Origin: Candidatus Bathyarchaeota archaeon
Lineage (GTDB): Archaea > Thermoproteota > Bathyarchaeia > Bathyarchaeales > Bathycorpusculaceae
DNA: 64,000 bases
Assembly (NCBI GenBank): GCA_963702095.1
Contig: OY969706.1
Span: forward strand, 64,001-128,000
Direction of reading: 5' to 3'
In this document: positions 1 through 64,000 of the stretch, piece after piece
Layout: each line of letters begins with the position of its first letter
How positions within the stretch are numbered: the first letter of the stretch is position 1
The notes under the pieces: model-generated
Databases searched by the model: none
What the model was told of the DNA's origin: nothing
The model's input: only the letters and a program-made list of their open reading frames with translations
Position numbers and translations under genes: made by a program

Positions 1-3
1 GGT

Positions 4-456
4 TTGAAACTGCTTGATTATCCAGAGATTAAGGTGCTCAACATGGATCCTGCGTTGCTTGAGGCGTGGAATCCGCAGCCCAGCGGCGAAAAACTTTTGG
101 TGCCCGTGACACATGTTGTTTCAGCGGCGATTATGGGTTCGGGTTTGGGCGCTAACCAGGTGAATTCAGGCGACTATGACATTCAACTCTTCGATGAAGC
201 AATAGTTACGCAGTATGGGCTTGGCAGTTTGAGGCTGGGTGATTTAGTCGCCATTATCGATGCGGACCACTCTTTTGGGCGGATTTACCGTCAAGGCGCA
301 ATCTCCGTCGGCGTTGTGGTCCATACTAATTGTGTTTCGGCGGGGCACGGTCCCGGAGTGGTGACTTTGATGACTTCGCCTGATGGTCGAATTGTTCCTC
401 AGATAAGTTCGAAAGCAAACATTGCTTCTCTGCTAAATTTGAGAACAGATATATAA
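4..456 (+). CDS. DUF4438-family protein (C-terminal part; truncated by window start)
   Basis: Motifs IMGSGLG, GDYDIQ, LRLGDLVAI, GHGPGV typical of DUF4438/TM1086-like proteins. Confidence 0.75.
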   Translation: MKLLDYPEIKVLNMDPALLEAWNPQPSGEKLLVPVTHVVSAAIMGSGLGANQVNSGDYDIQLFDEAIVTQYGLGSLRLGDLVAIIDADHSFGRIYRQGAISVGVVVHTNCVSAGHGPGVVTLMTSPDGRIVPQISSKANIASLLNLRTDI

Positions 457-505
457 GATAGTTAATTCAAATAATGGAACAAAAAGGAAAGAAGAGGACA
501 AAGTA

Positions 506-799
506 ATGCCCGTTAAGCGAAAAAGCCGAGGAAGAGCAAAAGGAAGCAAAGGAAGCAGTACCCTTGTTCAATGTGCAAATTGCGGTGCAATGGTGCCACG
601 GGATAAGGCGAAACGTTCAACCCGCAGAGTATCCTTTGTTGAACCCCAACTTGCCAAAGAACTCAGGCAAAAAGGCACTTTCTTAGCTTCTTGGGTGGAC
701 ACCAAGTATTACTGTATTTCATGTGCTGTTCACCGCGGTATCGTTAAGGTTAGAGCCGAAAACGAACGGCACTCAAGAGGTTATAAAAGAAGGTATTAA
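506..799 (+). CDS. rps26e: 30S ribosomal protein S26e
   Basis: MPVKRKSRGR...CANCGAMVPRDKA...YCISCAVH zinc-binding signature. Confidence 0.97.
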   Translation: MPVKRKSRGRAKGSKGSSTLVQCANCGAMVPRDKAKRSTRRVSFVEPQLAKELRQKGTFLASWVDTKYYCISCAVHRGIVKVRAENERHSRGYKRRY

Positions 800-803
800 G
801 CGG

Positions 804-1469
804 TTAAACTGCTGCTTTTTTCTTTAATTCTTTATAGACATGTGCCGCTCTTTGTAAAACGGTTACAATCGACAGAATCGCTATTATGGCTACTCCGTAA
901 CCGAGTACAGGTAACCAGAAGAACCCAATTATGCTAACAACAGCTAAAATCAGCATGCGTTCTGCCCGCTCAGCAATACCCACTGACTCCATCTTTACCC
1001 CAATTACTTCTGCTCTGGCACGAGTGTAGCTAACCAGCATAGATGCAACTAAAGCAGCCAAAGCAATGACTGTCCCCCAGTAACTACCAAAAGCTGCTGC
1101 ACATAATCCTGCTATTATAATGCCTGCGTAGGATGCTCCGTCTGCGAACCGATCAAGTACTGAATCAAAGAAACCTCCAAAAGCAGTTGTCTGCTGATAA
1201 GTGCGCGCAACAATTCCATCCAAAGTATCGCAGAATCCAGAGGCAAGCATAAGGAACGTCGCTAAAAGCAAAAGCCAAAGCGAATCCACCGTTGTTAAGG
1301 CGTAGCTGACTGCTGAGGCAAATGCAAGTATGAACCCAACTATGCTTATGCGGTTAGGTGTAAAGCCTAATCTGTGTGCTATTTTTGCTTCGGTTGTGAG
1401 CATCTGTTGAATCTGCTGTTTTAGTTTGGTGAGCAAGGCTTCTTTCGTCTCAGTTGATGTGGTAGGCAA
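804..1469 (-). CDS. CDP-alcohol phosphatidyltransferase (archaetidylinositol-phosphate synthase-like)
   Basis: TPNRIS and DTLDGIVAR...GGFFDSVLDRFAD signature; multi-TM. Confidence 0.9.
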   Translation of the reverse strand: MPTTSTETKEALLTKLKQQIQQMLTTEAKIAHRLGFTPNRISIVGFILAFASAVSYALTTVDSLWLLLLATFLMLASGFCDTLDGIVARTYQQTTAFGGFFDSVLDRFADGASYAGIIIAGLCAAAFGSYWGTVIALAALVASMLVSYTRARAEVIGVKMESVGIAERAERMLILAVVSIIGFFWLPVLGYGVAIIAILSIVTVLQRAAHVYKELKKKAAV

Positions 1470-1657
1470 TTACGGGTAGGCTGTAGAAAAGGCTTTCTTA
1501 GTTTCACCATCGGTATTGTCCAACATTTTTCCATTATGGGCGGTTTTCAATGAAACTTATTAGGGAGAACCCATAATATTTGACAGTGACGTCCTGTCGC
1601 CTAACAAAGCGTGCAACAGCCACGTTACACCTAAGCAAACATAAAGGAGAAAAATGT

Positions 1658-1945
1658 ATGACTGAAAACGCAGATGTTATTTTCGTCGGAAACAAACCTC
1701 CAATGAGCTATGTTCTGGCAATTATTACGAGCCTCTCAGCAAACAACCTAAACGAAATAACCCTCAAAGCCAGAGGCCAAGCCATAACCACCGCAGTTGA
1801 CGTAGCAGAGATTGCAAGAAACCGTTTCATAAAAGACCTCAAAGTAACTAAAATCGCTATTGGAACAGTCGAGATGCCACCTCGTGAGGGCGAGAGCAAG
1901 TCCAGAATGGTTTCCACGATGGAAATAACCCTTACCAAAAAGTAA
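1658..1945 (+). CDS. albA: DNA/RNA-binding protein Alba
   Basis: IFVGNKPPMSYV...KARGQAITTAVDVAEI; ATG at 1658 preferred over 1580. Confidence 0.95.
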   Translation: MTENADVIFVGNKPPMSYVLAIITSLSANNLNEITLKARGQAITTAVDVAEIARNRFIKDLKVTKIAIGTVEMPPREGESKSRMVSTMEITLTKK

Positions 1946-2086
1946 GGCTGCACACAAGTAATTCCTAAGTTAAATCCCATTTCTTCTATTTTTTGGTATA
2001 TACTATTTTGCATTAAAAAAAGGCTACTGTGAAAACTAGTTTTAAATACCGATAGCACAGTTGTCAAGGGAAAGAGGGTATACCCA

Positions 2087-3369
2087 ATGGCTTTGGACGC
2101 TGTGCTAACGGCAATCGTTACCATCTGCATTCTGGTTTTCTCAGCCAAGGTCTTGGGCGAAATTTTCTCCTGGCGCAAAATCCCCTCGGTGCTCGGTGAA
2201 TTATTCGCTGGCATACTGCTCGGACCCTTCGCCTTAGGTTCCCTGTTGGTAATCAATGGCACGGCATTAATCCAGATAAACGAGATTGTGCGGGCATTCG
2301 GAGAAATCGGCGGAATCCTCATCCTGTTCGTTGCAGGATTAGAGATGACCTTTAGGGATTTCCGCAAAGTCGGCGCCGCAGGATTCGCCGTTGGAACTAT
2401 CGGCGTAGTTGTACCCTTCGTTATGGGCTACGGCACTGCTTTGGCTCTGAATTTAGGTGTCGAAGCAGCGCTAGTGGTCGGAGCAGCCCTAGTGGCGACC
2501 AGCATATCAATCACGGCGCTGGTGCTTCAGGAACTCAACCAAAGCAGACGCATCGAATCCCGACTGATGATAAGCGCCGCAGTCGTAGACGACGTTTTGG
2601 GGCTTGCAATCTTAGGTGTCATCGTCTCCTTCATATCCACCTCAACACCCATAACAGCCCTAAACACCGTTACCTTAATCGGCACTTCTCTGGGGCTCTG
2701 GCTTGCCATGACCGTCTTCTCAGCATTTGCTCTGCCCCGAATAATCGATTTGACAGCGAAAGGCAAAGAGTCCACGGTGGAGGCGGCTGCAACTGCCTCA
2801 TGCTTCGGAGCTTCCGCGTTAGCTGCTGCACTTGGTTTATCGCCCATAGTGGGTGCCTTCGCCGCGGGAATGGCGGTTGCCAGCTCCAAAGCTATAGAGC
2901 AAATACGCAATTACACCAAAAAAATCAGTGTCGTCTTTTCCCCCGTCTTCTTCGCGTTGGCAGGCGCACAATTCGACATTAGAAGCTTCATCACTACTAA
3001 CTGGTTCTTCTACGCCACCTTTATAGCCCTCGTTATTGTTGCCATTGCAAGCAAAATGATTGGATGCGGGTTGCCAGCGATTCACTTTCTGAAAAGCCGT
3101 AGCAAGGGCCTTAAAGTCGGCTACGGAATGATTTCTCGGGGAGAAGTCGGCGCTCATCGTGGCGGGTGTGGCTATCTCTGCTGGCGCCATCACTCAGGAA
3201 CTCTACGCTGCAATCTTGGGCATGATAATGATTACAACGCTTTTAGCGCCTCTTCTTCTTAGGCGGGCGCTGCGAGAAGGAGCAGCTAGAGGAGGAACCT
3301 TCAAAGTCTGAGGTGGACACTACTGCTCCAGATTACATGCCGACTTATCCACTGGACTTCACAGAATAA
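2087..3369 (+). CDS. Cation:proton antiporter (CPA2/NapA-like); two apparent 1-nt insertions near 3152 and 3269
   Basis: ATSISIT, AAVVDDVLG, MISRGEV motifs; removing one G at each GGCGC restores GLIVAG... and a reading frame to TAA 3369. Confidence 0.85.
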
Positions 3370-3389
3370 ACCAGTTCCAACGCGATTTA

Positions 3390-3883
3390 AACTTGAATTG
3401 ATGTTTGGTTTGCCGGGACTCTGGAACCAGAATAAAGAAAGAGAAGAAATGGAAAATGCAGATAACATTCCTTTGCAAATTTGACTATGTTCGTTTCAAT
3501 TTCAGGGCAAAACAACTTTTTATTCAGACGCCAGAGTTCGGTTTAGCCACTTTCCCCCGCTTTTTTTATTGCTTTTTTTGTTTGTGGGAATTCCTTATAG
3601 GGGTTGGGTTGTTGCTGGTGACGGGCGACTTAATTCCCGATGGACCATGCTAGTGCCTACTACACTGGGCTGTTCACTGCTATATAAATGGAAAAAAAAT
3701 GATACGTGCCCACATACCTACACGGCAGCAACTTCTGCATGGAGCCATGTACCCCATGTGGAGAAAAACGCATATACCACCGAAACAGACGATGAAAAGC
3801 GTTGCACCCCAAAAAAGCAACCGCTCCCAATTGCATTCTTGTGGCACTCCGCAAATCGCCACACCCACCTAAAGAGAGAGAAC
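3390..3883 (+). repeat. Dispersed intergenic repeat, copy A (long form, ~500 bp)
   Basis: Aligns by eye with reverse complement of 36062-36585 along most of its length, and with 32116-32313 and 57922-58166 in the 3' ~200 bp (GATAC..CATGGAGCCATG..GTGGA..TGGCA..CGCCACACCCAC..AAAGAGAG). Confidence 0.85.
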
Positions 3884-3948
3884 TCTCAAATTCCACGATA
3901 GAAAGATTCTTTACTCTAACCGCAGTCACACCATACGGAGAAAAATAG

Positions 3949-4710
3949 ATGCCTCTAACATTTGTCATTGGAACAGCAGGTTCAGGCAAGTCACTTTTTA
4001 CAGCAGCCTTTGCAGAATGGCTCAAACTAAGCAAACAAGACGTCGCCGTCGTCAACTTAGACCCTGGCGCACTCAAGTTGCCCTATCAACCAGACGTTGA
4101 CGTACGCAACTATGTAGACGTCGGCGACATCATGGAAAAGTATGGGTTGGGTCCAAACGGCGCATTGATTATGGCTGCGGACTTAATCGCTGACGAAATC
4201 GAGAATTTAACCCGCGACATAGAGGAAGCCCACGCGGACTTTGTCATAGTCGACACTCCCGGACAGATGGAGTTGTTTGCTTTTCGAGCATCTGGACCAT
4301 ACATCGTTAACGAATTAACTAAAGAACCAAAAGCCATCCTCTACCTCTTTGACGCAGTCTTCAGTGTAAACCCGCTCAACTACGTCTCCAACATGTTCCT
4401 ATCGGCAGCGGTGTACAACCGTTTCTTCCAGCCTCAACTACATGTGCTCTCAAAAACCGACTTAATCCCAAAGAAAGAAGTACAGGCGATTGCGTCGTGG
4501 TCAGCTAACCCACGTGAACTCGAGGACGCCATAGAGATGAAACTTGAAGGAACCAAACGCCTCTTTAGCCGCAACATGATGCAAGCCATCGACAAACTCG
4601 GAATGAAATTCCTCCTAATGCCCGTTTCGTCCAAAACCAACGAAGGCATGACAAACATCAACACCCTCCTAGAGCGCATTCTCAACCAAGGAGAAAAATA
4701 CACAACTTAA
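3949..4710 (+). CDS. GPN-loop GTPase
   Basis: GTAGSGKS, NLDPG, LGPNGAL, DTPGQMELF, SKTD. Confidence 0.95.
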   Translation: MPLTFVIGTAGSGKSLFTAAFAEWLKLSKQDVAVVNLDPGALKLPYQPDVDVRNYVDVGDIMEKYGLGPNGALIMAADLIADEIENLTRDIEEAHADFVIVDTPGQMELFAFRASGPYIVNELTKEPKAILYLFDAVFSVNPLNYVSNMFLSAAVYNRFFQPQLHVLSKTDLIPKKEVQAIASWSANPRELEDAIEMKLEGTKRLFSRNMMQAIDKLGMKFLLMPVSSKTNEGMTNINTLLERILNQGEKYTT

Positions 4711-5333
4711 ACGCTTATGAGTGACCAGCTGGCGGCAAACGCGCCCCGTTTTGCCTTCAACGCCGTCTCGGCACCAGCTACGATGACAACATCGTTCTCA
4801 GAGGGTTTCATTGTCTCCAGTATCTGCGCCGTGGCGTTGGGGAACTGTTTCTCTAAGTTATCACTGACTGATTCAATGCAGAGGTGCCCTTTTTTGTAGA
4901 CTATTACCAGTGTTTTTCGTGCGCCTGCAAATATGGCAGCGTCCCGTTGATCTATGCCCGAGCCGACTTTGTGCCCGCAGTCCTTGACCAAAAAAGCATG
5001 GTTAAACTCAGAGGGGTACAATTCAGAGTGCATCAAATCAGCCTGCGTGGGGAAGATGTCTTCAAATTGGCTCCAGACCTGTTTGCCCTTCTCAGTCAAG
5101 CTGCAGCCGCCTTTGGAGATTTCGATCAACTTGGCTTCTTTGAGCCGACTGATTATGGTGCGCACTGCTCCGTCGCCGACACAGAGTTTTTCAGCAAGCT
5201 TGTTCCTTCCCAGTGGCTTCTGTGACAATAACTCCAGCGCGTAGTACACATGGAATATCGTAAAGGACGTTGAGGGTCCGGGAGCTCTTTTACTCGCGAT
5301 ATTTTGCATAAACTTCTTTAGGTTTGCTGCCAT
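4707..5333 (-). CDS. wHTH transcriptional regulator, DUF4443-like
   Basis: N-terminal wHTH (GRNKLAEKLCVGDGAVRTIISRL) and GIDQRDAAIFAGA domain. Confidence 0.75.
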   Translation of the reverse strand: MAANLKKFMQNIASKRAPGPSTSFTIFHVYYALELLSQKPLGRNKLAEKLCVGDGAVRTIISRLKEAKLIEISKGGCSLTEKGKQVWSQFEDIFPTQADLMHSELYPSEFNHAFLVKDCGHKVGSGIDQRDAAIFAGARKTLVIVYKKGHLCIESVSDNLEKQFPNATAQILETMKPSENDVVIVAGAETALKAKRGAFAASWSLISV

Positions 5334-5513
5334 GTTTCTGCCTACCTCTATTTAGCGTTGGCTTGTTTTTATAATTTATCGAAGTATACTTTGCGCCTTA
5401 TAAGCGGCAGCTGAAATTTCAACCAATGCGCCTGGGTTTTTTCATTTAGGTCTTGTTGTTTAGGCGATTTTGCGCTTAAACCGTTGTGTTTAAACGGAAT
5501 GCGGTTGGCACTC

Positions 5514-5533
5514 AATATTCCTTTTGGAATATT
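5514..5533. promoter_or_regulatory. Palindromic operator candidate AATATTCC-TTTT-GGAATATT upstream of metK
   Basis: Perfect 8-bp inverted repeat between the divergent wHTH regulator and metK. Confidence 0.5.
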
Positions 5534-5610
5534 TTATTCAGAAAACCATATAAGAAAACCGCTGAGTAACCTATGCCAACCAATTTGTTGAACAAAGAGA
5601 GAGAAAACCC

Positions 5611-6783
5611 ATGAAACGAAATGGAAAATACTTGTTCACATCCGAATCAGTCGGAGAAGGCCACCCAGACAAAGTTGCAGACCAAATCTCGGACAGCGTG
5701 TTAGATGACATATTCAGCCACGACTCCAAAGCACGCGTTGACTGCGAAACCCTCGTCATGCAGGGCACAGTCATCGTCACAGGTCAAATCACCACCTGCT
5801 ACTACGCCGACATCCCAAAAATCGTGCGCAAAACCCTAAAAGAAATCGGCTTTGACAACGCCAAAGACGGCTTAGACTGGGAAACCTGCGGCATACTCGT
5901 ATCTCTTACCGCCCAGAGCCCAGACATAGCCATGGGTGTAGACGAACACAACGGTCATGAGCAGGGCGCAGGCGACCAAGGCATGGTTTTCGGTTACGCC
6001 ACCAACGAAACCAAAGAACTCATGCCCCTACCTATCATGCTAGCACACAAACTAGTCAAGCGCCTTGCAGAAGTTAGAAAGAACGGCATGATGCCCTATC
6101 TCCGCCCAGACTGCAAATCCCAAGTAACAGTCGAATATGAAAACGGCAAACCAAAATGCGTTAAAACCGTCGTCATAGCAGCCCAAAACAACGGTTCAGT
6201 AGAAGATGCCGTCCTTAAGAAGCAAATCATAGAAAACGTCATCAAATGTGTCATTCCCGCGGACATGCTGGCTGAAGACATAAAATATGTCATCAACGGA
6301 ACAGGCAGATTCGTCGTCGGTGGAACATTGGCAGACTCTGGTTTAACAGGCAGAAAAATCATCGTCGACACCTACGGCGGAGTCGGAAGCCACGGCGGCG
6401 GATGCTTCAGCGGCAAAGACCCATCCAAAGTCGACCGCAGCGGCTGCTACATGGCACGCTACATCGCCAAAAACGTGGTTGCCAGTGGCTTAGCGGACCA
6501 ATGTGAAGTCCAAATCAGCTACGCCATCGGAGTCGCACAACCAATCAGCGTACTGGTCAACACGTTTGAAACAGGCAAATTGCCCGACGAACAAATCCTT
6601 GAACTAGTCAAGAAACACTTCGACATGCGTCCCCGAGCAATCATCGACCAACTAAACCTGTTGCAACCCATCTATAAGCGAACAGCCACTTTCGGTCATT
6701 TTGGACGCGGCGAGTTCCCATGGGAAAAATGTGACAAGGCTGAGGCTCTCAAAGCGGAAGTTGAGAAAGCCAAAAAAGCCTAA
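5611..6783 (+). CDS. metK: S-adenosylmethionine synthetase, bacterial/eukaryotic type
   Basis: [46 protein letters not shown]. Confidence 0.97.
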
Positions 6784-6875
6784 TTCCCTCTTCTTTCCTT
6801 TTCTTTGTTAACTCATTGCGCCTGTGGACCCTGCGATTTTGCATGAGTTTTCTAAATGCCAAAATTTACTTCTGT

Positions 6876-8043
6876 TTACTGGGTTTCTTGAGGCGTCGTC
6901 TGCGGAGGCTGCGGTATAGCGATGGGCGTTCTGCGTTTCATCCTAACAAACGCCAAAGAAACAACAACAGCAGCCGCAGCTGCAGAAGCAACAACTGCCA
7001 ACACAAAGTAGGGCAAAACAACGACGTTGACCACGGCGCTGTTTGCTCCATTTAATTGTCTATTACCCAACCAGCTGGCTTGTATGTCGATTACGCCTCC
7101 CACCGGCGATGTCCAGTTGTAGCTGAATCGCCCGTCCGATTGAGTTGTAACAGTATCCAAGGTTTCCCAACCGCCGCCGTTTATTTTTGCCTGCAAAGTG
7201 ACGTTTTCGTTGGGTGCCTGGGGCAGTATCTGTCCGCTTATGGTTATGGCGTTGTTTTCAAGTAGGAAAGAAGATGAAACCTGAATGGTTAAAATGCTGG
7301 GGTCGAGTTCTCTTAGGTTAGCTGAAACTTGCCCAATCGAGGACTGCTCCATACCAGTCAATGGGACCACTTGGGATGTGACGTTTTGGTAGTTATCTGG
7401 GCATTCGCCGACGCGCCAGCCATACCTCCAGCCTTCTCCTGTGCACTCGGCAACGTAGTAGGTTACGTTTTGGCAGGTTACACTATAAATTGAGGCGTAT
7501 CGGGCGTCTTTAGGTTGGTAGCCCACGTCTACTCCTAATTCCATGTGCTCTTGGTCTTTGTAGAGTAAGAGAACACAGTGGATGCCGCCTGCTTCAAGAA
7601 TTGAAGGCCGCGACGTAGGCGAAAAGGTCACAGTCGCCTCTGCCGTTAGCCAACGTTTCCACTGCGTATCTGCCAGGCTTGGTTTCCTGGTAGGTTATTT
7701 GATGCACGATTTCTAAGACGCCGTTGGTGTAGTCTTCGGTGTTGTTGTAGATTTGCCACAGTCTATCCGCTATGGGTTTTAAGGTGTTGGGGGTGACGAA
7801 TTTGGCGAAGTCCGATTCAGTGAACACCATGTGGTTTTGCAGGGTGTAGTATTGGTAGAGTATGTAGGGGATGGTGACGTTGAGTTCGTAGGCAGGTGAT
7901 TTATCGTTGCCCGGCTGGCTGAGCAGCAGAAAAGAAGCCTGGTAATCCCGGTTTAGACTCTGTGTCCTAGCAATGGGCACTAACGAGAAAACAACGATTA
8001 ACAGTAGAGAAACGCAAACCGCTTTAATGTAGATGTTTTTCAT
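6876..8043 (-). CDS. Secreted/membrane-anchored transglutaminase-like protein with Ig-like domain; apparent frameshift near 7604
   Basis: Signal peptide, GDCDLFA Cys motif in ORF 7594-8043, HMELGV and C-terminal TM in ORF 6876-7631; deleting one T after GGCC joins them (AASILEAGG). Confidence 0.7.
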
Positions 8044-8117
8044 CTGCGAGATTAGCCAGCCATCCTTTTTTTCAACGCTGGGATACTTAAATGCTTATTC
8101 CTAAATACCCGCTTAAA

Positions 8118-8930
8118 CTAAGGGCGTACAATGCCACCATTCTCGACGATTAACTTGCTCAGTTGATCCGCTGCCCTCTGAAGCGCCAAAGCCGGCTGCT
8201 GCTCCTGACAAGCGGACATCGTCAGATGCAACTCAGTACCAGGCTTCCCATCAGAACGAAGCGGATGCGACTTAACATAAACCCCCAAGTTATCCTCCAT
8301 CACCCTATCAATCAAAGGCGCCAAACGAGACTCAAAAATACCCTCCGCGAAGATACTCTGTTGACAAAAAACGTTTGAGCCGACAGCCTTCCTGATCAGG
8401 GGAGCTATGGTTTGAGTAAAAATCGCCTCCATCTCCACGGGAACGCCGGGCAACGTAAACAGCACTGCCCCCCCGATTTCCACACGTGCCCCTGGTGCTG
8501 TCCCAATGGGGTTGGTGACTGGCTCAGTGTTCTGCGGCAACATCGCCATCTTAACCCGAGGCGGTGTCATCTCAACTTCAGCGGGCATATTTCGTTTCTT
8601 CGCGTATTCGACGCATTTCTCCCTGACCATTTCTAATGCTTGGGGATTCACGGCGGTGTCTTGGTTTAGGGCTTTGGCGAGTCCCTGCAGGGTTTTGTCG
8701 TCGAATGTGGGTCCTAAGCCGCCTGTGGTGATTATGAATTGGGGTTCGCGGGCTGCGGCTTCACAGATGGTTTGGGCGATTTCGGGGATAATGTCTGGGA
8801 TGGTGGTTTCTCTTTGCACGTTTGCGCCCAGCGCGGTGATTTGCTGTGATAGCCAGTGGGCGTTGGTGTTCTGGATTTTGCCGATTAACAGTTCGTTGCC
8901 GATGGAGATGATTTCGACGTTTACAGTCAA
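8118..8930 (-). CDS. CinA-like molybdopterin-binding-domain protein
   Basis: IGNELLIGKIQNTN, TTGGLGPTFDDKT, GTAPG, LPGVPVEM. Confidence 0.9.
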   Translation of the reverse strand: MTVNVEIISIGNELLIGKIQNTNAHWLSQQITALGANVQRETTIPDIIPEIAQTICEAAAREPQFIITTGGLGPTFDDKTLQGLAKALNQDTAVNPQALEMVREKCVEYAKKRNMPAEVEMTPPRVKMAMLPQNTEPVTNPIGTAPGARVEIGGAVLFTLPGVPVEMEAIFTQTIAPLIRKAVGSNVFCQQSIFAEGIFESRLAPLIDRVMEDNLGVYVKSHPLRSDGKPGTELHLTMSACQEQQPALALQRAADQLSKLIVENGGIVRP

Positions 8931-9036
8931 GCTGCCGCCTCACCAAGCTATACAGAATTCTTTGCCTTTTATGGCTTCCCAAAACATGGATGCAGAGTCA
9001 ACGCTAACAAAAGTGCCTATGCCCCTGTGGGCTCTC

Positions 9037-9240
9037 TTACTTTTTGCTAAGGTACCATTTGAGGTATTCTTTTCGGCGGGTTGTTTTTGCGTCGTCTTCT
9101 TCGTCGAAGTTTTGGCGTTTGTCACGTTCGTCGTTTAGTTCCTGACCTGTGCAGGATAAACCGCAGCTTTTGCAGACATAGTGCTTAGTTAAAGATATGT
9201 AATGCATTTCTCCGCCGCATTCTGGACAGTAATTCACCAT
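9037..9240 (-). CDS. Small zinc-ribbon protein
   Basis: CPECGG...CKSCG. Confidence 0.7.
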   Translation of the reverse strand: MVNYCPECGGEMHYISLTKHYVCKSCGLSCTGQELNDERDKRQNFDEEDDAKTTRRKEYLKWYLSKK

Positions 9241-9401
9241 ACTTTCTTCGTGCCTTTATGGATTTTTACAACTAAATCGACGCTACATCGATATTAGGTT
9301 TATGCGGATTCATCTGCATTTTGAACGTAATTTCCAAATATTTGTTCCCAGACCCTTTAGTGTAATTGAATGGAGTAGCGCTTTTAACTTCGATAAAGTA
9401 G

Positions 9402-10469
9402 TTAGACGTGGGTGTACATTTTGTTGCTGCTGTATTTGCCTGTGTCCATTTCGTCCTCGATCTCTTTGAGCAAAAGAATACGCTTAAACGTCGGTGGGTG
9501 CGTTGCGAAGAGGCTGTTCATCTGTACCCATGTGGACTTGGCTTCTTTCTCCATAGCCAACTCTAACTCTCGCTCATCTAAGACGCCGTCGTGGTCGAGG
9601 TCATATTGGCTTTTTTTATTCATGATTTCCTCGACTTCTTGCTTGGCTTGCTGGGGATCCTCGATGTAGAAGCTGCGTGCGCTGGCGCTGGCTTTGGGCG
9701 CAATCGATAAGCCGTAAGTGATTTTTGCTAATGCACTCTGCAGGCTATGGGGGTTTTCTGTGAGGTATGCGCTGTAGGCGTCGGCGAAGTGTTCACGCAG
9801 GCGGCTTAATCGCATAACTGCTAAGAAACTGACGATGTAAACTATGAAGGATATTACGCCTATAGCGATTAGGACGGCTCCGGCGTTGCCTTGGTCTTTG
9901 CCCCGTCTTGAGGAGCCCCCGCTAAACCAGCCCGCAGTCAACGCTATCTGCGAAACCCAATATGCAATAAGGGGCAAAGCGGAAAGAACCGTCATGACAA
10001 TGTAATCTTTGTGTTTTATGTGTCCTAACTCGTGGGCGATTACGCCTTTGACTTCGTCTTCGTTGAGGCTTCTTAGGAGCCCTTCATGAACGGCTAAGGT
10101 GGCATCGCTGCTGGTTCTGCCAAAGGTGAAGGCGTTAGGTGTTCTGTTTGGTACAATGGCTAATTTGGGCATTGGCAGATTGCTTTTAGTCGCTAATTCC
10201 TTTACGGTGTTCTCTAACCATGGGTTTCCGCCTGGTTTTAGGTATTGCAGGTGCGTGGAGGCTGAGACGATGGTTGGTCCCAGAGCGTATTCGAAGAGGA
10301 TAAAGATTAGGGTGCCGCCTAAAGCTAAGAGTAACCCGGTGATTAAGTCAAAGCCTATTACGTAGTATTGGAGTAGGAAGATGACGCCTAAGAGGAATAA
10401 GCCAAAGATGAAGCTGGCTGCAAAGATGCTTATTCCCATAGCCCATTTTAAATCACTTAGCTTAGCCGT
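9402..10469 (-). CDS. htpX: M48 zinc metalloprotease HtpX-like
   Basis: PNAFTFG, HELGH, SRLREHFAD, THPP; first ATG 10439, SD-positioned codon at 10469 is ACG. Confidence 0.9.
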   Translation of the reverse strand, partial: TAKLSDLKWAMGISIFAASFIFGLFLLGVIFLLQYYVIGFDLITGLLLALGGTLIFILFEYALGPTIVSASTHLQYLKPGGNPWLENTVKELATKSNLPMPKLAIVPNRTPNAFTFGRTSSDATLAVHEGLLRSLNEDEVKGVIAHELGHIKHKDYIVMTVLSALPLIAYWVSQIALTAGWFSGGSSRRGKDQGNAGAVLIAIGVISFIVYIVSFLAVMRLSRLREHFADAYSAYLTENPHSLQSALAKITYGLSIAPKASASARSFYIEDPQQAKQEVEEIMNKKSQYDLDHDGVLDERELELAMEKEAKSTWVQMNSLFATHPPTFKRILLLKEIEDEMDTGKYSSNKMYTHV

Positions 10470-10629
10470 TTAGATTCACCCCTAAGTTTGGTTAGATTAT
10501 GTTTTTAGTGAATACGTCCCTAGCGAAATAAGGCTTTTCCTCAAAGCAAATTTAAAACCTTAGGGGCGCAATTCTGGCAAACTTTTATATGGCAATCAGG
10601 AATGTTTTAGCTCTCGGAGTGTACTCACC

Positions 10630-11469
10630 TTGGGGCTTCACAAAATAAAGTTACCCATAATGTTCTTCACTGCAATTTTAATGTTAACTGCCACAGTTGC
10701 AGTTAGCGCTTTCTCAGGCTCAGTTAATGCCCAAATAACAGGGTCCGTCACCATAAACGATGGCGCCGAATACACTAACTCAAACCTAGTATTGCTCGAT
10801 ATTTCAGCTGTTAACGCCACTCAAATGCGGTTCTCCAACGACAACTCTACATGGTCAAACTGGGAAGCGTACACTACTTCAAAGAACTGGTCAATACCAA
10901 CCGGTGATACCGACCATACTGTTTACGCTGAATTTCAGGATGATTCTGAGAATACTTTGACAGTCACCGCCAACATTTTCCTTGACACGACCCCCCCTCA
11001 AGCGAATCCGGATTTCGAACCTTACTCAAGCGATCTCAAAACTTGGTATTTCTATGCAGGCGCAAGTACAGATGACATTGGATTAGACTCGTGTATATGG
11101 GACTTCGGCGACGGCAGCACTAGCGACAGCGTAGAATTAACCCATACCTATGCAGCAGTAGGTACCTATAATGTTACTTTAACGGTGTTCGACCTTGCAG
11201 GCAACAATGCATCATTATCCTCTTCACTTACCGTCCCAGACATATCTGCGACCTCTACCGCCACCCCAACACCTCTTCCAACAGTAAACCCCACTGCAAC
11301 CACTCAACCGACAGTCACACCACCCCCCGAATCCACACCCACCGGCTTTGACTCAACTTGGGCAATAATAATCGTTGCAGTGATCGTAATAGTCGTCGGT
11401 AGCTTAGCAATCGTTTTATTGCTTATGAAGCGTTCGAAACCGGCTCCTCCGGCACCTGCCGCTTTCTAA
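10630..11469 (+). CDS. Surface protein with PKD domain, Thr/Pro linker and C-terminal TM anchor
   Basis: Signal peptide, WDFGDG...HTY...YNVTLTV. Confidence 0.85.
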   Translation: MGLHKIKLPIMFFTAILMLTATVAVSAFSGSVNAQITGSVTINDGAEYTNSNLVLLDISAVNATQMRFSNDNSTWSNWEAYTTSKNWSIPTGDTDHTVYAEFQDDSENTLTVTANIFLDTTPPQANPDFEPYSSDLKTWYFYAGASTDDIGLDSCIWDFGDGSTSDSVELTHTYAAVGTYNVTLTVFDLAGNNASLSSSLTVPDISATSTATPTPLPTVNPTATTQPTVTPPPESTPTGFDSTWAIIIVAVIVIVVGSLAIVLLLMKRSKPAPPAPAAF

Positions 11470-11578
11470 GCAACCCCTAATTCTATTTTTTTAAATACCC
11501 GATAATTAAAATCAGTTTTTGATTTTACATAAAATGAGAAGGCTTAAAAACATAGACCGCCAAAGGGCAAACTAAGAG

Positions 11579-11788
11579 TTGAAAAATATGAACAATGTAT
11601 CTAAAGCTGATTTAGCAGCGTCATTTAAAAGAGAAATTGAACTTAGCAACCAAGTCCTGAAGGTTGCTGAAGATGCCCTGAAACAGCTAACACAACCTGA
11701 ATCAATCGAGTATTGGAAAAATGTGAAGATTGAATATCAACAACGAACAAAGGATTTTGAAGATAGGATAAAACGTCTTAAACGTTGA
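11579..11788 (+). CDS. Hypothetical small coiled-coil protein
   Basis: 69-aa helical ORF preceded by a TATA-like TTAAAAA. Confidence 0.55.
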   Translation: MKNMNNVSKADLAASFKREIELSNQVLKVAEDALKQLTQPESIEYWKNVKIEYQQRTKDFEDRIKRLKR

Positions 11789-11803
11789 CAGCCCGCTTCT
11801 TAA

Positions 11804-12079
11804 TCATATTTCCCCTGTGGGGTAGCCTTCTCGCTTAATGAGCTTAACACCTTTAGAATTTACCATAATTGTTTTACTGCTAAAATTTTTGTAAAGGCAG
11901 TCCTCGCTAATAAAAATGAAATGATGTTTGTCTGTGACGAATGGAAAGCGTTTCTGCAGTCGCTTAATTTCTTCTTGGCTTTCGGGTTCAATGATAAAGC
12001 CCTCTGTGAAAACTCTTTTGCATATTTCGCATTTCATCGGTTCCTTAATTTCTGTTTTATCGAACCATACAGCCTTCAA
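11804..12079 (-). CDS. Hypothetical protein, possible zinc finger
   Basis: CEIC...SEDC; SD-like AGGTG before TTG. Confidence 0.5.
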   Translation of the reverse strand: MKAVWFDKTEIKEPMKCEICKRVFTEGFIIEPESQEEIKRLQKRFPFVTDKHHFIFISEDCLYKNFSSKTIMVNSKGVKLIKREGYPTGEI

Positions 12080-12300
12080 ACGTTAACACCTTTAAGAGAT
12101 GCTTTTCGGGATGAACGAACAACTGCGACCCACGCTGTATTTTGAGGAACACAAACATGAAGCACTTGTTGCCCGTTCACCTTTCCGTGCTAAAATACTA
12201 TCAATAGACTCTTCATATAAAACCGATGTGCCGTCTCTCTGAAGAAGCGAAAAAGCGAGAAGTTCAGTATTCGATAAAGTAAACTTTATATTAAAATCAG

Positions 12301-12549
12301 ATGATAGGTAGTCGGCGATTGACTTTGGGAAAAAAAGAACCTCTCTTGTTCAAATTTAAAAAAGAAGTCATGGGTCCGAGTCGGCTAAGTTTTATAGAAA
12401 ACGAAGAATATGACGAAACTTTGGACATGGTACTGGCAGTTCAAGATGGCGTCAAACAAATAGCAATCGATGGAAAATGTCGAATAGGAACTAAGAAAGC
12501 TGACTTGGAAAGAAGCGAAGACCAAAAAGATAGCAACATGTGGGGTTAA
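12301..12549 (+). CDS. Putative graspetide (ATP-grasp RiPP) precursor peptide
   Basis: Immediately upstream of ATP-grasp ligase; leader EPLLFKF (cf. microviridin PFFARFL); C-terminal core GTKKADLERSEDQKD with T/K donors and D/E acceptors; may start at TTG 12319. Confidence 0.75.
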   Translation: MIGSRRLTLGKKEPLLFKFKKEVMGPSRLSFIENEEYDETLDMVLAVQDGVKQIAIDGKCRIGTKKADLERSEDQKDSNMWG

Positions 12550-12590
12550 ACTGTTCATTATTATTGTTTCAAAGAAATCAACCGTGAATA

Positions 12591-13561
12591 TTGATGATTG
12601 TTTTACTTACCAACAAGTTTGACATTTCTGTTGACTTTGTGGTAAGGTATCTTCGTGAGCATAACGAGGAATTCTTACGAATAAACACAGAAGATTTGTT
12701 AGCCCAAGAGGTGCAAGTCAGTTTACCCGATTTTTCTTACGTAGTAGCGAATAAAGAGAAGACCTATAATTTAGCGAAAAACTTACACGCAGTCTTATTT
12801 AGAAGACCTGGAAGCCGTTCGAGTTTACCCCTAAGAATCGTCGTCCATCAAAAGCAACCGTAAATTATATCCAAAATCAATGGCACACATTTTTGGAAAG
12901 CATGTGCACCCTTGAAAATGTTTTGTGGATAAACAATCCACTGAAGAACCATCGTGCTGAGAACAAAATACTTCAGTTGAGACTTGCCTCAAAGATAGGT
13001 TTTAACATACCAAAAACTTGCATAACTTCTTCGAAGGAAAAGGCGTTGGAGTTTTCAAGAGATTGTGGAAATCAAATAATCGCTAAAGCGTTATCTATTC
13101 CATTAGTTGAATATCCAGAGAAAGATTTTTTCATATTTACAAACAAGGTTAGCTCTATTGAAACTTTTACCGAATCAGAGTTCAAATTAGCTCCAACTAT
13201 ATTTCAGGAAGCGATAACCCCAAAAAGTGATTATCGCATCACTGTAGTTGGAAAAAACTGTTTTGCCGTTAAGATAGAATCTCCCGATAACATGGCGATT
13301 CCGATTGATTGGAGATTAGATAAAAGGCGACTAAAATATACATCAGTCAAAATACCTTCAGACGTTGAGGCTAAATGTTTTAAACTTGTCAAAGATTTAG
13401 GTTTAGTCTTTGGAGCTATTGACCTCATAGAAACAAAAGGTTCATTCTATTTTCTTGAGATAAATCCTAATGGGGAATGGGGCTGGCTCCAAAAAGAAGC
13501 TAATCTACCTATTGCGGAAAGCCTCGCCAATATTCTCATTAGTTGTAATGGAGTTCAATGA
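12591..13561 (+). CDS. MvdC/MvdD-like ATP-grasp RiPP macrocyclase; apparent 1-nt deletion near 12813
   Basis: VLFRRP, WINNP..AENKILQL, PKTCIT, IFQEAI, DYRITVVG, IDWR, FGAIDLI, FLEINPNGEWGWL; the two ORFs join as RRPG(R/K)PFEF...QWHTFLESM. Confidence 0.9.
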
Positions 13562-14210
13562 CATGGATAAGATGCAAATTTTAGAATTTCTTTTTCCCGC
13601 TGGTGCTGCTTGGATTATTAACAAAGAATTGTTGTCTAATAATTCAAAGAAAGCAAAAAATGCAAAGGTAGCAACTCAGGATTGGAACAAAAGATTTGGA
13701 ACGAAAGAGGTTACATTGATTTCTAAAATGGCTGATGATTTGTATAATTTTGAGATGCAAAGACTGAATCTTTTGGCGAGGAAGGGCACTTCTCTTTTGG
13801 CAGCAGCGGGATTTGTTATATCTCTTACATCTTTGATTTTAGCATTTGGAAAAGATTGGCTTTATTATGCTGGGTCGTCACTAGTGCTTTTTTTCATACT
13901 CTTGGCAGTTATTAACTTTGTTGCATCAGCGGTTTCCGCTTCTAAGGCACTTAAAATATCGCCGCTTCACCTATTGACAATTAGTGATGCAGGCGACATT
14001 CTGGATAATAAAGTACTGAATAAAGATGAATTGACAAATCAATGGGCGTCACAGAAGCTTCTTGACGTGGATTTGAACTATGACATTATTCTCACAATAA
14101 CTAATTGGCTTGACGCTGCACAAGGTTCTTTCTTAAGAGGAATCTATTCAATTGGGTTTGGCTTTGCAATACTGACTTTCATAATTGTTTTCTTTCCAAA
14201 AATTGCCTAA
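13548..14210 (+). CDS. 3-TM membrane protein (possibly Pycsar-effector/DUF5706-like)
   Basis: Overlaps ligase stop; RLNLLARKGTSLL followed by two TMs, a soluble linker and a C-terminal TM. Confidence 0.6.
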   Translation: MEFNDMDKMQILEFLFPAGAAWIINKELLSNNSKKAKNAKVATQDWNKRFGTKEVTLISKMADDLYNFEMQRLNLLARKGTSLLAAAGFVISLTSLILAFGKDWLYYAGSSLVLFFILLAVINFVASAVSASKALKISPLHLLTISDAGDILDNKVLNKDELTNQWASQKLLDVDLNYDIILTITNWLDAAQGSFLRGIYSIGFGFAILTFIIVFFPKIA

Positions 14211-14253
14211 AAACTTTTAGCAACAATAATGGCTAATTAAGAGAGGTGAGAAC

Positions 14254-14331
14254 ATGGGCAAAGGCGGAAAACCAAGCACAATAGGAAATCCATCCGGAAA
14301 AGGTCGGGACAATAACCCACCAAGGAAATAA
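14254..14331 (+). CDS. 25-aa micro-ORF MGKGGKPSTIGNPSGKGRDNNPPRK
   Basis: Strong GAGGTGA SD just upstream of ATG; followed by T-rich terminator-like sequence. Confidence 0.6.
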   Translation: MGKGGKPSTIGNPSGKGRDNNPPRK

Positions 14332-14559
14332 TCATTCTGCGTTTGAAAATAGAGGAAGTGGGGTACCTACTCTTCGTTCTCTTCGTTTTGATGTTCTCGA
14401 TTATTTGGTTTTATTTTTATTCATCATTTGTTTCTATTTGAAATCCTGACCAAATCTTCAACCAGAGTTAGACATATTATGAATTTAAACCAAAAAATAA
14501 ACGCTTAGAGGCAAAAACTAAAAGCTGATTAAAACAACTAATCTGAGCAAGGACAAAAA

Positions 14560-15033
14560 ATGAGTGCCGATATTATTACTCAGATATTGGGAATAATTGG
14601 GACCTCCACTGGAGTATTGGCTTTGATTATTTCCTATCGGACATACGCCAATGCAAGACCGAATTTGAAGGTCAACGTAAAGAAAATTGAACATTATTCT
14701 GATACTTTCATTAAAGGAAAAAACATGACAATTGCGACCCAATTAGCAATCAGCAATTGTGGAGACCGACCTACAACTCTAAACGAAATAGAAGCCCAAT
14801 TCACATACAAGGGAAGACAATACAAATTCAAAGAAGAATTCATAAGAACGGTAACAGATGGTGAAGAAAATGTCGGGTATAGCAAAATATCAGTCGAGCC
14901 TCATGAGACAACAGACGAATACGTATATCTCAAGGGTTTAATCTCAAGCATCCCAAAAGAAATAATTTTTGATTTCAGGATTTACCATACACATGGTGTA
15001 TGTTCTTTTAGGGAGACTTCTTCTAAGCGTTGA
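14560..15033 (+). CDS. Hypothetical N-terminally anchored beta-rich protein
   Basis: N-terminal TM then Ig-like ISNCGDRPTTL pattern. Confidence 0.65.
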   Translation: MSADIITQILGIIGTSTGVLALIISYRTYANARPNLKVNVKKIEHYSDTFIKGKNMTIATQLAISNCGDRPTTLNEIEAQFTYKGRQYKFKEEFIRTVTDGEENVGYSKISVEPHETTDEYVYLKGLISSIPKEIIFDFRIYHTHGVCSFRETSSKR

Positions 15034-15790
15034 ATAAGTTGTGCAGGGTAACAATGTAAATTGCGATATTCGAAGCATGTTATGTTACAATCTTTTGAGA
15101 TTGTCTATTGCTTTAGCGCTTTAGAATGCAACCCAAAAGTATAGCAGCGTTTTCGTTTTCAACCTTGCTATTAAAAGCATCAATATCCAGAATTTTCGCA
15201 CTTTTAACACGTAAAGTCGAAAAAAAACGAGCAAAAATTCTCCGTAAAACGCTAAAATAAGGATGATTTGAGGAGCTTTTAGCGTTATGCTGTCAGCGTT
15301 CATGCGTTATTCATGCGTTCGAAGCCGATGGCAAACATTCAACAGTGTAAAAAGCGCTTTATGTCCATTTGTAATCTGACGTGAAACGTCGTTTTTTATT
15401 CAAAAAATCGCATTTTTCCTCGCTTAGAACGGTGAAACAGATAACGATGTTATCTCACTTCGGACTTACCTCGAAAAGTACAACAACTTTAAAAATGACT
15501 CAGTTTAGGTTTTAACGATATGCTGAGTGGCTGTTGAACCGTTGAGTGTTCAACTCATGTTCGTAATGCGTCAGCGTTCCAGAATTGCGGAATTTCAGTT
15601 TATGGAAAAATATAACACACACGAAGAATGAAGAATCAAAAGGCATGTGTTTGTTTTAAGCTTGAGGTTTGGATTTTATATCATTAAAGCGTTTGTCTCT
15701 CAAATCTTGAAATTTCGCAATTCTAAAAGCGTTTAAGCGTTTCCTTTAATGACCGTTAAACCAATAAACGTAAAATGAATATTGAAGGAT

Positions 15791-15961
15791 ATGAAACGAA
15801 ATATCCTTAGTGGCTTTCCGTATGAGGTAACGAAAGACGGAAGCATCACTACTATCCGATTCTATCCAAAAAAGTCAAACGCTGAATATCCAAATCAAAG
15901 CGAGTTTGTATTGAAACTAAACGAAACTGATAGACAAACGCTAATCAAGCTTTTATCGTAA
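15791..15961 (+). CDS. Hypothetical 56-aa protein (MKRNILSGFPYEVTKDG...)
   Basis: Manually translated ORF below the 60-aa track cutoff; protein-like composition. Confidence 0.45.
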   Translation: MKRNILSGFPYEVTKDGSITTIRFYPKKSNAEYPNQSEFVLKLNETDRQTLIKLLS

Positions 15962-16083
15962 ATCACGAAGCTTTCATAGCGTTGGTTTCAAGCGTTTGAT
16001 ACGTTAGAACCTGAGTGCATAAAATGAAAACTTTACATTATTCAACAAAAATGGGAAAAAGGATTTGTTAATTTAGAACTGTT

Positions 16084-16377
16084 TTAGGGTTGATATCCCC
16101 CTCCGCTTGCTCGGATTTCAGCTACTCGTTGTGTTAGCCATTGTGCTTCATTACCAGAATAATTTTGCGAAATGTAGCTATTGATATGTTCCAGCGTCCA
16201 AGGCATGTTAGCTAAAGATTGGGCGAGGTTTTCGTTAGCCGCATCAACTTGCTTTTGTGCCTCATCTGCGCGATTGTTGAGGTCTATTTGATGCATTATT
16301 GACATGCCAAGCAATGTTACAAAACAAAGAAGACCAATTATGATTAACGCTAATTCTATTGCATGTTTGCTTTTCAT
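16084..16377 (-). CDS. Hypothetical single-TM coiled-coil protein
   Basis: GAGGT SD, N-terminal TM. Confidence 0.6.
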   Translation of the reverse strand: MKSKHAIELALIIIGLLCFVTLLGMSIMHQIDLNNRADEAQKQVDAANENLAQSLANMPWTLEHINSYISQNYSGNEAQWLTQRVAEIRASGGGYQP

Positions 16378-16433
16378 TTTATATACCTCATCACGAGTTT
16401 CAAAGTTTTTAGATATCTCAAAAAAAACGATGG

Positions 16434-16724
16434 TTACGCTGGGGCTTTGATTGCCTCAGCGATTGAATAAAGGTGATTGAAATGACTTTTTTCGGTAGGC
16501 TTAACGTATGCGATTTTGCCTTCTTTTTTCAGCGATGCCATTTTTGTTCGTATATAGGCGCGTCCTTGGTCAGGGTCTTTAACGCCCAATTTATCGCTAA
16601 TTTCGCGTGATGATGCAGGGTGCCCTATGCTTTGAACGGCTGTTATTAGCTGTTCAGTTGAGAAATTCAGTTTTTCATTTTGGGTTTTGGTTTTTGAGGT
16701 TTTTGTTTTGGGTGTTTTTGACAT
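16434..16724 (-). CDS. wHTH DNA-binding protein
   Basis: PASSREISDKLG...IRTKMASLKKEGKI; GGTGA SD before ATG 16724. Confidence 0.65.
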   Translation of the reverse strand: MSKTPKTKTSKTKTQNEKLNFSTEQLITAVQSIGHPASSREISDKLGVKDPDQGRAYIRTKMASLKKEGKIAYVKPTEKSHFNHLYSIAEAIKAPA

Positions 16725-17260
16725 TTGATTCACCATGCATGTACAATATTTAGGCGTTGATTTAACCCGACTTGACTGTTTAGAGCTTAATTTGAGTCTG
16801 TTACACCGAATCATTGTTGAAGCAGTCTCATTCAAGAAACATGGACTCATTGGTCAGGTCTTTTGAGAATTGATGCCTTGAAACGCGCGAGCGCTGAAGA
16901 ACGAACAAAGTGCGAAAAATTGTCCTTGCTCTGGTAGGTACCCGCTGGAAAATTTTGGGATTCAAAACCTTAAGCGATTCATAGAAGAATTGAAATTGCG
17001 AAATTTCATGTTTACAGAAAAGCTGTTGCATGTATGAGGCAGAAGTGTTCGAAAAAACTTTGAATGATTTTGGTTTAAGGGGCTTCCCATTTGTTAGAGC
17101 CTATCATTCCCTAAAATTGTAATTTCGCAATTCCAAAAATGAAAACAATCGGTTGTTTTAGCTCCGAAATTGCGGAATTTCACATTTATGGAATGCTTAA
17201 CCCCTAACAAAACATGAGATGCCTTAAAACAATTAAATTAAAAAAGAAAAGTGAAAGGTA

Positions 17261-18388
17261 TTAGGCTAAAGTTATCAGCCATTCTGTTCCTTCGCCACGT
17301 TGTCTTTTAATGTAGCCGTAGGTTTCCAACTTTTTGACTAACCGAGATGCTGTTGCTTCGTCAATGTTGAGGTATGAGGCTAACTCTTTTTGGTTAACGG
17401 TTTTCTCTCTTAACAGATGTACCGTTTCAACAGCCATTTGCTTATGCTCTTTGTTGTTTTGGAAGACATCAGTCAGTTCTAAATCCATATCAGCAACTAA
17501 TTGTTTAGTGGTTATTTCATTGTTGACTGTTCCAATTGTAATGGGAAAGACATTGTTACCTAAGACGGCGGCTTCTATGCTTTTGCGGATGTATTTTAAA
17601 TAACGTCTGAATATGCCTCTACTTAATTGAGCTATGAGTGTTAACGCTTCTTCAGTAAACGGTTCGACTGTTCCCCATTTGCTTTTGTATGCTTCAACCA
17701 TTTCCTCTGGTTTCATGGGTGAAAGCTCAACAGCAATCATTTTACCCAAGAAAAAGTGACCGCCATACATCTCCTTCTGTATGCCTAATACTAAAGTCGG
17801 TAATGTCCTTCTCTTAGGGACGATGGAAATAGTGGTTATGTCTCCATCTGTTTCAGTGACTTCTTGTTTTGTTGTTAAGTCTGCTACCTGTTTCCATAGA
17901 CTCTCTATGTTGCGTAGGTCTTTGCTCATAGCGTCTTTGTTTTTCTTGTTATAGTCTGGAAGGTCAATGAAGAGGATGTTGAACTTTGAGAGGAAAGCGA
18001 TGCTTGAAACAAGTGGTAACGTTTCCATTTCATTCTTTGCTTTGTAACGTCGGAAATATTCTTCTGCCTGCTTTAATCGCTCTTGATAGTCAGGAAGCCA
18101 ACGGAAAAACAGTGTTCGATACCCTTTAGCCTCAAACTTTTGGGCTAACATTTCCAATAGTCTTGTCTTTCCTATGCCTTGAAGCCCTATAACTCCAATG
18201 AATCCTTCATGGGAGTGTGATAGCATGAACTCTAAGCGCTTTGCGTCTTCAGTCATGTAATAGTTTTCTGTTGCTTCTTTGATTGCTTCGCCTTGCAGAT
18301 GGGTAGCCCATTCATACACCTTTGAGGCTCCATGCATTGATGGGTCTGCCTGTGCTTCGCGTAATATTTTCAAACAACGCCCCATCAT
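17261..18388 (-). CDS. P-loop (AAA+-like) ATPase with C-terminal MarR-type wHTH
   Basis: Walker A GLQGIGKT, Walker B ILFID, SRGIFR sensor-like, QKELASYLNIDEATASRLVKKLE. Confidence 0.8.
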   Translation of the reverse strand: MMGRCLKILREAQADPSMHGASKVYEWATHLQGEAIKEATENYYMTEDAKRLEFMLSHSHEGFIGVIGLQGIGKTRLLEMLAQKFEAKGYRTLFFRWLPDYQERLKQAEEYFRRYKAKNEMETLPLVSSIAFLSKFNILFIDLPDYNKKNKDAMSKDLRNIESLWKQVADLTTKQEVTETDGDITTISIVPKRRTLPTLVLGIQKEMYGGHFFLGKMIAVELSPMKPEEMVEAYKSKWGTVEPFTEEALTLIAQLSRGIFRRYLKYIRKSIEAAVLGNNVFPITIGTVNNEITTKQLVADMDLELTDVFQNNKEHKQMAVETVHLLREKTVNQKELASYLNIDEATASRLVKKLETYGYIKRQRGEGTEWLITLA

Positions 18389-18694
18389 TTAGGGTTCCTC
18401 TAAATTGTGTAACGATGAAATTCCGCAATTCCACCGAGGTTTGTTTGGTCTTTGGTCGTAGATTATGCCTTTCCCGTCTGCCATTATCAGAACCTCTCGT
18501 TCTGACGGTGCTTTTGCTATCATTTCATCGCCGATTTTGGAAGATATTTGGTTTATTTCCGAATTCGAGCCTTCGAATATCAACATAACAGTGCCATCGT
18601 TCAATGCTTTTCTCGTTGATGGTGCGGTGTTTATTTTAGCTTCATAGCTCTTTTTTGCGATTATTGTCAAAGTTCCTCTACTTGTGTCAATCAT
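18389..18694 (-). CDS. Hypothetical protein, translationally coupled to the ATPase
   Basis: Stop TAA directly abuts ATG of the ATPase. Confidence 0.6.
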   Translation of the reverse strand: MIDTSRGTLTIIAKKSYEAKINTAPSTRKALNDGTVMLIFEGSNSEINQISSKIGDEMIAKAPSEREVLIMADGKGIIYDQRPNKPRWNCGISSLHNLEEP

Positions 18695-18718
18695 GATTTA
18701 TCCCTCGGTTATCGATTA

Positions 18719-18916
18719 GTTGGTGCGGTTGTTATCGCAGAACTCAGGAGAGAACAAGGCAGTATATGTCCAAATGTACTTCAGAGCGGAAGCCTCCAGC
18801 GCATAGGAGGAGAAACAAGGATTCCGAGAACGTTAAGAACCCTGCTCATGCGGAAGATTGTTCAAGGTGCGCGTGAATGACCCCTGAGCCTCTTTTGCGA
18901 CAACCGCAAAGCCAAC
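18719..18916 (+). ncRNA. Candidate ~200-nt structured non-coding RNA (unknown family)
   Basis: Nested helices plus potential pseudoknot; four wobble positions are G-U only on the + strand; A-rich junctions. Confidence 0.65.
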
Positions 18917-18919
18917 AGT

Positions 18920-19888
18920 TTACGCCTTATTGTTTGCCTCCATGTGCTCGATTTCTTTCTTGTAGAAAACTTCGAGTTTTTTTATGACTGCACCTTTAGC
19001 ACTACCATTCCTGTATTGCAGCCGGTCGCTTGTGACAGTAGCTAATGTTGGTAAGGTTGTTTCAGGCGAAGTCCTGTAAAAGTCCAATCTATGTCTTAAA
19101 GTGCTACAAAGGTCATTTTCCATGATTCTAAGTTTCTCGCGTCCTTCGATGAATTTTTTTGCACTCTTAACGCTCTGAACTTCAGCGAATTCCTCTAATG
19201 CCTTGGTGACTTCCTGAGCTAATCGCGTGTGCTGTTTGACAATTTTCTCGCCTTCAGCGAGTATTTCCTTGACCTTTTCTGAGTTGTTCCGTTCTTTTAG
19301 TTCTTGTTCGAATGCTGGAATCAGCTTGTCATAATAGTTTTTTTGGAGTTCTTCAACAATGGCTCTTTGCTCGGACGTTTCTTTCTTGAACTTTTGCATC
19401 TGAGCACCGTGTAGAATCCAATTTTTGCTGCCACCTGTAGGAGGTTCTAAGGCTATGTGAACTTCATGGTTTTCCTCACTCTCTGCATCGTTTATCTGTG
19501 ATTCCCATGCGTTACATTGGTCAATTGTTATCCGACACGCATTTTTGTCTGCTATGAAGTCTTCCAGACAATTTTTAAGTTGGTAATTAGGCATGCTCTT
19601 TGACGCGTTGATTAGGTCTTCAGGCATTGGTAGAATATCGATGTCAGGTAGGCAATAATTCGCAATTTTTTTAATTGGTTGTCGTGCTAATTTTTGTGTT
19701 TTTATGAATTGCCGAGACCTTAATTCTGAGTTCGTTTGTTTGCGCCATTCTTCGCATGCTTCTATGCTGGTGTCTCTTGGGGCAGATTGGTGAGTATTTT
19801 CTATTGCACCTCCGCCGTGATTCCATAAGTCATTGTTTGCGAAACGTTCTTCTCGGTCTTTGATTTCTTCAGTGATTTTTCCGCTCAT
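18920..19888 (-). CDS. Hypothetical coiled-coil protein
   Basis: 322-aa charged helical ORF overlapping upstream stop. Confidence 0.7.
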   Translation of the reverse strand: MSGKITEEIKDREERFANNDLWNHGGGAIENTHQSAPRDTSIEACEEWRKQTNSELRSRQFIKTQKLARQPIKKIANYCLPDIDILPMPEDLINASKSMPNYQLKNCLEDFIADKNACRITIDQCNAWESQINDAESEENHEVHIALEPPTGGSKNWILHGAQMQKFKKETSEQRAIVEELQKNYYDKLIPAFEQELKERNNSEKVKEILAEGEKIVKQHTRLAQEVTKALEEFAEVQSVKSAKKFIEGREKLRIMENDLCSTLRHRLDFYRTSPETTLPTLATVTSDRLQYRNGSAKGAVIKKLEVFYKKEIEHMEANNKA

Positions 19889-20028
19889 TTTGTTACGCCT
19901 CCATGTTTTTCGTAGAGGTCAAGGCATTCGTTCAAGAACTCGTCATATTTGACAGCCCGAGAACACAACGCCTTGATTCTTTCAAGGGTTCCTCGCTTGA
20001 TGTTTATGGTTGTGATTTCTTCAATCAT
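19885..20028 (-). CDS. Small ribbon-helix-helix-like DNA-binding protein
   Basis: TTINIKRGTLERIKAL...YDEFLNECLD. Confidence 0.6.
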   Translation of the reverse strand: MIEEITTINIKRGTLERIKALCSRAVKYDEFLNECLDLYEKHGGVTK

Positions 20029-20098
20029 TTTTCTTTCCCTTTTTTGTCGCGTATTAATTACATTTATTAAATGCATGTCACATTGATGAATTTTGAAT

Positions 20099-20116
20099 AT
20101 AACAAATATTTGTTAT
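20099..20116. promoter_or_regulatory. Perfect 18-bp palindrome ATAACAAATATTTGTTAT between divergent genes
   Basis: Exact self-complementarity; between RHH gene and ORF at 20131. Confidence 0.5.
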
Positions 20117-20130
20117 GTGAAGGTAAAACG

Positions 20131-20628
20131 ATGACGATGACTAAAACTAATTCACTATGGCGCGATTATCTAAACGGGTCATATACGATTGAGAATCCAT
20201 TAACACGCAATCAAATGGATTACAACATTCGAGAGAAAGCTAAACAGATGTTGACCGACTTGCTGCTGATTTGTCAAAAAATGCCATATAATGACAGAAT
20301 AAGAATTTTTCACGATGAAGCTGTCTGGGAATCGATAGTTAAACCTCTTTTTCGTGAATTCCAAAATAACACTTGTCTTCTTTCACCTGAAGCTGAAAAG
20401 ACCAAAAAGCTAATCGAGATTCATAAAATAGCGAACGGCTGTATGAGATATGAGGTTCCATGCGACATTGTAAAATTGTTTGATGACGACTCGCCGTACA
20501 GAAGCCAAGTTAAAGTTAAGGTTTATAATAAAATGTTAGAGGAAGCCTATCATTATTCAAAGAAAAATCCAAATGTTGAAAAATTAAGGAAACATGTTGA
20601 CCAAGCGTTCGAGAATTTATGGAAATAA
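20131..20628 (+). CDS. Hypothetical protein
   Basis: ORF with AGGT SD before ATG 20131. Confidence 0.6.
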   Translation: MTMTKTNSLWRDYLNGSYTIENPLTRNQMDYNIREKAKQMLTDLLLICQKMPYNDRIRIFHDEAVWESIVKPLFREFQNNTCLLSPEAEKTKKLIEIHKIANGCMRYEVPCDIVKLFDDDSPYRSQVKVKVYNKMLEEAYHYSKKNPNVEKLRKHVDQAFENLWK

Positions 20629-20723
20629 AATCTAATGATTAGGCGTTAGATACAATGATTTCCCCGCTTGAATAAGATGAAAACTTCGCGAATAACGACA
20701 CAAATAAAGAGAAAGAATAGCGG

Positions 20724-22010
20724 TTAATCGTTGCTTACAACGATTTTTCCGCTTGGTAATGTCGCCACGAAATAATAGCCTTCACCCAACAGCACAGGAA
20801 GTTCGCTTTCTTCGATTATACGCTGACAATGTTTGCCGTCAGTGCAACCTTTAGATTTTGGCTTAGCGTTTTCTGTTTCTTTGTCTGTTGCTTCTTCCAA
20901 AGCGTCAACTTCATCTTTAATATCGAGTTGTCTGCCGATGAAGATAGATTTTTGGCGGAATATTGTTTTCATCTGATTTTCAGTTATGCCTTGAAGTTTC
21001 GCCAACATAATCAACGCTTGCTTTTTAGCCATAAGTTCAATGTCACCCTGCTCAACGGATTTGGCGTATGTTGTTTCTCCCATAGCTCGCTGATAATCTT
21101 CTCTTAATTGGTCAGGGCTGACATAAGCGCTTTCAGCTATTGTTTTTCCAACAATCTGCTTCCATTTGCTTTCAGACATGTAATTGCTTAAATGGTCAAT
21201 CAAGAATTTCCGTAAACAATGGAAACGGATGTTTTTGTTACCGTATTTGATGCCTGCCTTATCAGCGACACGCAGTAGGATTCGGGAAAGCTGAATTTCA
21301 TCTCGATATTTCAAGATGCGCTCATTAGCATCTTTACGTTCATCCCTGTCCATTTGCTCAAGGAACATTTTGATTATTGGTTTAGCGTCTGTGTCGATGA
21401 ACGGGAAAGCGGTAACATTCTCTTTCTGTGTGCATAACTCGCCTATGCTGATTGGCGTTTCGCGGTCAATATAGGCTTCCAAGTCACCGCGCCTTAAGCC
21501 GATAAAATCGCCAGCCCGCAAGCCAAACGATTTACCTACTGTTATGATGTATTTTTCTGTTAAGTCAGCGTGGTCACACATTTTCTTTAAATCGTCTTTG
21601 CTGAAGCGATAATCCTCTTGAACGCGCCTAAATTCAGTTAGTTTTGCCTTTTCCGTATTTCTAAACTCTAAGCCTAAACGGTGATATGCGAAGAATGAAC
21701 GCACCGAAGTTATGCCAGCAACGGCAGAGCCTGAAGCCTGTTCTTTACTTTCAATTAACCATTGTTTGAAAGATAACGTCTTTTTCTCCCAAGCGTATTC
21801 TTTGTCTGTTTTACGGTTTGCGAGAATTTGGTCACCTGTCATGCCAACGTATTCAAGAAAATATTTCCACATTGTTTGGTAGCTTGATTTTGTGGATTTC
21901 TTTAAAGCATTCAACCATTCGTTGGTTGCCAAATCGTTGGGAAATTTATCCTTTGACTTGTCACCTGTTTTTTCGTTAATGTTTTCGTTCATGTTTGTGT
22001 TCCTCAACAT
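20724..22010 (-). CDS. Tyrosine recombinase/integrase
   Basis: GLRAGD (R), RFHCLRK (HxxR), ESAYV (Y); C-terminal VATLPSGKIVV tail. Confidence 0.92.
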   Translation of the reverse strand: MLRNTNMNENINEKTGDKSKDKFPNDLATNEWLNALKKSTKSSYQTMWKYFLEYVGMTGDQILANRKTDKEYAWEKKTLSFKQWLIESKEQASGSAVAGITSVRSFFAYHRLGLEFRNTEKAKLTEFRRVQEDYRFSKDDLKKMCDHADLTEKYIITVGKSFGLRAGDFIGLRRGDLEAYIDRETPISIGELCTQKENVTAFPFIDTDAKPIIKMFLEQMDRDERKDANERILKYRDEIQLSRILLRVADKAGIKYGNKNIRFHCLRKFLIDHLSNYMSESKWKQIVGKTIAESAYVSPDQLREDYQRAMGETTYAKSVEQGDIELMAKKQALIMLAKLQGITENQMKTIFRQKSIFIGRQLDIKDEVDALEEATDKETENAKPKSKGCTDGKHCQRIIEESELPVLLGEGYYFVATLPSGKIVVSND

Positions 22011-22123
22011 GAACGTATGTCAGTGCCGTATTTATGTGAGTCCGTAAACTGATTTATTTAATCGTTTTTTTTTAAAAAAAAGCCTTTTCAGTCGTACAAA
22101 AAAGGAAAAGAAGTTAGAGAAGA

Positions 22124-23107
22124 TTAGATGGGGTATGCTCCGCAGGTCTTGCAGAACTGTATCTTAGTTTTTAAGTGGCTATGGCACTTGGGGCATTCTA
22201 CGCTATCTGGAACTTCAGGGAATACGTCTTTAGGTTTGCCGAATTTCTTGCGGAAAACTTCGTAGTAGAGCAGTTGTTCTTTGTCTTGGATTTCAACGTC
22301 ATCTTCAGCTTTGATAGCGGCTTTCTTCTCGTTGAATTCTTTGTCTTCGACCAAGTCGTTGAAGTATGTGCGTAGTGTTTCTGTGCCTGTGCCTGCTTCG
22401 AGTGGCGCTTTGGGTCTCCAAATGATGTCTTTTGGAATGACATCCTCGTAGGCTTTACGTAGAATCCATTTGCCGTATTTGACGCCGTTGTACATGTTAA
22501 TCTTGTATTTGATCGGTAACTTCATTGCCCACTCCATGAACTCAGGCTCTCGGTAGGGTGCTTTGATTTGCATGCCAAGAGATTCAGCCATCGGGAAGGA
22601 GGAGAAACCCATTTCTGCCCACATTTCTTCTTGTTTCTTGACGAATTCTGTTTCGCTGAGGTGGAATTGCCATGGGTAACCGAAAAGCTCGTCTAAGGCG
22701 TCTCCGGTGAAGACTGTTTTGATGCCCTTGGGTTTTAGCAGTGTTAAGCCGATGTAGACTGGGAGGCTGTTGCGGATTTCCATGGGGTCGTATTTTTTGA
22801 GTGCTTCAACCACTTTGGGGTAGAATTTGTAGACGTCTTCTTTTCCGAACTCGTAGGTTTCATGTTTGAGGTGGAGGAGTTCAACCATTTTTTTGACGTA
22901 TTCGGTGTCTTTTGGTTTTCCGTGTTTGAAGGCTAAGGTTAGGCAGGGGATGTCGGGCTTGTATTTGACTGCTTCGTAGGCGATGATTTGGGTGTCTGTT
23001 CCAGCCGAGAACAGGAAGCCATCTGCGAGGTTTTTCTTAACAACTTTGTTTACTAAGGTTCTGATTGGTGGCAGGAGCTTGTTAACTTCAGACTCATTAA
23101 GGCTCAT
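22124..23107 (-). CDS. Asparagine-synthase-like ATP pyrophosphatase domain protein with C-terminal zinc ribbon
   Basis: FSAGTDT, TGDALDELFG, KWILRKA, RPKAP; CPKC..CKTC. Confidence 0.8.
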   Translation of the reverse strand: MSLNESEVNKLLPPIRTLVNKVVKKNLADGFLFSAGTDTQIIAYEAVKYKPDIPCLTLAFKHGKPKDTEYVKKMVELLHLKHETYEFGKEDVYKFYPKVVEALKKYDPMEIRNSLPVYIGLTLLKPKGIKTVFTGDALDELFGYPWQFHLSETEFVKKQEEMWAEMGFSSFPMAESLGMQIKAPYREPEFMEWAMKLPIKYKINMYNGVKYGKWILRKAYEDVIPKDIIWRPKAPLEAGTGTETLRTYFNDLVEDKEFNEKKAAIKAEDDVEIQDKEQLLYYEVFRKKFGKPKDVFPEVPDSVECPKCHSHLKTKIQFCKTCGAYPI

Positions 23108-23310
23108 TTTTATCCCTCGATATTACAGTGTTTGTCGTTTGCGGTGCATATAAAGTTAACTGTATGCGTATAAAAGCGGTTAAATAATAAACAACTGTGC
23201 TGAAACAAAAAAATACATTGAACAATCGACCACTCGGTAAGCTTTAGTAGCATAACAACTATGTTTAAATCCCAAAAACAAAACTCATACAACAAACGGA
23301 GAACCAAACC

Positions 23311-24066
23311 TTGAAAGTCAGCGTACTCCACATGCAAATACGCCCCAACATAGACGACAACCTCACAGCCGCAAAAACTGCAGTCCTAAAAGCCGCCAAA
23401 CAAAAACCAGTCCTCATAGCCCTACCCGAATACTTCACGGTCCCCAACTGCATGACACACTTCACCGACGCAGCAGCAATCAGCAAAGAAACCTGCCAAA
23501 AAACCCTCACCTTCCTCCAAACAGTATCCGCCAAAATCGGCAACATCTACCTCCTAGGCGGCTCAGTGCTCCAAGAAGAAGGCGGCAAATACTACAACAC
23601 CAGCACCCTTTGGAAAAACGGCATATTGCTAGCTAGATACAAGAAAATCAACCCCATCCAAGCCGAAGTCAACGCCGGCATAGCCCGCGGCTGCACACCA
23701 ATGGTTGTGGACACAGATTTGGGCAGGTTGGGCATGATTGTGTGCGCTGACACCTTTGACCCAGCTTTGGTCAAAAAAGTCGCCGAATTAGGCGCAGAAA
23801 TCATAACGCTACCCGTTGCCGCCATGGGCACTCACCCAGCCGTAAAAAGCCACCCCTTAACCGAAGCAATAGCCCGCGACTACGGTGTGTTCATCCTTAA
23901 AGTCGGCAATGTGAGCTCGAACATGCGGGGCGGCAGAAGCGCCATCATCTCACCCTGGGGCGTGCTCGGAGAAGTTACAGATGCACCTGAAGACTCGATT
24001 CTGACCGCTGATTTGGACATGGAACGGCTTAAGGAGTACCGTGCCAAACTCAAGAAACAAGCATAA
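23311..24066 (+). CDS. Carbon-nitrogen hydrolase (nitrilase family)
   Basis: LPEYF, YKKINP, IVCAD catalytic E-K-C; SPWG. Confidence 0.9.
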   Translation: MKVSVLHMQIRPNIDDNLTAAKTAVLKAAKQKPVLIALPEYFTVPNCMTHFTDAAAISKETCQKTLTFLQTVSAKIGNIYLLGGSVLQEEGGKYYNTSTLWKNGILLARYKKINPIQAEVNAGIARGCTPMVVDTDLGRLGMIVCADTFDPALVKKVAELGAEIITLPVAAMGTHPAVKSHPLTEAIARDYGVFILKVGNVSSNMRGGRSAIISPWGVLGEVTDAPEDSILTADLDMERLKEYRAKLKKQA

Positions 24067-24122
24067 TATCCAAAAATTCTTCTTGACCTTTTGTTTCAAT
24101 TAAGCGGCTAAAAGGCCTACCG

Positions 24123-25391
24123 CTATACGCCTCTCTTACGAGTTCTCCAAACACTGAAACCTACTCCAACAACAATTACGGTAGCCAAAACGCCAATCAG
24201 AGGTATAGTGGGAAAGTTAAGCTCTTGATTAATCGGCTCATCAGCTTCTTCTTGGTTATTATCTGTCACACCCACTGAAGGCGTCGTGCCGGGGCTATGG
24301 CTTGGTGTCGGGGCATATGTGGGTTCAAATTGTTCTGGGGAGCCGTGTGCCATTGGATGGTACATTTCGGTTATATTGCTTGGGTACATGAACGTCATGT
24401 ACCCCCATTGACCGGTGCGTCCACCAAGAAGATAAACTACATTATCAACGGCTATGGCTGCGGCAATTAATCTGTTAGTAGTTGGCGCCGGTGTTCCAGT
24501 AAACCAAGCGTCTGACCGCGGGTCGTAGATGTCGGTTCGGTTTTCGTCGAAGAAGTATATTCGTTTAAGCGCGTTTGCCCCGGTGGTTGCAGCGGCAGTC
24601 GCCGCATAGCTTATGGGCGTTTTGTTCTTAATTGTCCACATGTCTGTTGCAGGGTCATAAACCATAATGTTCCTCTCCCAATCCGCATCTGGGTTGGTTT
24701 CTAACACGTATATTTTGTTATCAATGACTGCTGAAGCGTATGAACTCACCGGTAAAGGTGCCGGAGTCTTGGTTGCCCAAGAATTAGTTGCTGGGTCATA
24801 AACTTCGGTTATGTTTAGGGTTATGTACAAGTCAGTCATTGTGTGTCCGCCTATAACGTATATTTTGTCGTCCACTACGTTAGTCGCTGTACTATAACGT
24901 GGGGTGGGCAGCGCCGCCATAGTTTGCCAACTGTTCGATGCGGGGTCATAGACTTCATTAGCGCCTACATCGTAGTATTCGGTTTTCCAGTCCCAGCTCT
25001 CAGGACCCGTTACTACGATTGCGCCGTGGTAGCCACCGACGCAGAAAATTTTGCCGTCATAAACCGCTGTGCCGAAAAGGGCTCTTTTAGTTGGCATATC
25101 CGCTTTTGGGGTCCAAATATTTTGGGCTGGGTCGTATTCTTCGGTGTAGTTCACAATGTTGTATGTCATAGCTGTACCCGTCATGCAGTTGCCTGTCTCG
25201 CTTCCTTCGTCGCCGCCAATAGCATAGATTTTCCCGTCCACGGCAGCAACGCCGAGATAGGCTCGGGCATGATTCATATTTGCCTCTGAGCTCCAAGAAT
25301 CCGAAGATGCTGCCCATGCACCCTCAAACATACAGAGAACTATCAATAGAGCACAGAATACCGTAAACAGGGCAGCGGTTTTCTTCGTCAC
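24123..25391 (-). CDS. Kelch-repeat surface protein with C-terminal TM
   Basis: Repeated KIYAIGG / YDP..W; signal peptide. Confidence 0.9.
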   Translation of the reverse strand: MTKKTAALFTVFCALLIVLCMFEGAWAASSDSWSSEANMNHARAYLGVAAVDGKIYAIGGDEGSETGNCMTGTAMTYNIVNYTEEYDPAQNIWTPKADMPTKRALFGTAVYDGKIFCVGGYHGAIVVTGPESWDWKTEYYDVGANEVYDPASNSWQTMAALPTPRYSTATNVVDDKIYVIGGHTMTDLYITLNITEVYDPATNSWATKTPAPLPVSSYASAVIDNKIYVLETNPDADWERNIMVYDPATDMWTIKNKTPISYAATAAATTGANALKRIYFFDENRTDIYDPRSDAWFTGTPAPTTNRLIAAAIAVDNVVYLLGGRTGQWGYMTFMYPSNITEMYHPMAHGSPEQFEPTYAPTPSHSPGTTPSVGVTDNNQEEADEPINQELNFPTIPLIGVLATVIVVGVGFSVWRTRKRGV

Positions 25392-25744
25392 ATTTCGTCA
25401 CACTGCACCCTTTGAAGGCTGTCTTTAAAAGCCCTTTTCGTCAAGATTCCTTGACTAACAGGGTCTTAAGATTGCCAGGACTTCTGTATTTTTGGTGTGC
25501 TTTCTGTTGCCTGCACTCATCTAAGCAACTTTCAGGTTACCCTTGGGTGCCCCACCCACTGCTTGTGGATTTATCCACAACCAGCAAACAATTAGCAGTA
25601 AAAGCAGAATCCAAAAAGCAATCACCCTATGCGTCCGCTGGAAGATGATGAGTAAGGGGCGCTCTGCCTTCATCTAACACTAGAAAAAAGCACTACATGC
25701 CGTGCCAACATTAGACTCAAGGGCAAAAATGATGCTGGTCAAAC

Positions 25745-26635
25745 TCAGTAGAGCTCAGCCCAAGCATCCACGATTCGAGTCATTTCTTTAAACTCATACT
25801 GCAAAAACCAATCCCGCAATTCAGCGTTGTGGACGGCGTACCGCGCGATTTGGCGTGCGTTCTCTGAGTCATGCACCAGCAGCAAAGTAGCCATCAAGTT
25901 ATGGCGTGAAATGTAAGCGACGGTTTTGAGTAGCGCCTCAATTTTTTCGTCGGTAGGCATCTCCGCACTCAACTCCACAACAACCGGCTTCTTTAGTGTG
26001 GCGGCGAAGTCGCGGACGATGGTGTCAACCCAGTAATTAGTAAAGTAATCCCGAGACGACAGTGGAACATGGAAGTAATCCACCAATTCTGCAATCGCAT
26101 CGAAATCTATGCCGAAACGTTCCTTAGCCAACACGGGGTCGGGGAACATTTCCACGGCGAAGGTGCCTTTGGTGTGGGTTTTGGCTTCCCGTAGGAACTC
26201 GGTTATGGTTTGGGCGCGCCACTCCGTCCAGCCTAACCCGCTTTTTTGCCGCAGCTCAGTGCATCTTGGGCATGTGCAGAAGTCTTGGTCGGCGAAGTGG
26301 TAGAGGTTAAGGGTGACGCCGACGATGGCTTCTTTGCATATGCTGTCGAGGTAAGTGTAGACTTTTTGGCGGTAGCCAGGGTGGGTTGGGCACACGTAGT
26401 CGAAGGGTAAGTTGTTTCTTCTGTGACGCCTCAGTGCTGGGCCATGTTTGCTGGTTTGGACGATTGAGGGGTCCTCTCGGATGGCTTTTGCATCGCAGAA
26501 AACAGTGACGTCGTTTTGCATGCCCACTGCTGCGGGAAAAGCTTGGCCGTCTACCCATTTGCTATAGTAAACTTGGAGGTCAAAGCCTTCGACTAACTCG
26601 GGTTTGTAGGTGACTGTGCCTATTTGCATGCCCAA
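25745..26635 (-). CDS. Probable TIM-barrel protein with CTCPRC motif (paralog of 35027-35929)
   Basis: DYVCPTHP, HFADQDFCTCPRC, WTEWRA, PDPVLAKERFGIDF. Confidence 0.65.
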   Translation of the reverse strand: MGMQIGTVTYKPELVEGFDLQVYYSKWVDGQAFPAAVGMQNDVTVFCDAKAIREDPSIVQTSKHGPALRRHRRNNLPFDYVCPTHPGYRQKVYTYLDSICKEAIVGVTLNLYHFADQDFCTCPRCTELRQKSGLGWTEWRAQTITEFLREAKTHTKGTFAVEMFPDPVLAKERFGIDFDAIAELVDYFHVPLSSRDYFTNYWVDTIVRDFAATLKKPVVVELSAEMPTDEKIEALLKTVAYISRHNLMATLLLVHDSENARQIARYAVHNAELRDWFLQYEFKEMTRIVDAWAELY

Positions 26636-26687
26636 TACCTTGCTCGCAACAGATATATTATTGGCGCTTATTTAATTGTTGATTCGC

Positions 26688-26906
26688 ATGGACAAACATA
26701 AATCACCAATAACTATTGATCTTGCCAAATGCGGTCCATGTACAGGACAAATCTGCATTGGTGTTTGTCCACAGGGCGCCCTCGAAGAAGGCAAAAACCG
26801 CAAACCCCAAGTCATCGCAGTGGTTCAATGCACAAAGTGTGGGGTATGCGTGAATTTGTGCCCCAGCAAAGCCATCACCTTAAATGTGGGTACCCCCAAG
26901 AAGTAG
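26688..26906 (+). CDS. 2[4Fe-4S] ferredoxin
   Basis: CGPC....CIGVCP and CTKCGVCVNLCP. Confidence 0.9.
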   Translation: MDKHKSPITIDLAKCGPCTGQICIGVCPQGALEEGKNRKPQVIAVVQCTKCGVCVNLCPSKAITLNVGTPKK

Positions 26907-26927
26907 CCAAGTGGGGAACTGGCTGGT

Positions 26928-27929
26928 TTGGAACAGTTTGATTTAGCCAAGGACACAAAATTTGTTGTTAACGATAATGTGCTAGCCGTTATTTGTGATA
27001 ATGCTTTAAAGACTGTTAGCTCAGCAATATTCAACGGCGGGAGCAGACAGGTTAAAGCCGTCCTAAACGTAGGGGTGCCGGAAGGGTACAGCGACCGTTC
27101 CTTGCACCTTGACCCGCTCGAACTCATCTTCTCATCAGCCCCAAAAGTCGGCGTAACCCACGATTACCTCGCCATGATTACCGCCGCAAAAATCAAAAAC
27201 TACCGCCTAATCCAGAAAAAAACAGCCGACTACTCCGTAGCAGTCGCCGCCACCGCCGGCTGCTCACACGGCGAATCCAGCGGCGAAGACATCAAAGTTG
27301 AAGCAATCACAGGCACCATAAACATCATCGTCTTCATCGACGGCAACCCAACAGAGAGCTGCATGGTAGCCTCATTAATCACCGCCACCGAAGCCAAATC
27401 CGCTGTTCTACGCGACTTTGACATGCGTAGCCGCTACACAGGCGACTCCGCAACCGGCTCCATAACCGACAGCGTCACCGTCGCAACCACAGCCAAAGGC
27501 GAAGCAATCATGCTCGGCGGTCCCGCATCCAAGCTGGGCCAACTCGTCGGCTACTGCGCCCGAAGAGCCGTCACCGAGGCGTTGCTTAAGCAGGAGCCTG
27601 TTTGGGCAAACCGCAGCGTCGCCGATAGGCTCCGTGAGAGGCACCTGCCGCTGGAGAAACTGGCAGCTGAAATCTCCAAGGTCGAAGGTTTAGCGGTGAC
27701 TGCCGACGGTTTAGCTGAAATTTTAAAGAAGACTTCCTCTGCAGGCTGGCAGTTGCTGGCGGCGGCGAAACTGGATGACGACTACAAGAAAAACCTGCTC
27801 CCAACTGACTTCAAAGACTGGAGCAGCGTAAATCAAGTCATCAATGAAATTGACAACCCAAACTACAGCGCGGTTGATTTGCCACCCTTCATAAAAGCGG
27901 CGTTAATCAGAATCATCAAGACAGGTTAA
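26928..27929 (+). CDS. cbiZ: Adenosylcobinamide amidohydrolase CbiZ-like
   Basis: SSAIFNGG, MITAA, ATAG, GTINI, TATEAK, ATGSITDS. Confidence 0.85.
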   Translation: MEQFDLAKDTKFVVNDNVLAVICDNALKTVSSAIFNGGSRQVKAVLNVGVPEGYSDRSLHLDPLELIFSSAPKVGVTHDYLAMITAAKIKNYRLIQKKTADYSVAVAATAGCSHGESSGEDIKVEAITGTINIIVFIDGNPTESCMVASLITATEAKSAVLRDFDMRSRYTGDSATGSITDSVTVATTAKGEAIMLGGPASKLGQLVGYCARRAVTEALLKQEPVWANRSVADRLRERHLPLEKLAAEISKVEGLAVTADGLAEILKKTSSAGWQLLAAAKLDDDYKKNLLPTDFKDWSSVNQVINEIDNPNYSAVDLPPFIKAALIRIIKTG

Positions 27930-27941
27930 ATGGTTGCTTCT

Positions 27942-28484
27942 TTATTCCACATTTTTGAATATCAGGTTATACACCGATAAAGAACCTGACTGCCCATCAT
28001 TTTCTCGTATATATTCGGAAAAATAGGTTCTAGTTAAAACTCTAACTGTATCTTCGTCGCTTGTGTATTTCAAATGCAGTAACTCATGGATTAGGGAGGC
28101 TCTCGCTCGGTTTCCCGCATACATTACCAGTAGGTCTCTTCCATATTTTTCGCTGAAGGCATCACAGAACTTTTCAGTTTTCGGGTAAATCCAAATTTTA
28201 CCCGTAAAAGGATTACATGTCCCCGCTATGCCAAACCCCCTACGTTTATGAACAGGATAAAGCGCAATTTTAATGCTGTCAACTTGTTTCTCATCAATGT
28301 CTTCGAGTTTTAACATAGAATTTAGGAACTCTTGAAAGCGGTATCTTCCTAACGCTTTGAAAATAAAGCGAGAATATTTTGAGTAAAACTTATTGTTCTT
28401 GAAGGATAATTCTTTTTCTGTGGATTGGCTTATCTTTATTTTGCCTGAGATCGAATTTTTTTTAGTTGCAATCTGCGCTGTCAT
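27942..28484 (-). CDS. Putative zincin-like metallopeptidase
   Basis: LIHELLHLK (HExxH). Confidence 0.55.
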   Translation of the reverse strand: MTAQIATKKNSISGKIKISQSTEKELSFKNNKFYSKYSRFIFKALGRYRFQEFLNSMLKLEDIDEKQVDSIKIALYPVHKRRGFGIAGTCNPFTGKIWIYPKTEKFCDAFSEKYGRDLLVMYAGNRARASLIHELLHLKYTSDEDTVRVLTRTYFSEYIRENDGQSGSLSVYNLIFKNVE

Positions 28485-28494
28485 AAAGTGTCAT

Positions 28495-28701
28495 TCATAT
28501 TGATTGAGTTTTTACTAGAAATACGCAGTTTTTATGAGCTTTTGATTGAGGGCGCGAGAAGCCATATGAGTTAGGTAGGTTTTCATGGTGGTGGCTTGCA
28601 GAACACTTCACACCCATAATTTTGCCGTCTTTCGATACCCACACCACGGTTCCCATTCGGGTACATTCGGGGCAATGCGCATAATCGCCTATATTCACCA
28701 T
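28495..28701 (-). CDS. Small zinc-binding hypothetical protein
   Basis: CPEC...C...H. Confidence 0.55.
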   Translation of the reverse strand: MVNIGDYAHCPECTRMGTVVWVSKDGKIMGVKCSASHHHENLPNSYGFSRPQSKAHKNCVFLVKTQSI

Positions 28702-29063
28702 GTTTTTGGTTTCTCCGTTTGCTTGTTATAACTATAATCTCTATCTCTAATGCAAGTTTGTGTGATGACAACGCCAACGGCTTCTGTAGGCGAGACAGCT
28801 TCAAATTCTGATAAATATTTTTGTAACAATTCTCTCTCTTCCGATTTAACAGTAAAAAGGAGCTTTAGTAACTCAGGAAAAACCTAAGCCCAAAGACTTT
28901 TTATTGTTCTAATAAAAGGGGTTGCCTACTTATAAACGAATGATTCACTTTAGGCCCTATTTTTCTGAACGCTAAGCAAAGTTTTAGCTTTTTCATTTCG
29001 TGAAATAGCTTGGACTATAATATACACTTATAGTGCGTTTAACATAGCTGTAATGTAATTTCT

Positions 29064-29345
29064 ATGTCCAAACTAGAAAAAGGTAAACATAAACAAACAG
29101 TTGTTAAGGCAACTAAAGCAAAGGAAATCCCAGTTAAAAACATCGTGGAGCGAGAGCAATTCGATAACGATGGAAACCTGGTTTGTCCAACATGCAAGAA
29201 ATCATTAAGGGGTCTGAAAACTAACGTTTCCGATTCATTGATTGTACCAGACAAACATACGACTAAAAAGCGTAAAGTACAATGTTGTTCTGAAGAGTGC
29301 ACTGCCAAATTCCATGTTGTCCAGCAAAAAAGCATTGAGGAGTAA
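29064..29345 (+). CDS. Small zinc-finger hypothetical protein
   Basis: CPTC...CCSEEC. Confidence 0.6.
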   Translation: MSKLEKGKHKQTVVKATKAKEIPVKNIVEREQFDNDGNLVCPTCKKSLRGLKTNVSDSLIVPDKHTTKKRKVQCCSEECTAKFHVVQQKSIEE

Positions 29346-29524
29346 GACCGTGTTGGGGTGTAACCCGTTTTTTTGCCAAGACTTATGGCGCCATAAAGCT
29401 ATTTAGGTCGCTTAGCAGGCAGGGCTTATGGAAAAATACTCCTTGCTAATTCAATATGCCGTTTAATTTACAGAAATAGATCATCTTTAAAAGCCTGCAA
29501 ACCCTCTAAAAGGGCACTTAAACG

Positions 29525-29803
29525 GTGAAAGTTTTGTCACAGAAAATTTATGGTAGAATAACTAATTACCGAGTGGGCAATAAGTCACAAACCCCAAAAG
29601 AATGCCTTATAGAATTTCAAGGCATAAGTTCCGCGTCATTAGCAGGCAAGTTAGTTGGGCAAAAAGTAGCTTGGAAATCAGGAAAAAGCGTTTTTCTTGG
29701 ACAAGTCAAAGGGCCCCATGGCAGAAACGGCATGGTTAAAGTGCGATTTCGCCACGGAGTTCCCGGTGAAGCAATCGGAACAGTCGTTGAACTACTAAGC
29801 TAA
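29525..29803 (+). CDS. rpl35ae: 50S ribosomal protein L35Ae
   Basis: LVGQKVAW...GQVKGPHGRNGMVKVRFRHGVPGEAIG. Confidence 0.92.
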   Translation: MKVLSQKIYGRITNYRVGNKSQTPKECLIEFQGISSASLAGKLVGQKVAWKSGKSVFLGQVKGPHGRNGMVKVRFRHGVPGEAIGTVVELLS

Positions 29804-29862
29804 ACACACGAATTATTTAACAGGCGGGCTTTTCTTGCCCATCCTTCCGGTTATAGTTATAG

Positions 29863-30117
29863 GTGGAGAGAGAAGTCAAGACAATTAAAGGTTGGAGAAT
29901 GCTGAAACACGAAGGCGGCTACCTCAATGAATCCACAGGGCAGACTCTGGTTATTGCAAAGAAACAATTCAGCAATAACTACCATGTCTTGGTCTTTGTT
30001 GCGCAACGGACTGAAGAAAAAGACGGCAGGGTAATTTCACCCGAATTTTCAACCGAGACTAAAGCAGAAGCATACGCCGTTAAGCTTATGGCTAAGCAGC
30101 CAAATGGGATAGCGTAA
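29863..30117 (+). CDS. Hypothetical protein
   Basis: 84-aa ORF with terminator-like T tract downstream. Confidence 0.65.
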   Translation: MEREVKTIKGWRMLKHEGGYLNESTGQTLVIAKKQFSNNYHVLVFVAQRTEEKDGRVISPEFSTETKAEAYAVKLMAKQPNGIA

Positions 30118-30249
30118 GTGTTTATTCTTTTTTCCCCGCTAAGTGAGCATTGGATGTAGCAATTGGTCCTCTGCACCATGTATTTGGACGAAAAATATCT
30201 CTCCTTTATAAGCTGACAAAACCATTTTCTAATGGCTTGAAAAACTGCT

Positions 30250-30438
30250 TTGCAGGAGTCAGCTATTCAAAAGGTGAATTCAATGTTGGATTACTACAAA
30301 ACATCAAATCGCAACAACTCTTATCTTCAAGAGAATTTCAAATGCACAATATGCTCTGCATGCTTCAAAAACCCTGACGAACTAAGGAAACACAGAATGA
30401 TCGATCACAAAACACACTTGCTTACCTTCAAGCGGTAA
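30250..30438 (+). CDS. C2H2 zinc-finger small protein
   Basis: FKCTICSACFKNPDELRKHRMIDH. Confidence 0.65.
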   Translation: MQESAIQKVNSMLDYYKTSNRNNSYLQENFKCTICSACFKNPDELRKHRMIDHKTHLLTFKR

Positions 30439-30652
30439 AAATCCAAAGCTCTTTAAAAAACGATACAATTGTTGGAAAGAAACGCCCAAACGATGTCTCA
30501 GCATGCAAATACAGACGGGAAAAGGTAGCAACTCATTTTCTTTTGTCTTCTGTAGCTTTCTGTTTTTTACTTAGACAATCCATCGATTTACAATAATTAA
30601 CTGCTTAGAAATGAGGGTAAAAAGTAAAAGGGGTAAGTTTGAACTGTTTAGC

Positions 30653-31441
30653 TCAAACTCTCTTTATGGGGGTTCGTATTACCTTTTCCGATATTATGGT
30701 TCGAGGTTTTATTGTAGATACTGCTGTAGCTATGACAGTGCTGTAGGCCTTAGCATTTGGGTCGCCTAATAACCGCAGATGGTCACGATCATGAAGCATC
30801 AATCCAGCAGCCGAAGCATCTACACTGGCTAACTCGTTATATTTTTCGGTGTATTTCTGAATGGCAATGTCGTAGGCTTGTTGGTAAGTTTTGCCTTCAA
30901 GAAGCGCATAGTTTGCGGCGTTTGCAGCTTCTGTGAACTTAGCCAGGTACCATAAATGTACCCAATGTAGTTCATCATAGCCCAGATATGCTTTGGTCTC
31001 CGCTGAACTGACAGCTAAAGGCCCCAAGCCGATTGCACTCTCACATGATACTGTGCTAACCGCTCTTTTTGTTAGCAGATCAACGTTTCCCGAGTCTATT
31101 GCAGCGACTATTGCATTACTGTTTTGTCCATATAACGTGTAAGAGCTTCCGTGGTCATAATGAATGATGAAGTCAGGCTTTACGCTGTTAACTGTTGTTT
31201 CTATGTTAGCACGGTTTGCATTGTTGGCTGCTAGGTCGGTTACTGTCCAGCCTTCAGCTACTGCCTTAGTTTTCACCTGTTCTGCAGCGTTATACGAAAA
31301 AACAGCAGTGTAATTGTCGCCGGGAACATTTGGTCGTATGAGTAAGAGTTTTTTAGAGGTTTTAAGGCGCCATCTATTTAGCAAGTTAGCATAAGACAGG
31401 TTTTCTACGAGCTTTTTTGCGTCTGCTGCTAGGCTGATCAT
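30653..31441 (-). CDS. Clan CD (caspase/gingipain C25/CHAT-like) cysteine peptidase
   Basis: IIHYDHGS (His-Gly), TVSCESA (Cys), AYLGY, LLGDP. Confidence 0.7.
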   Translation of the reverse strand: MISLAADAKKLVENLSYANLLNRWRLKTSKKLLLIRPNVPGDNYTAVFSYNAAEQVKTKAVAEGWTVTDLAANNANRANIETTVNSVKPDFIIHYDHGSSYTLYGQNSNAIVAAIDSGNVDLLTKRAVSTVSCESAIGLGPLAVSSAETKAYLGYDELHWVHLWYLAKFTEAANAANYALLEGKTYQQAYDIAIQKYTEKYNELASVDASAAGLMLHDRDHLRLLGDPNAKAYSTVIATAVSTIKPRTIISEKVIRTPIKRV

Positions 31442-31698
31442 TGGTCTTTTGCCCCCTTTGTCAGTTCAAGTTTCGATCTTGCCAATATCTTTGAGAATTC
31501 TTGCCCGTATTCGGTGTCGTTTTCAACTTCTTTCTCTATTTCTTGGGGTGTGAAGGTTTTTGTGCCAACGACAATGGCGGGTCGGTTTAGTTTTTCAAGG
31601 GGAATTTTGCTTTTCCATTCTTTGATGTCGTTGAGGGCTAATTGTTTTGTTATTAGTTTTTCCTTTTTTCTTTGCTCATCATACTCTTTTGCACTCAT
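31438..31698 (-). CDS. Hypothetical 86-aa protein coupled to the peptidase
   Basis: ATGA overlap with peptidase start. Confidence 0.7.
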   Translation of the reverse strand: MSAKEYDEQRKKEKLITKQLALNDIKEWKSKIPLEKLNRPAIVVGTKTFTPQEIEKEVENDTEYGQEFSKILARSKLELTKGAKDQ

Positions 31699-32115
31699 GA
31701 AAATGCCTCATTTAATATATTAAAACTCCATATATAATATTGCTTTTAAGAGGTATATTCGGCTAATCTGAAAAAGTCCATGGATATTTGTTGGATTTGT
31801 CACGCAATAAAAGGTTCGTATGCAGATTCCTTGACTGGGCCTTACTCCTACTCCAGAAACCTTGACAATACGCTTTTTCCATCGATCCCCTGGTTGCTTC
31901 GAGGCAGAGTTCTTGTTGCAATCGAGCCAGAACTATTTACCTCTGCCGGCAATTGTTCCATAGCTTTTAAGCGTTTTCTTCCCCATGAATTATGCAGCAG
32001 ATTCTATCTCAAATAGTTTAGCTATTGCAGGGCACGGCAGAAGCTGTTTGCAGATAGCTTCAGGAGACCTTTGCCGAGGCATTACCTGATTGGAATTAGC
32101 AAGCAAGCCTTCCAC

Positions 32116-32313
32116 GCTAAAAAAGCAATCGATACATGCTTCCACATCCACACCGCGACCAATTCAACATGGAGCCATGTTGAGCGTGTGGAGGAAAACA
32201 CTGTTGCCACACCGAAGCGGACAAAGAAAAACAGCCTAAACCCAAAAGCAATCGCCCTCCAACCCTTCTTATGGCAATTCTAAAACCGCCACACCCACAT
32301 AAAGAGAGAGAAC
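32116..32313 (+). repeat. Dispersed intergenic repeat, copy B (3' part)
   Basis: Homologous to copies A/C/D; hairpin TCAACATGG-AG-CCATGTTGA (32164-32183) inside TCCACAC/GTGTGGA. Confidence 0.85.
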
Positions 32314-32342
32314 ACAAAAAGAAAAAGGGTCAGGTGCTAAGG

Positions 32343-34442
32343 CTAATGGGTGCTGGTAGGCCAGGTCAGGGGCGATAAACCTTTAGTTGGTTGTTTTCTG
32401 CGACGCTTAGCTAACCCTATTCCGATCACTGTGAAAACAACCGCAAAAACTACGATTATTCCGACCAGTATCCATGTGTTGTCGCCTTGACCGCTGCCAG
32501 TTTGAAGAGTGGACACCATTGCCATTGCTTTTCCGGTATATTCAACTGGTTGCTCCAGAGTCGCATAGCCATCCTTTGAGATTTGGAATACATACGACCC
32601 GGCGGTTAAGTTTTGGAAAACAACATCGCCTGTTTCATTCGTTACACCTGACAGCGCCGCTATTCCTGCAGGCTGAGCAGTCGAAGAAACCAAAACGTCA
32701 ACTAAGAAATTCCCTTGATTGTCCAAAACGCGCAATAGCAGTGTAACTGGAGTGCTGTTGGTGGTTGTGGGAACGGTTGGACCAACGGCTACTTGGACTG
32801 TGCCATGGGAATCTATGAAATCAGTTTTTGAAGCGTTAGCGGTTATGGTACAGGTTGTTGTAGTAGAGAAGCTGGGGGCAGTAAAGATTGCGGTGTAATA
32901 GCCTGTTGGGTTCTCCTGGGTTTCTGTGAATGTTCCGCCGTTGTCTGATGTAAACGTGACTTCTGCGCCGGTTACGGGTTTTCCTAGAGCAGTGATGTAA
33001 GCAGTTATTGTAGTATCGTTTCCGTTTAGAACCTGCTTTGCTTCGCTTGTAACATTCACATGTAACGATGCAAAGTCAATGATGTATGTTGTTGCATCTG
33101 CTTCTCCGGGCGTGTAACTCGAAGCCTGAGCTGTAATCGTAGTCGTGCCTGGTGAGTTTGTTGCAGTTAATGTGCCTGTTGCCCAGGTTTTACCCAGAGG
33201 TATCGTAACTTTTGAACTCACTAGACCTACGGTGGGGTTAGATGAAAAGAGCTTTACGTTCAAGTCCATGTCAGGGGCTTGCGCTGGGTTTCCATCTACG
33301 TCCTGAAGCTGCACTTGAACTGTTTGGTATCCACCGTTGTCGGCGGGCATTGTAGATGGAACGCAGTAAACCGCGAGTGCTGAAGCAGTAAAACCAGTTG
33401 TGTTAAACGGTTGCTGTGTTGCGATAAGGTTGGTTGCTGCTGCGGTAATGTTTGTGGTGCCTGCTTTGTAGGTGGAATGGAATGTTGCTAACGCGTAAGT
33501 TTGTGATTGTGGAATGATTAGGTGTGTTTCGGTTCTGCCTATGCTTTGATCTGCCGATGCTATGGTTACGGTTATGTCGGATGGAGCCGCAACCAAGTTA
33601 CCAAATTGATCTTGCAGTTGGACTGCTATTTGGGTATATGCGCTGTTGTCAGCTAAAACTTTGGGTGATCCTGTAGAAATGCTTAGTCTGGATGGGGCAT
33701 TAGTGGCCAAGTCTGTTGTGGTTATTTTTGTGTTTGAGGATATGTAGTCGCCGGCGATGGTGGTTATTGTAGCCTCGCCGGGTGTTGTTGTGGTTTGGAA
33801 GGTTGCTTTAGCGTAGGTTTGACCTTCAGGAATCGTCACCGACGGCGTAACGTCGCCCACCAATGTGTTGGAGCATGAAAGGTAAACTTGGGTACCGCCT
33901 TTAGGCGCCCTCGCCGGTGAACCATGAACATCCTGCAACTGGACCAATACGGCTTCATAGGAGCCTCCGTTGGCGGGAAGAGTCGCTGGAAAACCGTATA
34001 CCGCTATTGTGTATGGTTTAGGTCCCACTGTTGACACTTGGGCTTGTACGGTTGAGTAGCCTGTAGCGGCTGCGGCAATCATCGTGTTGCCCGACGTAAA
34101 GGTAGCGTAAAAGTTGGCTGCCCCAAAAGTTTCGCCCGCCGCAATGGATATGGACGTATCCACGGTTCCTATTTCTGTTCGCGAAGACGACAAACTAATA
34201 GACGTATCCTGCAGAGCACGCACAGGATTCCCATCAACATCCTGCAACTCAACAAAAACACACCTATACGTACCATTATCGGCCGGCAAACTAGGCGGAC
34301 CAACAAAAATCTCAATCTTAGAAGGACAAGCAGAAGCATTCGAAGAAACTTGACCAATCAAAAGAGCCGAGCAAACGATTAATGATATTACACAGGTAAT
34401 TAGCAGTTTTTTACCTATTTTTCTCTGGTACATGGGCATCAA
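32343..34442 (-). CDS. Surface protein with tandem Ig-like (invasin/Big-1-like) repeats and C-terminal TM
   Basis: Four internal repeats (PADN..Y...VQLQD..GN), signal peptide, TM + KRRRK. Confidence 0.85.
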   Translation of the reverse strand: MMPMYQRKIGKKLLITCVISLIVCSALLIGQVSSNASACPSKIEIFVGPPSLPADNGTYRCVFVELQDVDGNPVRALQDTSISLSSSRTEIGTVDTSISIAAGETFGAANFYATFTSGNTMIAAAATGYSTVQAQVSTVGPKPYTIAVYGFPATLPANGGSYEAVLVQLQDVHGSPARAPKGGTQVYLSCSNTLVGDVTPSVTIPEGQTYAKATFQTTTTPGEATITTIAGDYISSNTKITTTDLATNAPSRLSISTGSPKVLADNSAYTQIAVQLQDQFGNLVAAPSDITVTIASADQSIGRTETHLIIPQSQTYALATFHSTYKAGTTNITAAATNLIATQQPFNTTGFTASALAVYCVPSTMPADNGGYQTVQVQLQDVDGNPAQAPDMDLNVKLFSSNPTVGLVSSKVTIPLGKTWATGTLTATNSPGTTTITAQASSYTPGEADATTYIIDFASLHVNVTSEAKQVLNGNDTTITAYITALGKPVTGAEVTFTSDNGGTFTETQENPTGYYTAIFTAPSFSTTTTCTITANASKTDFIDSHGTVQVAVGPTVPTTTNSTPVTLLLRVLDNQGNFLVDVLVSSTAQPAGIAALSGVTNETGDVVFQNLTAGSYVFQISKDGYATLEQPVEYTGKAMAMVSTLQTGSGQGDNTWILVGIIVVFAVVFTVIGIGLAKRRRKQPTKGLSPLTWPTSTH

Positions 34443-34571
34443 TCTAAAAAATAGGATTATAGCAAGTAATAAGATTTACTATGCGAGTTGTTTTTAAAAT
34501 AACTGTTCTACAAAACTACACGTCGAGAATTTAGTAGTCACTGTAGGAGATTCTTTGGGTCTTTTTTTTGG

Positions 34572-34735
34572 GATGTTGCTTTACACCCACACTTTGGCCT
34601 CTTCAACATGGGGGGTTGTTGAGTGTGTGGAAAGAATCGTTTAGGTCACATCGAAATCGGCGTTGAAAAATGTTGCTACCGCAAGAAGCAGTCACTCACA
34701 GTTACTGCCGTGTGGCACCCCACAAACCGCCACAG
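34572..34735 (+). repeat. Dispersed intergenic repeat, copy E (degenerate)
   Basis: CCCACAC...TTCAACATGG...TGTTGAGTGTGTGGA...TGTGGCA...AACCGCCACA matches copy B. Confidence 0.65.
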
Positions 34736-35026
34736 TTACATCAAAGATTAAAAACAGTTAAATTCTCGGCCCCACTGGTTAATGTAGAGCCTTTGCGGGT
34801 TAATGTATGTGTTTTTCAGCATTGCTTTGCACGGTTTCCTCATTGCCCATGAGTTTGAAGAAGCCATGTCGGCTGCTGATTTGGCTGCGTCAGTGGCGCC
34901 TTGTTGCTTTAAGGGTACTTACCGCTTTTAAATTTTCATCGATGTTAACCAAACAAAAAAGAGTTCAGAGACAAAAACTATTGAAAGATAAAATAGACAA
35001 AAAAGAAAGAAAGCCAGTTAAAGACT

Positions 35027-35929
35027 TTACATGTAGAGTTTTTCCCAGCGGTTAAAAAGCTCCAGTACATCGTCGCCGCCGTGGTCTTTTAGGAACTCAC
35101 GGGTTTCTTTGTCAGCAGCTGCTTCTTTTTGGAATTTCTGGATGTACTCTGCTTTCTCTGCTAGGAAAATGATGCCGTCAACGCCTTGGCGTGCAACACG
35201 GGTTGCAACCGTCATGATTTGTTTGGTTGTTGAAACGGTTTCCCATGTTTCGTTGGGGCCTCTGACGTAGAAGTTCACCATCACTGGTTTTTTGAGTTGG
35301 CTCTTGAAGCCACGTGCGATGGTTTCCCAGTACCACGGGGTCGGGTAGGATTTGCTGAACATGGGTATAACGAAGTAATCAGCGTATTGTGCCAGTGCTT
35401 CGAAGTCGTAGCCAAAGCGGACTTTGCCCATCAAGGGGTCTGGAAGCAAGTTAACGAAGAGTGGCTTGCCAGAGACGATTTCTTTGACTTCGGCTAGGAA
35501 GTCAGTAACTGTTTTTGCACGCCATTCCACCCAGCTTAAGCCGCTTTTTGCCTGTGCAGCAATGCATCTTGGGCAAGTGCAGAAGCCTTGATCTGCGAAG
35601 TGTTGGCTACTGATGCTGATACCGGGGGTTTTTTTGGCGCTTTCAGCGATGATTTTGAGGTTGTATTCGCGGGCTTCGGGGTTGGTCATGCAGACGACGT
35701 CCCAGCGGAGGTTGAAGCGTTTGTTTGTGCGTAGGGCTGGGCCGAATGAGCTGACAGATACCCAGTCGGGGCGTTTTGCTGCCATGTTGTTGTCGCCGAA
35801 GACAGCGATGTTAGTGTACATTTTGGGGTTTACTACTCCGACAATGCCGGATTCTGATTTTTGACGGTAGAAGTTGTAGTCGACGCCTTCTACAGGTTCG
35901 GGTTGGTAGAGGAACGTGCCGAATTTCAA
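35027..35929 (-). CDS. Probable TIM-barrel protein with CTCPRC motif (paralog of 25745-26635)
   Basis: DVVCMTNP, HFADQGFCTCPRC, WVEWRA, PDPLMGKVRFGYDF. Confidence 0.7.
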   Translation of the reverse strand: MKFGTFLYQPEPVEGVDYNFYRQKSESGIVGVVNPKMYTNIAVFGDNNMAAKRPDWVSVSSFGPALRTNKRFNLRWDVVCMTNPEAREYNLKIIAESAKKTPGISISSQHFADQGFCTCPRCIAAQAKSGLSWVEWRAKTVTDFLAEVKEIVSGKPLFVNLLPDPLMGKVRFGYDFEALAQYADYFVIPMFSKSYPTPWYWETIARGFKSQLKKPVMVNFYVRGPNETWETVSTTKQIMTVATRVARQGVDGIIFLAEKAEYIQKFQKEAAADKETREFLKDHGGDDVLELFNRWEKLYM

Positions 35930-36061
35930 GTCTAATACACCATTTTTAATTTACCAAAACATCACTTTACAGCCTTATTAAGTCTTCGCAGACAACGCCT
36001 AAGACTGTAATTTTTTGGATTTAGGCTGCTGGACTGTATAGTTTTTTGCTAGCTTCTTACT

Positions 36062-36585
36062 GTTTTTCCTTTTATGTGGGTGTGGCGGTTTTAGAATTGC
36101 CATAAGAAGGTGTTGGAGGGCAAATGCTTTTTGCTTTTGTAACGTTTTTCAGCGACTGTTATGGTGTGGGATATGGGTTTTTCTCCACATGCCCTGCATG
36201 GCTCCATATTGAATTGGTCGCGGTGTGGATGTAGAAGCATGTATCATTTGCTTTTTTCAGCACAAGAATTCAGTAACAGAAATGAACAGCGCAATGCTGT
36301 CAGGTACTAGTATGGGTCATTCAGAAAATACAAGCCAGCTTTCACCTAAAAGAAACCCAGCCCAGCCGCCGCCTATGAGCAATTTTTGTAAACAAAATAT
36401 ACGATAAAAAAACGCTATTACAAACAGCTAAACATAGCCTCAAGCGCTTTTCTAGCGGGTAAGATATTGACTGAAGGGCTCTGGAATTAAATTAACTAGT
36501 CGCGGTTGAAGAATGGTTTAGTTGCATTTTCCATTCTTTCTTCCTTTATTTTGACCAGAACCCCAGCAAAACCATCCCCAATTTA
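36062..36585 (-). repeat. Dispersed intergenic repeat, copy C (long form, reverse orientation)
   Basis: Reverse complement aligns with 3390-3883 (e.g. AATAAAG..GAATGGAAAATGCA, CTAGT..GCTGTTCA, CGCCACACCCAC). Confidence 0.85.
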
Positions 36586-36596
36586 AGCCTAACTCG

Positions 36597-38906
36597 TTAA
36601 GGCTGCTCTAATATTTTGAAGATGACGTATCGGTCGTTACTGTAAATTAACTGTAAGAGTTTGCTGTGGAGGATTTGGGTGTCAAGTTGGTTGCGGTCGT
36701 AGACTAGGAAGCCGATGTTGTTTTCTTTGATGTAGTCTTGGAAGTTTCGGGTTGTAATCGTGAACTCGGCTTGTTTGTCGAATAAGCCCTGAAGCTGGTC
36801 TGGTTGGAGGGTTGGATAGCTGCTTTTTGACAGCGTCAGCATCTGGTAGGCGCATGAAACCGTCTGGTTCACGCCGACGGTGTTGAAGTCATATTGGAAT
36901 CTTACGCTGTCTATTTGGCGGTTACCCAATGCGCCGACGTTTCCCCACTGCGGCAAAGTGGTGAATTCGAATGCGAAGCCGATGTTTTCAGTGTCATCGT
37001 AGAGGCCTAAATAGTGGTCTTTTAAGGTTGCATTGGAGAAGCCAGCGACTGTCCATTGGTTTTCATATGTTTCTCTATTCGCTGGGTCAACATCCCAAGG
37101 GTTCACCCAATCCATCAAACCCGGGATGTAAGCTTTGTCAAAGTGCCATCTCAAATCGTAGAATATGCTCAGGTAGAGGCTTGCATTAACCAACGGGTTT
37201 TTTAGAGGTCTTAGAGTCCATGAGACATCAAGCGGATAACTGTCACTATTCATAGTCACAGTCTTGGTTAACATCATGTCGTCGTTTGTGTAGGTGAAGA
37301 TTAACTGGGGGGAACTTGCGTTGTCGAACACGATTTCCTTGTTAAGCTGTGAGAGCGTAACTTTGACGGTTGACCCGTTTGTTGCTTGGTAGAATACTGC
37401 GTCGCCGCTTCCAGAAGTGTATGAAACCCTGTCCCAAACCTGGTTCATCGACACATAAGTTTCGTCCAGCAGGTCTCCTTTTGCTTGGTAAGCCTCGAAG
37501 ATGGTTTGAGTATGGTTCATTTCATAGCTCAGTGTCAAAACAGCCTCTGGAATTTCAGTGTACTGCACCGTCTGATCAGTCTGTGCAATCACGTTTTTAC
37601 CGGAAAATTCCTGGAACCAGAAACCCGGGATATCTGTGTCCACAACCCATTGGTCTCCTGGATAGTTGGTTTTGAGCCATAAGCCTGCTTCCAAGGCTTT
37701 TACGTCTGTTGTTGAGTAGTAGACGCCTGCTTCTTGGACTTTGCCGTAAACCGTGTCATAGCGCAACACAACCATGGCGGCAACCATGACGATTATCGCT
37801 ACTGTGAGGGCTTTCACCCAGGTTTTCTTGAAAACCAACCGTTTCTTTGCGCGAAGGGCAATGAACTGGTCGATGAGGAATACGACGGTGACGGCTGCCA
37901 AAATCGCCATGGGCGCTGTGAGGTAGTAAACGAACCATGCGAACGGCATAAAGAAACCTACAACGTAGGATTCTGCGAAGAAGAATGGCACAAACAGGCT
38001 TAAAACTAAAATCAGCCAGTAAAGAGGCTTCTTCTGTTTTCTTAGCAGGTAAAAGGATACTGCGACTCCGCCAAGTCCTAAGAAGAAGACGAAGCCAAAA
38101 TTGACCATGAAAGCGCCAAAGTTAACGTTAGGAATCTGATATGCGTATGTTTTGATCTCAAAAAACACGTACTTGATGACCACGTCAAGGTAGCCCGCCA
38201 TTGCTTGGAAATAGTAGAGGAAGAATGCTATGCCGCCGCCTAAGGCTAATGCAAGGACAATTTTGAGGTTTTTGCCTCTGGATTTTATGAGCATAAACAG
38301 CAGAATTGGCGGCACAATAAAGACGGCTAGAAACGCTGCTAACTGGTGAGCCAACACAAGCCCAAACGCGGCAAAGAAAGCTACCACAAGATACCCCAGA
38401 TGGTTAACTGAGAGCGGCGTGTAGAGTAAAACCAACAGCATAAACGCTAAAGCCAAAACCGTGGTGTAGCCGCCGAATTGGTTGGCTTCAAACACTGGAA
38501 AACACATCAACAGCAAAATCACAGCTGCCACCGCGACTTTTCTGTTGAAGAATTTGTTGGCAAGCAAGTAAACGGACATGAACAGCAGCCAGTCGAGGAC
38601 CACGACTAATGCTTTGACCCAGAAGATGTATTGTTCGATGCTTGCTGCGCCGCTTATGGATATGAGCATGGCGAGCACAATCTGGAAGAGCGGAGGCGTC
38701 CAACTATTGTTTGCAAGCGAAATTTGGCCTGTCCTCAGAAAAATCTGGGCTTTCTCCAAATGAACAGCGGGGTCATTACCCAAAACCACCCCGTTCATGG
38801 AGACGACAAGGTAGAACATGACAAGGATGACCACTGAGAAAACCGCTATGAAGGCGAGTTCTAACTGTTTCTCTTTTAGCATCCAAATATGCAAGTAGCC
38901 CTTCAC
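36597..38906 (-). CDS. GT-C-type multi-pass membrane glycosyltransferase-like protein
   Basis: GNDPAVH after first TM, WTPPLF, ~12 TMs, large C-terminal extracellular domain. Confidence 0.7.
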   Translation of the reverse strand: MKGYLHIWMLKEKQLELAFIAVFSVVILVMFYLVVSMNGVVLGNDPAVHLEKAQIFLRTGQISLANNSWTPPLFQIVLAMLISISGAASIEQYIFWVKALVVVLDWLLFMSVYLLANKFFNRKVAVAAVILLLMCFPVFEANQFGGYTTVLALAFMLLVLLYTPLSVNHLGYLVVAFFAAFGLVLAHQLAAFLAVFIVPPILLFMLIKSRGKNLKIVLALALGGGIAFFLYYFQAMAGYLDVVIKYVFFEIKTYAYQIPNVNFGAFMVNFGFVFFLGLGGVAVSFYLLRKQKKPLYWLILVLSLFVPFFFAESYVVGFFMPFAWFVYYLTAPMAILAAVTVVFLIDQFIALRAKKRLVFKKTWVKALTVAIIVMVAAMVVLRYDTVYGKVQEAGVYYSTTDVKALEAGLWLKTNYPGDQWVVDTDIPGFWFQEFSGKNVIAQTDQTVQYTEIPEAVLTLSYEMNHTQTIFEAYQAKGDLLDETYVSMNQVWDRVSYTSGSGDAVFYQATNGSTVKVTLSQLNKEIVFDNASSPQLIFTYTNDDMMLTKTVTMNSDSYPLDVSWTLRPLKNPLVNASLYLSIFYDLRWHFDKAYIPGLMDWVNPWDVDPANRETYENQWTVAGFSNATLKDHYLGLYDDTENIGFAFEFTTLPQWGNVGALGNRQIDSVRFQYDFNTVGVNQTVSCAYQMLTLSKSSYPTLQPDQLQGLFDKQAEFTITTRNFQDYIKENNIGFLVYDRNQLDTQILHSKLLQLIYSNDRYVIFKILEQP

Positions 38907-41251
38907 CCTTGGCTGAGGTTCCCATTTACCTTAAAGATTGCAACTTCTTTGTTAATAAAGACGAGGCTAAACAGGGGGTCTTCAAGGAATTTTGGTTCCA
39001 CAGCTTGGTCTCTGCAAACGACGTAGGAAACCTCTCGGTTTTGCAGTTCCAAGCGGTAATTGAAAACAGTTAGTTCAAGAGCTTTTCCTTTGGACGGTTC
39101 AACCATGCGGAGTGGAGACGCCAAGTTGTTGGCTATCTCCGACTGGAAGTAGGCGTTTCTGGTGTCTTTCGTGGCGTAGTATGCTAAGTTATCGGTCACT
39201 GAGTATGCGCCTGCCAGCATCTTGAATGAACCTGAAGAGTTGTCCGCAAAATTGTATTTGGCTTCAACTGTTTTTCCAACGGTAGTACGGTAGGGCACTT
39301 GGTCAAAGATTAATTGCCCCAGTGCTTTCACGCCTTCGTCAATCAAGCAAACCGTGTGGGGATCACTGTAGGGGATTTGTTCTCCGTTGCCGTCAACTTT
39401 GATGTTTACCCATTCAAGGTTAACATTGGGAGACAACGCAGTTATGGTGGATGTTATGTTTGCAAAGCGTGCCTGTGTATACACTGTGGTTGTGAGTGTA
39501 TAGTTGAGGTCATCGTTGCCTCTGGTAACCACTATTGTGGCATGTTGTGTATCGTTTATTATTTGCATGCTTTTTACCGCAAGCTCCGATAAAACAACGT
39601 TGCAATCGTCGCCGTTAACGCTGTAGTACACTTCGGTTTGGTTGCTAAGGGTGAAGAAAGAGTACTTGGCGTAGGTCCAGTTTTGACCCACTAAAATCTC
39701 TGGGTTATGCCTTGAAAGGTACCCGTCCTCTTGAACCTCAATCCATCCATTATCAACTATGTAATCGGTTCCTAGGAGGTTTCTGGCGAAGGTAGCATTA
39801 TCAACTTCCCGTTTCACCGTCAAATATTCAGGTGATACGGCACTCAAAGTGGGTCTCTGCGCAAACCCTCCAAGCCACCAGCCGTAGAGTGCATCTGAAA
39901 CCAACACCGAACCCTGCGGAGTGCTGGTTTTGACCCATTGGAGGGCGTTCCAGCATTCGTTATCCATCGTTTGGTAATAACTCTGCATGGTTTCGCCAAA
40001 GTTGGTTGCTGGAGCAGTGAAAATGGGCAGGGCAACAAAACAGAATAGCAAAAGAAACAGCACAGAGATTGAATAGATTCTCTTCCGTGTTAAACCCGCT
40101 GATAGTCTCTTGGAGGCTCGGTCAAGTTTTCCTTGAAGTCTTTCCAATCGCTTGGGAACTTTAGGTGGCTTAATCTTCAGTTTACCTTGAGCCCTAAGCA
40201 TATCTAGGGATTCAGAGATAAAGCCCGACCCATAATCAATCAAGATGGCTATAAATACCAGAACTGGCAGAACAAGAAAATACAGGAAACGATTGTAGTC
40301 AACGGGCAAACCAACCAAGTATCCCTGTGTAAGGATCAGCGGCAGAAATATCCACATTGCAAACAAAAGCGTTGGCAGGGCGAGGAATTTCTTGTAGAAT
40401 TTTTTGGAGAAGATAAAGAATGCTGCGGTTATAAGGAAAAGCGGCAGGACAACTTCAAGGGATAGAATTCGGGTGGCGATTGTTGCAGCAGCAATCTCAT
40501 CAGAGCCATACTGCGCCAAATAGATCGGAATCGCCTGCACTAAAAATGGAGAGACCAAAATGGCGCCCAAAACAATGGGCAAAAGCCAGTAGAGCGCGGT
40601 TTTTCTTGGAACACCCAGCTTCTTGGGAAAGGCTAAAACAGCGAGGATCATGACGGCTGCTATTAAACTGAACATTACTGCGCTTAGGGAATGCGTCAGA
40701 AGCATTGAAGCTGCCAAGATTGAAGTGGAAACAAGGAACGGCGCTTTTGTGAAGCGGTCTTTTTCTAGGTATAAGTAGAAAGTTAACGGTATAAGCATCA
40801 ACGTTATTACGTTGGGGTATCCTGCCCACATCAACATTTCAACGTCGAAGCGTGAAATCGCAACCAAAAAAGCCACTGCGAAAGCTGCTCCGGTAGACCA
40901 AACTCGCCTAGTTATTAGAAAAGCCGCTAAAACCAGTAGCGCCGAAAAGAGGGATACGACTAGGGCGTGGGCAAAGGGCTCCATCGACGCCGTCATCCCC
41001 GTTATCAGCATGACGCCTGCAGTGAAGATGTGATAGCCTGGAAACGTCAGCGATATGCCGCCGCCGATATGGTAGTAGTTGTAGAAGAAATCGGTGGGGC
41101 CTGACCCTACAATGGAGTAGATGACGCTGTTGTGTAAGCCTATGTCGGCGCCGGGTGGGTAACCCGCCCAAAACATCAGCAGCATGCGGTATAGGAAAGC
41201 GAACGCAAAGATTAGCAGCAGCAAGAGGACTGATTTGTTTGCTTTGGGCAT
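38903..41251 (-). CDS. GT-C-type multi-pass membrane glycosyltransferase-like protein (paralog)
   Basis: GADIGLH, FPGYH, WAGYPN, LTHSLS; same architecture. Confidence 0.7.
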   Translation of the reverse strand: MPKANKSVLLLLLIFAFAFLYRMLLMFWAGYPPGADIGLHNSVIYSIVGSGPTDFFYNYYHIGGGISLTFPGYHIFTAGVMLITGMTASMEPFAHALVVSLFSALLVLAAFLITRRVWSTGAAFAVAFLVAISRFDVEMLMWAGYPNVITLMLIPLTFYLYLEKDRFTKAPFLVSTSILAASMLLTHSLSAVMFSLIAAVMILAVLAFPKKLGVPRKTALYWLLPIVLGAILVSPFLVQAIPIYLAQYGSDEIAAATIATRILSLEVVLPLFLITAAFFIFSKKFYKKFLALPTLLFAMWIFLPLILTQGYLVGLPVDYNRFLYFLVLPVLVFIAILIDYGSGFISESLDMLRAQGKLKIKPPKVPKRLERLQGKLDRASKRLSAGLTRKRIYSISVLFLLLFCFVALPIFTAPATNFGETMQSYYQTMDNECWNALQWVKTSTPQGSVLVSDALYGWWLGGFAQRPTLSAVSPEYLTVKREVDNATFARNLLGTDYIVDNGWIEVQEDGYLSRHNPEILVGQNWTYAKYSFFTLSNQTEVYYSVNGDDCNVVLSELAVKSMQIINDTQHATIVVTRGNDDLNYTLTTTVYTQARFANITSTITALSPNVNLEWVNIKVDGNGEQIPYSDPHTVCLIDEGVKALGQLIFDQVPYRTTVGKTVEAKYNFADNSSGSFKMLAGAYSVTDNLAYYATKDTRNAYFQSEIANNLASPLRMVEPSKGKALELTVFNYRLELQNREVSYVVCRDQAVEPKFLEDPLFSLVFINKEVAIFKVNGNLSQG

Positions 41252-41356
41252 TTAGTTACCTGCTTAATATGATTACATTGAAACGTTGGTAAAAGGTTAA
41301 ATATTGATTTCGAGTATAAAAAGCCCAGAGTATACAAACAGGAAAAAGGTGTTTAA

Positions 41357-41782
41357 ATGTCGTGGCTTAAATCTATGATGGAAAAAGAACCACCAGAACC
41401 AGAGAATCCCTTAGGCATTGTCGTTATCGGCAACATCGAACCGGACATGCATGACACAGCAAAAGAAGCAGTCCGCCGAACACTAAAACGCGCAGGCTTC
41501 AAAACCATTGACGTCGGAAAAAGCGTTGCACCCCAAGTTTTCATCGACAAAATAAAGGAAAACAACGCAAACCTCCTTGCACTCTCAGTCAACACAGTTC
41601 CAGCAAAGAACAACCTGGCAAAACTAGACGAACTCCTAAAAGCAGCGGGTCTCAAAGACAAAATCGGCATCATCATGGGCGGCGCAGCCGTCAAAAAAGA
41701 GGATGCGGATGCATTCGGCGCACTCTTTGGCAAGAACAAAGAAGAAGCTCCAGAACTTGCAAAGAAAGCCCTGAAGAAATAA
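41357..41782 (+). CDS. Stand-alone cobalamin-binding (corrinoid) protein
   Basis: DMHDTAK (DxHxxG variant), DVGKSV, ALSV, IIMGGAAV. Confidence 0.88.
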   Translation: MSWLKSMMEKEPPEPENPLGIVVIGNIEPDMHDTAKEAVRRTLKRAGFKTIDVGKSVAPQVFIDKIKENNANLLALSVNTVPAKNNLAKLDELLKAAGLKDKIGIIMGGAAVKKEDADAFGALFGKNKEEAPELAKKALKK

Positions 41783-41803
41783 GTCCATCCGAAGTGGATT
41801 CAA

Positions 41804-42715
41804 ATGTCCTTCAAATTCAATACAGAACAAAAAATATACGATATTGGGAATGCCAAGATTGGCGGTCAACCAGGCGAAAACCCGACTTTCCTGATCGGCT
41901 CTATCTTCTGGCTAGGACAAAAAATGGTCCAAGACGCCAACAAAGGTCTCTTTGACGCTAAAGCTGCTGAACAAATCATCAACACAATGCAAACCCAAAG
42001 CGACATCACGGGCGTAAAGTTCGCATTAGACATTGTCGGCACAACGGAACTCGCATTCGAGAAGTATATTGACTTCGTTCCCCAACACACTGACGCGCCA
42101 CTTATGCTTGACGCAATGAGTCCAAAGACCCGTATGGCAGCTGCAAACTTGGCAAAGAAAATGGGTTTACAAGACCGCTGTCTCTACAACTCAGTCTACA
42201 AAGGCGTGCAAGATGCAGAACTCGCAAACCTCAAAGAAAGTGGCATAAAAATGTCCATTGTTCTCGCTGACGACCCCAGAGACACAACCCTTGAAGGCAA
42301 AATGAACGTCATCGTTGAAGCTTTAGCACTCGCAGAAAAAGGCGGAATCACCAAACCGCTCATCGACACAGCCATACCCGCATTCGAACCAGACATGGGA
42401 ACTGCAGTTAGAACCATTCCAATAATGAAAGAGAAGTATGGTCACCCTGTAGGTTTAGGCAGCGGAAACGTTGTCACAACCATGGGTTGGGTTAAAGCGA
42501 ATGTTGCTAAAGAATTCCGCAAGGGATGCGTAACCGCTACCAACACTATCATGCAAATGGCAGGCGCCAACTGGCTTATGATTGGACCGGCTGAACAAGC
42601 TGAATGGGTCTTCCCAGCAGTCGCGGTGACAGACACATACATTGCATCTGCCGCAGCTGACCTAGGCACAAGACCTCTCGAAGAAACACACCCAATCTAC
42701 AAAGCTTTTATGTAA
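41804..42715 (+). CDS. MtrH-family (pterin-dependent) methyltransferase
   Basis: IGGQPGENPTFLIGSIF, LYNS, PLIDTA, PVGLG, GANWLMIGP. Confidence 0.9.
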   Translation: MSFKFNTEQKIYDIGNAKIGGQPGENPTFLIGSIFWLGQKMVQDANKGLFDAKAAEQIINTMQTQSDITGVKFALDIVGTTELAFEKYIDFVPQHTDAPLMLDAMSPKTRMAAANLAKKMGLQDRCLYNSVYKGVQDAELANLKESGIKMSIVLADDPRDTTLEGKMNVIVEALALAEKGGITKPLIDTAIPAFEPDMGTAVRTIPIMKEKYGHPVGLGSGNVVTTMGWVKANVAKEFRKGCVTATNTIMQMAGANWLMIGPAEQAEWVFPAVAVTDTYIASAAADLGTRPLEETHPIYKAFM

Positions 42716-42766
42716 AGCTTTTTCCTTTCTTTTCTTTGTTCAAAAAAAAATAAATGAAGTGCTCCC

Positions 42767-43159
42767 TTGAAACCCCTAAGATGGCTTGAAATCGTCGTTA
42801 CGTTCACAGTTTTAACGTTACTTGTTAGTTACCTTGTTCCAAGTGACTCCCCTATTGTTGTATTACGCTATGTCTTAGGGTTTGTTTTCATCGTTTTCCT
42901 CCCCGGCTACTGCTTAATCAACATCCTGTTTCTGGGCAAAAACCGCTTAGACGTCATCGAAGAAATCACCCTCTCAGTTGCGTTAAGCTTTAGCTTAACA
43001 GGGCTCATCGGGCTCTTCTTGGGGTTGTCGCCCATCGGCATAAACTTTGTATCCATAACTGTTTCGCTAGGTGTGGTAGTGCTGGTTTTAGCCGTGGTGG
43101 CTTTTGTCCGCCTGAGCAAAGAGAAGCCCATAGTTCCGACGCAGACCATGCCAATCTGA
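42767..43159 (+). CDS. DUF1616-like membrane protein
   Basis: LRYVLG..FLPGY, LSVALS. Confidence 0.7.
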   Translation: MKPLRWLEIVVTFTVLTLLVSYLVPSDSPIVVLRYVLGFVFIVFLPGYCLINILFLGKNRLDVIEEITLSVALSFSLTGLIGLFLGLSPIGINFVSITVSLGVVVLVLAVVAFVRLSKEKPIVPTQTMPI

Positions 43160-43251
43160 CACTGAGTTTGAACATAGTAATGCGTGCTTTTTTAAACCAA
43201 TACGTAATATTCCCTTAGCGTTTCTACGGAGGGTTCGACAATGATCAGTGG

Positions 43252-43732
43252 CTACTTTGGGATCTTGGCTAACTCCTGCTGTATCTGCTCATAGTTAGGC
43301 TCTATTGTAGGATTCTCAGATATCCACATGTACTGTATGATGCCTTTTTGGTTGATTATAAAAATGGAACGTTTCGCCACAACATAACCGTTTAAACCAG
43401 CGTAATCGGGCATTTCCAAACCGTATTTCTTGATGATTTCCCGTTTGTAATCGCTCAGTATCGGGTAGGGCAACCTGTTTTTTTCTGAGAATTCCTTGTT
43501 CGAGAAGGGGTCGTTGACGCTTACGCCGATAACTTGAGCGCCTAAATCAGTAAAGCGGTCCGTCGAATCACGGAAGGTACACACCTCTTTAGTGCAGGTT
43601 GCGGTGAATGCGCTAACATAAAAGACTAAGACAACTTTTTCGGCCCAGAAATTCATGGAGGCTCCGAGGTTTCGTATTGGTGTCGGGCAACGTGAAATCT
43701 GGTGCTTTATCTCCAACTTTAACGTTTACCAT
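43252..43732 (-). CDS. Peroxiredoxin (BCP/AhpC-TSA); apparent frameshift near 43641
   Basis: MVNVKVGDKAPDFTLPD in the upstream frame; AFTATCTKEVC, RSIFII. Confidence 0.88.
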
Positions 43733-43785
43733 AAGATAGTAGCTCCTACTAAAGGAAATTGAGCGCTTCTATAAATGGCTAATGC

Positions 43786-44445
43786 TTACTCAAAAGTGAA
43801 GGCGCTTGGGCATATTTCGTTGAGTACACAAATTTCGCATCGAGGCTTCTTTGCTATGCACACCTGTCGTCCATGAAAAATAAGCAAGTCAGTTAGCGGC
43901 ATCCACTCCTCTTTAGGCGTTACCGCCATGAGGTCCTGCTCGATTCTGTTTTGATCTTTATGCTCCGTTAATCCCAGTCGCTGCGAAAGCCTCATCACAT
44001 GCGTATCCACAGCTATGCCAGCGGTGACACCGAAGGCGTTGTAGAGCACTATGTTTGCGGTTTTCCGTGCCACCCCCGGCAACTCAGTGAGTTCCGCCAT
44101 TGTCTTGGGAACTTGCCCACCGAACTTCTCTACCAACATCCTGCAGCATCCTTGGAGGTTTTTGGCTTTGTTGTGGTAGAAACCGGTTGAGTGGATGTCT
44201 TGTTCTAACTCTTTTATGTCAACGTTTGCGTAGTCTTGGGCTGTTTGGTATTTCTTGAATAGGGTTTTGGTGACGAAGTTGACTTGGACGTCCGTGGTTT
44301 GGGCGGAGAGCATGGTGGCGACTAAGAGTTCGAGGGGGTTGGTGTAGGTCAGTGCAGTTTTGGCGTTTGGGTATTGTTTTTGGAGGAGCTGGATTATTTT
44401 TTGGGTGCGTGTTTTGGGTTCGAGGTAGATTTTCGGGGTTTTCAT
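43786..44445 (-). CDS. nth: Endonuclease III
   Basis: LSAQTTD, LPGVARKTAN, VDTHV, CIAKKPRCEICVLNEIC. Confidence 0.97.
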   Translation of the reverse strand: MKTPKIYLEPKTRTQKIIQLLQKQYPNAKTALTYTNPLELLVATMLSAQTTDVQVNFVTKTLFKKYQTAQDYANVDIKELEQDIHSTGFYHNKAKNLQGCCRMLVEKFGGQVPKTMAELTELPGVARKTANIVLYNAFGVTAGIAVDTHVMRLSQRLGLTEHKDQNRIEQDLMAVTPKEEWMPLTDLLIFHGRQVCIAKKPRCEICVLNEICPSAFTFE

Positions 44446-44655
44446 GCGTGTTCCTCTCTTAGAAGCGTTGTTGTATTGTTTAGGGTGGGTGGGTTTAAAG
44501 AGTTTTTGTGGAAAAAACCAGAGATTGCTAAACGTCTGTATAGAAAACCTGTTTATTTTTTGAAATATGCAAATAAAACCCTCTAAATTATAGAGTAATG
44601 TTTATATATTTTCCATTAAACTGGATGACTGTTAAAAAACTACCGAGTGAAGCCC

Positions 44656-45213
44656 ATGACAAACCCCACAAGAGTAACCGTCGCCTTCGACAAACCCACA
44701 GCCGACCTCCTAGAAAAAATAAGCAAAGAAGCCGACGTTTCACAGAGCGAAATCATGCGCCGCGCCCTAAAATTCTACAGCGAAAACAAAAGCCTCGAAG
44801 ACCCAACAACCAAAAAAAGAATCCACGCCTACCTAGACATGCTCTTCACCGGCGAACACGTAATAATAGACGTAGACCACTGGCTGATGTTTCTGCACTT
44901 AATCGACACCTCGCCACAGAAAGACCAGTTCTGGAAAGAACACCGTGAACTCGCCAGGGCACACTGGGAACAACTCAAGAACAAAATCCACAGCACCGAA
45001 GACATGCTTATGCGCTTGGAAGCCTGCAACTTTTACCGCCTCATAAAGAACGCGCCCAACGATTTCACGCTTGTGCTGGTTTCGGAGGGTTCTAAGGACT
45101 TTATTCGTGTGTTCTTGGAGGAGTATTTTGCGGCTATGGGTGTTAAGGTTGAGATTAAGGAGAACCTTACTAAGCTGAGGGTTATCCTCAAACCCAACGG
45201 TTCCAAAGCATAA
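44656..45213 (+). CDS. CopG/RHH-domain regulator with C-terminal ligand-binding-like domain
   Basis: RVTVAFDKPTADLLEKISKEADVSQSEIMRRAL. Confidence 0.8.
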   Translation: MTNPTRVTVAFDKPTADLLEKISKEADVSQSEIMRRALKFYSENKSLEDPTTKKRIHAYLDMLFTGEHVIIDVDHWLMFLHLIDTSPQKDQFWKEHRELARAHWEQLKNKIHSTEDMLMRLEACNFYRLIKNAPNDFTLVLVSEGSKDFIRVFLEEYFAAMGVKVEIKENLTKLRVILKPNGSKA

Positions 45214-45336
45214 CTGTCCAATCAAGAGCTAATTATCATTCTATTTATCTATTTTTTCCTAAAAATTATGAACAAATCGTAACTACATTTATATCTTATT
45301 GAACAATGTTTTGAGGGTGAGAAAGAGGAATAAAAA

Positions 45337-45450
45337 ATGATAAATGCAATAATTCTCGGGTTAAGCCTCATCGCCGCGGTTGTAGGTTCCTTCGCAAGCG
45401 AGATTTACTTAGCGAAGAAAGTCGGCTCGGAAGGCTCCGCCTCAAATTAA
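45337..45450 (+). CDS. 37-aa single-TM small protein
   Basis: MINAIILGLSLIAAVVGSFASEIYLAKK...; upstream TTTATA box and GAGG. Confidence 0.45.
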   Translation: MINAIILGLSLIAAVVGSFASEIYLAKKVGSEGSASN

Positions 45451-45752
45451 ACGGCGTTTGTAAACAAACATCGAATGCATCAGAGTCTGCTAAAGCTTAA
45501 TTCTGGATCGTATTCTGTTTTGGAATCCTAAATTAGACGCGCTCGCGAGAGCGGCTTTCATTGCTGGTTTTATTCGAAAATTCATAACATTTATGAAAAA
45601 ATCTCAACTAACCTTATATTTAATTGAATATATTATATGTAATCATGGAATAAGTGAACAACCATGAGCGTGGAAAACAAAAAAACCCTAAAAACGCCAG
45701 CGAAACTGGCAAGATGCCCAACCGCAGCCTAAAACTACAGGAGAAAAGAACC

Positions 45753-45917
45753 ATGGACCCAACAACCCTAGTCCTAGAACTCTTCGGCGTCGGATCCCTC
45801 GCATTCGCCTTCGCCAAATACACCATTGAGAAAAGGAAAATGGCAAGCTCAGAGGACAACATGAAAAATAACTACCTAACCCATAGCTTAGGCTGCAATA
45901 ATTCCCCAATTTCTTAA
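45753..45917 (+). CDS. 54-aa small membrane-associated protein
   Basis: AGGAG SD; MDPTTLVLELFGVGSLAFAFAKY. Confidence 0.4.
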   Translation: MDPTTLVLELFGVGSLAFAFAKYTIEKRKMASSEDNMKNNYLTHSLGCNNSPIS

Positions 45918-45999
45918 CGTTTCCAATGTAGTTTTGTTTTTGGTTTGCAGAAGCTTTTTTGCCCTGACCCATCACCTACAAGTCTAAGGTGAAAAAAGA

Positions 46000-46161
46000 G
46001 TGGGTGTCAAATTAACCGTTGATGGAAAAACCGTTCCCCTAAACGATTTTGTGGAAAGCATCTTGGGCGGCACCATAACTGGGGCAGTTACAACCCTGCA
46101 TGGCGTCGAAGCTGATTGGCAAAAAATCGAAATTACAATCGAGCGGCAGCCTAACCTTTAA
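46000..46161 (+). CDS. 53-aa protein resembling the MobB C-terminal domain
   Basis: AGGTGA SD; VKLTVDGKTVPLNDFVESILGGTITGAVTTLHGV. Confidence 0.6.
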   Translation: MGVKLTVDGKTVPLNDFVESILGGTITGAVTTLHGVEADWQKIEITIERQPNL

Positions 46162-46714
46162 ACTCCACTTTTGCATCTAACTCTGCAAACATTTCCCGAT
46201 TGGCCTTGCAGATGGGGCAGATGTACGGTGGGTCTTCCCGGTACACTACGTAACCGCATTGTTTGCAGTACCAGAGTTTTTTTTTGATTTCAGGCGGCTT
46301 TTGTGTTTGCGGTTGCGTGGGCGGCGTGGCTTTTTTTTGTGTTACCTCCACATGTTGTTTGGCGATTGGTACACCGTATGCTCTTTGCTGTTTTTCCGGG
46401 GGTCGGCGTTCTGGCACTTCGGGGAGGTTTTGGCTTTCGTAAACCACTTTGTTGACGTAGAGGCGGCAGTAGCAGGCGCCGTATTGGGCTACGTCGGGGT
46501 CTCGGTAGTCGCAGGGGCAGATGATGTCGCGGTCTAAGTCTAGGTTGCCTGTGCCTAGGCGGCAGGGGCAGACTGGGTAGCCGTAGCGTTCCTCGTTTGT
46601 TTTTAAGCCCTCCAAAAACATCTGGAGCAGCTCCGGTTGGGGCGTGAGGTAGTAGCCGTAGGTTTTAGCGTCGGTTTCGGCGCGTTTACGTACAGCTTCT
46701 ATGGTTGGGGTCAA
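46151..46714 (-). CDS. Ferredoxin:thioredoxin/disulfide reductase catalytic subunit fused to rubredoxin
   Basis: CPCR, CPCDY, CYCRLY; C-terminal CKQCGY...CPIC. Confidence 0.92.
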   Translation of the reverse strand: MTPTIEAVRKRAETDAKTYGYYLTPQPELLQMFLEGLKTNEERYGYPVCPCRLGTGNLDLDRDIICPCDYRDPDVAQYGACYCRLYVNKVVYESQNLPEVPERRPPEKQQRAYGVPIAKQHVEVTQKKATPPTQPQTQKPPEIKKKLWYCKQCGYVVYREDPPYICPICKANREMFAELDAKVEFKG

Positions 46715-46995
46715 ACGCCAAGAGCCTCTTTAAGCTGGTCTTTGCGGAACCCGTTGATTAGGGTTTTGTCGTCTATGATTGTGGTGGGGTAGCTGAGGCT
46801 TCCGCCTTTATCCAAGATGGCTTTGTGCACTTGACTCTTGTCATTGTCCTCCAAGAGGTCAACATCGACAAATTCGTAGGCGACGCCGTTGTCGCTTAGA
46901 AACTGCTTAGTTAACTTGCACCACACACAGGTGCTTAGAGCATAGAGGATGACTTTGTGGTCGCTTTTTTTCCCAGAAACCTTTGAGAATTGCAA
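46711..46995 (-). CDS. Glutaredoxin-like protein
   Basis: CVWC, SYPT. Confidence 0.88.
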   Translation of the reverse strand: MQFSKVSGKKSDHKVILYALSTCVWCKLTKQFLSDNGVAYEFVDVDLLEDNDKSQVHKAILDKGGSLSYPTTIIDDKTLINGFRKDQLKEALGV

Positions 46996-47124
46996 CTGAA
47001 AAATTCACCAATAGATTTTGGTTTTGCGCGCATATAACTGTTTAGATGAGAATCGCTTGCACGCTACTTTTCTTTGGGTTAGCAGTTGCGGTCTCTTCTG
47101 TTTTCCATGAAAATGTTAGACCCT

Positions 47125-47865
47125 CTAATACTTTGTCAGCAAGTACTCCGAGAGGTTCTTAGAAATCTCCGGCAGACTTTTGGCTATTCGATCCGGCGCC
47201 TGTTTGCTCTGTGCCAAATCGTCTAAACTGTTAAACTGCGAAGAAACAAAGACCGTGCCTAACCCAGCATCTTTGGCGCCCTTAATATCCTCAATTGGGC
47301 TGTCCCCGACGAAAACCGATTCCTGCGCCGCCACCCCCATCCGCTTCAGAATTTCTTGGAAAATGTCACCGCAGGGTTTTCTGCAGCCAACTTCATCCGA
47401 AACAACGATGGCGTTAAAGTATTGGTGTATGCCGACTTTTCTTAGGCTTCTGTGGATGACGGGGGCATGGGTGAAGTTGCTGATTAAACCCACCTTGTAC
47501 TCTACGGCGGTTTGCTGGAGCAGTTTTTTGGCGCCTTCCCGCAGTTCCATGGTGTCGATGAAGTCTTGGAAAAACACGTTAAGCGCTGCCTTAACATGGG
47601 CGTCTTGGGGTGTGACTTTGAAGCCTAAGCTACAGAGGGCTTCTGCGACCCAAATGGCGTTGGTTACTTCTTTGAATTCTTCGTAGCGGATTTTGCGGTA
47701 TTTTCGGTGGGCAACATTGTAGGCAGCCAGAAACTGTTCCTTGTCTAAGTCGAAGCCTTCTGCAACAAGCGCCCGATGCAGGTTGTCCTCGGAGTCTGCC
47801 ATGCTGTAGCCTACGCAGTTGACTAGTGTGCCTATGTAGTCGAAGATTACAGCTTTGATGGGCAT
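47125..47865 (-). CDS. HAD-family hydrolase
   Basis: DYIGT, SN, KP, GDS..EDI.GA. Confidence 0.9.
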   Translation of the reverse strand: MPIKAVIFDYIGTLVNCVGYSMADSEDNLHRALVAEGFDLDKEQFLAAYNVAHRKYRKIRYEEFKEVTNAIWVAEALCSLGFKVTPQDAHVKAALNVFFQDFIDTMELREGAKKLLQQTAVEYKVGLISNFTHAPVIHRSLRKVGIHQYFNAIVVSDEVGCRKPCGDIFQEILKRMGVAAQESVFVGDSPIEDIKGAKDAGLGTVFVSSQFNSLDDLAQSKQAPDRIAKSLPEISKNLSEYLLTKY

Positions 47866-48611
47866 TGGCTACTCCCTTTTTGGTTGACTGCAGCTTTTTT
47901 GATTCTATCCATGGCTTCGCCGAGGGCTGTGCCTAAGAGGTGGTTGGGATAGCCAATTGAGGATTCAACGTTGGGGTCATAGATGATTTCACCCAGATAG
48001 TTTAGCCCCAACCGCTGTGTTTCACGCTGGATTGCCGTTGACTTGTCCATCTTTAGGTTTTCTACGACGCCGACTATGGGCATTTTCAGTTCCACAAGGA
48101 GAGCGACTTGTTTTTTGACTACTTCAAAAGCCAGAAGCGACGGCGTAGTCACAATCAAAAACTCTATGCGCTTAACTAGCCGCACCATGTCAAGCACGGC
48201 GTCGCTGATGCCCGGCGGCATATCGATGATTAAAAAATCAAGTTCGCCCCACCGAGTTATAGCCAGCAACTCTATTAGGGCGTTGGATATGTCGCCTCCC
48301 CGCAGCGGCGCAGGGTTATCTCCGACAAAGTAAACCATGGACATGTATTCTAAACCGTTGACTGTTGGGGGGATGATGCCTTTGTCTTCTTTGGGCTGCA
48401 CAGTTTTGGGGACGTCTAGAATTATGTGGGTTGAGGGACCGGTGAAGTCTACGTCGAAGAGGCCGACGCGGCAGCCTTCTTTGGCAAGGGAGAGCGCTAA
48501 TGCGGTGGCAATCATGCTTTTGCCGACGCCGCCTTTGCCGCTTGAAACGGCGATAATTCGCTTTATCCCAGCTAAACGGTCAGTTATTACGCTTGTCCGC
48601 GTGTCAATCAC
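47847..48611 (-). CDS. Mrp/NBP35 ATP-binding protein
   Basis: SGKGGVGKS, DVDFTGPS, IDMPPG, VVEN. Confidence 0.9.
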   Translation of the reverse strand: MIDTRTSVITDRLAGIKRIIAVSSGKGGVGKSMIATALALSLAKEGCRVGLFDVDFTGPSTHIILDVPKTVQPKEDKGIIPPTVNGLEYMSMVYFVGDNPAPLRGGDISNALIELLAITRWGELDFLIIDMPPGISDAVLDMVRLVKRIEFLIVTTPSLLAFEVVKKQVALLVELKMPIVGVVENLKMDKSTAIQRETQRLGLNYLGEIIYDPNVESSIGYPNHLLGTALGEAMDRIKKAAVNQKGSSQCPSKL

Positions 48612-49012
48612 TCGGCTTTGACTCCTTGTATGTCTTCAAGCCAGACTCCGCGTCCACTGGCGATTTCAAAGTCGGGGCTGCCGCATTTTGGGCACTTGAT
48701 GTATGAGTGCGCGACTTCGGGGACAAAGTGGATGGCTTCGGCAGTGGCTTTGTCGAGGCTCTTTGTGTTGTACTGCCAAGAAGTGCCGCAGACACGACAT
48801 TTCAATGTAGACTTTGCCTTCAAAATTCGGAATTTGGCGCCCTCAAAGATACCGGTGCCCAACTGTTTTAGTGCAAACCGCAGAATCGGCGGCTCAACCT
48901 GCTGTAGCTCGCCAATGCGTATAGTGACCTCTGTGACCTGTACTAGGTGCTCCTGCACTGCGATCTGCTGTGCAGTGGCGAGTATTCCTTCAGCTAGTGC
49001 CCATTCATGCAT
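48608..49012 (-). CDS. hypA: Hydrogenase nickel metallochaperone HypA
   Basis: MHEWALA, CRVC...CPKC, GRGV. Confidence 0.93.
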   Translation of the reverse strand: MHEWALAEGILATAQQIAVQEHLVQVTEVTIRIGELQQVEPPILRFALKQLGTGIFEGAKFRILKAKSTLKCRVCGTSWQYNTKSLDKATAEAIHFVPEVAHSYIKCPKCGSPDFEIASGRGVWLEDIQGVKAE

Positions 49013-49125
49013 AACTAAAAAGGTTTAACGCGGCAATAAAAGAATATTGCAAAGTGCACGTCGATTCTGGGGCGCAGTAGCTTTAAATCCCCCAAGTCGC
49101 CCCTAATCTTTTCGGTGTTTCTGTT

Positions 49126-49689
49126 TTGAGCCAAAAAATCAAGGTTCTATCTTTCGCAGGCAGCTTAAGAGCAGGCTCCTACAACAAAGCCATGGTCCGT
49201 GCCGCCGTAGAAGTGGCACCGCAAAACGTAACCCTCGAAGTTTTCGATTTAGCTGGCATCCCACCCTACAACGCCGACCTCGAAGCTAACCCGCCGCAGA
49301 AGGTAGTGGAATTCAAAGAGAAAATCCGCCTAGCTGACGCCCTGCTCATCGCTAGCCCCGAATACAACTACTCCATCCCGGGCGTACTCAAAAACGCCAT
49401 CGACTGGGCCAGCCGACCCGCCAAAGGCAACCCATTGGAGGGCAAACCTGTGGCTATCATGAGTGCCTCCACAGGCAGGTTCGGTGGAGCAAGGGCGCAG
49501 TATCATCTGCGGCAGTCCTTTGTATTTCTCGATATGCACCCAGTTAACCGCCCAGAAGTCATGCTCTCAGACGCAGCCCACAACGTTGATCTCGAGGGTA
49601 GGGTAACTAACGAGGTGACGCGGGAGCTTATTGGGCAGTTGCTTGAGGCGTTGGCGGCATGGACAATTAAGCTCAAAACTCCGCCTTAG
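49126..49689 (+). CDS. NAD(P)H-dependent FMN reductase (ChrR/SsuE-like)
   Basis: GSLRAGSYN, PEYNYSIPGVLKNAIDW, GGARAQ. Confidence 0.92.
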   Translation: MSQKIKVLSFAGSLRAGSYNKAMVRAAVEVAPQNVTLEVFDLAGIPPYNADLEANPPQKVVEFKEKIRLADALLIASPEYNYSIPGVLKNAIDWASRPAKGNPLEGKPVAIMSASTGRFGGARAQYHLRQSFVFLDMHPVNRPEVMLSDAAHNVDLEGRVTNEVTRELIGQLLEALAAWTIKLKTPP

Positions 49690-49767
49690 CATTCCGTGGC
49701 GTACTCTGGGTTTGTTGTGAAAAGCCTTAAAACGGTTAACCAACACGTTAAGGCTTGGCGAATTCAG

Positions 49768-49794
49768 ATGAGAGTTATAGCGGACTTGCACATC
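49768..49794 (+). pseudogene. Displaced native 5' end of endoQ (MRVIADLHI) at attL
   Basis: ATG AGA GTT ATA GCG GAC TTG CAC ATC; continues as endoQ only if joined to 53791. Confidence 0.85.
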
Positions 49795-49851
49795 GCCATG
49801 TACACAAATGCTTAAATTCGGGTTCACGGTAATACACAATCGGCGATTAGG

Positions 49852-51442
49852 TTGGTACGTAAACGGTTAGACGGTTGGAAATTCGTCAAAGACACCCAAG
49901 AACACCTTTATCCTAAAGAACGGGAAATGCTGGATTTCATCAAGGCTGAGAAGCAGCTCTCAGTTGAGCAACTTTTAGAGAAGTTGAAGTACGGCAAAGC
50001 CCAGAAGAGAACCATCGAAATAACCGCTTACCGTCTCAGGCAGAAGGGCTTAATCGACTCAATCATCACATTGGTAGAGGGCGAGGTTTCTAAGGAGGTC
50101 AGGGAGCTAACTCAGTCGAGCGAAGCACTCAAAGCGTGGACTCGACGCCTCAACTCTCAGGAAACCATCAACAAATTCCTCTATTTGTACCTGCGATATT
50201 TTGGGTGGATTAAGCAAAAGGGCTGCTATCAGACTCCCGACGAAATGATTGAGCATCAACAGAACGCCGAGTCCAACAAGGAGCGCTTCAAGGACATTAC
50301 CCTCATTGAAGACTACCTCTTAGAGTCTAAACTTCCAGCGCCTCAGCAGAAAAGCACCTACACGGCAATAAGGAGCTTCTATAAACACAACAAAGCTGCT
50401 CTTCCAGCCTACCCTATCCAGTTCAAAACCAAGAACAACAAGCCCAAAGTAACTGAGGAACCCATCACTCTGCCGGAAATCAAAGAGTTACTCAAGAACG
50501 CTAACCCCCGAGAGCAAGGCATCTTCCTGTGTTGTCTTCATGCAGGCTTGGACCGCTCAACCTTCTGCAAAGTGTTTAACCTTAATGCATGGCCGCAAAT
50601 TGTCAAGCAGATGGGAACCGAGAACGCTGACGATTGGGACCTCTCAAAAGCTCCTGTCAAAATAGAGTTGCTCCGGCCTAAGACTCAACAGGAATACTAT
50701 AGTTTCCTCTCAGTCGATGCTCTAAAAGCCATCCAAGCATGGCTAAAAGTCCGGGAAACGTTGACAGGTAAGAAGATGAGCGCTGGAGAACCCCTCTTTT
50801 TGACGGCGAGAAGAGAACCCATGCAAGTAGACAACGTGAGCGGCCTCTTCAATCGCTTAGCCATATCTGCGGGGCTGGAAGCAAAGAAGTACGGGAAGGC
50901 CGTCAGAGGTTAGATACCGCTTCCATGCTCACGAGCTCCGAGACACCCTAAAAAGCGCTTGTTCAATGGCGGGGGTGGTGACAGCGGTTTCTGAGTTCAT
51001 CATCGGCCATGAAATCGACTCTCTGCATTATGACAAGAGCCCTCAAGCATACCCAGACCATTTCAGAGCGGAATATCGCAAGGTAGAAGTCCACATCAAT
51101 ATCTTCAGCTCTGAAGAGGCTACGGCCAAAAAACTTGAGGCCGTTGAAGAGAGACTCGCACAGAAGGACTCAATCATAGGGAGCTTAGTTGAGGACAAAA
51201 AAGCATTGGAGAACCGAGTCGAACGCATGGAGCGCATGATGATGAACTTTGAGAGGGTCCTCAACCAACAGCCAGGAGCAACCACAATCCAAGCGGAAGA
51301 GCAGAAACAAGCGGCATGGAAAGAGCATCTAAAACAGCATCCAGAGCTTCAGCTCTCAGTCGAGGACACAGCGGACCCCGTGAAGCTTGAGCAGTTCTTG
51401 AAGGCCTACAAAGGGTTCCAAGAGCAGAAAATCACAGCCTAA
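49852..51442 (+). CDS. Tyrosine integrase with N-terminal wHTH; apparent 1-nt insertion near 50902
   Basis: GLDRS, RPKT; removing G after GGCC gives SEVRYRFHAHELRDTLKS...IGH...YDK. Confidence 0.88.
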
Positions 51443-51578
51443 ACGCCTTTTTTTTCTTTGTGTTTGCTGGGCAAAATAAGGCTTTTTTTGAGCCCTATTT
51501 TTGATTTAAAGGCTGTAAAAACGTGCAACAAGCCTTAAGTACATACTTCGTTCATACCTCAGATTCAGGGTAAAAAGC

Positions 51579-51731
51579 ATGAAGAAAAGTGGAAGAATCA
51601 TATTTCGCGCCGACAAAGCCTTCATCGAAGAAATCTCCCAAATCGCTGAAGAGCTTGACGAAAGTCGGTCGCGTCTGATTAGGAAAGCCATCAAAGAGAA
51701 AATCGCCGCTTTGAGAGGGGTTCAGGCGTGA
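51579..51731 (+). CDS. CopG/RHH DNA-binding protein (50 aa)
   Basis: RIIFRADKAFIEEISQIAEELDESRSRLIRKAI; GTGA overlap with next ORF. Confidence 0.75.
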   Translation: MKKSGRIIFRADKAFIEEISQIAEELDESRSRLIRKAIKEKIAALRGVQA

Positions 51732-52105
51732 CGAACCAAACCACAGCGACAATAGACGACCCCAGCAGAGACGACCATGTGCAGAACTGGGAGCTCTTTC
51801 TTGAAGAGCGCAAAGATGTCGCCGACAGAGCGGTCGCCGAGACTGAAGCGATTGAGCAACGGGCAAAGCAAATTGTTGCCAGCGTGAGAAGGGGTGCGGC
51901 TGAGCGCTTAAATCAGGAAAGGGCGAAGGCCTACAAGGAAGAAGCTGAACGAAAAATCAAGGACGCCCTGACTCCGAGAGAAAAACAAGCCGTCAAAGCC
52001 GTAAGCGAAATGTGGCAGAGACAGCCGCAAGTTCACCCGCCATCATCCGAGCCCAAAGGCGTTCTCGACCTCTACGCGATTCGTCAAAAAAGGATTCGCC
52101 CATAG
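51728..52105 (+). CDS. Hypothetical coiled-coil protein
   Basis: Coupled to RHH gene. Confidence 0.65.
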   Translation: MTNQTTATIDDPSRDDHVQNWELFLEERKDVADRAVAETEAIEQRAKQIVASVRRGAAERLNQERAKAYKEEAERKIKDALTPREKQAVKAVSEMWQRQPQVHPPSSEPKGVLDLYAIRQKRIRP

Positions 52106-52166
52106 ATTTCTTGAGATGGTAGCCCAACCTGCCGTCTGAGAGATTTCTAAAAAGGAGGATGGAAGG

Positions 52167-52817
52167 ATGGGCATAGCAGTAACTCAGAGTCCAAACAAAA
52201 AGCCAGCTAAATCTATGGAAGAGTCCAAAGAAAAAGCCGACTTTTCTCCAAAGATTTTTACGACTCACCCTAAAAGCGGGAAGAGACGCAAGAACAAACG
52301 CTCAATCTTTGAAGATAGTACGGCTAAAAGCCGACTTTCTTCCATAGAACATGAGCTTGGTTTATCGGGGTTATTTGAGGGAGAAGTTTACCATTTAAGC
52401 TTTGATTGCCCTAAACCGCTTGCAAAACTGTTTAAAGAGTCAACAAAGGCTAATGGAACCAGCATTTGCAAAGAACTCCAGAAATATGCCTTATCATATT
52501 GCGCAAACCATGTACTTGAAAAGTCGGCTTTTGGCAGTACTTTGAGCAGGGTTTTGAAGCCTAAACTCACTATTGAGAACTTGAATTTTGAGCAGTACTG
52601 CCAGACAAGACCTCGTCGCTGGATTCCAAAGTCCGCTGAGGAGGTGAAAGTCGTCGATGCTGAAGGGGTGAAAGGCAAGTTCTGCGAGGTTGGCGGGGGA
52701 GCCTGTAAGGAGCCTGCGGTCACTGTGGGCGTCTATTTGCCCACTAAGAAAGAGTACCGTCTCTGCTCTAAGCATGGAAACCTGTTTGCTGAGACATCAA
52801 GCTGGAGGGTTCATTGA
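52167..52817 (+). CDS. Hypothetical protein with RHH-like segment and C-terminal zinc finger
   Basis: HLSFDCPKPLAKLFKE; CEV....C...CSKH. Confidence 0.65.
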   Translation: MGIAVTQSPNKKPAKSMEESKEKADFSPKIFTTHPKSGKRRKNKRSIFEDSTAKSRLSSIEHELGLSGLFEGEVYHLSFDCPKPLAKLFKESTKANGTSICKELQKYALSYCANHVLEKSAFGSTLSRVLKPKLTIENLNFEQYCQTRPRRWIPKSAEEVKVVDAEGVKGKFCEVGGGACKEPAVTVGVYLPTKKEYRLCSKHGNLFAETSSWRVH

Positions 52818-53083
52818 TGAGCTGTCAAGGGTGTAAGGGTGAGGCGAAACCCTGCCAAAACCGTAAGGCAAAGGAGACAAGAGAAGGACTCTTTCGTCAT
52901 TTGGACGCTGTAATAAGCCTCTCACTGGAAAAAATCAAGGCTCGGGGCAACTCTGACAGAGCAAAACTGAGCTATGGACGTCTGCTCTGTACCGCCATTT
53001 CCTGTTATGGGGACTTGCTGAAGGACGCGGAGCTGGAGTCTATCGAGGCGCGTCTTGAGAGGCTGGAGGGGGTGAAGTCGTGA
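52814..53083 (+). CDS. Hypothetical helical protein
   Basis: GGAGG SD; ELESIEARLERLE; overlapping operon. Confidence 0.6.
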   Translation: MMSCQGCKGEAKPCQNRKAKETREGLFRHLDAVISLSLEKIKARGNSDRAKLSYGRLLCTAISCYGDLLKDAELESIEARLERLEGVKS

Positions 53084-53403
53084 GTAATTTTAAGAAGCGT
53101 GTTGCAGTCTTGGAGAGGTTCCGTGCACCTGTCAACTCTTCGCCGTCTAAGGTCTATGCTGGAGACATCCCAGAGGGTACAAAGGTAATCAAGGGCCGTT
53201 TTTGGCATCCGAACCCTGAAATTTGTAGGACCCTACCTCAACCGACAACTGGTCTTAGCATGTGGAGCCCTGGAGGGGCTGTGCAGGTCTTTGACGAGTC
53301 AAATTGGCATTTGCTGCCCTGCTATGGTTGTGCAAGCTTCGGCCATCAATGCAGTGGACCGGTGAGCGTGAAGCTCAACGTCAAGAGGAGTGCGGATGCA
53401 TGA
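53080..53403 (+). CDS. Hypothetical Cys-containing protein
   Basis: GGTGA SD, GTGA overlap; CYGC....C. Confidence 0.55.
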   Translation: MSNFKKRVAVLERFRAPVNSSPSKVYAGDIPEGTKVIKGRFWHPNPEICRTLPQPTTGLSMWSPGGAVQVFDESNWHLLPCYGCASFGHQCSGPVSVKLNVKRSADA

Positions 53404-53573
53404 CTAAAAAGTACCCAAAAGACTACAAAGTCACAAAGGGGCTCTGGAAAAATAGGGGTGAGAATGTGCCTCACTGCGCTAAGTGCCGTCGCCGATTCAA
53501 GGTCGGCATGTGGGTGCACAGGTTGAACAAGCGGCTTCTCTGCCAGAAATGCTATGATGGCATGTTCGTCTAA
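53400..53573 (+). CDS. Small zinc-finger protein (57 aa)
   Basis: ATGA overlap; CAKC...LLCQKCY. Confidence 0.65.
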   Translation: MTKKYPKDYKVTKGLWKNRGENVPHCAKCRRRFKVGMWVHRLNKRLLCQKCYDGMFV

Positions 53574-53584
53574 CCTTTTCCGTC

Positions 53585-53686
53585 GACGGAGGTCTCCCTT
53601 TCCGTCTGGGCTCCCCGGGTTGCAGAATGGGCAAAACTGCGCTCGGGTCCCGGGTGCTGGGCTGGAGCCTTAGCGAAGCTTTTTTT
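53585..53686 (+). ncRNA. Candidate compact structured RNA (hairpin + three-way junction + U-tract)
   Basis: GACGGA/TCCGTC, GGGCTCC/GGAGCCT, CCGGG/CTCGG, TGCAG/CTGCG, CCCGG/CTGGG, then AGC-GAA-GCT and T7. Confidence 0.45.
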
Positions 53687-53760
53687 ATGTCTCAAGTGTT
53701 TTAGCCCTGTCTGTATGGGAGATGTAGTGAGCGCTTGAGATTAAGGGGGAACCTATTGGT

Positions 53761-55058
53761 TTGACTCGTGTATATGCGGACTTGCACATCCACGGCAGAT
53801 TCAGCCGCGCAACCAGCGAACAGATGAACTTAGAGGAAATTGCCAAGTACGCAAAAATCAAAGCGGCCTCACCCTGGTAGGCACAGGCGACTTCACCCAT
53901 CCTCTGTGGCTACAGGAAATCCGTGAGGTCCTCACCCCCGACACCGACACAGGACTGCTTAAACTTGCCAAAGTGGACTCGCCCGTGCGGTTTATGCTGC
54001 AAACCGAAGTCTGCACCATCTTCGACCACGAGGGGGAATCCAAAAAAGTCCACCACGTCATACTCACACCAAGCCTCGAAACCGCAGACCAAATCAACGA
54101 GCGCCTTGTAAAATTCGGCGACTTAAAAGCCGACGGACGCCCAATACTGGACTGCACCGCACCGCAGCTAGTCGAGGAAGTCATGGCCGTCAGCGGTGAC
54201 AACATGGTGTTCCCCGCGCACGTTTGGACTCCGTGGTTTAGTATCTTCGGTGCTTTCAGCGGTTTCAACACTGTTGAGGAATGCTATCAGGACATGACTA
54301 AGCACATCCACGCGTTGGAAACCGGGTTGTCTTCGGATCCTCCGATGAATTGGCGCCTAAGCGGACTCGACAAATACGCGCTCTTATCGAATAGCGACTG
54401 CCACAGTTTCTGGCCTTGGCGCATCGGCAGAGAAGCCAATGTCTTCGACCTTCCCGACTTCGCTTACAACCAAGTTATTTCAGCCATATCTGACAATGAC
54501 CCAGAACGCTTCAAATTCACCATCGAAACCGACCCCGCCTACGGCAAATACCACTGGACCGGACACCGCAACTGCAAAATCAGCCTCTCACCCCCCGAAG
54601 CCATCAAATTCGGCAACGTCTGCCCAGTCTGCCGCCGCAAACTCACCAAAGGCGTCGAACAACGCATTGAAGAACTCGCCGACCGCCCAGCCACCTACAC
54701 ACGCCCCGACGCACCTGGCTTTAGGCGACTGCTACCGCTCTCAGAAGTCATCGCTGCCGTCGTCGGAACCGACTCGCCCTCGACACAAGCCGTTTGGAAA
54801 ATCTACAATGCACTTGTGGGGAAATTCGGCGACGAATACTCCGTGCTCATCGATGCGCCGCTGGATGCGTTGTCTGCGGTTGCGGATGCACCGTTTGCAC
54901 AGGCGATTCTCAAAGTGCGGGAAGGCACCGCTAAAGTTACGCCAGGCTACGACGGCGTCTATGGACAGCTTGAGTTGGGCGTTGAAACACCGAAGGCTAA
55001 GCCAAGGTCGCCGCCAGTGCCTACAGTGCAGCAGCGGAGCATGAGCGACTTCTGGTAA
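53761..55058 (+). CDS. endoQ: Endonuclease Q (PHP domain), start supplied by the element; apparent 2-nt insertion near 53863
   Basis: ADLHIHGRFSRATS, GTGDFTHP, PAHVWTPW, ETGLSSD, NSDCHS, GKYHWTGHRNC, CPVC, PGYDGVYG. Confidence 0.9.
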
Positions 55059-55138
55059 CTTAATCAAGTCACCGTTTGTCAGATTTGAAACGCATTGTTT
55101 AATTCCCACATTAATTCTAGCTTTAGTGGACGATTACT

Positions 55139-56524
55139 TTGAAGGACCTTCTAACAAAACTCAACGGTGCCGCAACCGCCAAGTATGGCGCTTCCTACGC
55201 TGAAACCCGTGCACAGCGGCTCACCAAAACCATGCTTACCCTCAAGGAGGAACGGGTAGAAGCAGCCAAACAGGGCATTGAATCGGGCGTTGCTATCCGC
55301 GTGCTCGTAGACGGCGCATGGGGATTCGCCTCGGTAGGCTCCATGGACCCAAAGATTTTGGAAGCAGCGGTTTCTGACGCCTGCAAAATGGCGAAACTCG
55401 CCAGCAGCCGCCTCAAAAACCCCATCAAACTTGCAGCCGCCAAAACCGTCGAAGCCCACGTGGCTGCAAAACCCAAAAAGAATCCCTCCGACATCGCCAT
55501 GGAAGACAAAATCAAAACCGCCTTAACCATAAACAAGACCAGCCTCGCCTACGACAGCCGCATAAAAAGCTGCAGCGCAGACTACCTCGACTTGATGGGC
55601 AACAGCACTTTTGCAAACAGCGAAGGCACCTACATCGAACAGGACAAACTCTACGTTTGGGCGCGGCTGACGGCTTCGGCTGAAAGCGGCGGAGTCTTCA
55701 CCTATAGCCGCGAGGAAATTGGATCCACTTTTGGCTATGAACTCTTCGACGACCAGCCACCCGAGGAATTGGGCAACAAAGTCGCCAAACGTGCTATCGA
55801 ACAAATCAGCGCTAAGGCGCCTAAGGGAGGCAAAAGCCCCGTTGTCTTGGGACCTAACGTGGTGGGGGTGTTTGTGCATGAAGCTTTTGGGCATCTTGCC
55901 GAAGCAGACTTGGCGCTCTCAGGAGGATTGTTGGCAAGCAACATGGGCAAGAAGTTGGGCTCTGACTTAGTCACGTTCTATGATGACGGCACTTTAGCGG
56001 GTTCTTTTGGCGCGTTCGGGTACGACGACGAAGGTGTCGCCAGCCAAAAAACCCTGCTCATAAAAGACGGCGTGGTGGCGGGGTTGATGCATAACCGCGA
56101 AACCGCACAGAAATTCAACGCAGAGCCCACAGGCAACGCACGCGCCGAGGACTTCCGAGTTGAACCCATCATCCGCATGCGCTGCACCTACATGGCGCCC
56201 CGCGACCACAAGCTTGAGGAGCTATTGGAAGGTGTCAAGGAAGGTTTCTACTTCAAGAGTTTCCGCGGAGGCCAAGCCAGCTTAGATGGCACCTTCCAAG
56301 TGGGCATACAGGAAGGCTACGAGATCAAAAACGGCGAAGTCGGCGAGGCAGTGCGAAACGCATCCATCAGCGGCAACACGTTAGAGACGCTGCATAAGGT
56401 GGATGCTGTTGGCAAAGATTTTATGCTGGACCCTGGAAGGTGCGGGAAGGGGCAGACGGCGTTTATCTGTGACGGTGGACCGCACATAAGAATCAGCGAG
56501 GTGGTTGTCGGTGGCAGTGCTTGA
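55139..56524 (+). CDS. tldD: TldD family metalloprotease
   Basis: GWGFA-like, [28 protein letters not shown]. Confidence 0.92.
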
Positions 56525-57878
56525 AAAAGATTTCATGATTAGCTTAGCCGAGAACACGGTGAAAGCAGCCCTGAAACTGGGCGCAGCAGAGGCAGAAGCC
56601 TACGTTTACGAGGGCCAAGCCACCAACATCGGCATCGATCTGGGCCAAATCAGCAAAACCAACCGCATAATCGACCTCGGCGTAGGCATACGCACCATAG
56701 CCGACAAAGCCGTCGGATTCGCCTACACCAACATCGTAGCCGACAAAGCTGCCCTAGAAAGCGTCGTCGCCCGTGCACTGAGCGCTGCAAAAGCCAGCAA
56801 ACCCGACCCTGACTGGCGGGGGCTGCCCCAAAAGAAACCCTACAGCACAACAGAGGGCACCTTCGACCAGAAAATAGTTGAGTTGAGCCCCGAAGACCTC
56901 GTCAAAGTAACCGCCGCAATGCTGGACTCTGCAGGCGAAGTTGACAAACGCGTCTTCTCCATTGAGGGCGGAGTCGGCAGCGGATACGTCGCCAACGCCA
57001 TCGCCAACTCCAACGGCGTCTCCGGCTACGACAGGGGCACAATCGTGGAGTGCAGTTTGGCGGCGCTGGCAAAAGAAGGCGGCGCAGTCACACCGGTGTG
57101 CTTCGAGTTTAATGCTGCCAGAAACTACAGTCTCGACCCATCTTGGGTGGGCAAAGAAGCCGCGAAGTTGGCAGTGTCCGCGCTCAAGCCTAAGCCGGTG
57201 GAATCGAAACCAACCAAGGTCATTTTAACCCAGTTTGCACTGCAGGACCTCTTCGCCTACACCCTGATGGGCGCGGTGAAAGCGGATAGTGTCCAGCGCA
57301 ACCAGTCGCCGTTTAAGGGCAAAATCGGAGAGCAAGTCGCTTCAGAGAACCTATCCATCTACGACGACGGTTTGTACCCCACAGGACTGCGCACGTCAAT
57401 CTTCGATGGGGAAGGCGTGCCCCACCAAAACACCCCAGTCATCGAAAAAGGCGTCCTCAAAAACTACCTCTACGACAACTATGCCGCCAAAAAAGACGGC
57501 GTCCAAAGCACAGGCAACGCCTCACGCGCAGGCTACCTCAGCACTCCAGGCATCGACACCACCAACTTCCACATCACCCCCCAAAACAAAACCACAGAAC
57601 AAATGCTCTCTGAAGTCGGCGACGGCTTAATCATTTACTACCTCCAAGGCGCACACAGCAGCAACCCAGTGAGCGGAGAATTCTCTGTGGTGGCGACGCC
57701 ATGCTGGAAAATCAAGGGCGGAGAAATAACCCATTCATGCGGTGGCGTGATGCTGGCAGGCAACATCTTTGAACTCCTCAAAAACATCTCAGTGGTCGGC
57801 GGCAACGAACGGCAAATGGGCTCAATAATTGCGCCATGGGTGATTGCGGATAATGTGCGGGTAATCGGTAAACAGTAG
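56505..57878 (+). CDS. pmbA: PmbA/TldE family protein
   Basis: FDGEG, STGNA, SGEFS; lacks HExxH; coupled to tldD. Confidence 0.9.
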
Positions 57879-57921
57879 AAAATTAGAAACTCTTGAGCAG
57901 GCGAACTGTACCTGTTTACGG

Positions 57922-58166
57922 CCCTGCTAGTGCTCGCCCTGTATTGTGCTGTCGTTGCTGTTCACTGTCTCGCTAAGAAAGCAAACGATACATGGTTTCA
58001 CATACACATCGCGTCCGCTTCCGCATGGAATCATGTGCCGCGTGTGGAAGAAAACGGATTTCTCACACCGAAACGGGCGCAAAAAACGTTGCAACCAAAA
58101 AAGCAACCGCATCCAGTTGCAGTATTGTGGCAATTCTATGGCCGCCACACCCACAAAGAGAGAAAC
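57922..58166 (+). repeat. Dispersed intergenic repeat, copy D
   Basis: TGCTAGTGC..GCTGTTCACTG..GATAC..CATGGAATCATG..GTGTGGA..TGGCAATTC..CGCCACACCCAC..AAAGAGAG. Confidence 0.85.
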
Positions 58167-58187
58167 AACAAAAAAGAGAAAAGGGGG

Positions 58188-59393
58188 TTAGGGCACCCAG
58201 AAACTCTTGGAGTACTCGCTCAACACGCCCTCGTAGATGCGTTTGGTCTGCTGCGCTATCTTTTCCCAATCATACTTCTCCCTAACAGTGCGGTAAGCGT
58301 TTTCACGTATGTAGTGGGCGTAGCCTTCGTCAAGCAGTATCTTGTTTATCCCCCAAGCCAGCGAATCGGGGTTGTTGGGGTAAACTTTAACACCGTTATA
58401 GTCATGCTGGATGATCTCTGTTAAGCCGCCGGTGTCTGAAGCAACCACAGGGCTCTTCGCCGCCATAGCCTCCAACGCCACGATGCCAAACGGTTCAAAC
58501 AGCGACGGCACCACGGACACGTCGGCGACTTTCTGCAGCTTCAGCAGTGTGGCTTCGTCTATGAAGCCTTGGAAGAGCACTTTATGCTCCAACCCCATGC
58601 TGCGAACGATGTTTAACAGCTGCTCTTTCATGTAGCCGCTGCCCACAATGATGAATTTCGCGTTAACTTTGCCTAGGATTTTGGGCACTGCGTTGATGAG
58701 GATATGGATGCCTTTCTCGTAAACCAATCGCCCCACGAAAAGCACGATTTTTTCTTCAGGCAACGCAAAGCGGCTTCTGAAGGCTGCGTCGGCACCGTTG
58801 ATATCATAGCCGTGGGTGTTGACGCCGTTAGGCACCATTACCAACTTGTCGCTGGGTAACCCGAACACGTATCGGACGTGGGATATCATGTAGTCGCTGC
58901 AGCAGATGACTTTCCAGGCTTCATAGGTTAACCAGGCTTCGGTTTCATGAATCATCCTCTCGGCAGTAGTGTGTAAACCGTCGCGTCTGCCCATTTCGGT
59001 TGAATGCATCGTTACCAGCAGGGGCTTTCGGAAAACATGCTTCAACCCGATGCCCGCATTCGCGACAAGCCAATCGTGCGCATGGATAACGTCTATTTTA
59101 TCGGAGATTTTCCTCATCAATGCTGCGGCTTCTTTTTGCATGTTCATGTTCATGAGGTAAACCCACGTGGCGAAGTCAGGCGAAGGGTTCTTGTAAGAAT
59201 CCACTCGGTACACTTCTACGCCGTCGACTACTTCATGGGCTGCTGCGCCCGGAAAATCGCAGGTGACCACGTAGACTTTGACGTCTTGTTTGGCTAGGAA
59301 CTTGGATAGATGGTAAATGTGGGGGGATATGCCGCCGATGACTCTGGGCGGGTACTCCCAGCTAAGCATCAAAACGGAAAGTTTATGTTGCAT
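58188..59393 (-). CDS. GT4 glycosyltransferase (glycogen-synthase-like)
   Basis: SWEYPP, HAHDW, VGRLVYEKG, EPFGIVALEAM. Confidence 0.93.
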   Translation of the reverse strand: MQHKLSVLMLSWEYPPRVIGGISPHIYHLSKFLAKQDVKVYVVTCDFPGAAAHEVVDGVEVYRVDSYKNPSPDFATWVYLMNMNMQKEAAALMRKISDKIDVIHAHDWLVANAGIGLKHVFRKPLLVTMHSTEMGRRDGLHTTAERMIHETEAWLTYEAWKVICCSDYMISHVRYVFGLPSDKLVMVPNGVNTHGYDINGADAAFRSRFALPEEKIVLFVGRLVYEKGIHILINAVPKILGKVNAKFIIVGSGYMKEQLLNIVRSMGLEHKVLFQGFIDEATLLKLQKVADVSVVPSLFEPFGIVALEAMAAKSPVVASDTGGLTEIIQHDYNGVKVYPNNPDSLAWGINKILLDEGYAHYIRENAYRTVREKYDWEKIAQQTKRIYEGVLSEYSKSFWVP

Positions 59394-60015
59394 TCTTCTT
59401 TACCTCCGAGACAACGCTATAGAGCTTTAAAATGTCATCTATCCAAGTGTCAGAGCCTGTGGGAACAACCGCTATCTTCTCCTTGGGCACCTTGTAGATG
59501 CGGACGATTTCGTCTCTCATCCACTCAGATTTTGCACAAACCATCTTGGTTTCATAGAAGCCAAGCCACTCTATACTTTTAATAGCCATGTTGTAAGAGG
59601 AGTTTGCGGTTGGAGACCGATGGTCCTCTAGGCTTTCAACAGAGTAAACAAAAGGGATTCCTAACGCATTCTTCAACGTTACAGCGGCAGGTATAAAATG
59701 CCAATCGAATACATCGATTAAATCGACTTTTTTGTTTTTGTCGTAGTGGAGGTTGGCTGCTACCCGTTCAACTTCTTGGTTTAAGGTAAGTACCCATGTT
59801 AAGACGCCGATGTGGGTTTTTACTGGGTTAGTGACGCGGATGGTTTTTACTCCGCTGGGTTCCTCCGTTAAACCCGTGGAGCTATCATCGTAGGTGACAA
59901 CCGTTACGTCAACTTTGTGGGCGCTAAGCTGGGTTGTTAAGGATTTGACGTACCCAGAAAGTTGACCTACCACCCTAGGCGGGTACTCCCAAGAGAAAAC
60001 GATGGTACGCAGCAT
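59383..60015 (-). CDS. GT4 N-terminal-domain-only protein
   Basis: SWEYPPRVVG but no C-terminal EPFG domain; HAHDW replaced by DVFDW. Confidence 0.75.
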   Translation of the reverse strand: MLRTIVFSWEYPPRVVGQLSGYVKSLTTQLSAHKVDVTVVTYDDSSTGLTEEPSGVKTIRVTNPVKTHIGVLTWVLTLNQEVERVAANLHYDKNKKVDLIDVFDWHFIPAAVTLKNALGIPFVYSVESLEDHRSPTANSSYNMAIKSIEWLGFYETKMVCAKSEWMRDEIVRIYKVPKEKIAVVPTGSDTWIDDILKLYSVVSEVKKNAT

Positions 60016-60025
60016 GTATCCCCTT

Positions 60026-60283
60026 CTAAGTGAACAGTGAACAGACTTTAATTATTCCTCGTCCGTTGAGATAATATCTTTTTTTGCCTTCACCGTCGAC
60101 GAAGCCTTCAGCGAACCCCTCGGACTTATAACGGTCCAAGATACTCTCGATTTCATCTGGGTCCTTCTGCAGCAACCGCGCCACCTCGTCGCCTCGCCGT
60201 GCCAAATCAGGCGCTGTGGCACAGAGGTTGTGAAGGGTCTGCAAAACCTTGTCTGGAAACGGAAGCTCTTCTCTCATGTACAA
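60026..60283 (-). CDS. Small wHTH-like protein
   Basis: EVARLLQKDPDEIESILDRY...YYLNGRG. Confidence 0.6.
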   Translation of the reverse strand: MYMREELPFPDKVLQTLHNLCATAPDLARRGDEVARLLQKDPDEIESILDRYKSEGFAEGFVDGEGKKRYYLNGRGIIKVCSLFT

Positions 60284-60340
60284 TGCACCAATTCAATATA
60301 CAGCGATTTATCTTAATAAACGCTGACATCGCATATGCAC

Positions 60341-61883
60341 CTAAGAAAGTTGCGTTGCATCAAGCACTTCCTTGCTCTGAGTCACAAACCGCTTCTTTGA
60401 GGCAGCGATGAGGGCGTTTCTCAGTTTTTCGCCTTTCTGTGCTTTTAAGCCTTTGAACGTATCAGCCAACTTTGCGTCTTTAAGCGAGAACCTTGCCCAA
60501 CTTTCAAAGTCACCATTACCCGTGTGAAACTCAACTGCTGCTAAAGCGACGTCTTCGAGCGCTTTAATGAAGCCCTTAAGACTCCAAGCCATCACACCAG
60601 TGTATTTTTCTTCGCCTACACCCGTGTAGAACATAAACGGTTCATTAGCTGTCAAAATAGCCAAACGCAATCTAACTTCAAAGTCGTTTAGAAGAGTCTG
60701 AGCAGCTACGAAGGCATCCATAGGTGACTCATAGGGGCTGAAGTAGGAATGCACTTCGCCGGGTCCGCCGCCAGCTGTGAACATGTAGTAGAGGTGGTCG
60801 CTGGTTTGGAAATCACGCCATAACCGCAGAAACTCGGGGTCCTCTGCTTCTTTGATGAACGGTTCAAGCCTGCGTAGACTGGTATAGTAAGCCCACTGCA
60901 TAACGTTGCCAAGCCAACCGGATTGGTCACGCTGCACATCCGCCCAAGAAACGGTACCCCCGGCTTCAGGCACATCCAACTCTCCTTCTGAATCATGTTT
61001 CTCTACAACTTCAGTCGGCGTAGCCATCCTTAGGTGATCAAAATTCAGGATTTCATCTGGTAGGTGTCTGAGGAAACTGTGGATGCCGGTTTCGGGCCAA
61101 TGGTGTTCACCGAAGGTTTCGTAGTCAGGGAAGATGTTGATGAGTTCTCCCTTGGTTGTGGCTAACCAACTGGCGTATTTGGGGGCGGTCAGAGGCGACT
61201 ACAGGCCACCATCGTGCGGAGAAGCGGAAGCCGATGTCGTCGGTTAACTTGTAATTGCGTAGTAGAACTCGGATTTTTTTGGTGCCTTTTGGAGTGTAGA
61301 TGAAGTTTGGGGATTTCTCTCCCAATATTTTCTCTACACCCTCGGTGTATATGCCTTTGTACCCCATGTCTTCGACGGTTTTGGCGATGGTGTTATTGTA
61401 GAGTAATTCGGTGTTTTCGAAGACGACTGGGGTGTAGCCGAGAAGGTCTTTGATGGTTTGCTTGTGCAGTTGGGCTTGAGCGATGAATTCTTCTTTGTCG
61501 GGGTAGAGGCTGGCGATGGAGTGGTAGTAGGTTTGGTTGAGAAACTCAACGCATCCTGTTTTGGATAGTTCCCGAAAAGTCTCCAGCAAATCCTTATCAA
61601 ACATTTCACATTGTTCCAAAAACACGCCTGAGAGGCTAAACGAGAATTTGGCTTGTTTTCGACTGCGTTTGTGGCGGTCGATTACGTCGAGGATTATTTG
61701 GTTGGAGGGATAGTAGCATTTTCTTGCGGCGCGTTTAAAGATGTCTTGGTCGACTTCTTGGTCGAAGTAGTAGTTGAAGAGTTCTTCTTTGGTTTGGCGC
61801 CGAAACACTTTGCCTTCCCAAAACAGTTTTCGCCGCAGCCTATGGGGCTGGTGGACTTCAAAGACAAACACTATATCCGTCAT
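60341..61883 (-). CDS. GH57 alpha-amylase/glucan hydrolase with C-terminal DUF5752-like domain; apparent frameshift near 61200
   Basis: FEVHQP, TYYHS, NTEL, DDIGFRFS, DYETFGEH (bridging frame), SWAD, QTSDH. Confidence 0.88.
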
Positions 61884-62029
61884 AACTAATCCTCATAACT
61901 AAAACAAGTATTCATGCTTGGGTTATTTAATTTATGTCCGAATCTGCTCTTAACTCATTTACTTTCTTGAATGTACCTATTGAAAAAGCTTTAATGCCCA
62001 TGTAGCCCATTGTAGTTAAAGCGGTTGGC

Positions 62030-63316
62030 ATGCCCGAGGGTAAAGAAGAAATCTACTCTATCATGTTCAGTTCACTTAAGCATCCTGCACGCCGCAAAAT
62101 CCTCCGCATACTCGCCGACAAACCCCTAGCATTCTCCGAGATGCTTGAGTTACTTGGCATCTCCAGCTCCAACCTGACCTACCACCTTGATAGCTTGGGT
62201 GAACTGGTCTCTAAAGACGAAAACGGCGTGTATAGGCTATCAACTTTTGGGAAGGCTTCGGTTAGCACCATGAAGATTGTTGAAGAAGCTCCCGAAGTGC
62301 AAACCCGAAAAACACGCAACGGTGCATCCCGCAAATGGAGAATGTTAACAGCAGTGCTGCTTATCACCATAATCTCGGTTTCAAGCGTCTATGCCCTGCA
62401 GTTTAACGCGATGACGCAAGCCACAAGCGACCGAGACGCTTTGCAGGCAAAGTATGATCAACTCTTGGCTTGGAGTACAACCACCAACAGCGCCTTAGAT
62501 TTCCTCCAAAACGTCGTTCAAATCGATGTTTCTAAATACCAAGAAACCCTTCTCAGCCGGACGATAGAGACCAAAAAAGACTTGGAGGGAGTTATTGAGG
62601 AAACCATGCATTACTCGCTTAGCAGTAGTGACAGCAAACTAGATGTTGTGTTCATTTTCCGTAATAACAAGCTTTCCCAGTATCAGTTGACCCCTCTTGA
62701 GGGAGCACCGATTTATTCAGTGGCTCAATCTCACGTTGTCTTAGACACCGCCAATTATCTACTGGATAGGTACAAAGCCTATCAGGGCGGCGCCTACCTT
62801 GATAACATGAGCCGAATTTTAGCAATAGCTAACGCGTCGCCGAACATCGAAATCAAAGAGGGCAATCTTAAAATGAACGCCAGCTTCGTCACTGCAGACG
62901 ACGCTCAAATCGCCATCATGTACACAGAAAACAACGTTGACTTTTCACCCAAAAGCTTAAGCCTCCTATTTCAGGGACGCACATTAACCAAGCTTGTCGA
63001 TGACTATTCACTCTACACCATCGGAAGCACTACTCTCAAGATTTCTAGTGAGCGCGCCACTGAGTTAGCGAAGAGTACTATCAACGGTTTCACTTACAGC
63101 GCGAATGGATTGGTGATCTCTAACTTTAAGACTATATCTGATCCTGCACCTGTTGTAAGCTTCCAGTCCAGCACTAAAAACGATTTAGCGCTCTACCCAC
63201 AGTACAAAATTATCTATTACCTAGACAAGGTCTACGCGAACAACTATTACCGTATCGCGGTGACGATTTGGGCTGACACTGGCGAAGTTGCGTCGATACA
63301 GCCACTGAACTACTAA
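62030..63316 (+). CDS. ArsR-type wHTH / TM / extracellular-domain protein
   Basis: LKHPARRKIL...SSNLTYHL; central TM. Confidence 0.8.
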   Translation: MPEGKEEIYSIMFSSLKHPARRKILRILADKPLAFSEMLELLGISSSNLTYHLDSLGELVSKDENGVYRLSTFGKASVSTMKIVEEAPEVQTRKTRNGASRKWRMLTAVLLITIISVSSVYALQFNAMTQATSDRDALQAKYDQLLAWSTTTNSALDFLQNVVQIDVSKYQETLLSRTIETKKDLEGVIEETMHYSLSSSDSKLDVVFIFRNNKLSQYQLTPLEGAPIYSVAQSHVVLDTANYLLDRYKAYQGGAYLDNMSRILAIANASPNIEIKEGNLKMNASFVTADDAQIAIMYTENNVDFSPKSLSLLFQGRTLTKLVDDYSLYTIGSTTLKISSERATELAKSTINGFTYSANGLVISNFKTISDPAPVVSFQSSTKNDLALYPQYKIIYYLDKVYANNYYRIAVTIWADTGEVASIQPLNY

Positions 63317-63408
63317 ACAGAAAGACGAAAATCAGGTTTGAATTGGTAACGCATTTTGCAGGCTGACTTGGGAAAAATTTTATATGAAGAGCCGTTGACT
63401 ACTCAAAC

Positions 63409-64000
63409 ATGGCTCCTAATAAAAAACGTCAAAACAAGCAAACGCCGAAAAAAGGAATGCAGAAAAAATCTAACAAGACAACATGGTATGCAATAGTTGC
63501 CATAACGATTATTCTAGTTATTTTTGGAGCATTAGCTGCAACGGGACAGCTAGGTAACAGCACAAGCACCACAAGCAATACAGCCACCCCCACGGCGACA
63601 CCTGCCACCACCGCTACCCCGATACCTGCTTCGTCTGACCCCTACGCAAGCGCAACAGAGGTCCTACTTCACACAAGCATGGGCGACATAACCATCGCGC
63701 TCAGAAACGACATGCCCATAACAACGGCAAACTTCATAAACCTTGTAGAGGAGGGCAAATACGACAACACCATCTTCCACCGCGTTATCGAGGGTTTCAT
63801 GATTCAAGGCGGAGACCCCACCGGCACAGGATACGGCGACTCATCGATACCCACAATCCAAGACGAATTCACAACCACCAACCACAACTACAACGGCACC
63901 ATAGCCATGGCTAACACAGGTCAACCCAACACTGGAAGCAGCCAATTCTTCATCAACGTCGCAGACAACAACAACCTCTACTCAGCATTTGATAGCGCCT
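63409..64000 (+). CDS. Membrane-anchored cyclophilin-type PPIase (runs off window)
   Basis: Manual translation: N-terminal TM, Thr/Pro linker, FHRVIEGFMIQGGDPTGTG, AMAN, SQFFIN. Confidence 0.92.
   Translation, partial: MAPNKKRQNKQTPKKGMQKKSNKTTWYAIVAITIILVIFGALAATGQLGNSTSTTSNTATPTATPATTATPIPASSDPYASATEVLLHTSMGDITIALRNDMPITTANFINLVEEGKYDNTIFHRVIEGFMIQGGDPTGTGYGDSSIPTIQDEFTTTNHNYNGTIAMANTGQPNTGSSQFFINVADNNNLYSAFDSA

Follow-up and report, generated by a model that had tools for sequence, protein, structure and literature searches.

The 64,000-nt stretch of Bathyarchaeia DNA analysed here (the window) carries an integrated mobile element in which a 225-nt gap (18695-18919) separates two ORFs of the minus strand, one of 322 aa (18920-19888) and one of 101 aa (18389-18694). 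A preliminary description, made from the letters of the window, placed in this gap a multi-helix, pseudoknotted RNA of about 200 nt running antisense to both neighbours, and held that it fills the gap almost exactly, which the ORF boundaries bear out. To our knowledge, uncultured archaea and their mobile elements have so far yielded very few families of structured RNA. What does this gap encode, on which strand, and to which gene does it belong?

The nine helices of the preliminary description, the pseudoknot included, lie where it had placed them and pair as described, and its wobble count, four helices with one G-U each, was also correct. On the window sequence alone, only the closing stem goes beyond chance. 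This stem comprises 27 bp in the window. The duplex formed by its two 36-nt arms has an energy of -36.3 kcal/mol; among 20,000 positions drawn at random from this genome and given the same geometry, one reached that value. Compared with shuffled sequences, the whole 198 nt reaches only z = -2.16 on the plus strand and -2.38 on the minus strand, and the 134-nt interior (18749-18882) folds no better than shuffles (z = +0.89 and +0.51, respectively). The exact structure first drawn has an energy of -53.4 kcal/mol, about the mean best fold of shuffles (-52.2 kcal/mol). A genome-wide sliding-window seed scan for inverted repeats missed the locus because of the geometry of the arms and is not a control. 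Energies of mirrored structures were disregarded, since non-canonical pairs make them unreliable.

The gap has a G+C content of 49-51%, against 38% for the mobile element, and the element is single-copy in the 2.94-Mb genome. BLAST of the gap gave nothing usable in 61 relatives and nothing in 119 other genomes of the genus or in plasmid and phage collections; 27-nt matches in three genomes lie inside a conserved protein-coding gene and were taken as chance. A MITE or insertion sequence was rejected on the grounds of the single copy, the negative BLAST in the 119 genomes and flanks that on reading show no duplication. Rfam gave no match at the gathering score in the whole window and nothing in 18695-18919 at E values up to 10; over the homologous loci L013, L014, L005, L009, L008, L050 and L051 the only match was a tRNA elsewhere in L005. 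The statement that the family is not a recognised one thus holds for Rfam 15, for the element and its homologues alike, and among the papers listed by a full-text literature search none joined Bathyarchaeia with structured RNA.

Homologues were reached not by DNA similarity but through a weak protein match. In alignment A5, sense-strand motifs from the stop codon onward are common to the window, the genomes G093 and G112 and the partial metagenome contig L005. A covariance model, R1 (length 1-205), was built from three rows and searched over 120 genomes of the genus. Its full-length matches are G093 (217 bits), G112 (177 bits), the window (152 bits) and a new member, G080 (72 bits, E 2e-20); two weak matches, in G110 (17 bits) and G288 (16.5 bits), are both uncertain. 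R1 gave no further matches in a draw of 151 genomes from the family or of 151 from the class, and it matched nothing in G129 (L013), G008 (L010, L046) or G003 (L014). In viral contigs a scan for the motif pattern yielded 43 stretches, none of which matched R1 at E <= 0.1. The similarity to the window of the 73 nt of L005 was not significant (115 of 2000 shuffles as high), nor was that between the G129 gap and the window gap (362 of 1000 shuffles as high). The idea of an invertible segment found no support, the interior tail of L005 being similar in neither orientation. The family is tiny, being confined to one genus and a few metagenome contigs, and occurs in a few integrated mobile elements of Bathyarchaeia.

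Table 1. Features of the locus in window coordinates, with RNA letters given for the sense strand.
Feature	Position	Strand	Remarks
Coiled-coil protein gene, 322 aa, all-helical	18920..19888	-	RNA element begins at its stop codon
Whole RNA element	18711..18922	-	R1 match of 152 bits over the full length 1-205; begins with the TAA stop of the upstream gene
Closing stem, 5' arm	18883..18916	-	GUUGG 18916-18912, UGCGGUUGU 18908-18900, CGCAAAA 18899-18893, CUCAGG 18888-18883
GCGCA of the 5' junction	18868..18872	-	Proposed pseudoknot partner of the H3 loop
Hairpin H2	18813..18847	-	5' strand opens with conserved AGGG; consensus helix 4/5; 5 double-sided pair changes
Hairpin H3, CCUCC/GGAGG	18793..18810	-	Loop UAUGCGCU (18805-18798); the CCTCC/GGAGG helix of the preliminary description
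Hairpin H4, CUUC/GAAG	18779..18792	-	Loop CGCUCU; in the window followed only by UACAUUU
Variable spacer between H4 and 3' arm	18749..18778	-	Holds most of a window-specific hairpin, AGUACAU/AUAUACU (18780-18761)
Closing stem, 3' arm	18719..18748	-	CCUGAG 18748-18743, UUCUGCG 18742-18736, ACAACCGCA 18732-18724, CCAAC 18723-18719
Start signals of the 101-aa gene	18692..18707	-	Shine-Dalgarno-like GAGGG 18707-18703, ATG 18694-18692; outside the structure

The consensus runs from 5' to 3' through the stop codon, the 5' arm, a junction, the hairpins H1, H2, H3 and H4, the variable spacer and the 3' arm (Table 1). Its closing stem, of about 30 bp, is interrupted by A-rich internal loops that are conserved, and the conserved unpaired motifs include AAAAG, UGCGGAAA and the GCGC of the H3 loop. 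H1 does not form in the window. H4 is followed by U6 in G093, U5 in G080 and U4 in G112, and by no U-run in the window. T-runs also stand after the 3' arm in G112 and G080, and the sequence beyond them resembles, on reading, a TATA box and a Shine-Dalgarno site.

The preliminary description had tied its candidate to compensatory changes among homologues, and these were found. Alignment A8 holds five rows, four strong and one weak, fitted to R1. In it 88.2% of the cells pair, versus 80.0 +/- 1.5 in shuffles (0 of 500), and 18 pairs are changed on both sides, versus 7.1 +/- 2.0 (0 of 500), counts that lean towards the structure, since three of the A8 rows had served to build the model to which A8 was fitted. 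Slid controls gave 38-52% paired cells and 3-6 double-sided changes. Consensus helices 1 and 2, which form the closing stem, account for 11 double-sided changes; the window row is poorly aligned, with 10 non-pairs in the outer stem although its own stem has 27 bp. Among the helices first listed, the homologues thus uphold the closing stem and CCTCC/GGAGG and lend weak support to the pseudoknot. GAACAA/TTGTTC and GAGCGG/CTGCTC, which clash with the conserved H2 and H4, are unsupported, as is AGTATAT/ATGTACT, which lies in the spacer, not common to the other members.

The pseudoknot would pair GCGCA/UGCGC in the window, GCGCGU/ACGCGC in G112 and AGCGU/GCGCU in G093; in G080 the pairing AAGCGU/ACGCUU forms only when the stem end opens. 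No alignment puts the pseudoknot columns in register, so the pairing is judged solely by a per-sequence shuffle test (Fisher p = 0.008). As far as comparison of homologous sequences can show, the element is real, has relatives and contains helices that covary, and the relatives bear out the picture of a multi-helix, probably pseudoknotted structure, about 200 nt long and carried by an integrated mobile element of archaea. The best reading is a new, rare RNA motif of Bathyarchaeia mobile elements.

The call of an antisense RNA on the plus strand was reversed. In the conserved structure 29 cells are G-U on the minus (sense) strand, against 7 that are A-C there, that is, G-U on the plus strand; the claim that wobbles are G-U only on the plus strand therefore fails on the conserved structure. 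The sense strand has the lower minimum free energy in all five loci compared, by 8-14 kcal/mol in four of them. The values in kcal/mol (z in brackets), sense against antisense, are -81.7 (-5.37) against -67.5 (-3.90) in G093, -74.7 (-3.70) against -66.9 (-2.62) in G112, -68.4 (-6.16) against -54.4 (-4.20) in G080 and -52.8 (-5.90) against -42.9 (-3.26) in G129. The window by itself favours neither strand (-64.0 (-2.76) against -63.1 (-1.98)). The hairpin followed by a U-run is present on the sense strand only. Most likely, then, the element reads on the same, minus strand as its flanking genes.

The element starts at the stop codon of the coiled-coil gene or its homologue in the window, L005, G093 and G080. 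G112 is probably alike; the similarity of its ORF to the 322-aa protein is weak (E about 7e-4, 27% over 105 residues). The genes downstream vary: the window has the 101-aa gene and an ATPase gene, G093 a gene for 213 aa and G112 one for 269 aa. The element is tied to the upstream coiled-coil gene and not to the downstream genes. Four homologues of the 322-aa protein and two of the 101-aa protein were found. Scans with the flanking proteins gave in metagenomes only L005, which extends 73 nt past the stop codon, and L006, which holds the N-terminus only; in genomes and viruses they gave nothing, save one genome scan that returned only the G129 locus. By tblastn, the 322-aa protein had no match in plasmids, and the ATPase none in plasmids and phages. 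The genes of the module are absent from thirteen other elements, which have only the integrase in common with this one. The 322-aa protein matches no Pfam, NCBIfam or PHROG family. Its AlphaFold model is all-helical (pLDDT 80); Foldseek against the PDB found no match at E <= 0.001 for the models of the 322-aa and 101-aa proteins, and the ESM Atlas gave no usable match for the 322-aa protein.

We propose, and give the proposal an even chance, that the minus strand of the gap codes for a structured RNA of some 200 nt, which would form a 3'-UTR or intercistronic part of the coiled-coil gene transcript. Co-transcription with the neighbours in the window is suggested by the lack of minus-strand runs of at least five T between 20100 and 17245, except for two within the ATPase gene, and by a T6 after the ATPase stop codon. 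The element would act in cis and post-transcriptionally, at the 3' end of the coiled-coil message. H4 with its U-run may cause partial termination or leave a protected 3' end. In transcripts that read through, the closing stem would draw the spacer together into a compact block, and this block could insulate the upstream cistron from the downstream genes, in the window the 101-aa gene and the gene for a P-loop ATPase with a winged helix (ATPase-wHTH). The adjacent coiled-coil protein may bind the RNA. Termination or protection, insulation and protein binding are roles that we infer.

Hairpins that stabilise or terminate messages in the intercistronic regions and 3'-UTRs of operons are known as bacterial REP-type hairpins and intrinsic terminators, and archaeal termination requires only a U-run. 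Like these hairpins, the element begins right past a stop codon and leaves the ribosome-binding site of the next gene free, and, as in intrinsic terminators, U4-U6 comes after a short G+C hairpin in three of four members, the window copy being the one without a U-run. Unlike them it is far larger, its long closing stem encloses the terminator-like hairpin, and it has conserved loops and a pseudoknot candidate. A signal for stop-codon read-through or recoding was rejected on reading A8, whose rows differ by single-base indels within 30 nt past the stop codon and have no common frame. Several observations speak against a cis-acting RNA. In G129 the coiled-coil homologue is followed by a simple, long single hairpin with no R1 match, and G008 has a weak coiled-coil match and likewise no R1 match. 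The window's own genome, 90% complete, yielded no RNase III (PF14622).

Alternatively, the RNA might be excised as the trans-acting ribonucleoprotein partner of the coiled-coil protein, or be a self-cleaving ribozyme just past the stop codon, which we consider unlikely. The constant position beside the coiled-coil gene (in G112 by the weak match) would fit, as would a protein of no known family or fold match and an RNA of such size with a three-branch interior, a pseudoknot candidate and conserved unpaired motifs. The long closing stem also fits, such stems being typical of excised stable RNAs. G129 retains a homologue of the protein (33-35% identity with the G093 and G080 proteins) yet has only its simple hairpin, and no known ribozyme or ribonucleoprotein RNA family was matched. 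On reading, the closing stem is not a canonical bulge-helix-bulge, with two opposite 3-nt bulges and a 4-bp helix: its bulges on opposite strands are 2-4 nt long and 6-9 bp apart. Guide RNAs are also known from the 3' ends of transposon nuclease genes (TnpB/IscB omega-RNAs); these, too, have about 200 nt and start close to or at the stop codon of one particular mobile-element gene. Here the gene next to the RNA encodes an all-helical coiled coil, and the locus is single-copy and has no transposon end; an omega-RNA was rejected, as the 322-aa protein has no match to a nuclease family or fold. HEARO, GOLLD and ROOL are examples of orphan large structured RNA motifs that comparative genomics has revealed in bacteria and their mobile elements. 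The element is likewise a gene-associated structured RNA on a mobile element with covariation support, but it matches none of them in sequence or structure, and it has an archaeal host and a very small family.

A stem-loop acting as DNA or single-stranded DNA, either as an origin of replication or as a signal for priming in the integrated plasmid-like element, is in our view improbable. The precedent is the Sulfolobus plasmid pRN1. There an extended hairpin of about 100 nt beside the replication operon, 3' of the replication gene, is a putative origin; its integrity is required for replication, its structure is kept across pRN plasmids as the sequence diverges, and it is thought to act as DNA (PMC4234260). 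The element resembles it as a noncoding, strongly folded segment of a small archaeal plasmid or integrated element that retains structure between relatives as sequence diverges. It also lies beside replication-type genes, but only in the window and G129, where the structure stands directly upstream of a small gene and the ATPase-wHTH gene; in G222 a Prim-Pol/PriCT gene comes after a gene distantly homologous to the 101-aa one. Single-stranded DNA that tolerates G-T pairs would give equal covariation and strand bias, which counts against reading the structure as RNA.

Unlike the single pRN1 hairpin, the element is branched in four members and about 200 nt long, with conserved small hairpins and a likely pseudoknot, and only the G129 version is a single hairpin. 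It follows the coiled-coil gene and not replication genes, the downstream genes being different in G093, G112 and G080; its hairpin with U-run resembles a transcription signal, and its bias is towards the transcribed strand. Between the window and G129 the ATPase-wHTH proteins are 74% identical, yet the arms show no conservation. A better candidate for an origin is an AT-rich long hairpin 3' of the ATPase gene (17032-17260), whose sequence is conserved with G129 along with the ATPase. The motif GTTGGTGCGGTTGTT, a repeated arm pattern, has seven matches in the window at up to 3 mismatches (2.25 expected), three of them within 18618-19061; no counterpart of this pattern was seen in G129.

The antisense RNA of the preliminary description, for example a counter-transcript controlling the downstream replication genes, is very unlikely. 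The A-rich junctions it noted on the plus strand are there (unpaired bases of the window are 44% A versus 14% U), its inner helices in the window have G-U on that strand only, the interior is purine-rich on the plus strand, opposite to the flanking genes, and a T7 run (18977-18983) could end a plus-strand transcript. Against this stand the G-U counts and folding energies given above; moreover, two of the plus-strand helices are not conserved, the conserved hairpin and U-run become on the plus strand an A-run before a hairpin, and on reading there is no clear archaeal promoter box upstream. A small plus-strand gene between inverted repeats, encoding a basic 36-aa protein (18766-18876), can be set aside as scarcely credible: the ORF nearly fills an interior that folds no better than shuffles and is purine-rich on the plus strand like the coding strands of the mobile element, but no homologue was found, open frames arise by chance in T-poor sequence, 1-nt indels in the homologous RNAs break any common frame, and what is conserved is helices with compensatory changes.

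In conclusion, single-sequence folding statistics missed the conserved interior of this RNA, which came to light through homologues to which a weak protein match had led. The element adds an RNA motif of Bathyarchaeia, of a tiny family known from sequence alone, where Rfam 15 has no match. RNAs of comparable size and complexity often prove biochemically unusual. If the ribonucleoprotein or ribozyme reading were true, the element would stand for a new functional class among large archaeal RNAs, beyond a stabilising 3' structure. Anchored at the stop codon of a single orphan protein gene, the RNA provides a testable handle on post-transcriptional control or on a protein-RNA partnership.

The gap that holds the RNA element lies between two minus-strand genes of a low-G+C island (Table). 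Its G+C content is 49-51% versus 38% for the mobile element, and its sequence is a single copy in the 2.94-Mb genome. Another genome, G129, carries a related integrated element; its match to the window spans roughly 11481-22083, with 75-84% DNA identity over the integrase, ATPase and 138-aa genes. One segment of the window has no DNA match there; protein identity to G129 is 48% for the 101-aa gene and 27%, over a local alignment, for the coiled-coil gene. Judged from these alignments, the segment seems to be a module that has been swapped or is evolving fast. On contig L005, which carries the closest 322-aa homologue, the nearby tRNA gene suggests that the element there is integrated beside a tRNA gene. 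The G222 replication-protein neighbour ties the 101-aa protein family to replication modules.

Features of the locus and of related contigs (window positions unless a contig is named)
Feature	Position	Strand	Remarks
Gap holding the RNA element	18695-18919		225 nt
322-aa (coiled-coil) ORF	18920-19888	minus	flanks gap on one side
101-aa ORF	18389-18694	minus	flanks gap on other side
375-aa P-loop ATPase, C-terminal winged helix (ATPase-wHTH)	17261-18388	minus	directly after 101-aa ORF
Tyrosine integrase	20724-22010		same low-G+C island as gap genes
Segment without DNA match in G129	18478-19919		5' part of 101-aa gene to DUF7557 gene
Interior of RNA element	18749-18882		
15-nt arm motif copies	18618-18632, 18719-18733, 19047-19061; inverted at 18900-18916		
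Gap with long imperfect hairpin	17032-17260		AT-rich; just 3' of ATPase-wHTH gene
Island ORF	12893-13561		matches PHROG annotated ribosomal protein S6 glutaminyl transferase, E 9e-25
tRNA gene	L005 242-316		Rfam RF00005, 64.9 bits; ~1.8 kb upstream
Coiled-coil gene upstream of RNA, as two ORFs	L008 (G112) 1021-1911		138 + 148 aa
Noncoding G+C-rich stretch, ~350 nt	L014 (G003, different element) 3120-3470		upstream of own small ORF and ATPase-wHTH homologue
Distant 101-aa-protein homologue	L025 (G222) 2-1761		E 5e-7; directly before Prim-Pol/PriCT_1 replication protein

All nine helices listed in the preliminary description, the pseudoknot included, lie at the coordinates it gave and pair as it described. 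Chance clearly does not account for the closing stem: when 20,000 random positions of this genome were taken with equal spacing, one reached the -36.3 kcal/mol of the duplex that its two 36-nt arms form. The folding z-scores of the whole 198 nt are -2.16 (plus) and -2.38 (minus) and those of the interior +0.89 and +0.51, and the exact structure proposed earlier (-53.4 kcal/mol) is no improvement on the average of the best folds of shuffled sequences (-52.2). Judged on the window alone, the closing stem beats chance; the interior and the exact structure do no better than shuffled controls. A 15-nt motif of the stem arm (at most 3 mismatches) recurs inside both flanking genes, with 7 matches in 64 kb versus 2.25 expected, three of them within 450 bp; no equivalent was seen in G129.

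As anticipated, the element matches no Rfam family: the window has no match at gathering score, none occurs around the gap at E up to 10, and the homologous loci have none over the element. DNA searches with the gap sequence recovered no relatives, and homologues of the flanking proteins are rare (four for the 322-aa and two for the 101-aa protein). A metagenome scan yielded only L005, which stops 73 nt past the stop codon. Between the syntenic gap of G129 (153 nt) and that of the window, no sequence similarity was detectable; the G129 gap forms a long hairpin (gene strand -50.4 kcal/mol, z -5.49, versus -38.9, z -2.47, on the other strand). The 322-aa protein profile weakly matched G093, G112 and G008, and these weak matches opened the route to relatives. 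The 291-aa protein of G093 is 33% identical to its G129 counterpart (E 2e-22), and the G112 ORF matches the 322-aa protein weakly (27% over 105 residues, E about 7e-4); the G112 gene may be split or frameshifted. The DNA right after both genes aligns with the minus strand of the window gap over its full length, and the three loci share the stop codon, UUGG, AAAAG(A)GGCUCAGG, AAU.UUCCGCA.AG.AGGG, GAGGCU.C.GCU and UGCGGAAA. From these three sequences a covariance model (R1) was built, and all 120 genus genomes were searched with it; besides the three it found one additional full-length member, in G080 (72 bits, E 2e-20), and a weak match in G110. The G080 element starts at the stop codon of a 305-aa coiled-coil homologue (35% identity to that of G129, E 1e-15). 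No further convincing member was found in draws of 151 genomes each from the family and the class, none of 43 viral-contig pattern matches fitted R1, and G129, G008 and G003 gave no match.

The RNAalifold consensus has a closing stem of 27 pairs (helices 1 and 2), a small hairpin H1 (CGGAA/UUCCG, absent as a fold in the window), a hairpin H2, H3 (CCUCC/GGAGG in the window, CCUCU/AGAGG in G093, CCCC/GGGG in G112) and H4 (CUCC/GGAG in most members, CUUC/GAAG in the window). Pairs were counted on A8, a five-row alignment made with R1, which has only four strong rows, is fitted to a model made from three of them and places the window's own outer stem badly; 88.2% of its cells are paired versus 80.0 +/- 1.5% in shuffles (0/500) and 38-52% in slid controls. 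Compensatory changes are present, 18 pairs being changed on both sides versus 7.1 +/- 2.0 in shuffles (0/500) and 3-6 in slid controls; the closing stem holds 11 of the 18. The H3 loop contains GCGC or CGC in every member and can pair with a 5' junction segment, and this pairing changes in step between members: GCGCA/UGCGC in the window (per-sequence shuffle p 0.05), GCGCGU/ACGCGC in G112 (0.03), AGCGU/GCGCU in G093 (0.07) and AAGCGU/ACGCUU in G080 (0.28), which needs opening of the H3 stem end. The combined Fisher p over these four members, 0.008, lends the proposed pseudoknot modest support. The earlier fold thus holds in outline, in its closing stem, one hairpin and pseudoknot, but GAACAA/TTGTTC and GAGCGG/CTGCTC clash with H2 and H4 and lie outside the consensus, and AGTATAT/ATGTACT sits in a spacer missing from other members.

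In the window, L005, G093 and G080, a coiled-coil family gene precedes the element, which begins 0-4 nt past that gene's stop codon; in G112 it comes after the weakly matching ORF. The downstream genes vary: the window has the 101-aa and ATPase-wHTH genes, G093 (whose locus also carries an integrase) a 213-aa gene that weakly matches DUF6290, and G112 a 269-aa gene. On the best reading, the element would be a structured RNA of the sense strand, transcribed with the coiled-coil gene as a 3' untranslated or intercistronic portion of its message. Its main rival is a DNA or single-stranded-DNA stem-loop, like the putative pRN1 origin (PMC4234260). This is less likely, because the element is branched, sits after the coiled-coil gene and not after replication genes, and a better origin-like hairpin, whose sequence is conserved together with the ATPase, lies just 3' of the ATPase gene. 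That candidate origin-like stem-loop is the strongest G+C-corrected structure in the mobile element (minus -56.1 kcal/mol, z -3.99; plus -52.4, z -2.73); its arms are 92-94% identical in G129, and, read on the minus strand, the hairpin comes after a T6 run. The noncoding stretch of L014 also folds (z -4.03 on the gene strand, -1.03 on the other) and matches neither Rfam nor R1. The element might instead be the trans-acting RNA of a ribonucleoprotein, or a ribozyme, but this is less probable.

The window alone does not discriminate between the strands, and its unpaired bases are A-rich on plus. Counting over the consensus pairs gives 29 G-U cells for the gene strand; A-C cells, which would be G-U if the other strand were read, number 7. 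In each of the five loci the gene strand folds with a lower MFE and a stronger z than its complement (sense versus antisense, kcal/mol: window -64.0 and -63.1; G093 -81.7 and -67.5; G112 -74.7 and -66.9; G080 -68.4 and -54.4; G129 -52.8 and -42.9). On this strand H4 is followed by U6 in G093, U5 in G080 and U4 in G112, the window having only UACAUUU. The antisense RNA of the preliminary description is unlikely, since G-U count, folding and H4 with its U-run all favour the gene strand. T-runs follow the 3' arm in G112 and G080, and, as judged by eye, the sequence past them resembles a TATA box and a Shine-Dalgarno site. From the window's operon start region to the T6 just after the ATPase gene, the minus strand has no T-run of at least 5 except two inside the ATPase gene, so that the gap is probably transcribed through. 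For a 36-aa ORF on the plus strand of the interior, no homologue was found, and its frame is not conserved.

As a sense-strand RNA, the element may act in cis after transcription. H4 with the U-run may protect the 3' end of the transcript or bring about partial termination; the closing stem could also make a compact domain that separates the upstream cistron from what lies downstream. The neighbouring coiled-coil protein, to which no family was assigned, may bind the RNA; its AlphaFold model is all-helical (pLDDT 80) with no fold match, and that of the 101-aa protein suggests a small alpha/beta fold, with no confident match. The motif family is very small. It is a real and apparently so far undescribed RNA motif of Bathyarchaeia integrated elements.

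Follow-up and report, generated by a model that had tools for sequence, protein, structure and literature searches.

In the genome of Candidatus Bathyarchaeota archaeon analyzed here (labelled G000 in our comparisons), codons 5-9 (A-D-L-H-I) of endoQ hold the att site of a site-specific integrative element, as confirmed by direct repeats at both ends of the element and by a base-exact empty site in a relative. EndoQ cuts DNA at deaminated bases, and the known targets of archaeal integrases are tRNA genes (for most of them), intergenic DNA and the 3' ends of protein genes. We consider it likely that integration at the A-D-L-H-I codons left endoQ rebuilt, and not destroyed, through a start borne by the element. 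All coordinates refer to the window, that is, the whole stretch of 64,000 nucleotides that was analyzed, and all the features given are on the + strand.

The 15-bp core GCGGACTTGCACATC is present as two exact copies, at positions 49780-49794 and 53776-53790, with a spacing of 3,996 bp. An earlier note on this DNA had described this duplication, and the pair was also recovered by a repeat search of the window. Allowing one mismatch, we found no further copies elsewhere in the window, and 100 dinucleotide-preserving shuffles produced no match at all, the chance expectation being none. Left of the first copy stands the native endoQ start (ATG AGA GTT ATA, 49768-49779), where the earlier note had located it, and the second copy is followed by CAC GGC AGA TTC AGC... 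The displaced start and the core now belong to a 15-codon stub (49768..49815), MRVIADLHIAMYTNA, which runs on into element DNA and ends at a TAA. The region upstream of it (49720..49767) is near-identical to the DNA upstream of the uninterrupted endoQ of the closest relative, G007, and now faces the integrase gene. It contains a conserved TATA-like box, AAAGCCTTAAAA, that was seen again upstream of endoQ in most relatives and that may act as a promoter.

The empty-site allele that had been put forward as the test of integration was found in G007, whose endoQ is 90% identical to that of G000: behind the same upstream DNA, this genome has an uninterrupted MRVIADLHIHGRFSRATS. Two blastn alignments to G007 abut at the core with a 14-nt overlap and leave out positions 49794-53775. 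The first one ends at 49793, in the attL core (the left direct-repeat copy, 49780..49794), and the second starts at 53776, the first base of the attR core (the right copy, 53776..53790). Between them lies the element-specific DNA (49795..53775), absent from G007. The borders match the empty site to the base, and with it the proposal of an att site in a protein gene is upheld. Across the relatives, the native start x-[RK]-[VIA]-I-[AS]-D-[LM]-H was present with no insert in all 18 readable loci. The divergent sequence upstream of endoQ in G014 was considered as a scar and rejected: it is an ordinary site, with an FMN reductase gene directly upstream of endoQ, as also found in G016. That the whole structure is an assembly artefact, or a chance repeat around ordinary strain-specific genes, is already contradicted by these data and has a negligible probability. 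The assembly does show systematic indel errors. Against an artefact stand borders that equal the empty site, a core that no shuffle matched, and a junction architecture seen again in five metagenome contigs and two further genomes.

Including one core copy, the element measures 3,996 bp; its G+C content is 0.49, compared with 0.468 for the genome, and all of its ORFs are on the + strand. Adjoining attL, 57 nt from the core, is the gene of a tyrosine integrase (49852..51442), split as assembled into 49852-50913 and ~50903-51442, the latter in the +1 frame. With the gene split, the first piece scored 23.7 bits against Pfam PF00589, for which the cut-off is 27.1, and the intact homologues of 449 aa (G093) and ~497 aa (G129) gave 38.9 and 36.8 bits against the same cut-off. 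PHROG integrase matches were also obtained. The HELR, GH and Y (in LHYDKSP) motifs are found in the second frame, aligned with G093, whose 449-aa homologue is collinear across the break in the G000 integrase. Together with a first Arg, placed by eye at RPKTQ, they make up the catalytic signature R...HxxR...H/W...Y. An SSV-type 'suicidal' integrase was discarded, since the core lies upstream of int, and what splits int is an indel of 1 nt, not an att junction. The remaining cargo includes a 50-aa ribbon-helix-helix (CopG/Arc-like) protein (51579..51731), probably a regulator, which matched Pfam RHH_1 with an E-value of 9e-4 and 19.6 bits (slightly below the cut-off of 20.5) and a PHROG Arc-like repressor with 3e-4. 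The ORF list adds five ORFs of 125, 216, 89, 107 and 89 aa (51728..53573), for which Pfam and PHROG profile searches returned no family above cut-off. The final 89-aa ORF contains CxxC pairs, and the 89-aa ORF at 52814-53083 has a counterpart with 45% identity in the G129 element. In the elements of G093 and G129, the ORFs carried as cargo matched no domains other than SHOCT and Big_13.

At the other end, the right arm of the element upstream of the new start (53681..53760) holds a run of seven T with the TATA-like TTTTTTTATG, which may act as a promoter, and AAGGGGGA, a purine-rich, SD-like stretch 13 nt from the TTG that may serve in ribosome binding. A hairpin ahead of the T-run (53575-53700) did not exceed shuffled sequences in stability (z 0.72) and was dismissed. 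The replacement start TTG ACT CGT GTA TAT (M-T-R-V-Y, 53761..53775) displaces the native M-R-V-I, and its TTG is the sole ATG, GTG or TTG in the replacement frame downstream of the preceding TGA. The replacement N-terminus puts a Y where 18 out of 18 readable relatives carry an I, and retains the Arg with a different codon (AGA in the native start, CGT in the replacement), which fits better with constraint at the protein level than with residual DNA homology.

The endoQ body (53791..55058), read after a break in the frame of 53763 up to 55058, matched PfuEndoQ over residues 33-413 (E 1.3e-53), as well as NCBIfam TIGR00375 with 197.9 bits, under the equivalog cut-off of 326.6. The intact EndoQ of G007 matched PfuEndoQ with an E-value of 8.3e-67 and aligned from residue 3; the similarity is full-length and includes His8 and His10 in the PHP domain at the N-terminus, with DLHIH corresponding to Pfu residues 6-10. 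Given that His8 and His10 coordinate Zn in PfuEndoQ (PMC5961232), the core codons belong to the metal-binding motif of the enzyme, in agreement with what the earlier note had proposed.

We envisage the following sequence of events, of which the integration with its exact borders, the empty site, the in-frame replacement and the clade-wide target are shown by the sequences. Recombination by the tyrosine integrase would have brought the element into the chromosome, with attP and the chromosomal attB sharing the A-D-L-H-I DNA, which encodes the beginning of PHP motif I with the first of its metal-binding histidines. Strand exchange would leave the native promoter and the first nine codons stranded at attL, facing the integrase gene 57 nt further on, and would place the right arm before the gene body, so that M-T-R-V-Y, with its own TTG, is substituted for M-R-V-I. 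This arm would presumably bring its own promoter for endoQ, the chimeric EndoQ may be active, and the element may be mobile to this day. The members of the clade would all use this motif word where PHP-family genes begin, at the very 5' end of either endoQ or the gene of a 220-aa PHP protein.

Target choice is shared across the integrase clade, which has 11 members and a support of 100/100. Of the ten members with a readable left junction, eight lie directly after a gene start whose last residues are A-D-L-H-[I/V]. This count is drawn from a single genus and from metagenome contigs, the latter perhaps close kin, and the cases are not independent. In all eight, the integrase adjoins attL in the same orientation as the target. 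The earlier note had suggested surveying endoQ 5' ends for similar integrases: besides G000, L115 and L120 are also inserted in endoQ, and the endoQ users form one group (91/96). Downstream of metG, a small gene with a PHP domain holds another four (G093, G129, L114 and L117), and L116 lies in a gene without an assigned identity. The site has an equivalent position in both targets, the two proteins (EndoQ and the 220-aa PHP protein) aligning from residue 1 (E 1e-5), and the PHP genes are full-length in the occupied genomes. An in-frame substitute N-terminus was observed in the three attR recovered, one of them (G000) of the endoQ type, with RVY, KIL and QIR as the residues before ADLH and RVI, QIR and QIN as the native ones. 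A canonical start is present in the replacement frame of G000 (TTG) and of G129 (a TTG 16 codons upstream). The replacement frame of G093 has no ATG, GTG or TTG after the upstream stop, and rebuilding there would therefore need an unusual start codon. With the query used, endoQ was not found in G093, a genome 56% complete. Outside the clade, none of 29 more distant integrase loci (five with less than 200 nt of upstream sequence) showed an ADLH[IV] remnant, and some of these distant relatives adjoin tRNA genes. Scanning genome contigs with the G093 integrase returned the query alone, and the scan of viral contigs gave one distant match with 22% identity. G045 was set aside: its integrase is a fragment interrupted by stops, and the surroundings show no PHP remnant.

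The earlier claim that the replacement start keeps endoQ in frame holds at the core, but not further on in the gene as assembled. A 2-nt insertion at 53864-53865, beside a GGCC and present with respect to G007 and all other relatives, shuts the frame at a TAG (53878-53880), 28 codons past the junction, and the integrase gene has a 1-nt insertion by another GGCC (50898-50902). The idea of gene complementation keeps its in-frame TTG start, but has the two broken frames against it. One could argue that endoQ was inactivated by integration or by decay, so that we would be looking at a fossil element, an endoQ pseudogene and a 'mimic' start that is functionless att-arm homology. Along with the two frameshifts, the Y in place of an invariant I and the G093 frame without a canonical start speak for it, as do the truncated integrase of L120 and the fragment in G045, which show that such elements decay in place; with real breaks, both this copy of the element and the gene that it occupies would be dead. 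We nevertheless judge this explanation unlikely. Frame changes affect 14 out of 206 orthologue-like ORFs in G000, versus 4 out of 222 in the reverse control, and 10 of 34 isolated frame-breaking indels are within 3 nt of a GGCC, compared with 1.6% of aligned columns (~18-fold enrichment). Because both breaks are at GGCC, where the frame breaks of this genome cluster, they are probably assembly errors; programmed frameshifting and alternative genetic codes were dropped, as the breaks fit this genome-wide pattern. No other 4-bp palindrome of the genome is as depleted as GGCC (O/E 0.23), and C5-methylase genes are present. The insertion in endoQ is the sole indel in the 4,097-nt alignment to G007, and the dN/dS of the endoQ body against this relative is 0.076 (0.10-0.11 for the neighbouring genes), a value that points to constraint that has not been relaxed. 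The Arg kept with a different codon also argues against a functionless start. The GGCC-linked indel errors of this closed genome would create false pseudogenes, which matters to its annotators.

Coming back to a rebuilt endoQ, a different relation between element and gene would be regulated gene integrity, with endoQ silent while the element is integrated and restored by its excision. A repair gene with an insertion at its 5' end, as for SpyCI in mutL (PMC3430984, PMC4689407), and a native promoter uncoupled from endoQ would be compatible with it. However, elements of this kind are described as typically having no replacement sequence in attP (PMC10111431), while the element described here brings an in-frame replacement together with a start codon, and the sister elements occupy a different PHP gene; we consider such regulation highly improbable. 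The sister elements also weaken the suggestion that integration and excision could switch the expression of a repair nuclease: found in an unrelated PHP gene at the same motif, they suggest that the DNA word is selected, and not the function of EndoQ.

Other integrases hop between tRNA genes. We put forward, as a tentative extension of endoQ rebuilding, that the integrases of this clade might read the PHP-motif-I DNA word (GCN GAY YTN CAY RTN), and no single gene as such, and in a similar way hop between paralogues of the PHP family, with a reciprocal swap of promoters at each site. If so, the endoQ promoter would drive the integrase, and the arm promoter, driving int in the circle, would drive endoQ; element mobility and a nuclease for the repair of deaminated bases would then be regulated via each other's signals. 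The clade, whose core measures 11-15 bp and which has two genes as natural targets, offers a compact and testable system, bearing on how a tyrosine integrase selects a coding motif, on how att arms evolve to re-encode the first beta-strand of a protein, and on whether an exchange of promoters links the regulation of the element to that of the host.

No 5'-end target in a protein gene is described in the relevant parts of the archaeal review (PMC8371274) or of the thaumarchaeal survey (PMC6563490), and the literature searched gave no reports linking integrases with endoQ or PHP genes, which is not proof of absence. As in the present case, the thaumarchaeal elements are described in protein genes, with short att sites (median 17 bp) and empty sites in relatives (Krupovic et al. 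2019, PMC6563490). The replacement end that they supply is a new stop codon, and 14 out of 14 insertions were in 3'-distal regions, while the present element lies at the very 5' end of its target, where a new start and promoter are required. The pTN3-like integrases of Thermococcales use the 5' half of the target as attB, and an element-borne promoter expresses the rebuilt gene (Badel et al. 2021, PMC8371274). These integrases target a tRNA gene, whereas the target here is the protein-coding endoQ, with no tRNA gene within 45000-58000. The SpyCI islands of Streptococcus pyogenes share the insertion at the 5' end of a gene for DNA repair, mutL, whose expression can be rescued by an element promoter; SpyCI blocks mutL as a growth-phase switch (PMC3430984, PMC4689407), while the in-frame replacement start of the present element argues for rebuilding.

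By our comparison, the closest known parallel is given by the dusA-specific integrases (DAIs) of bacteria, of which the present clade would be the archaeal counterpart. DAIs are found in genomic islands and prophages of Proteobacteria (Farrugia et al. 2015, PMC4482086) and, according to the same account, their excision has been shown by PCR. The integrase lineages differ, the nearest relatives found here being at 25-36% identity, and so do the targets: dusA for DAIs, and codons 5-9 of PHP motif I (the metal-binding HxH) in this clade, with an identity block of 19-28 bp in the former (PMC4482086) and of 11-15 bp in the latter. In both cases a clade of integrases is dedicated to a single site, and this site lies where a protein-coding gene has its 5' end. 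DAI islands likewise replace this 5' end, with a substitute first beta-strand of the barrel fold and putative promoter elements, and in them too no gene but that of the integrase is universal, next to a highly diverse cargo (PMC4482086). Finally, integrases related to DAIs are found in the paralogues dusB and dusC at lower frequency (PMC4482086), whereas the two paralogous targets of the archaeal clade are about equally used (3 and 4, in a small sample).

The 15-mer GCGGACTTGCACATC is present in two copies, at 49780-49794 and 53776-53790, with no third copy in the window even when one mismatch is allowed. The same pair was found by the repeat listing (D13), and a set of 100 shuffles yielded no match at all. 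The first copy is preceded by ATG AGA GTT ATA, with a AAAGCCTTAAAA box ahead of it, and the second is followed by CAC GGC AGA TTC AGC CGC GCA ACC AGC. The genome holding the window (G000, of which the window is bases 64001-128000) is closed, with a size of 2.94 Mb. EndoQ-like genes were detected in 35 of the 41 genomes searched (G000 counted). We could read the N-terminus in 18 of 19 endoQ loci from relatives, and all of them follow the pattern x-[R/K]-[V/I/A]-I-[A/S]-D-[L/M]-H-[I/V]-H-G, have their own upstream DNA and lack an insert; in the remaining locus (from G016) the match contains stops, and the FMN-reductase and endoQ genes are contiguous. The closest relative, G007, with an EndoQ 90% identical, carries the same 80 nt upstream as the left flank in G000, and after them MRVIADLHIHGRFSRATS without interruption. 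Between the G007 contig and G000 there are two alignment blocks (window 57872-53776 and 49793-46114) that share 14 nt of G007 at the core. Since these blocks meet at the core, the element spans 49795-53790, that is, 3,996 bp counting one core copy. Hence, the duplicated core flanking an insert, claimed in an earlier note from sequence inspection, is an exact repeat found only twice, and the empty-site allele, whose absence would have spoken against the claim, is present in G007 with matching flanks. The finding is a real one, backed by the empty site and by a clade of sister elements, neither of which the earlier note had. A tRNA scan of 45000-58000 found no tRNA gene, and the G+C content of the insert (0.49) is close to that of the genome (0.468). 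In the same G007 contig (C33), segments of ~170 nt (2171-2345 of the excised locus L042) and ~117 nt (7742-7860) have dozens of dispersed matches in G000 with 74-83% identity; they form an unclassified dispersed repeat family.

Regarding the target, the intact EndoQ from G007 aligns to PfuEndoQ from residue 3 (E 8.3e-67), placing DLHIH opposite Pfu residues 6-10. This alignment sets the residue numbering, so the core corresponds to codons A5-D6-L7-H8-I9, and the His10 codon is the first one 3' of the core. PfuEndoQ is reported to hold two Zn in its N-terminal PHP domain, via His8, His10, Glu76, His84, His139 and Asp193 (PMC5961232). Together, the alignment and these ligands bear out the placement of the attachment site in the metal-binding motif codons of endoQ.

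A second target was found in two other genomes, G093 and G129. In both, an integrase gene follows ATG CAA/CAG ATA AGA/AAT GC(C/G) GAC CTC CAC GTC, directly downstream of metG, at the 5' end of a small PHP-domain gene. The gene resumes ~9.6 kb further on with GC(T/C) GAC CTC CAC GTT CAC ACC/ACA, leading into the body of a 220-aa protein. The elements are 9,613 bp long in G093 (9351-18978 of locus L040; G093:C13:109351-118978) and 9,539 bp in G129 (locus L084; G129:C3, ~6,990-16,535), with G+C contents of 0.35 and 0.40, respectively, and comparison of attL and attR places the crossover within GACCTCCACGT (11 nt). The orthologue in G000 is uninterrupted (MKISADLHVHTTYS...), lies directly after metG and contains the Pfam PHP and PHP_C domains. 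The 220-aa protein aligns to EndoQ from residue 1 (E 1e-5, 46 residues); the codons occupied by the two kinds of element are thus homologous, in PHP-family genes that are only distantly related. The G093 and G129 elements have only two things in common, the integrase region and the end of the right arm, the element DNA just before attR, whose last ~104 nt are 72% identical. On this comparison the right arm is a conserved module. As for cargo, these two elements encode SHOCT-domain proteins and Ig-like or membrane proteins, as well as 461-aa and 670-aa ORFs without a Pfam match.

The right arm also supplies a replacement N-terminus for the interrupted gene. In G000, TTG ACT CGT GTA TAT lies immediately 5' of the second core copy and in frame with it, as the earlier note had described for its near-mimic start, and this TTG is the only ATG, GTG or TTG in frame since the upstream TGA. 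In all three right ends recovered the frame is open into the gene, and the replacement residues resemble the displaced ones: R-V-Y for R-V-I in G000, K-I-L for Q-I-R in G093 and Q-I-R for Q-I-N in G129. Arginine is encoded by CGT in the elements and by AGA in the native genes, so the likeness lies at the protein level and not at the DNA level. The PHP gene bodies in the two occupied genomes are full-length, with 219 and 216 codons counted from A5. These features, like the conserved right arm, speak for a rebuilt target. Against it, the replacement Y stands where relatives have an invariant I, and the replacement frame of G093 has no ATG, GTG or TTG; it does contain ATT, ATA and ATC after a GGAGAT word, whose use as start codons would be speculative. 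Besides, the G000 right arm contains a candidate promoter element, TTTTTTTATG, at ~53683 and, 13 nt ahead of the TTG, AAGGGGGA, which is rich in purines, as a candidate ribosome-binding-type signal, and a hairpin ahead of its T-run was unremarkable in a stability check. Judging from the geometry, the native endoQ promoter would face the integrase after integration, and the right-arm promoter would face it in the circular form. The rebuilt gene may be functional, and the element may still be mobile.

To place these elements among their relatives we searched with the integrase. At genus level, where 16 of 101 genomes matched at E <= 1e-5, we recovered an intact homologue in G093 (50% identity) and a decayed fragment in G045; the G129 integrase (51% identity) came from a search in which 11 of 120 genomes matched at E <= 1e-12. 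Across the class, relatives were found in 33 of 401 genomes (E <= 1e-20), with at least 50% identity only in G000 and G129; for all others the identity is 25-36% and the alignment begins only at ~residue 90. A metagenome scan added seven contigs (L114-L120) with 50-86% identity. Two of these, L114 and L117, have the same metG/PHP-gene junction as G093 and G129. L115 reads MRVIADLHI followed by element DNA resembling the G000 left end, and L120 has an FMN reductase, the endoQ box and LRVIADLHV ahead of a truncated integrase; both thus show the endoQ junction again. L116 retains a KAVADLHV remnant of an unassigned gene, and the 5' end of L119 is cut off. The left junction is readable in 10 of the 11 clade members, and an A-D-L-H-[I/V] remnant is present in eight of them (three in endoQ, four in the PHP gene and one in the unassigned gene). 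In L118 (~400-490) and G045 (locus L041 ~9920-9980, G045:C3), the clade integrase lies after an arcTGT-like gene, at a word matching the PHP-type core at 10 of 15 positions; this may be a secondary attachment site, or else a single insertion passed on by inheritance, and the G045 integrase is a fragment with stops. Among the more distant integrases, we found no D-x-H remnant within 500 nt upstream in any of 29 loci (five of which had less than 200 nt available), and a tRNA gene lies directly upstream of the integrase in 2 of the 24 loci scanned for tRNAs. A maximum-likelihood tree supports the clade at 100/100 and places the endoQ users in one group with L116 (91/96), with L120 occupying only 35% of the alignment columns.

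All ORFs of the G000 element are on the + strand. The first, 57 nt past the core, is the tyrosine integrase, with family matches to Phage_integrase in Pfam (E 4.5e-5) and to an integrase in PHROG (4.7e-4). It is followed by a 50-aa ribbon-helix-helix protein, identified by family search, and by five ORFs without a family match; none of the element's genes was recognised as serving replication or the virion. Integrase residues 1-95 (49852-50130) have no Pfam match and are common only to the PHP-targeting clade, with distant relatives aligning from ~residue 90; these residues may form a domain setting target or arm specificity. One of the five ORFs without a family match, of 89 aa (52814-53083), has a counterpart in the G129 element, on the opposite strand, with 45% identity across 68 residues, and is the only gene besides the integrase common to both elements.

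The earlier note also held that endoQ stays in frame behind the element start. The junction is indeed in frame into the gene, but the assembled frame is broken further on, as is that of the integrase. From the TTG, the endoQ frame ends at a TAG (53878-80), and the remainder of the gene lies in the frame of 53763. At 53864-65, G000 carries two bases that G007 and all the other relatives lack (AAAG-CG-GCCTC versus ...AAAGGCCTC), the sole indel in a 4,097-nt alignment over endoQ, tldD and pmbA. The integrase stops at 50911-13, and its continuation, SEVRYRFHAHELRD...GH...Y, is read in the +1 frame; the 449-aa homologue of G093 is collinear across this break, so we place a 1-nt insertion at AAGGCC-G-TCAG. 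Both breaks are at GGCC. In a comparison of 420 kb of G007 with G000, we examined 206 orthologue-like G007 ORFs with a minimum length of 200 aa, and 14 of them have a broken frame in G000. With the roles exchanged, this applies to 4 of 222 ORFs from G000, one of them being itself a product of a G000 frameshift. Ten of the 34 isolated frame-breaking indels within such ORFs lie within 3 nt of GGCC, versus 1.6% of aligned columns, and several others give GCGC where the relative has GGCC-like words. Of all 4-bp palindromes in the genome, GGCC shows the strongest depletion (2,675 observed versus 11,527 expected, O/E 0.23), followed by GATC (0.39) and CTAG (0.48), and G000 encodes two C5-cytosine methylases outside the window (G000:C1:2927482-2928645 and 550833-551827), one of them split in two frames. 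The breaks probably stem from assembly or base calling that errs systematically at a motif which is itself probably methylated, and given such an error we consider it fairly likely that endoQ and the integrase gene are intact in the cell. The endoQ body has a dN/dS of 0.076 against G007, with 0.10-0.11 for neighbouring genes. Other conserved genes of the window are split by 1-2-nt indels, at ~2066-3366 (two breaks) and 6918-8070. GGCC-linked errors would yield false pseudogenes, and may account for the 90% completeness estimate of a closed genome.

Finally, it is described as an established general rule that attP contains a substitute for whatever part of the target gene is displaced (PMC10111431), and the mechanism in G000 is a variant of one already known. 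The closest known system is that of the dusA-specific integrases, reported as one clade using one site at dusA's 5' end, with relatives occasionally in dusB or dusC; their islands carry diverse cargo and supply a new 5' end, with a substitute beta-1 barrel strand and putative promoter elements (PMC4482086). In archaea, pTN3-like integrases are reported to target tRNA genes in their 5' half, an element promoter then driving expression (PMC8371274); the thaumarchaeal elements described in protein genes (14 of 68) are every one 3'-distal (PMC6563490). The known case of a repair-gene switch is that of SpyCI, located at the 5' end of mutL (PMC3430984, PMC4689407). Against these descriptions, the novelty lies in the archaeal lineage, in PHP motif I (codons 5-9) as the target and in two paralogous genes being used almost equally often.
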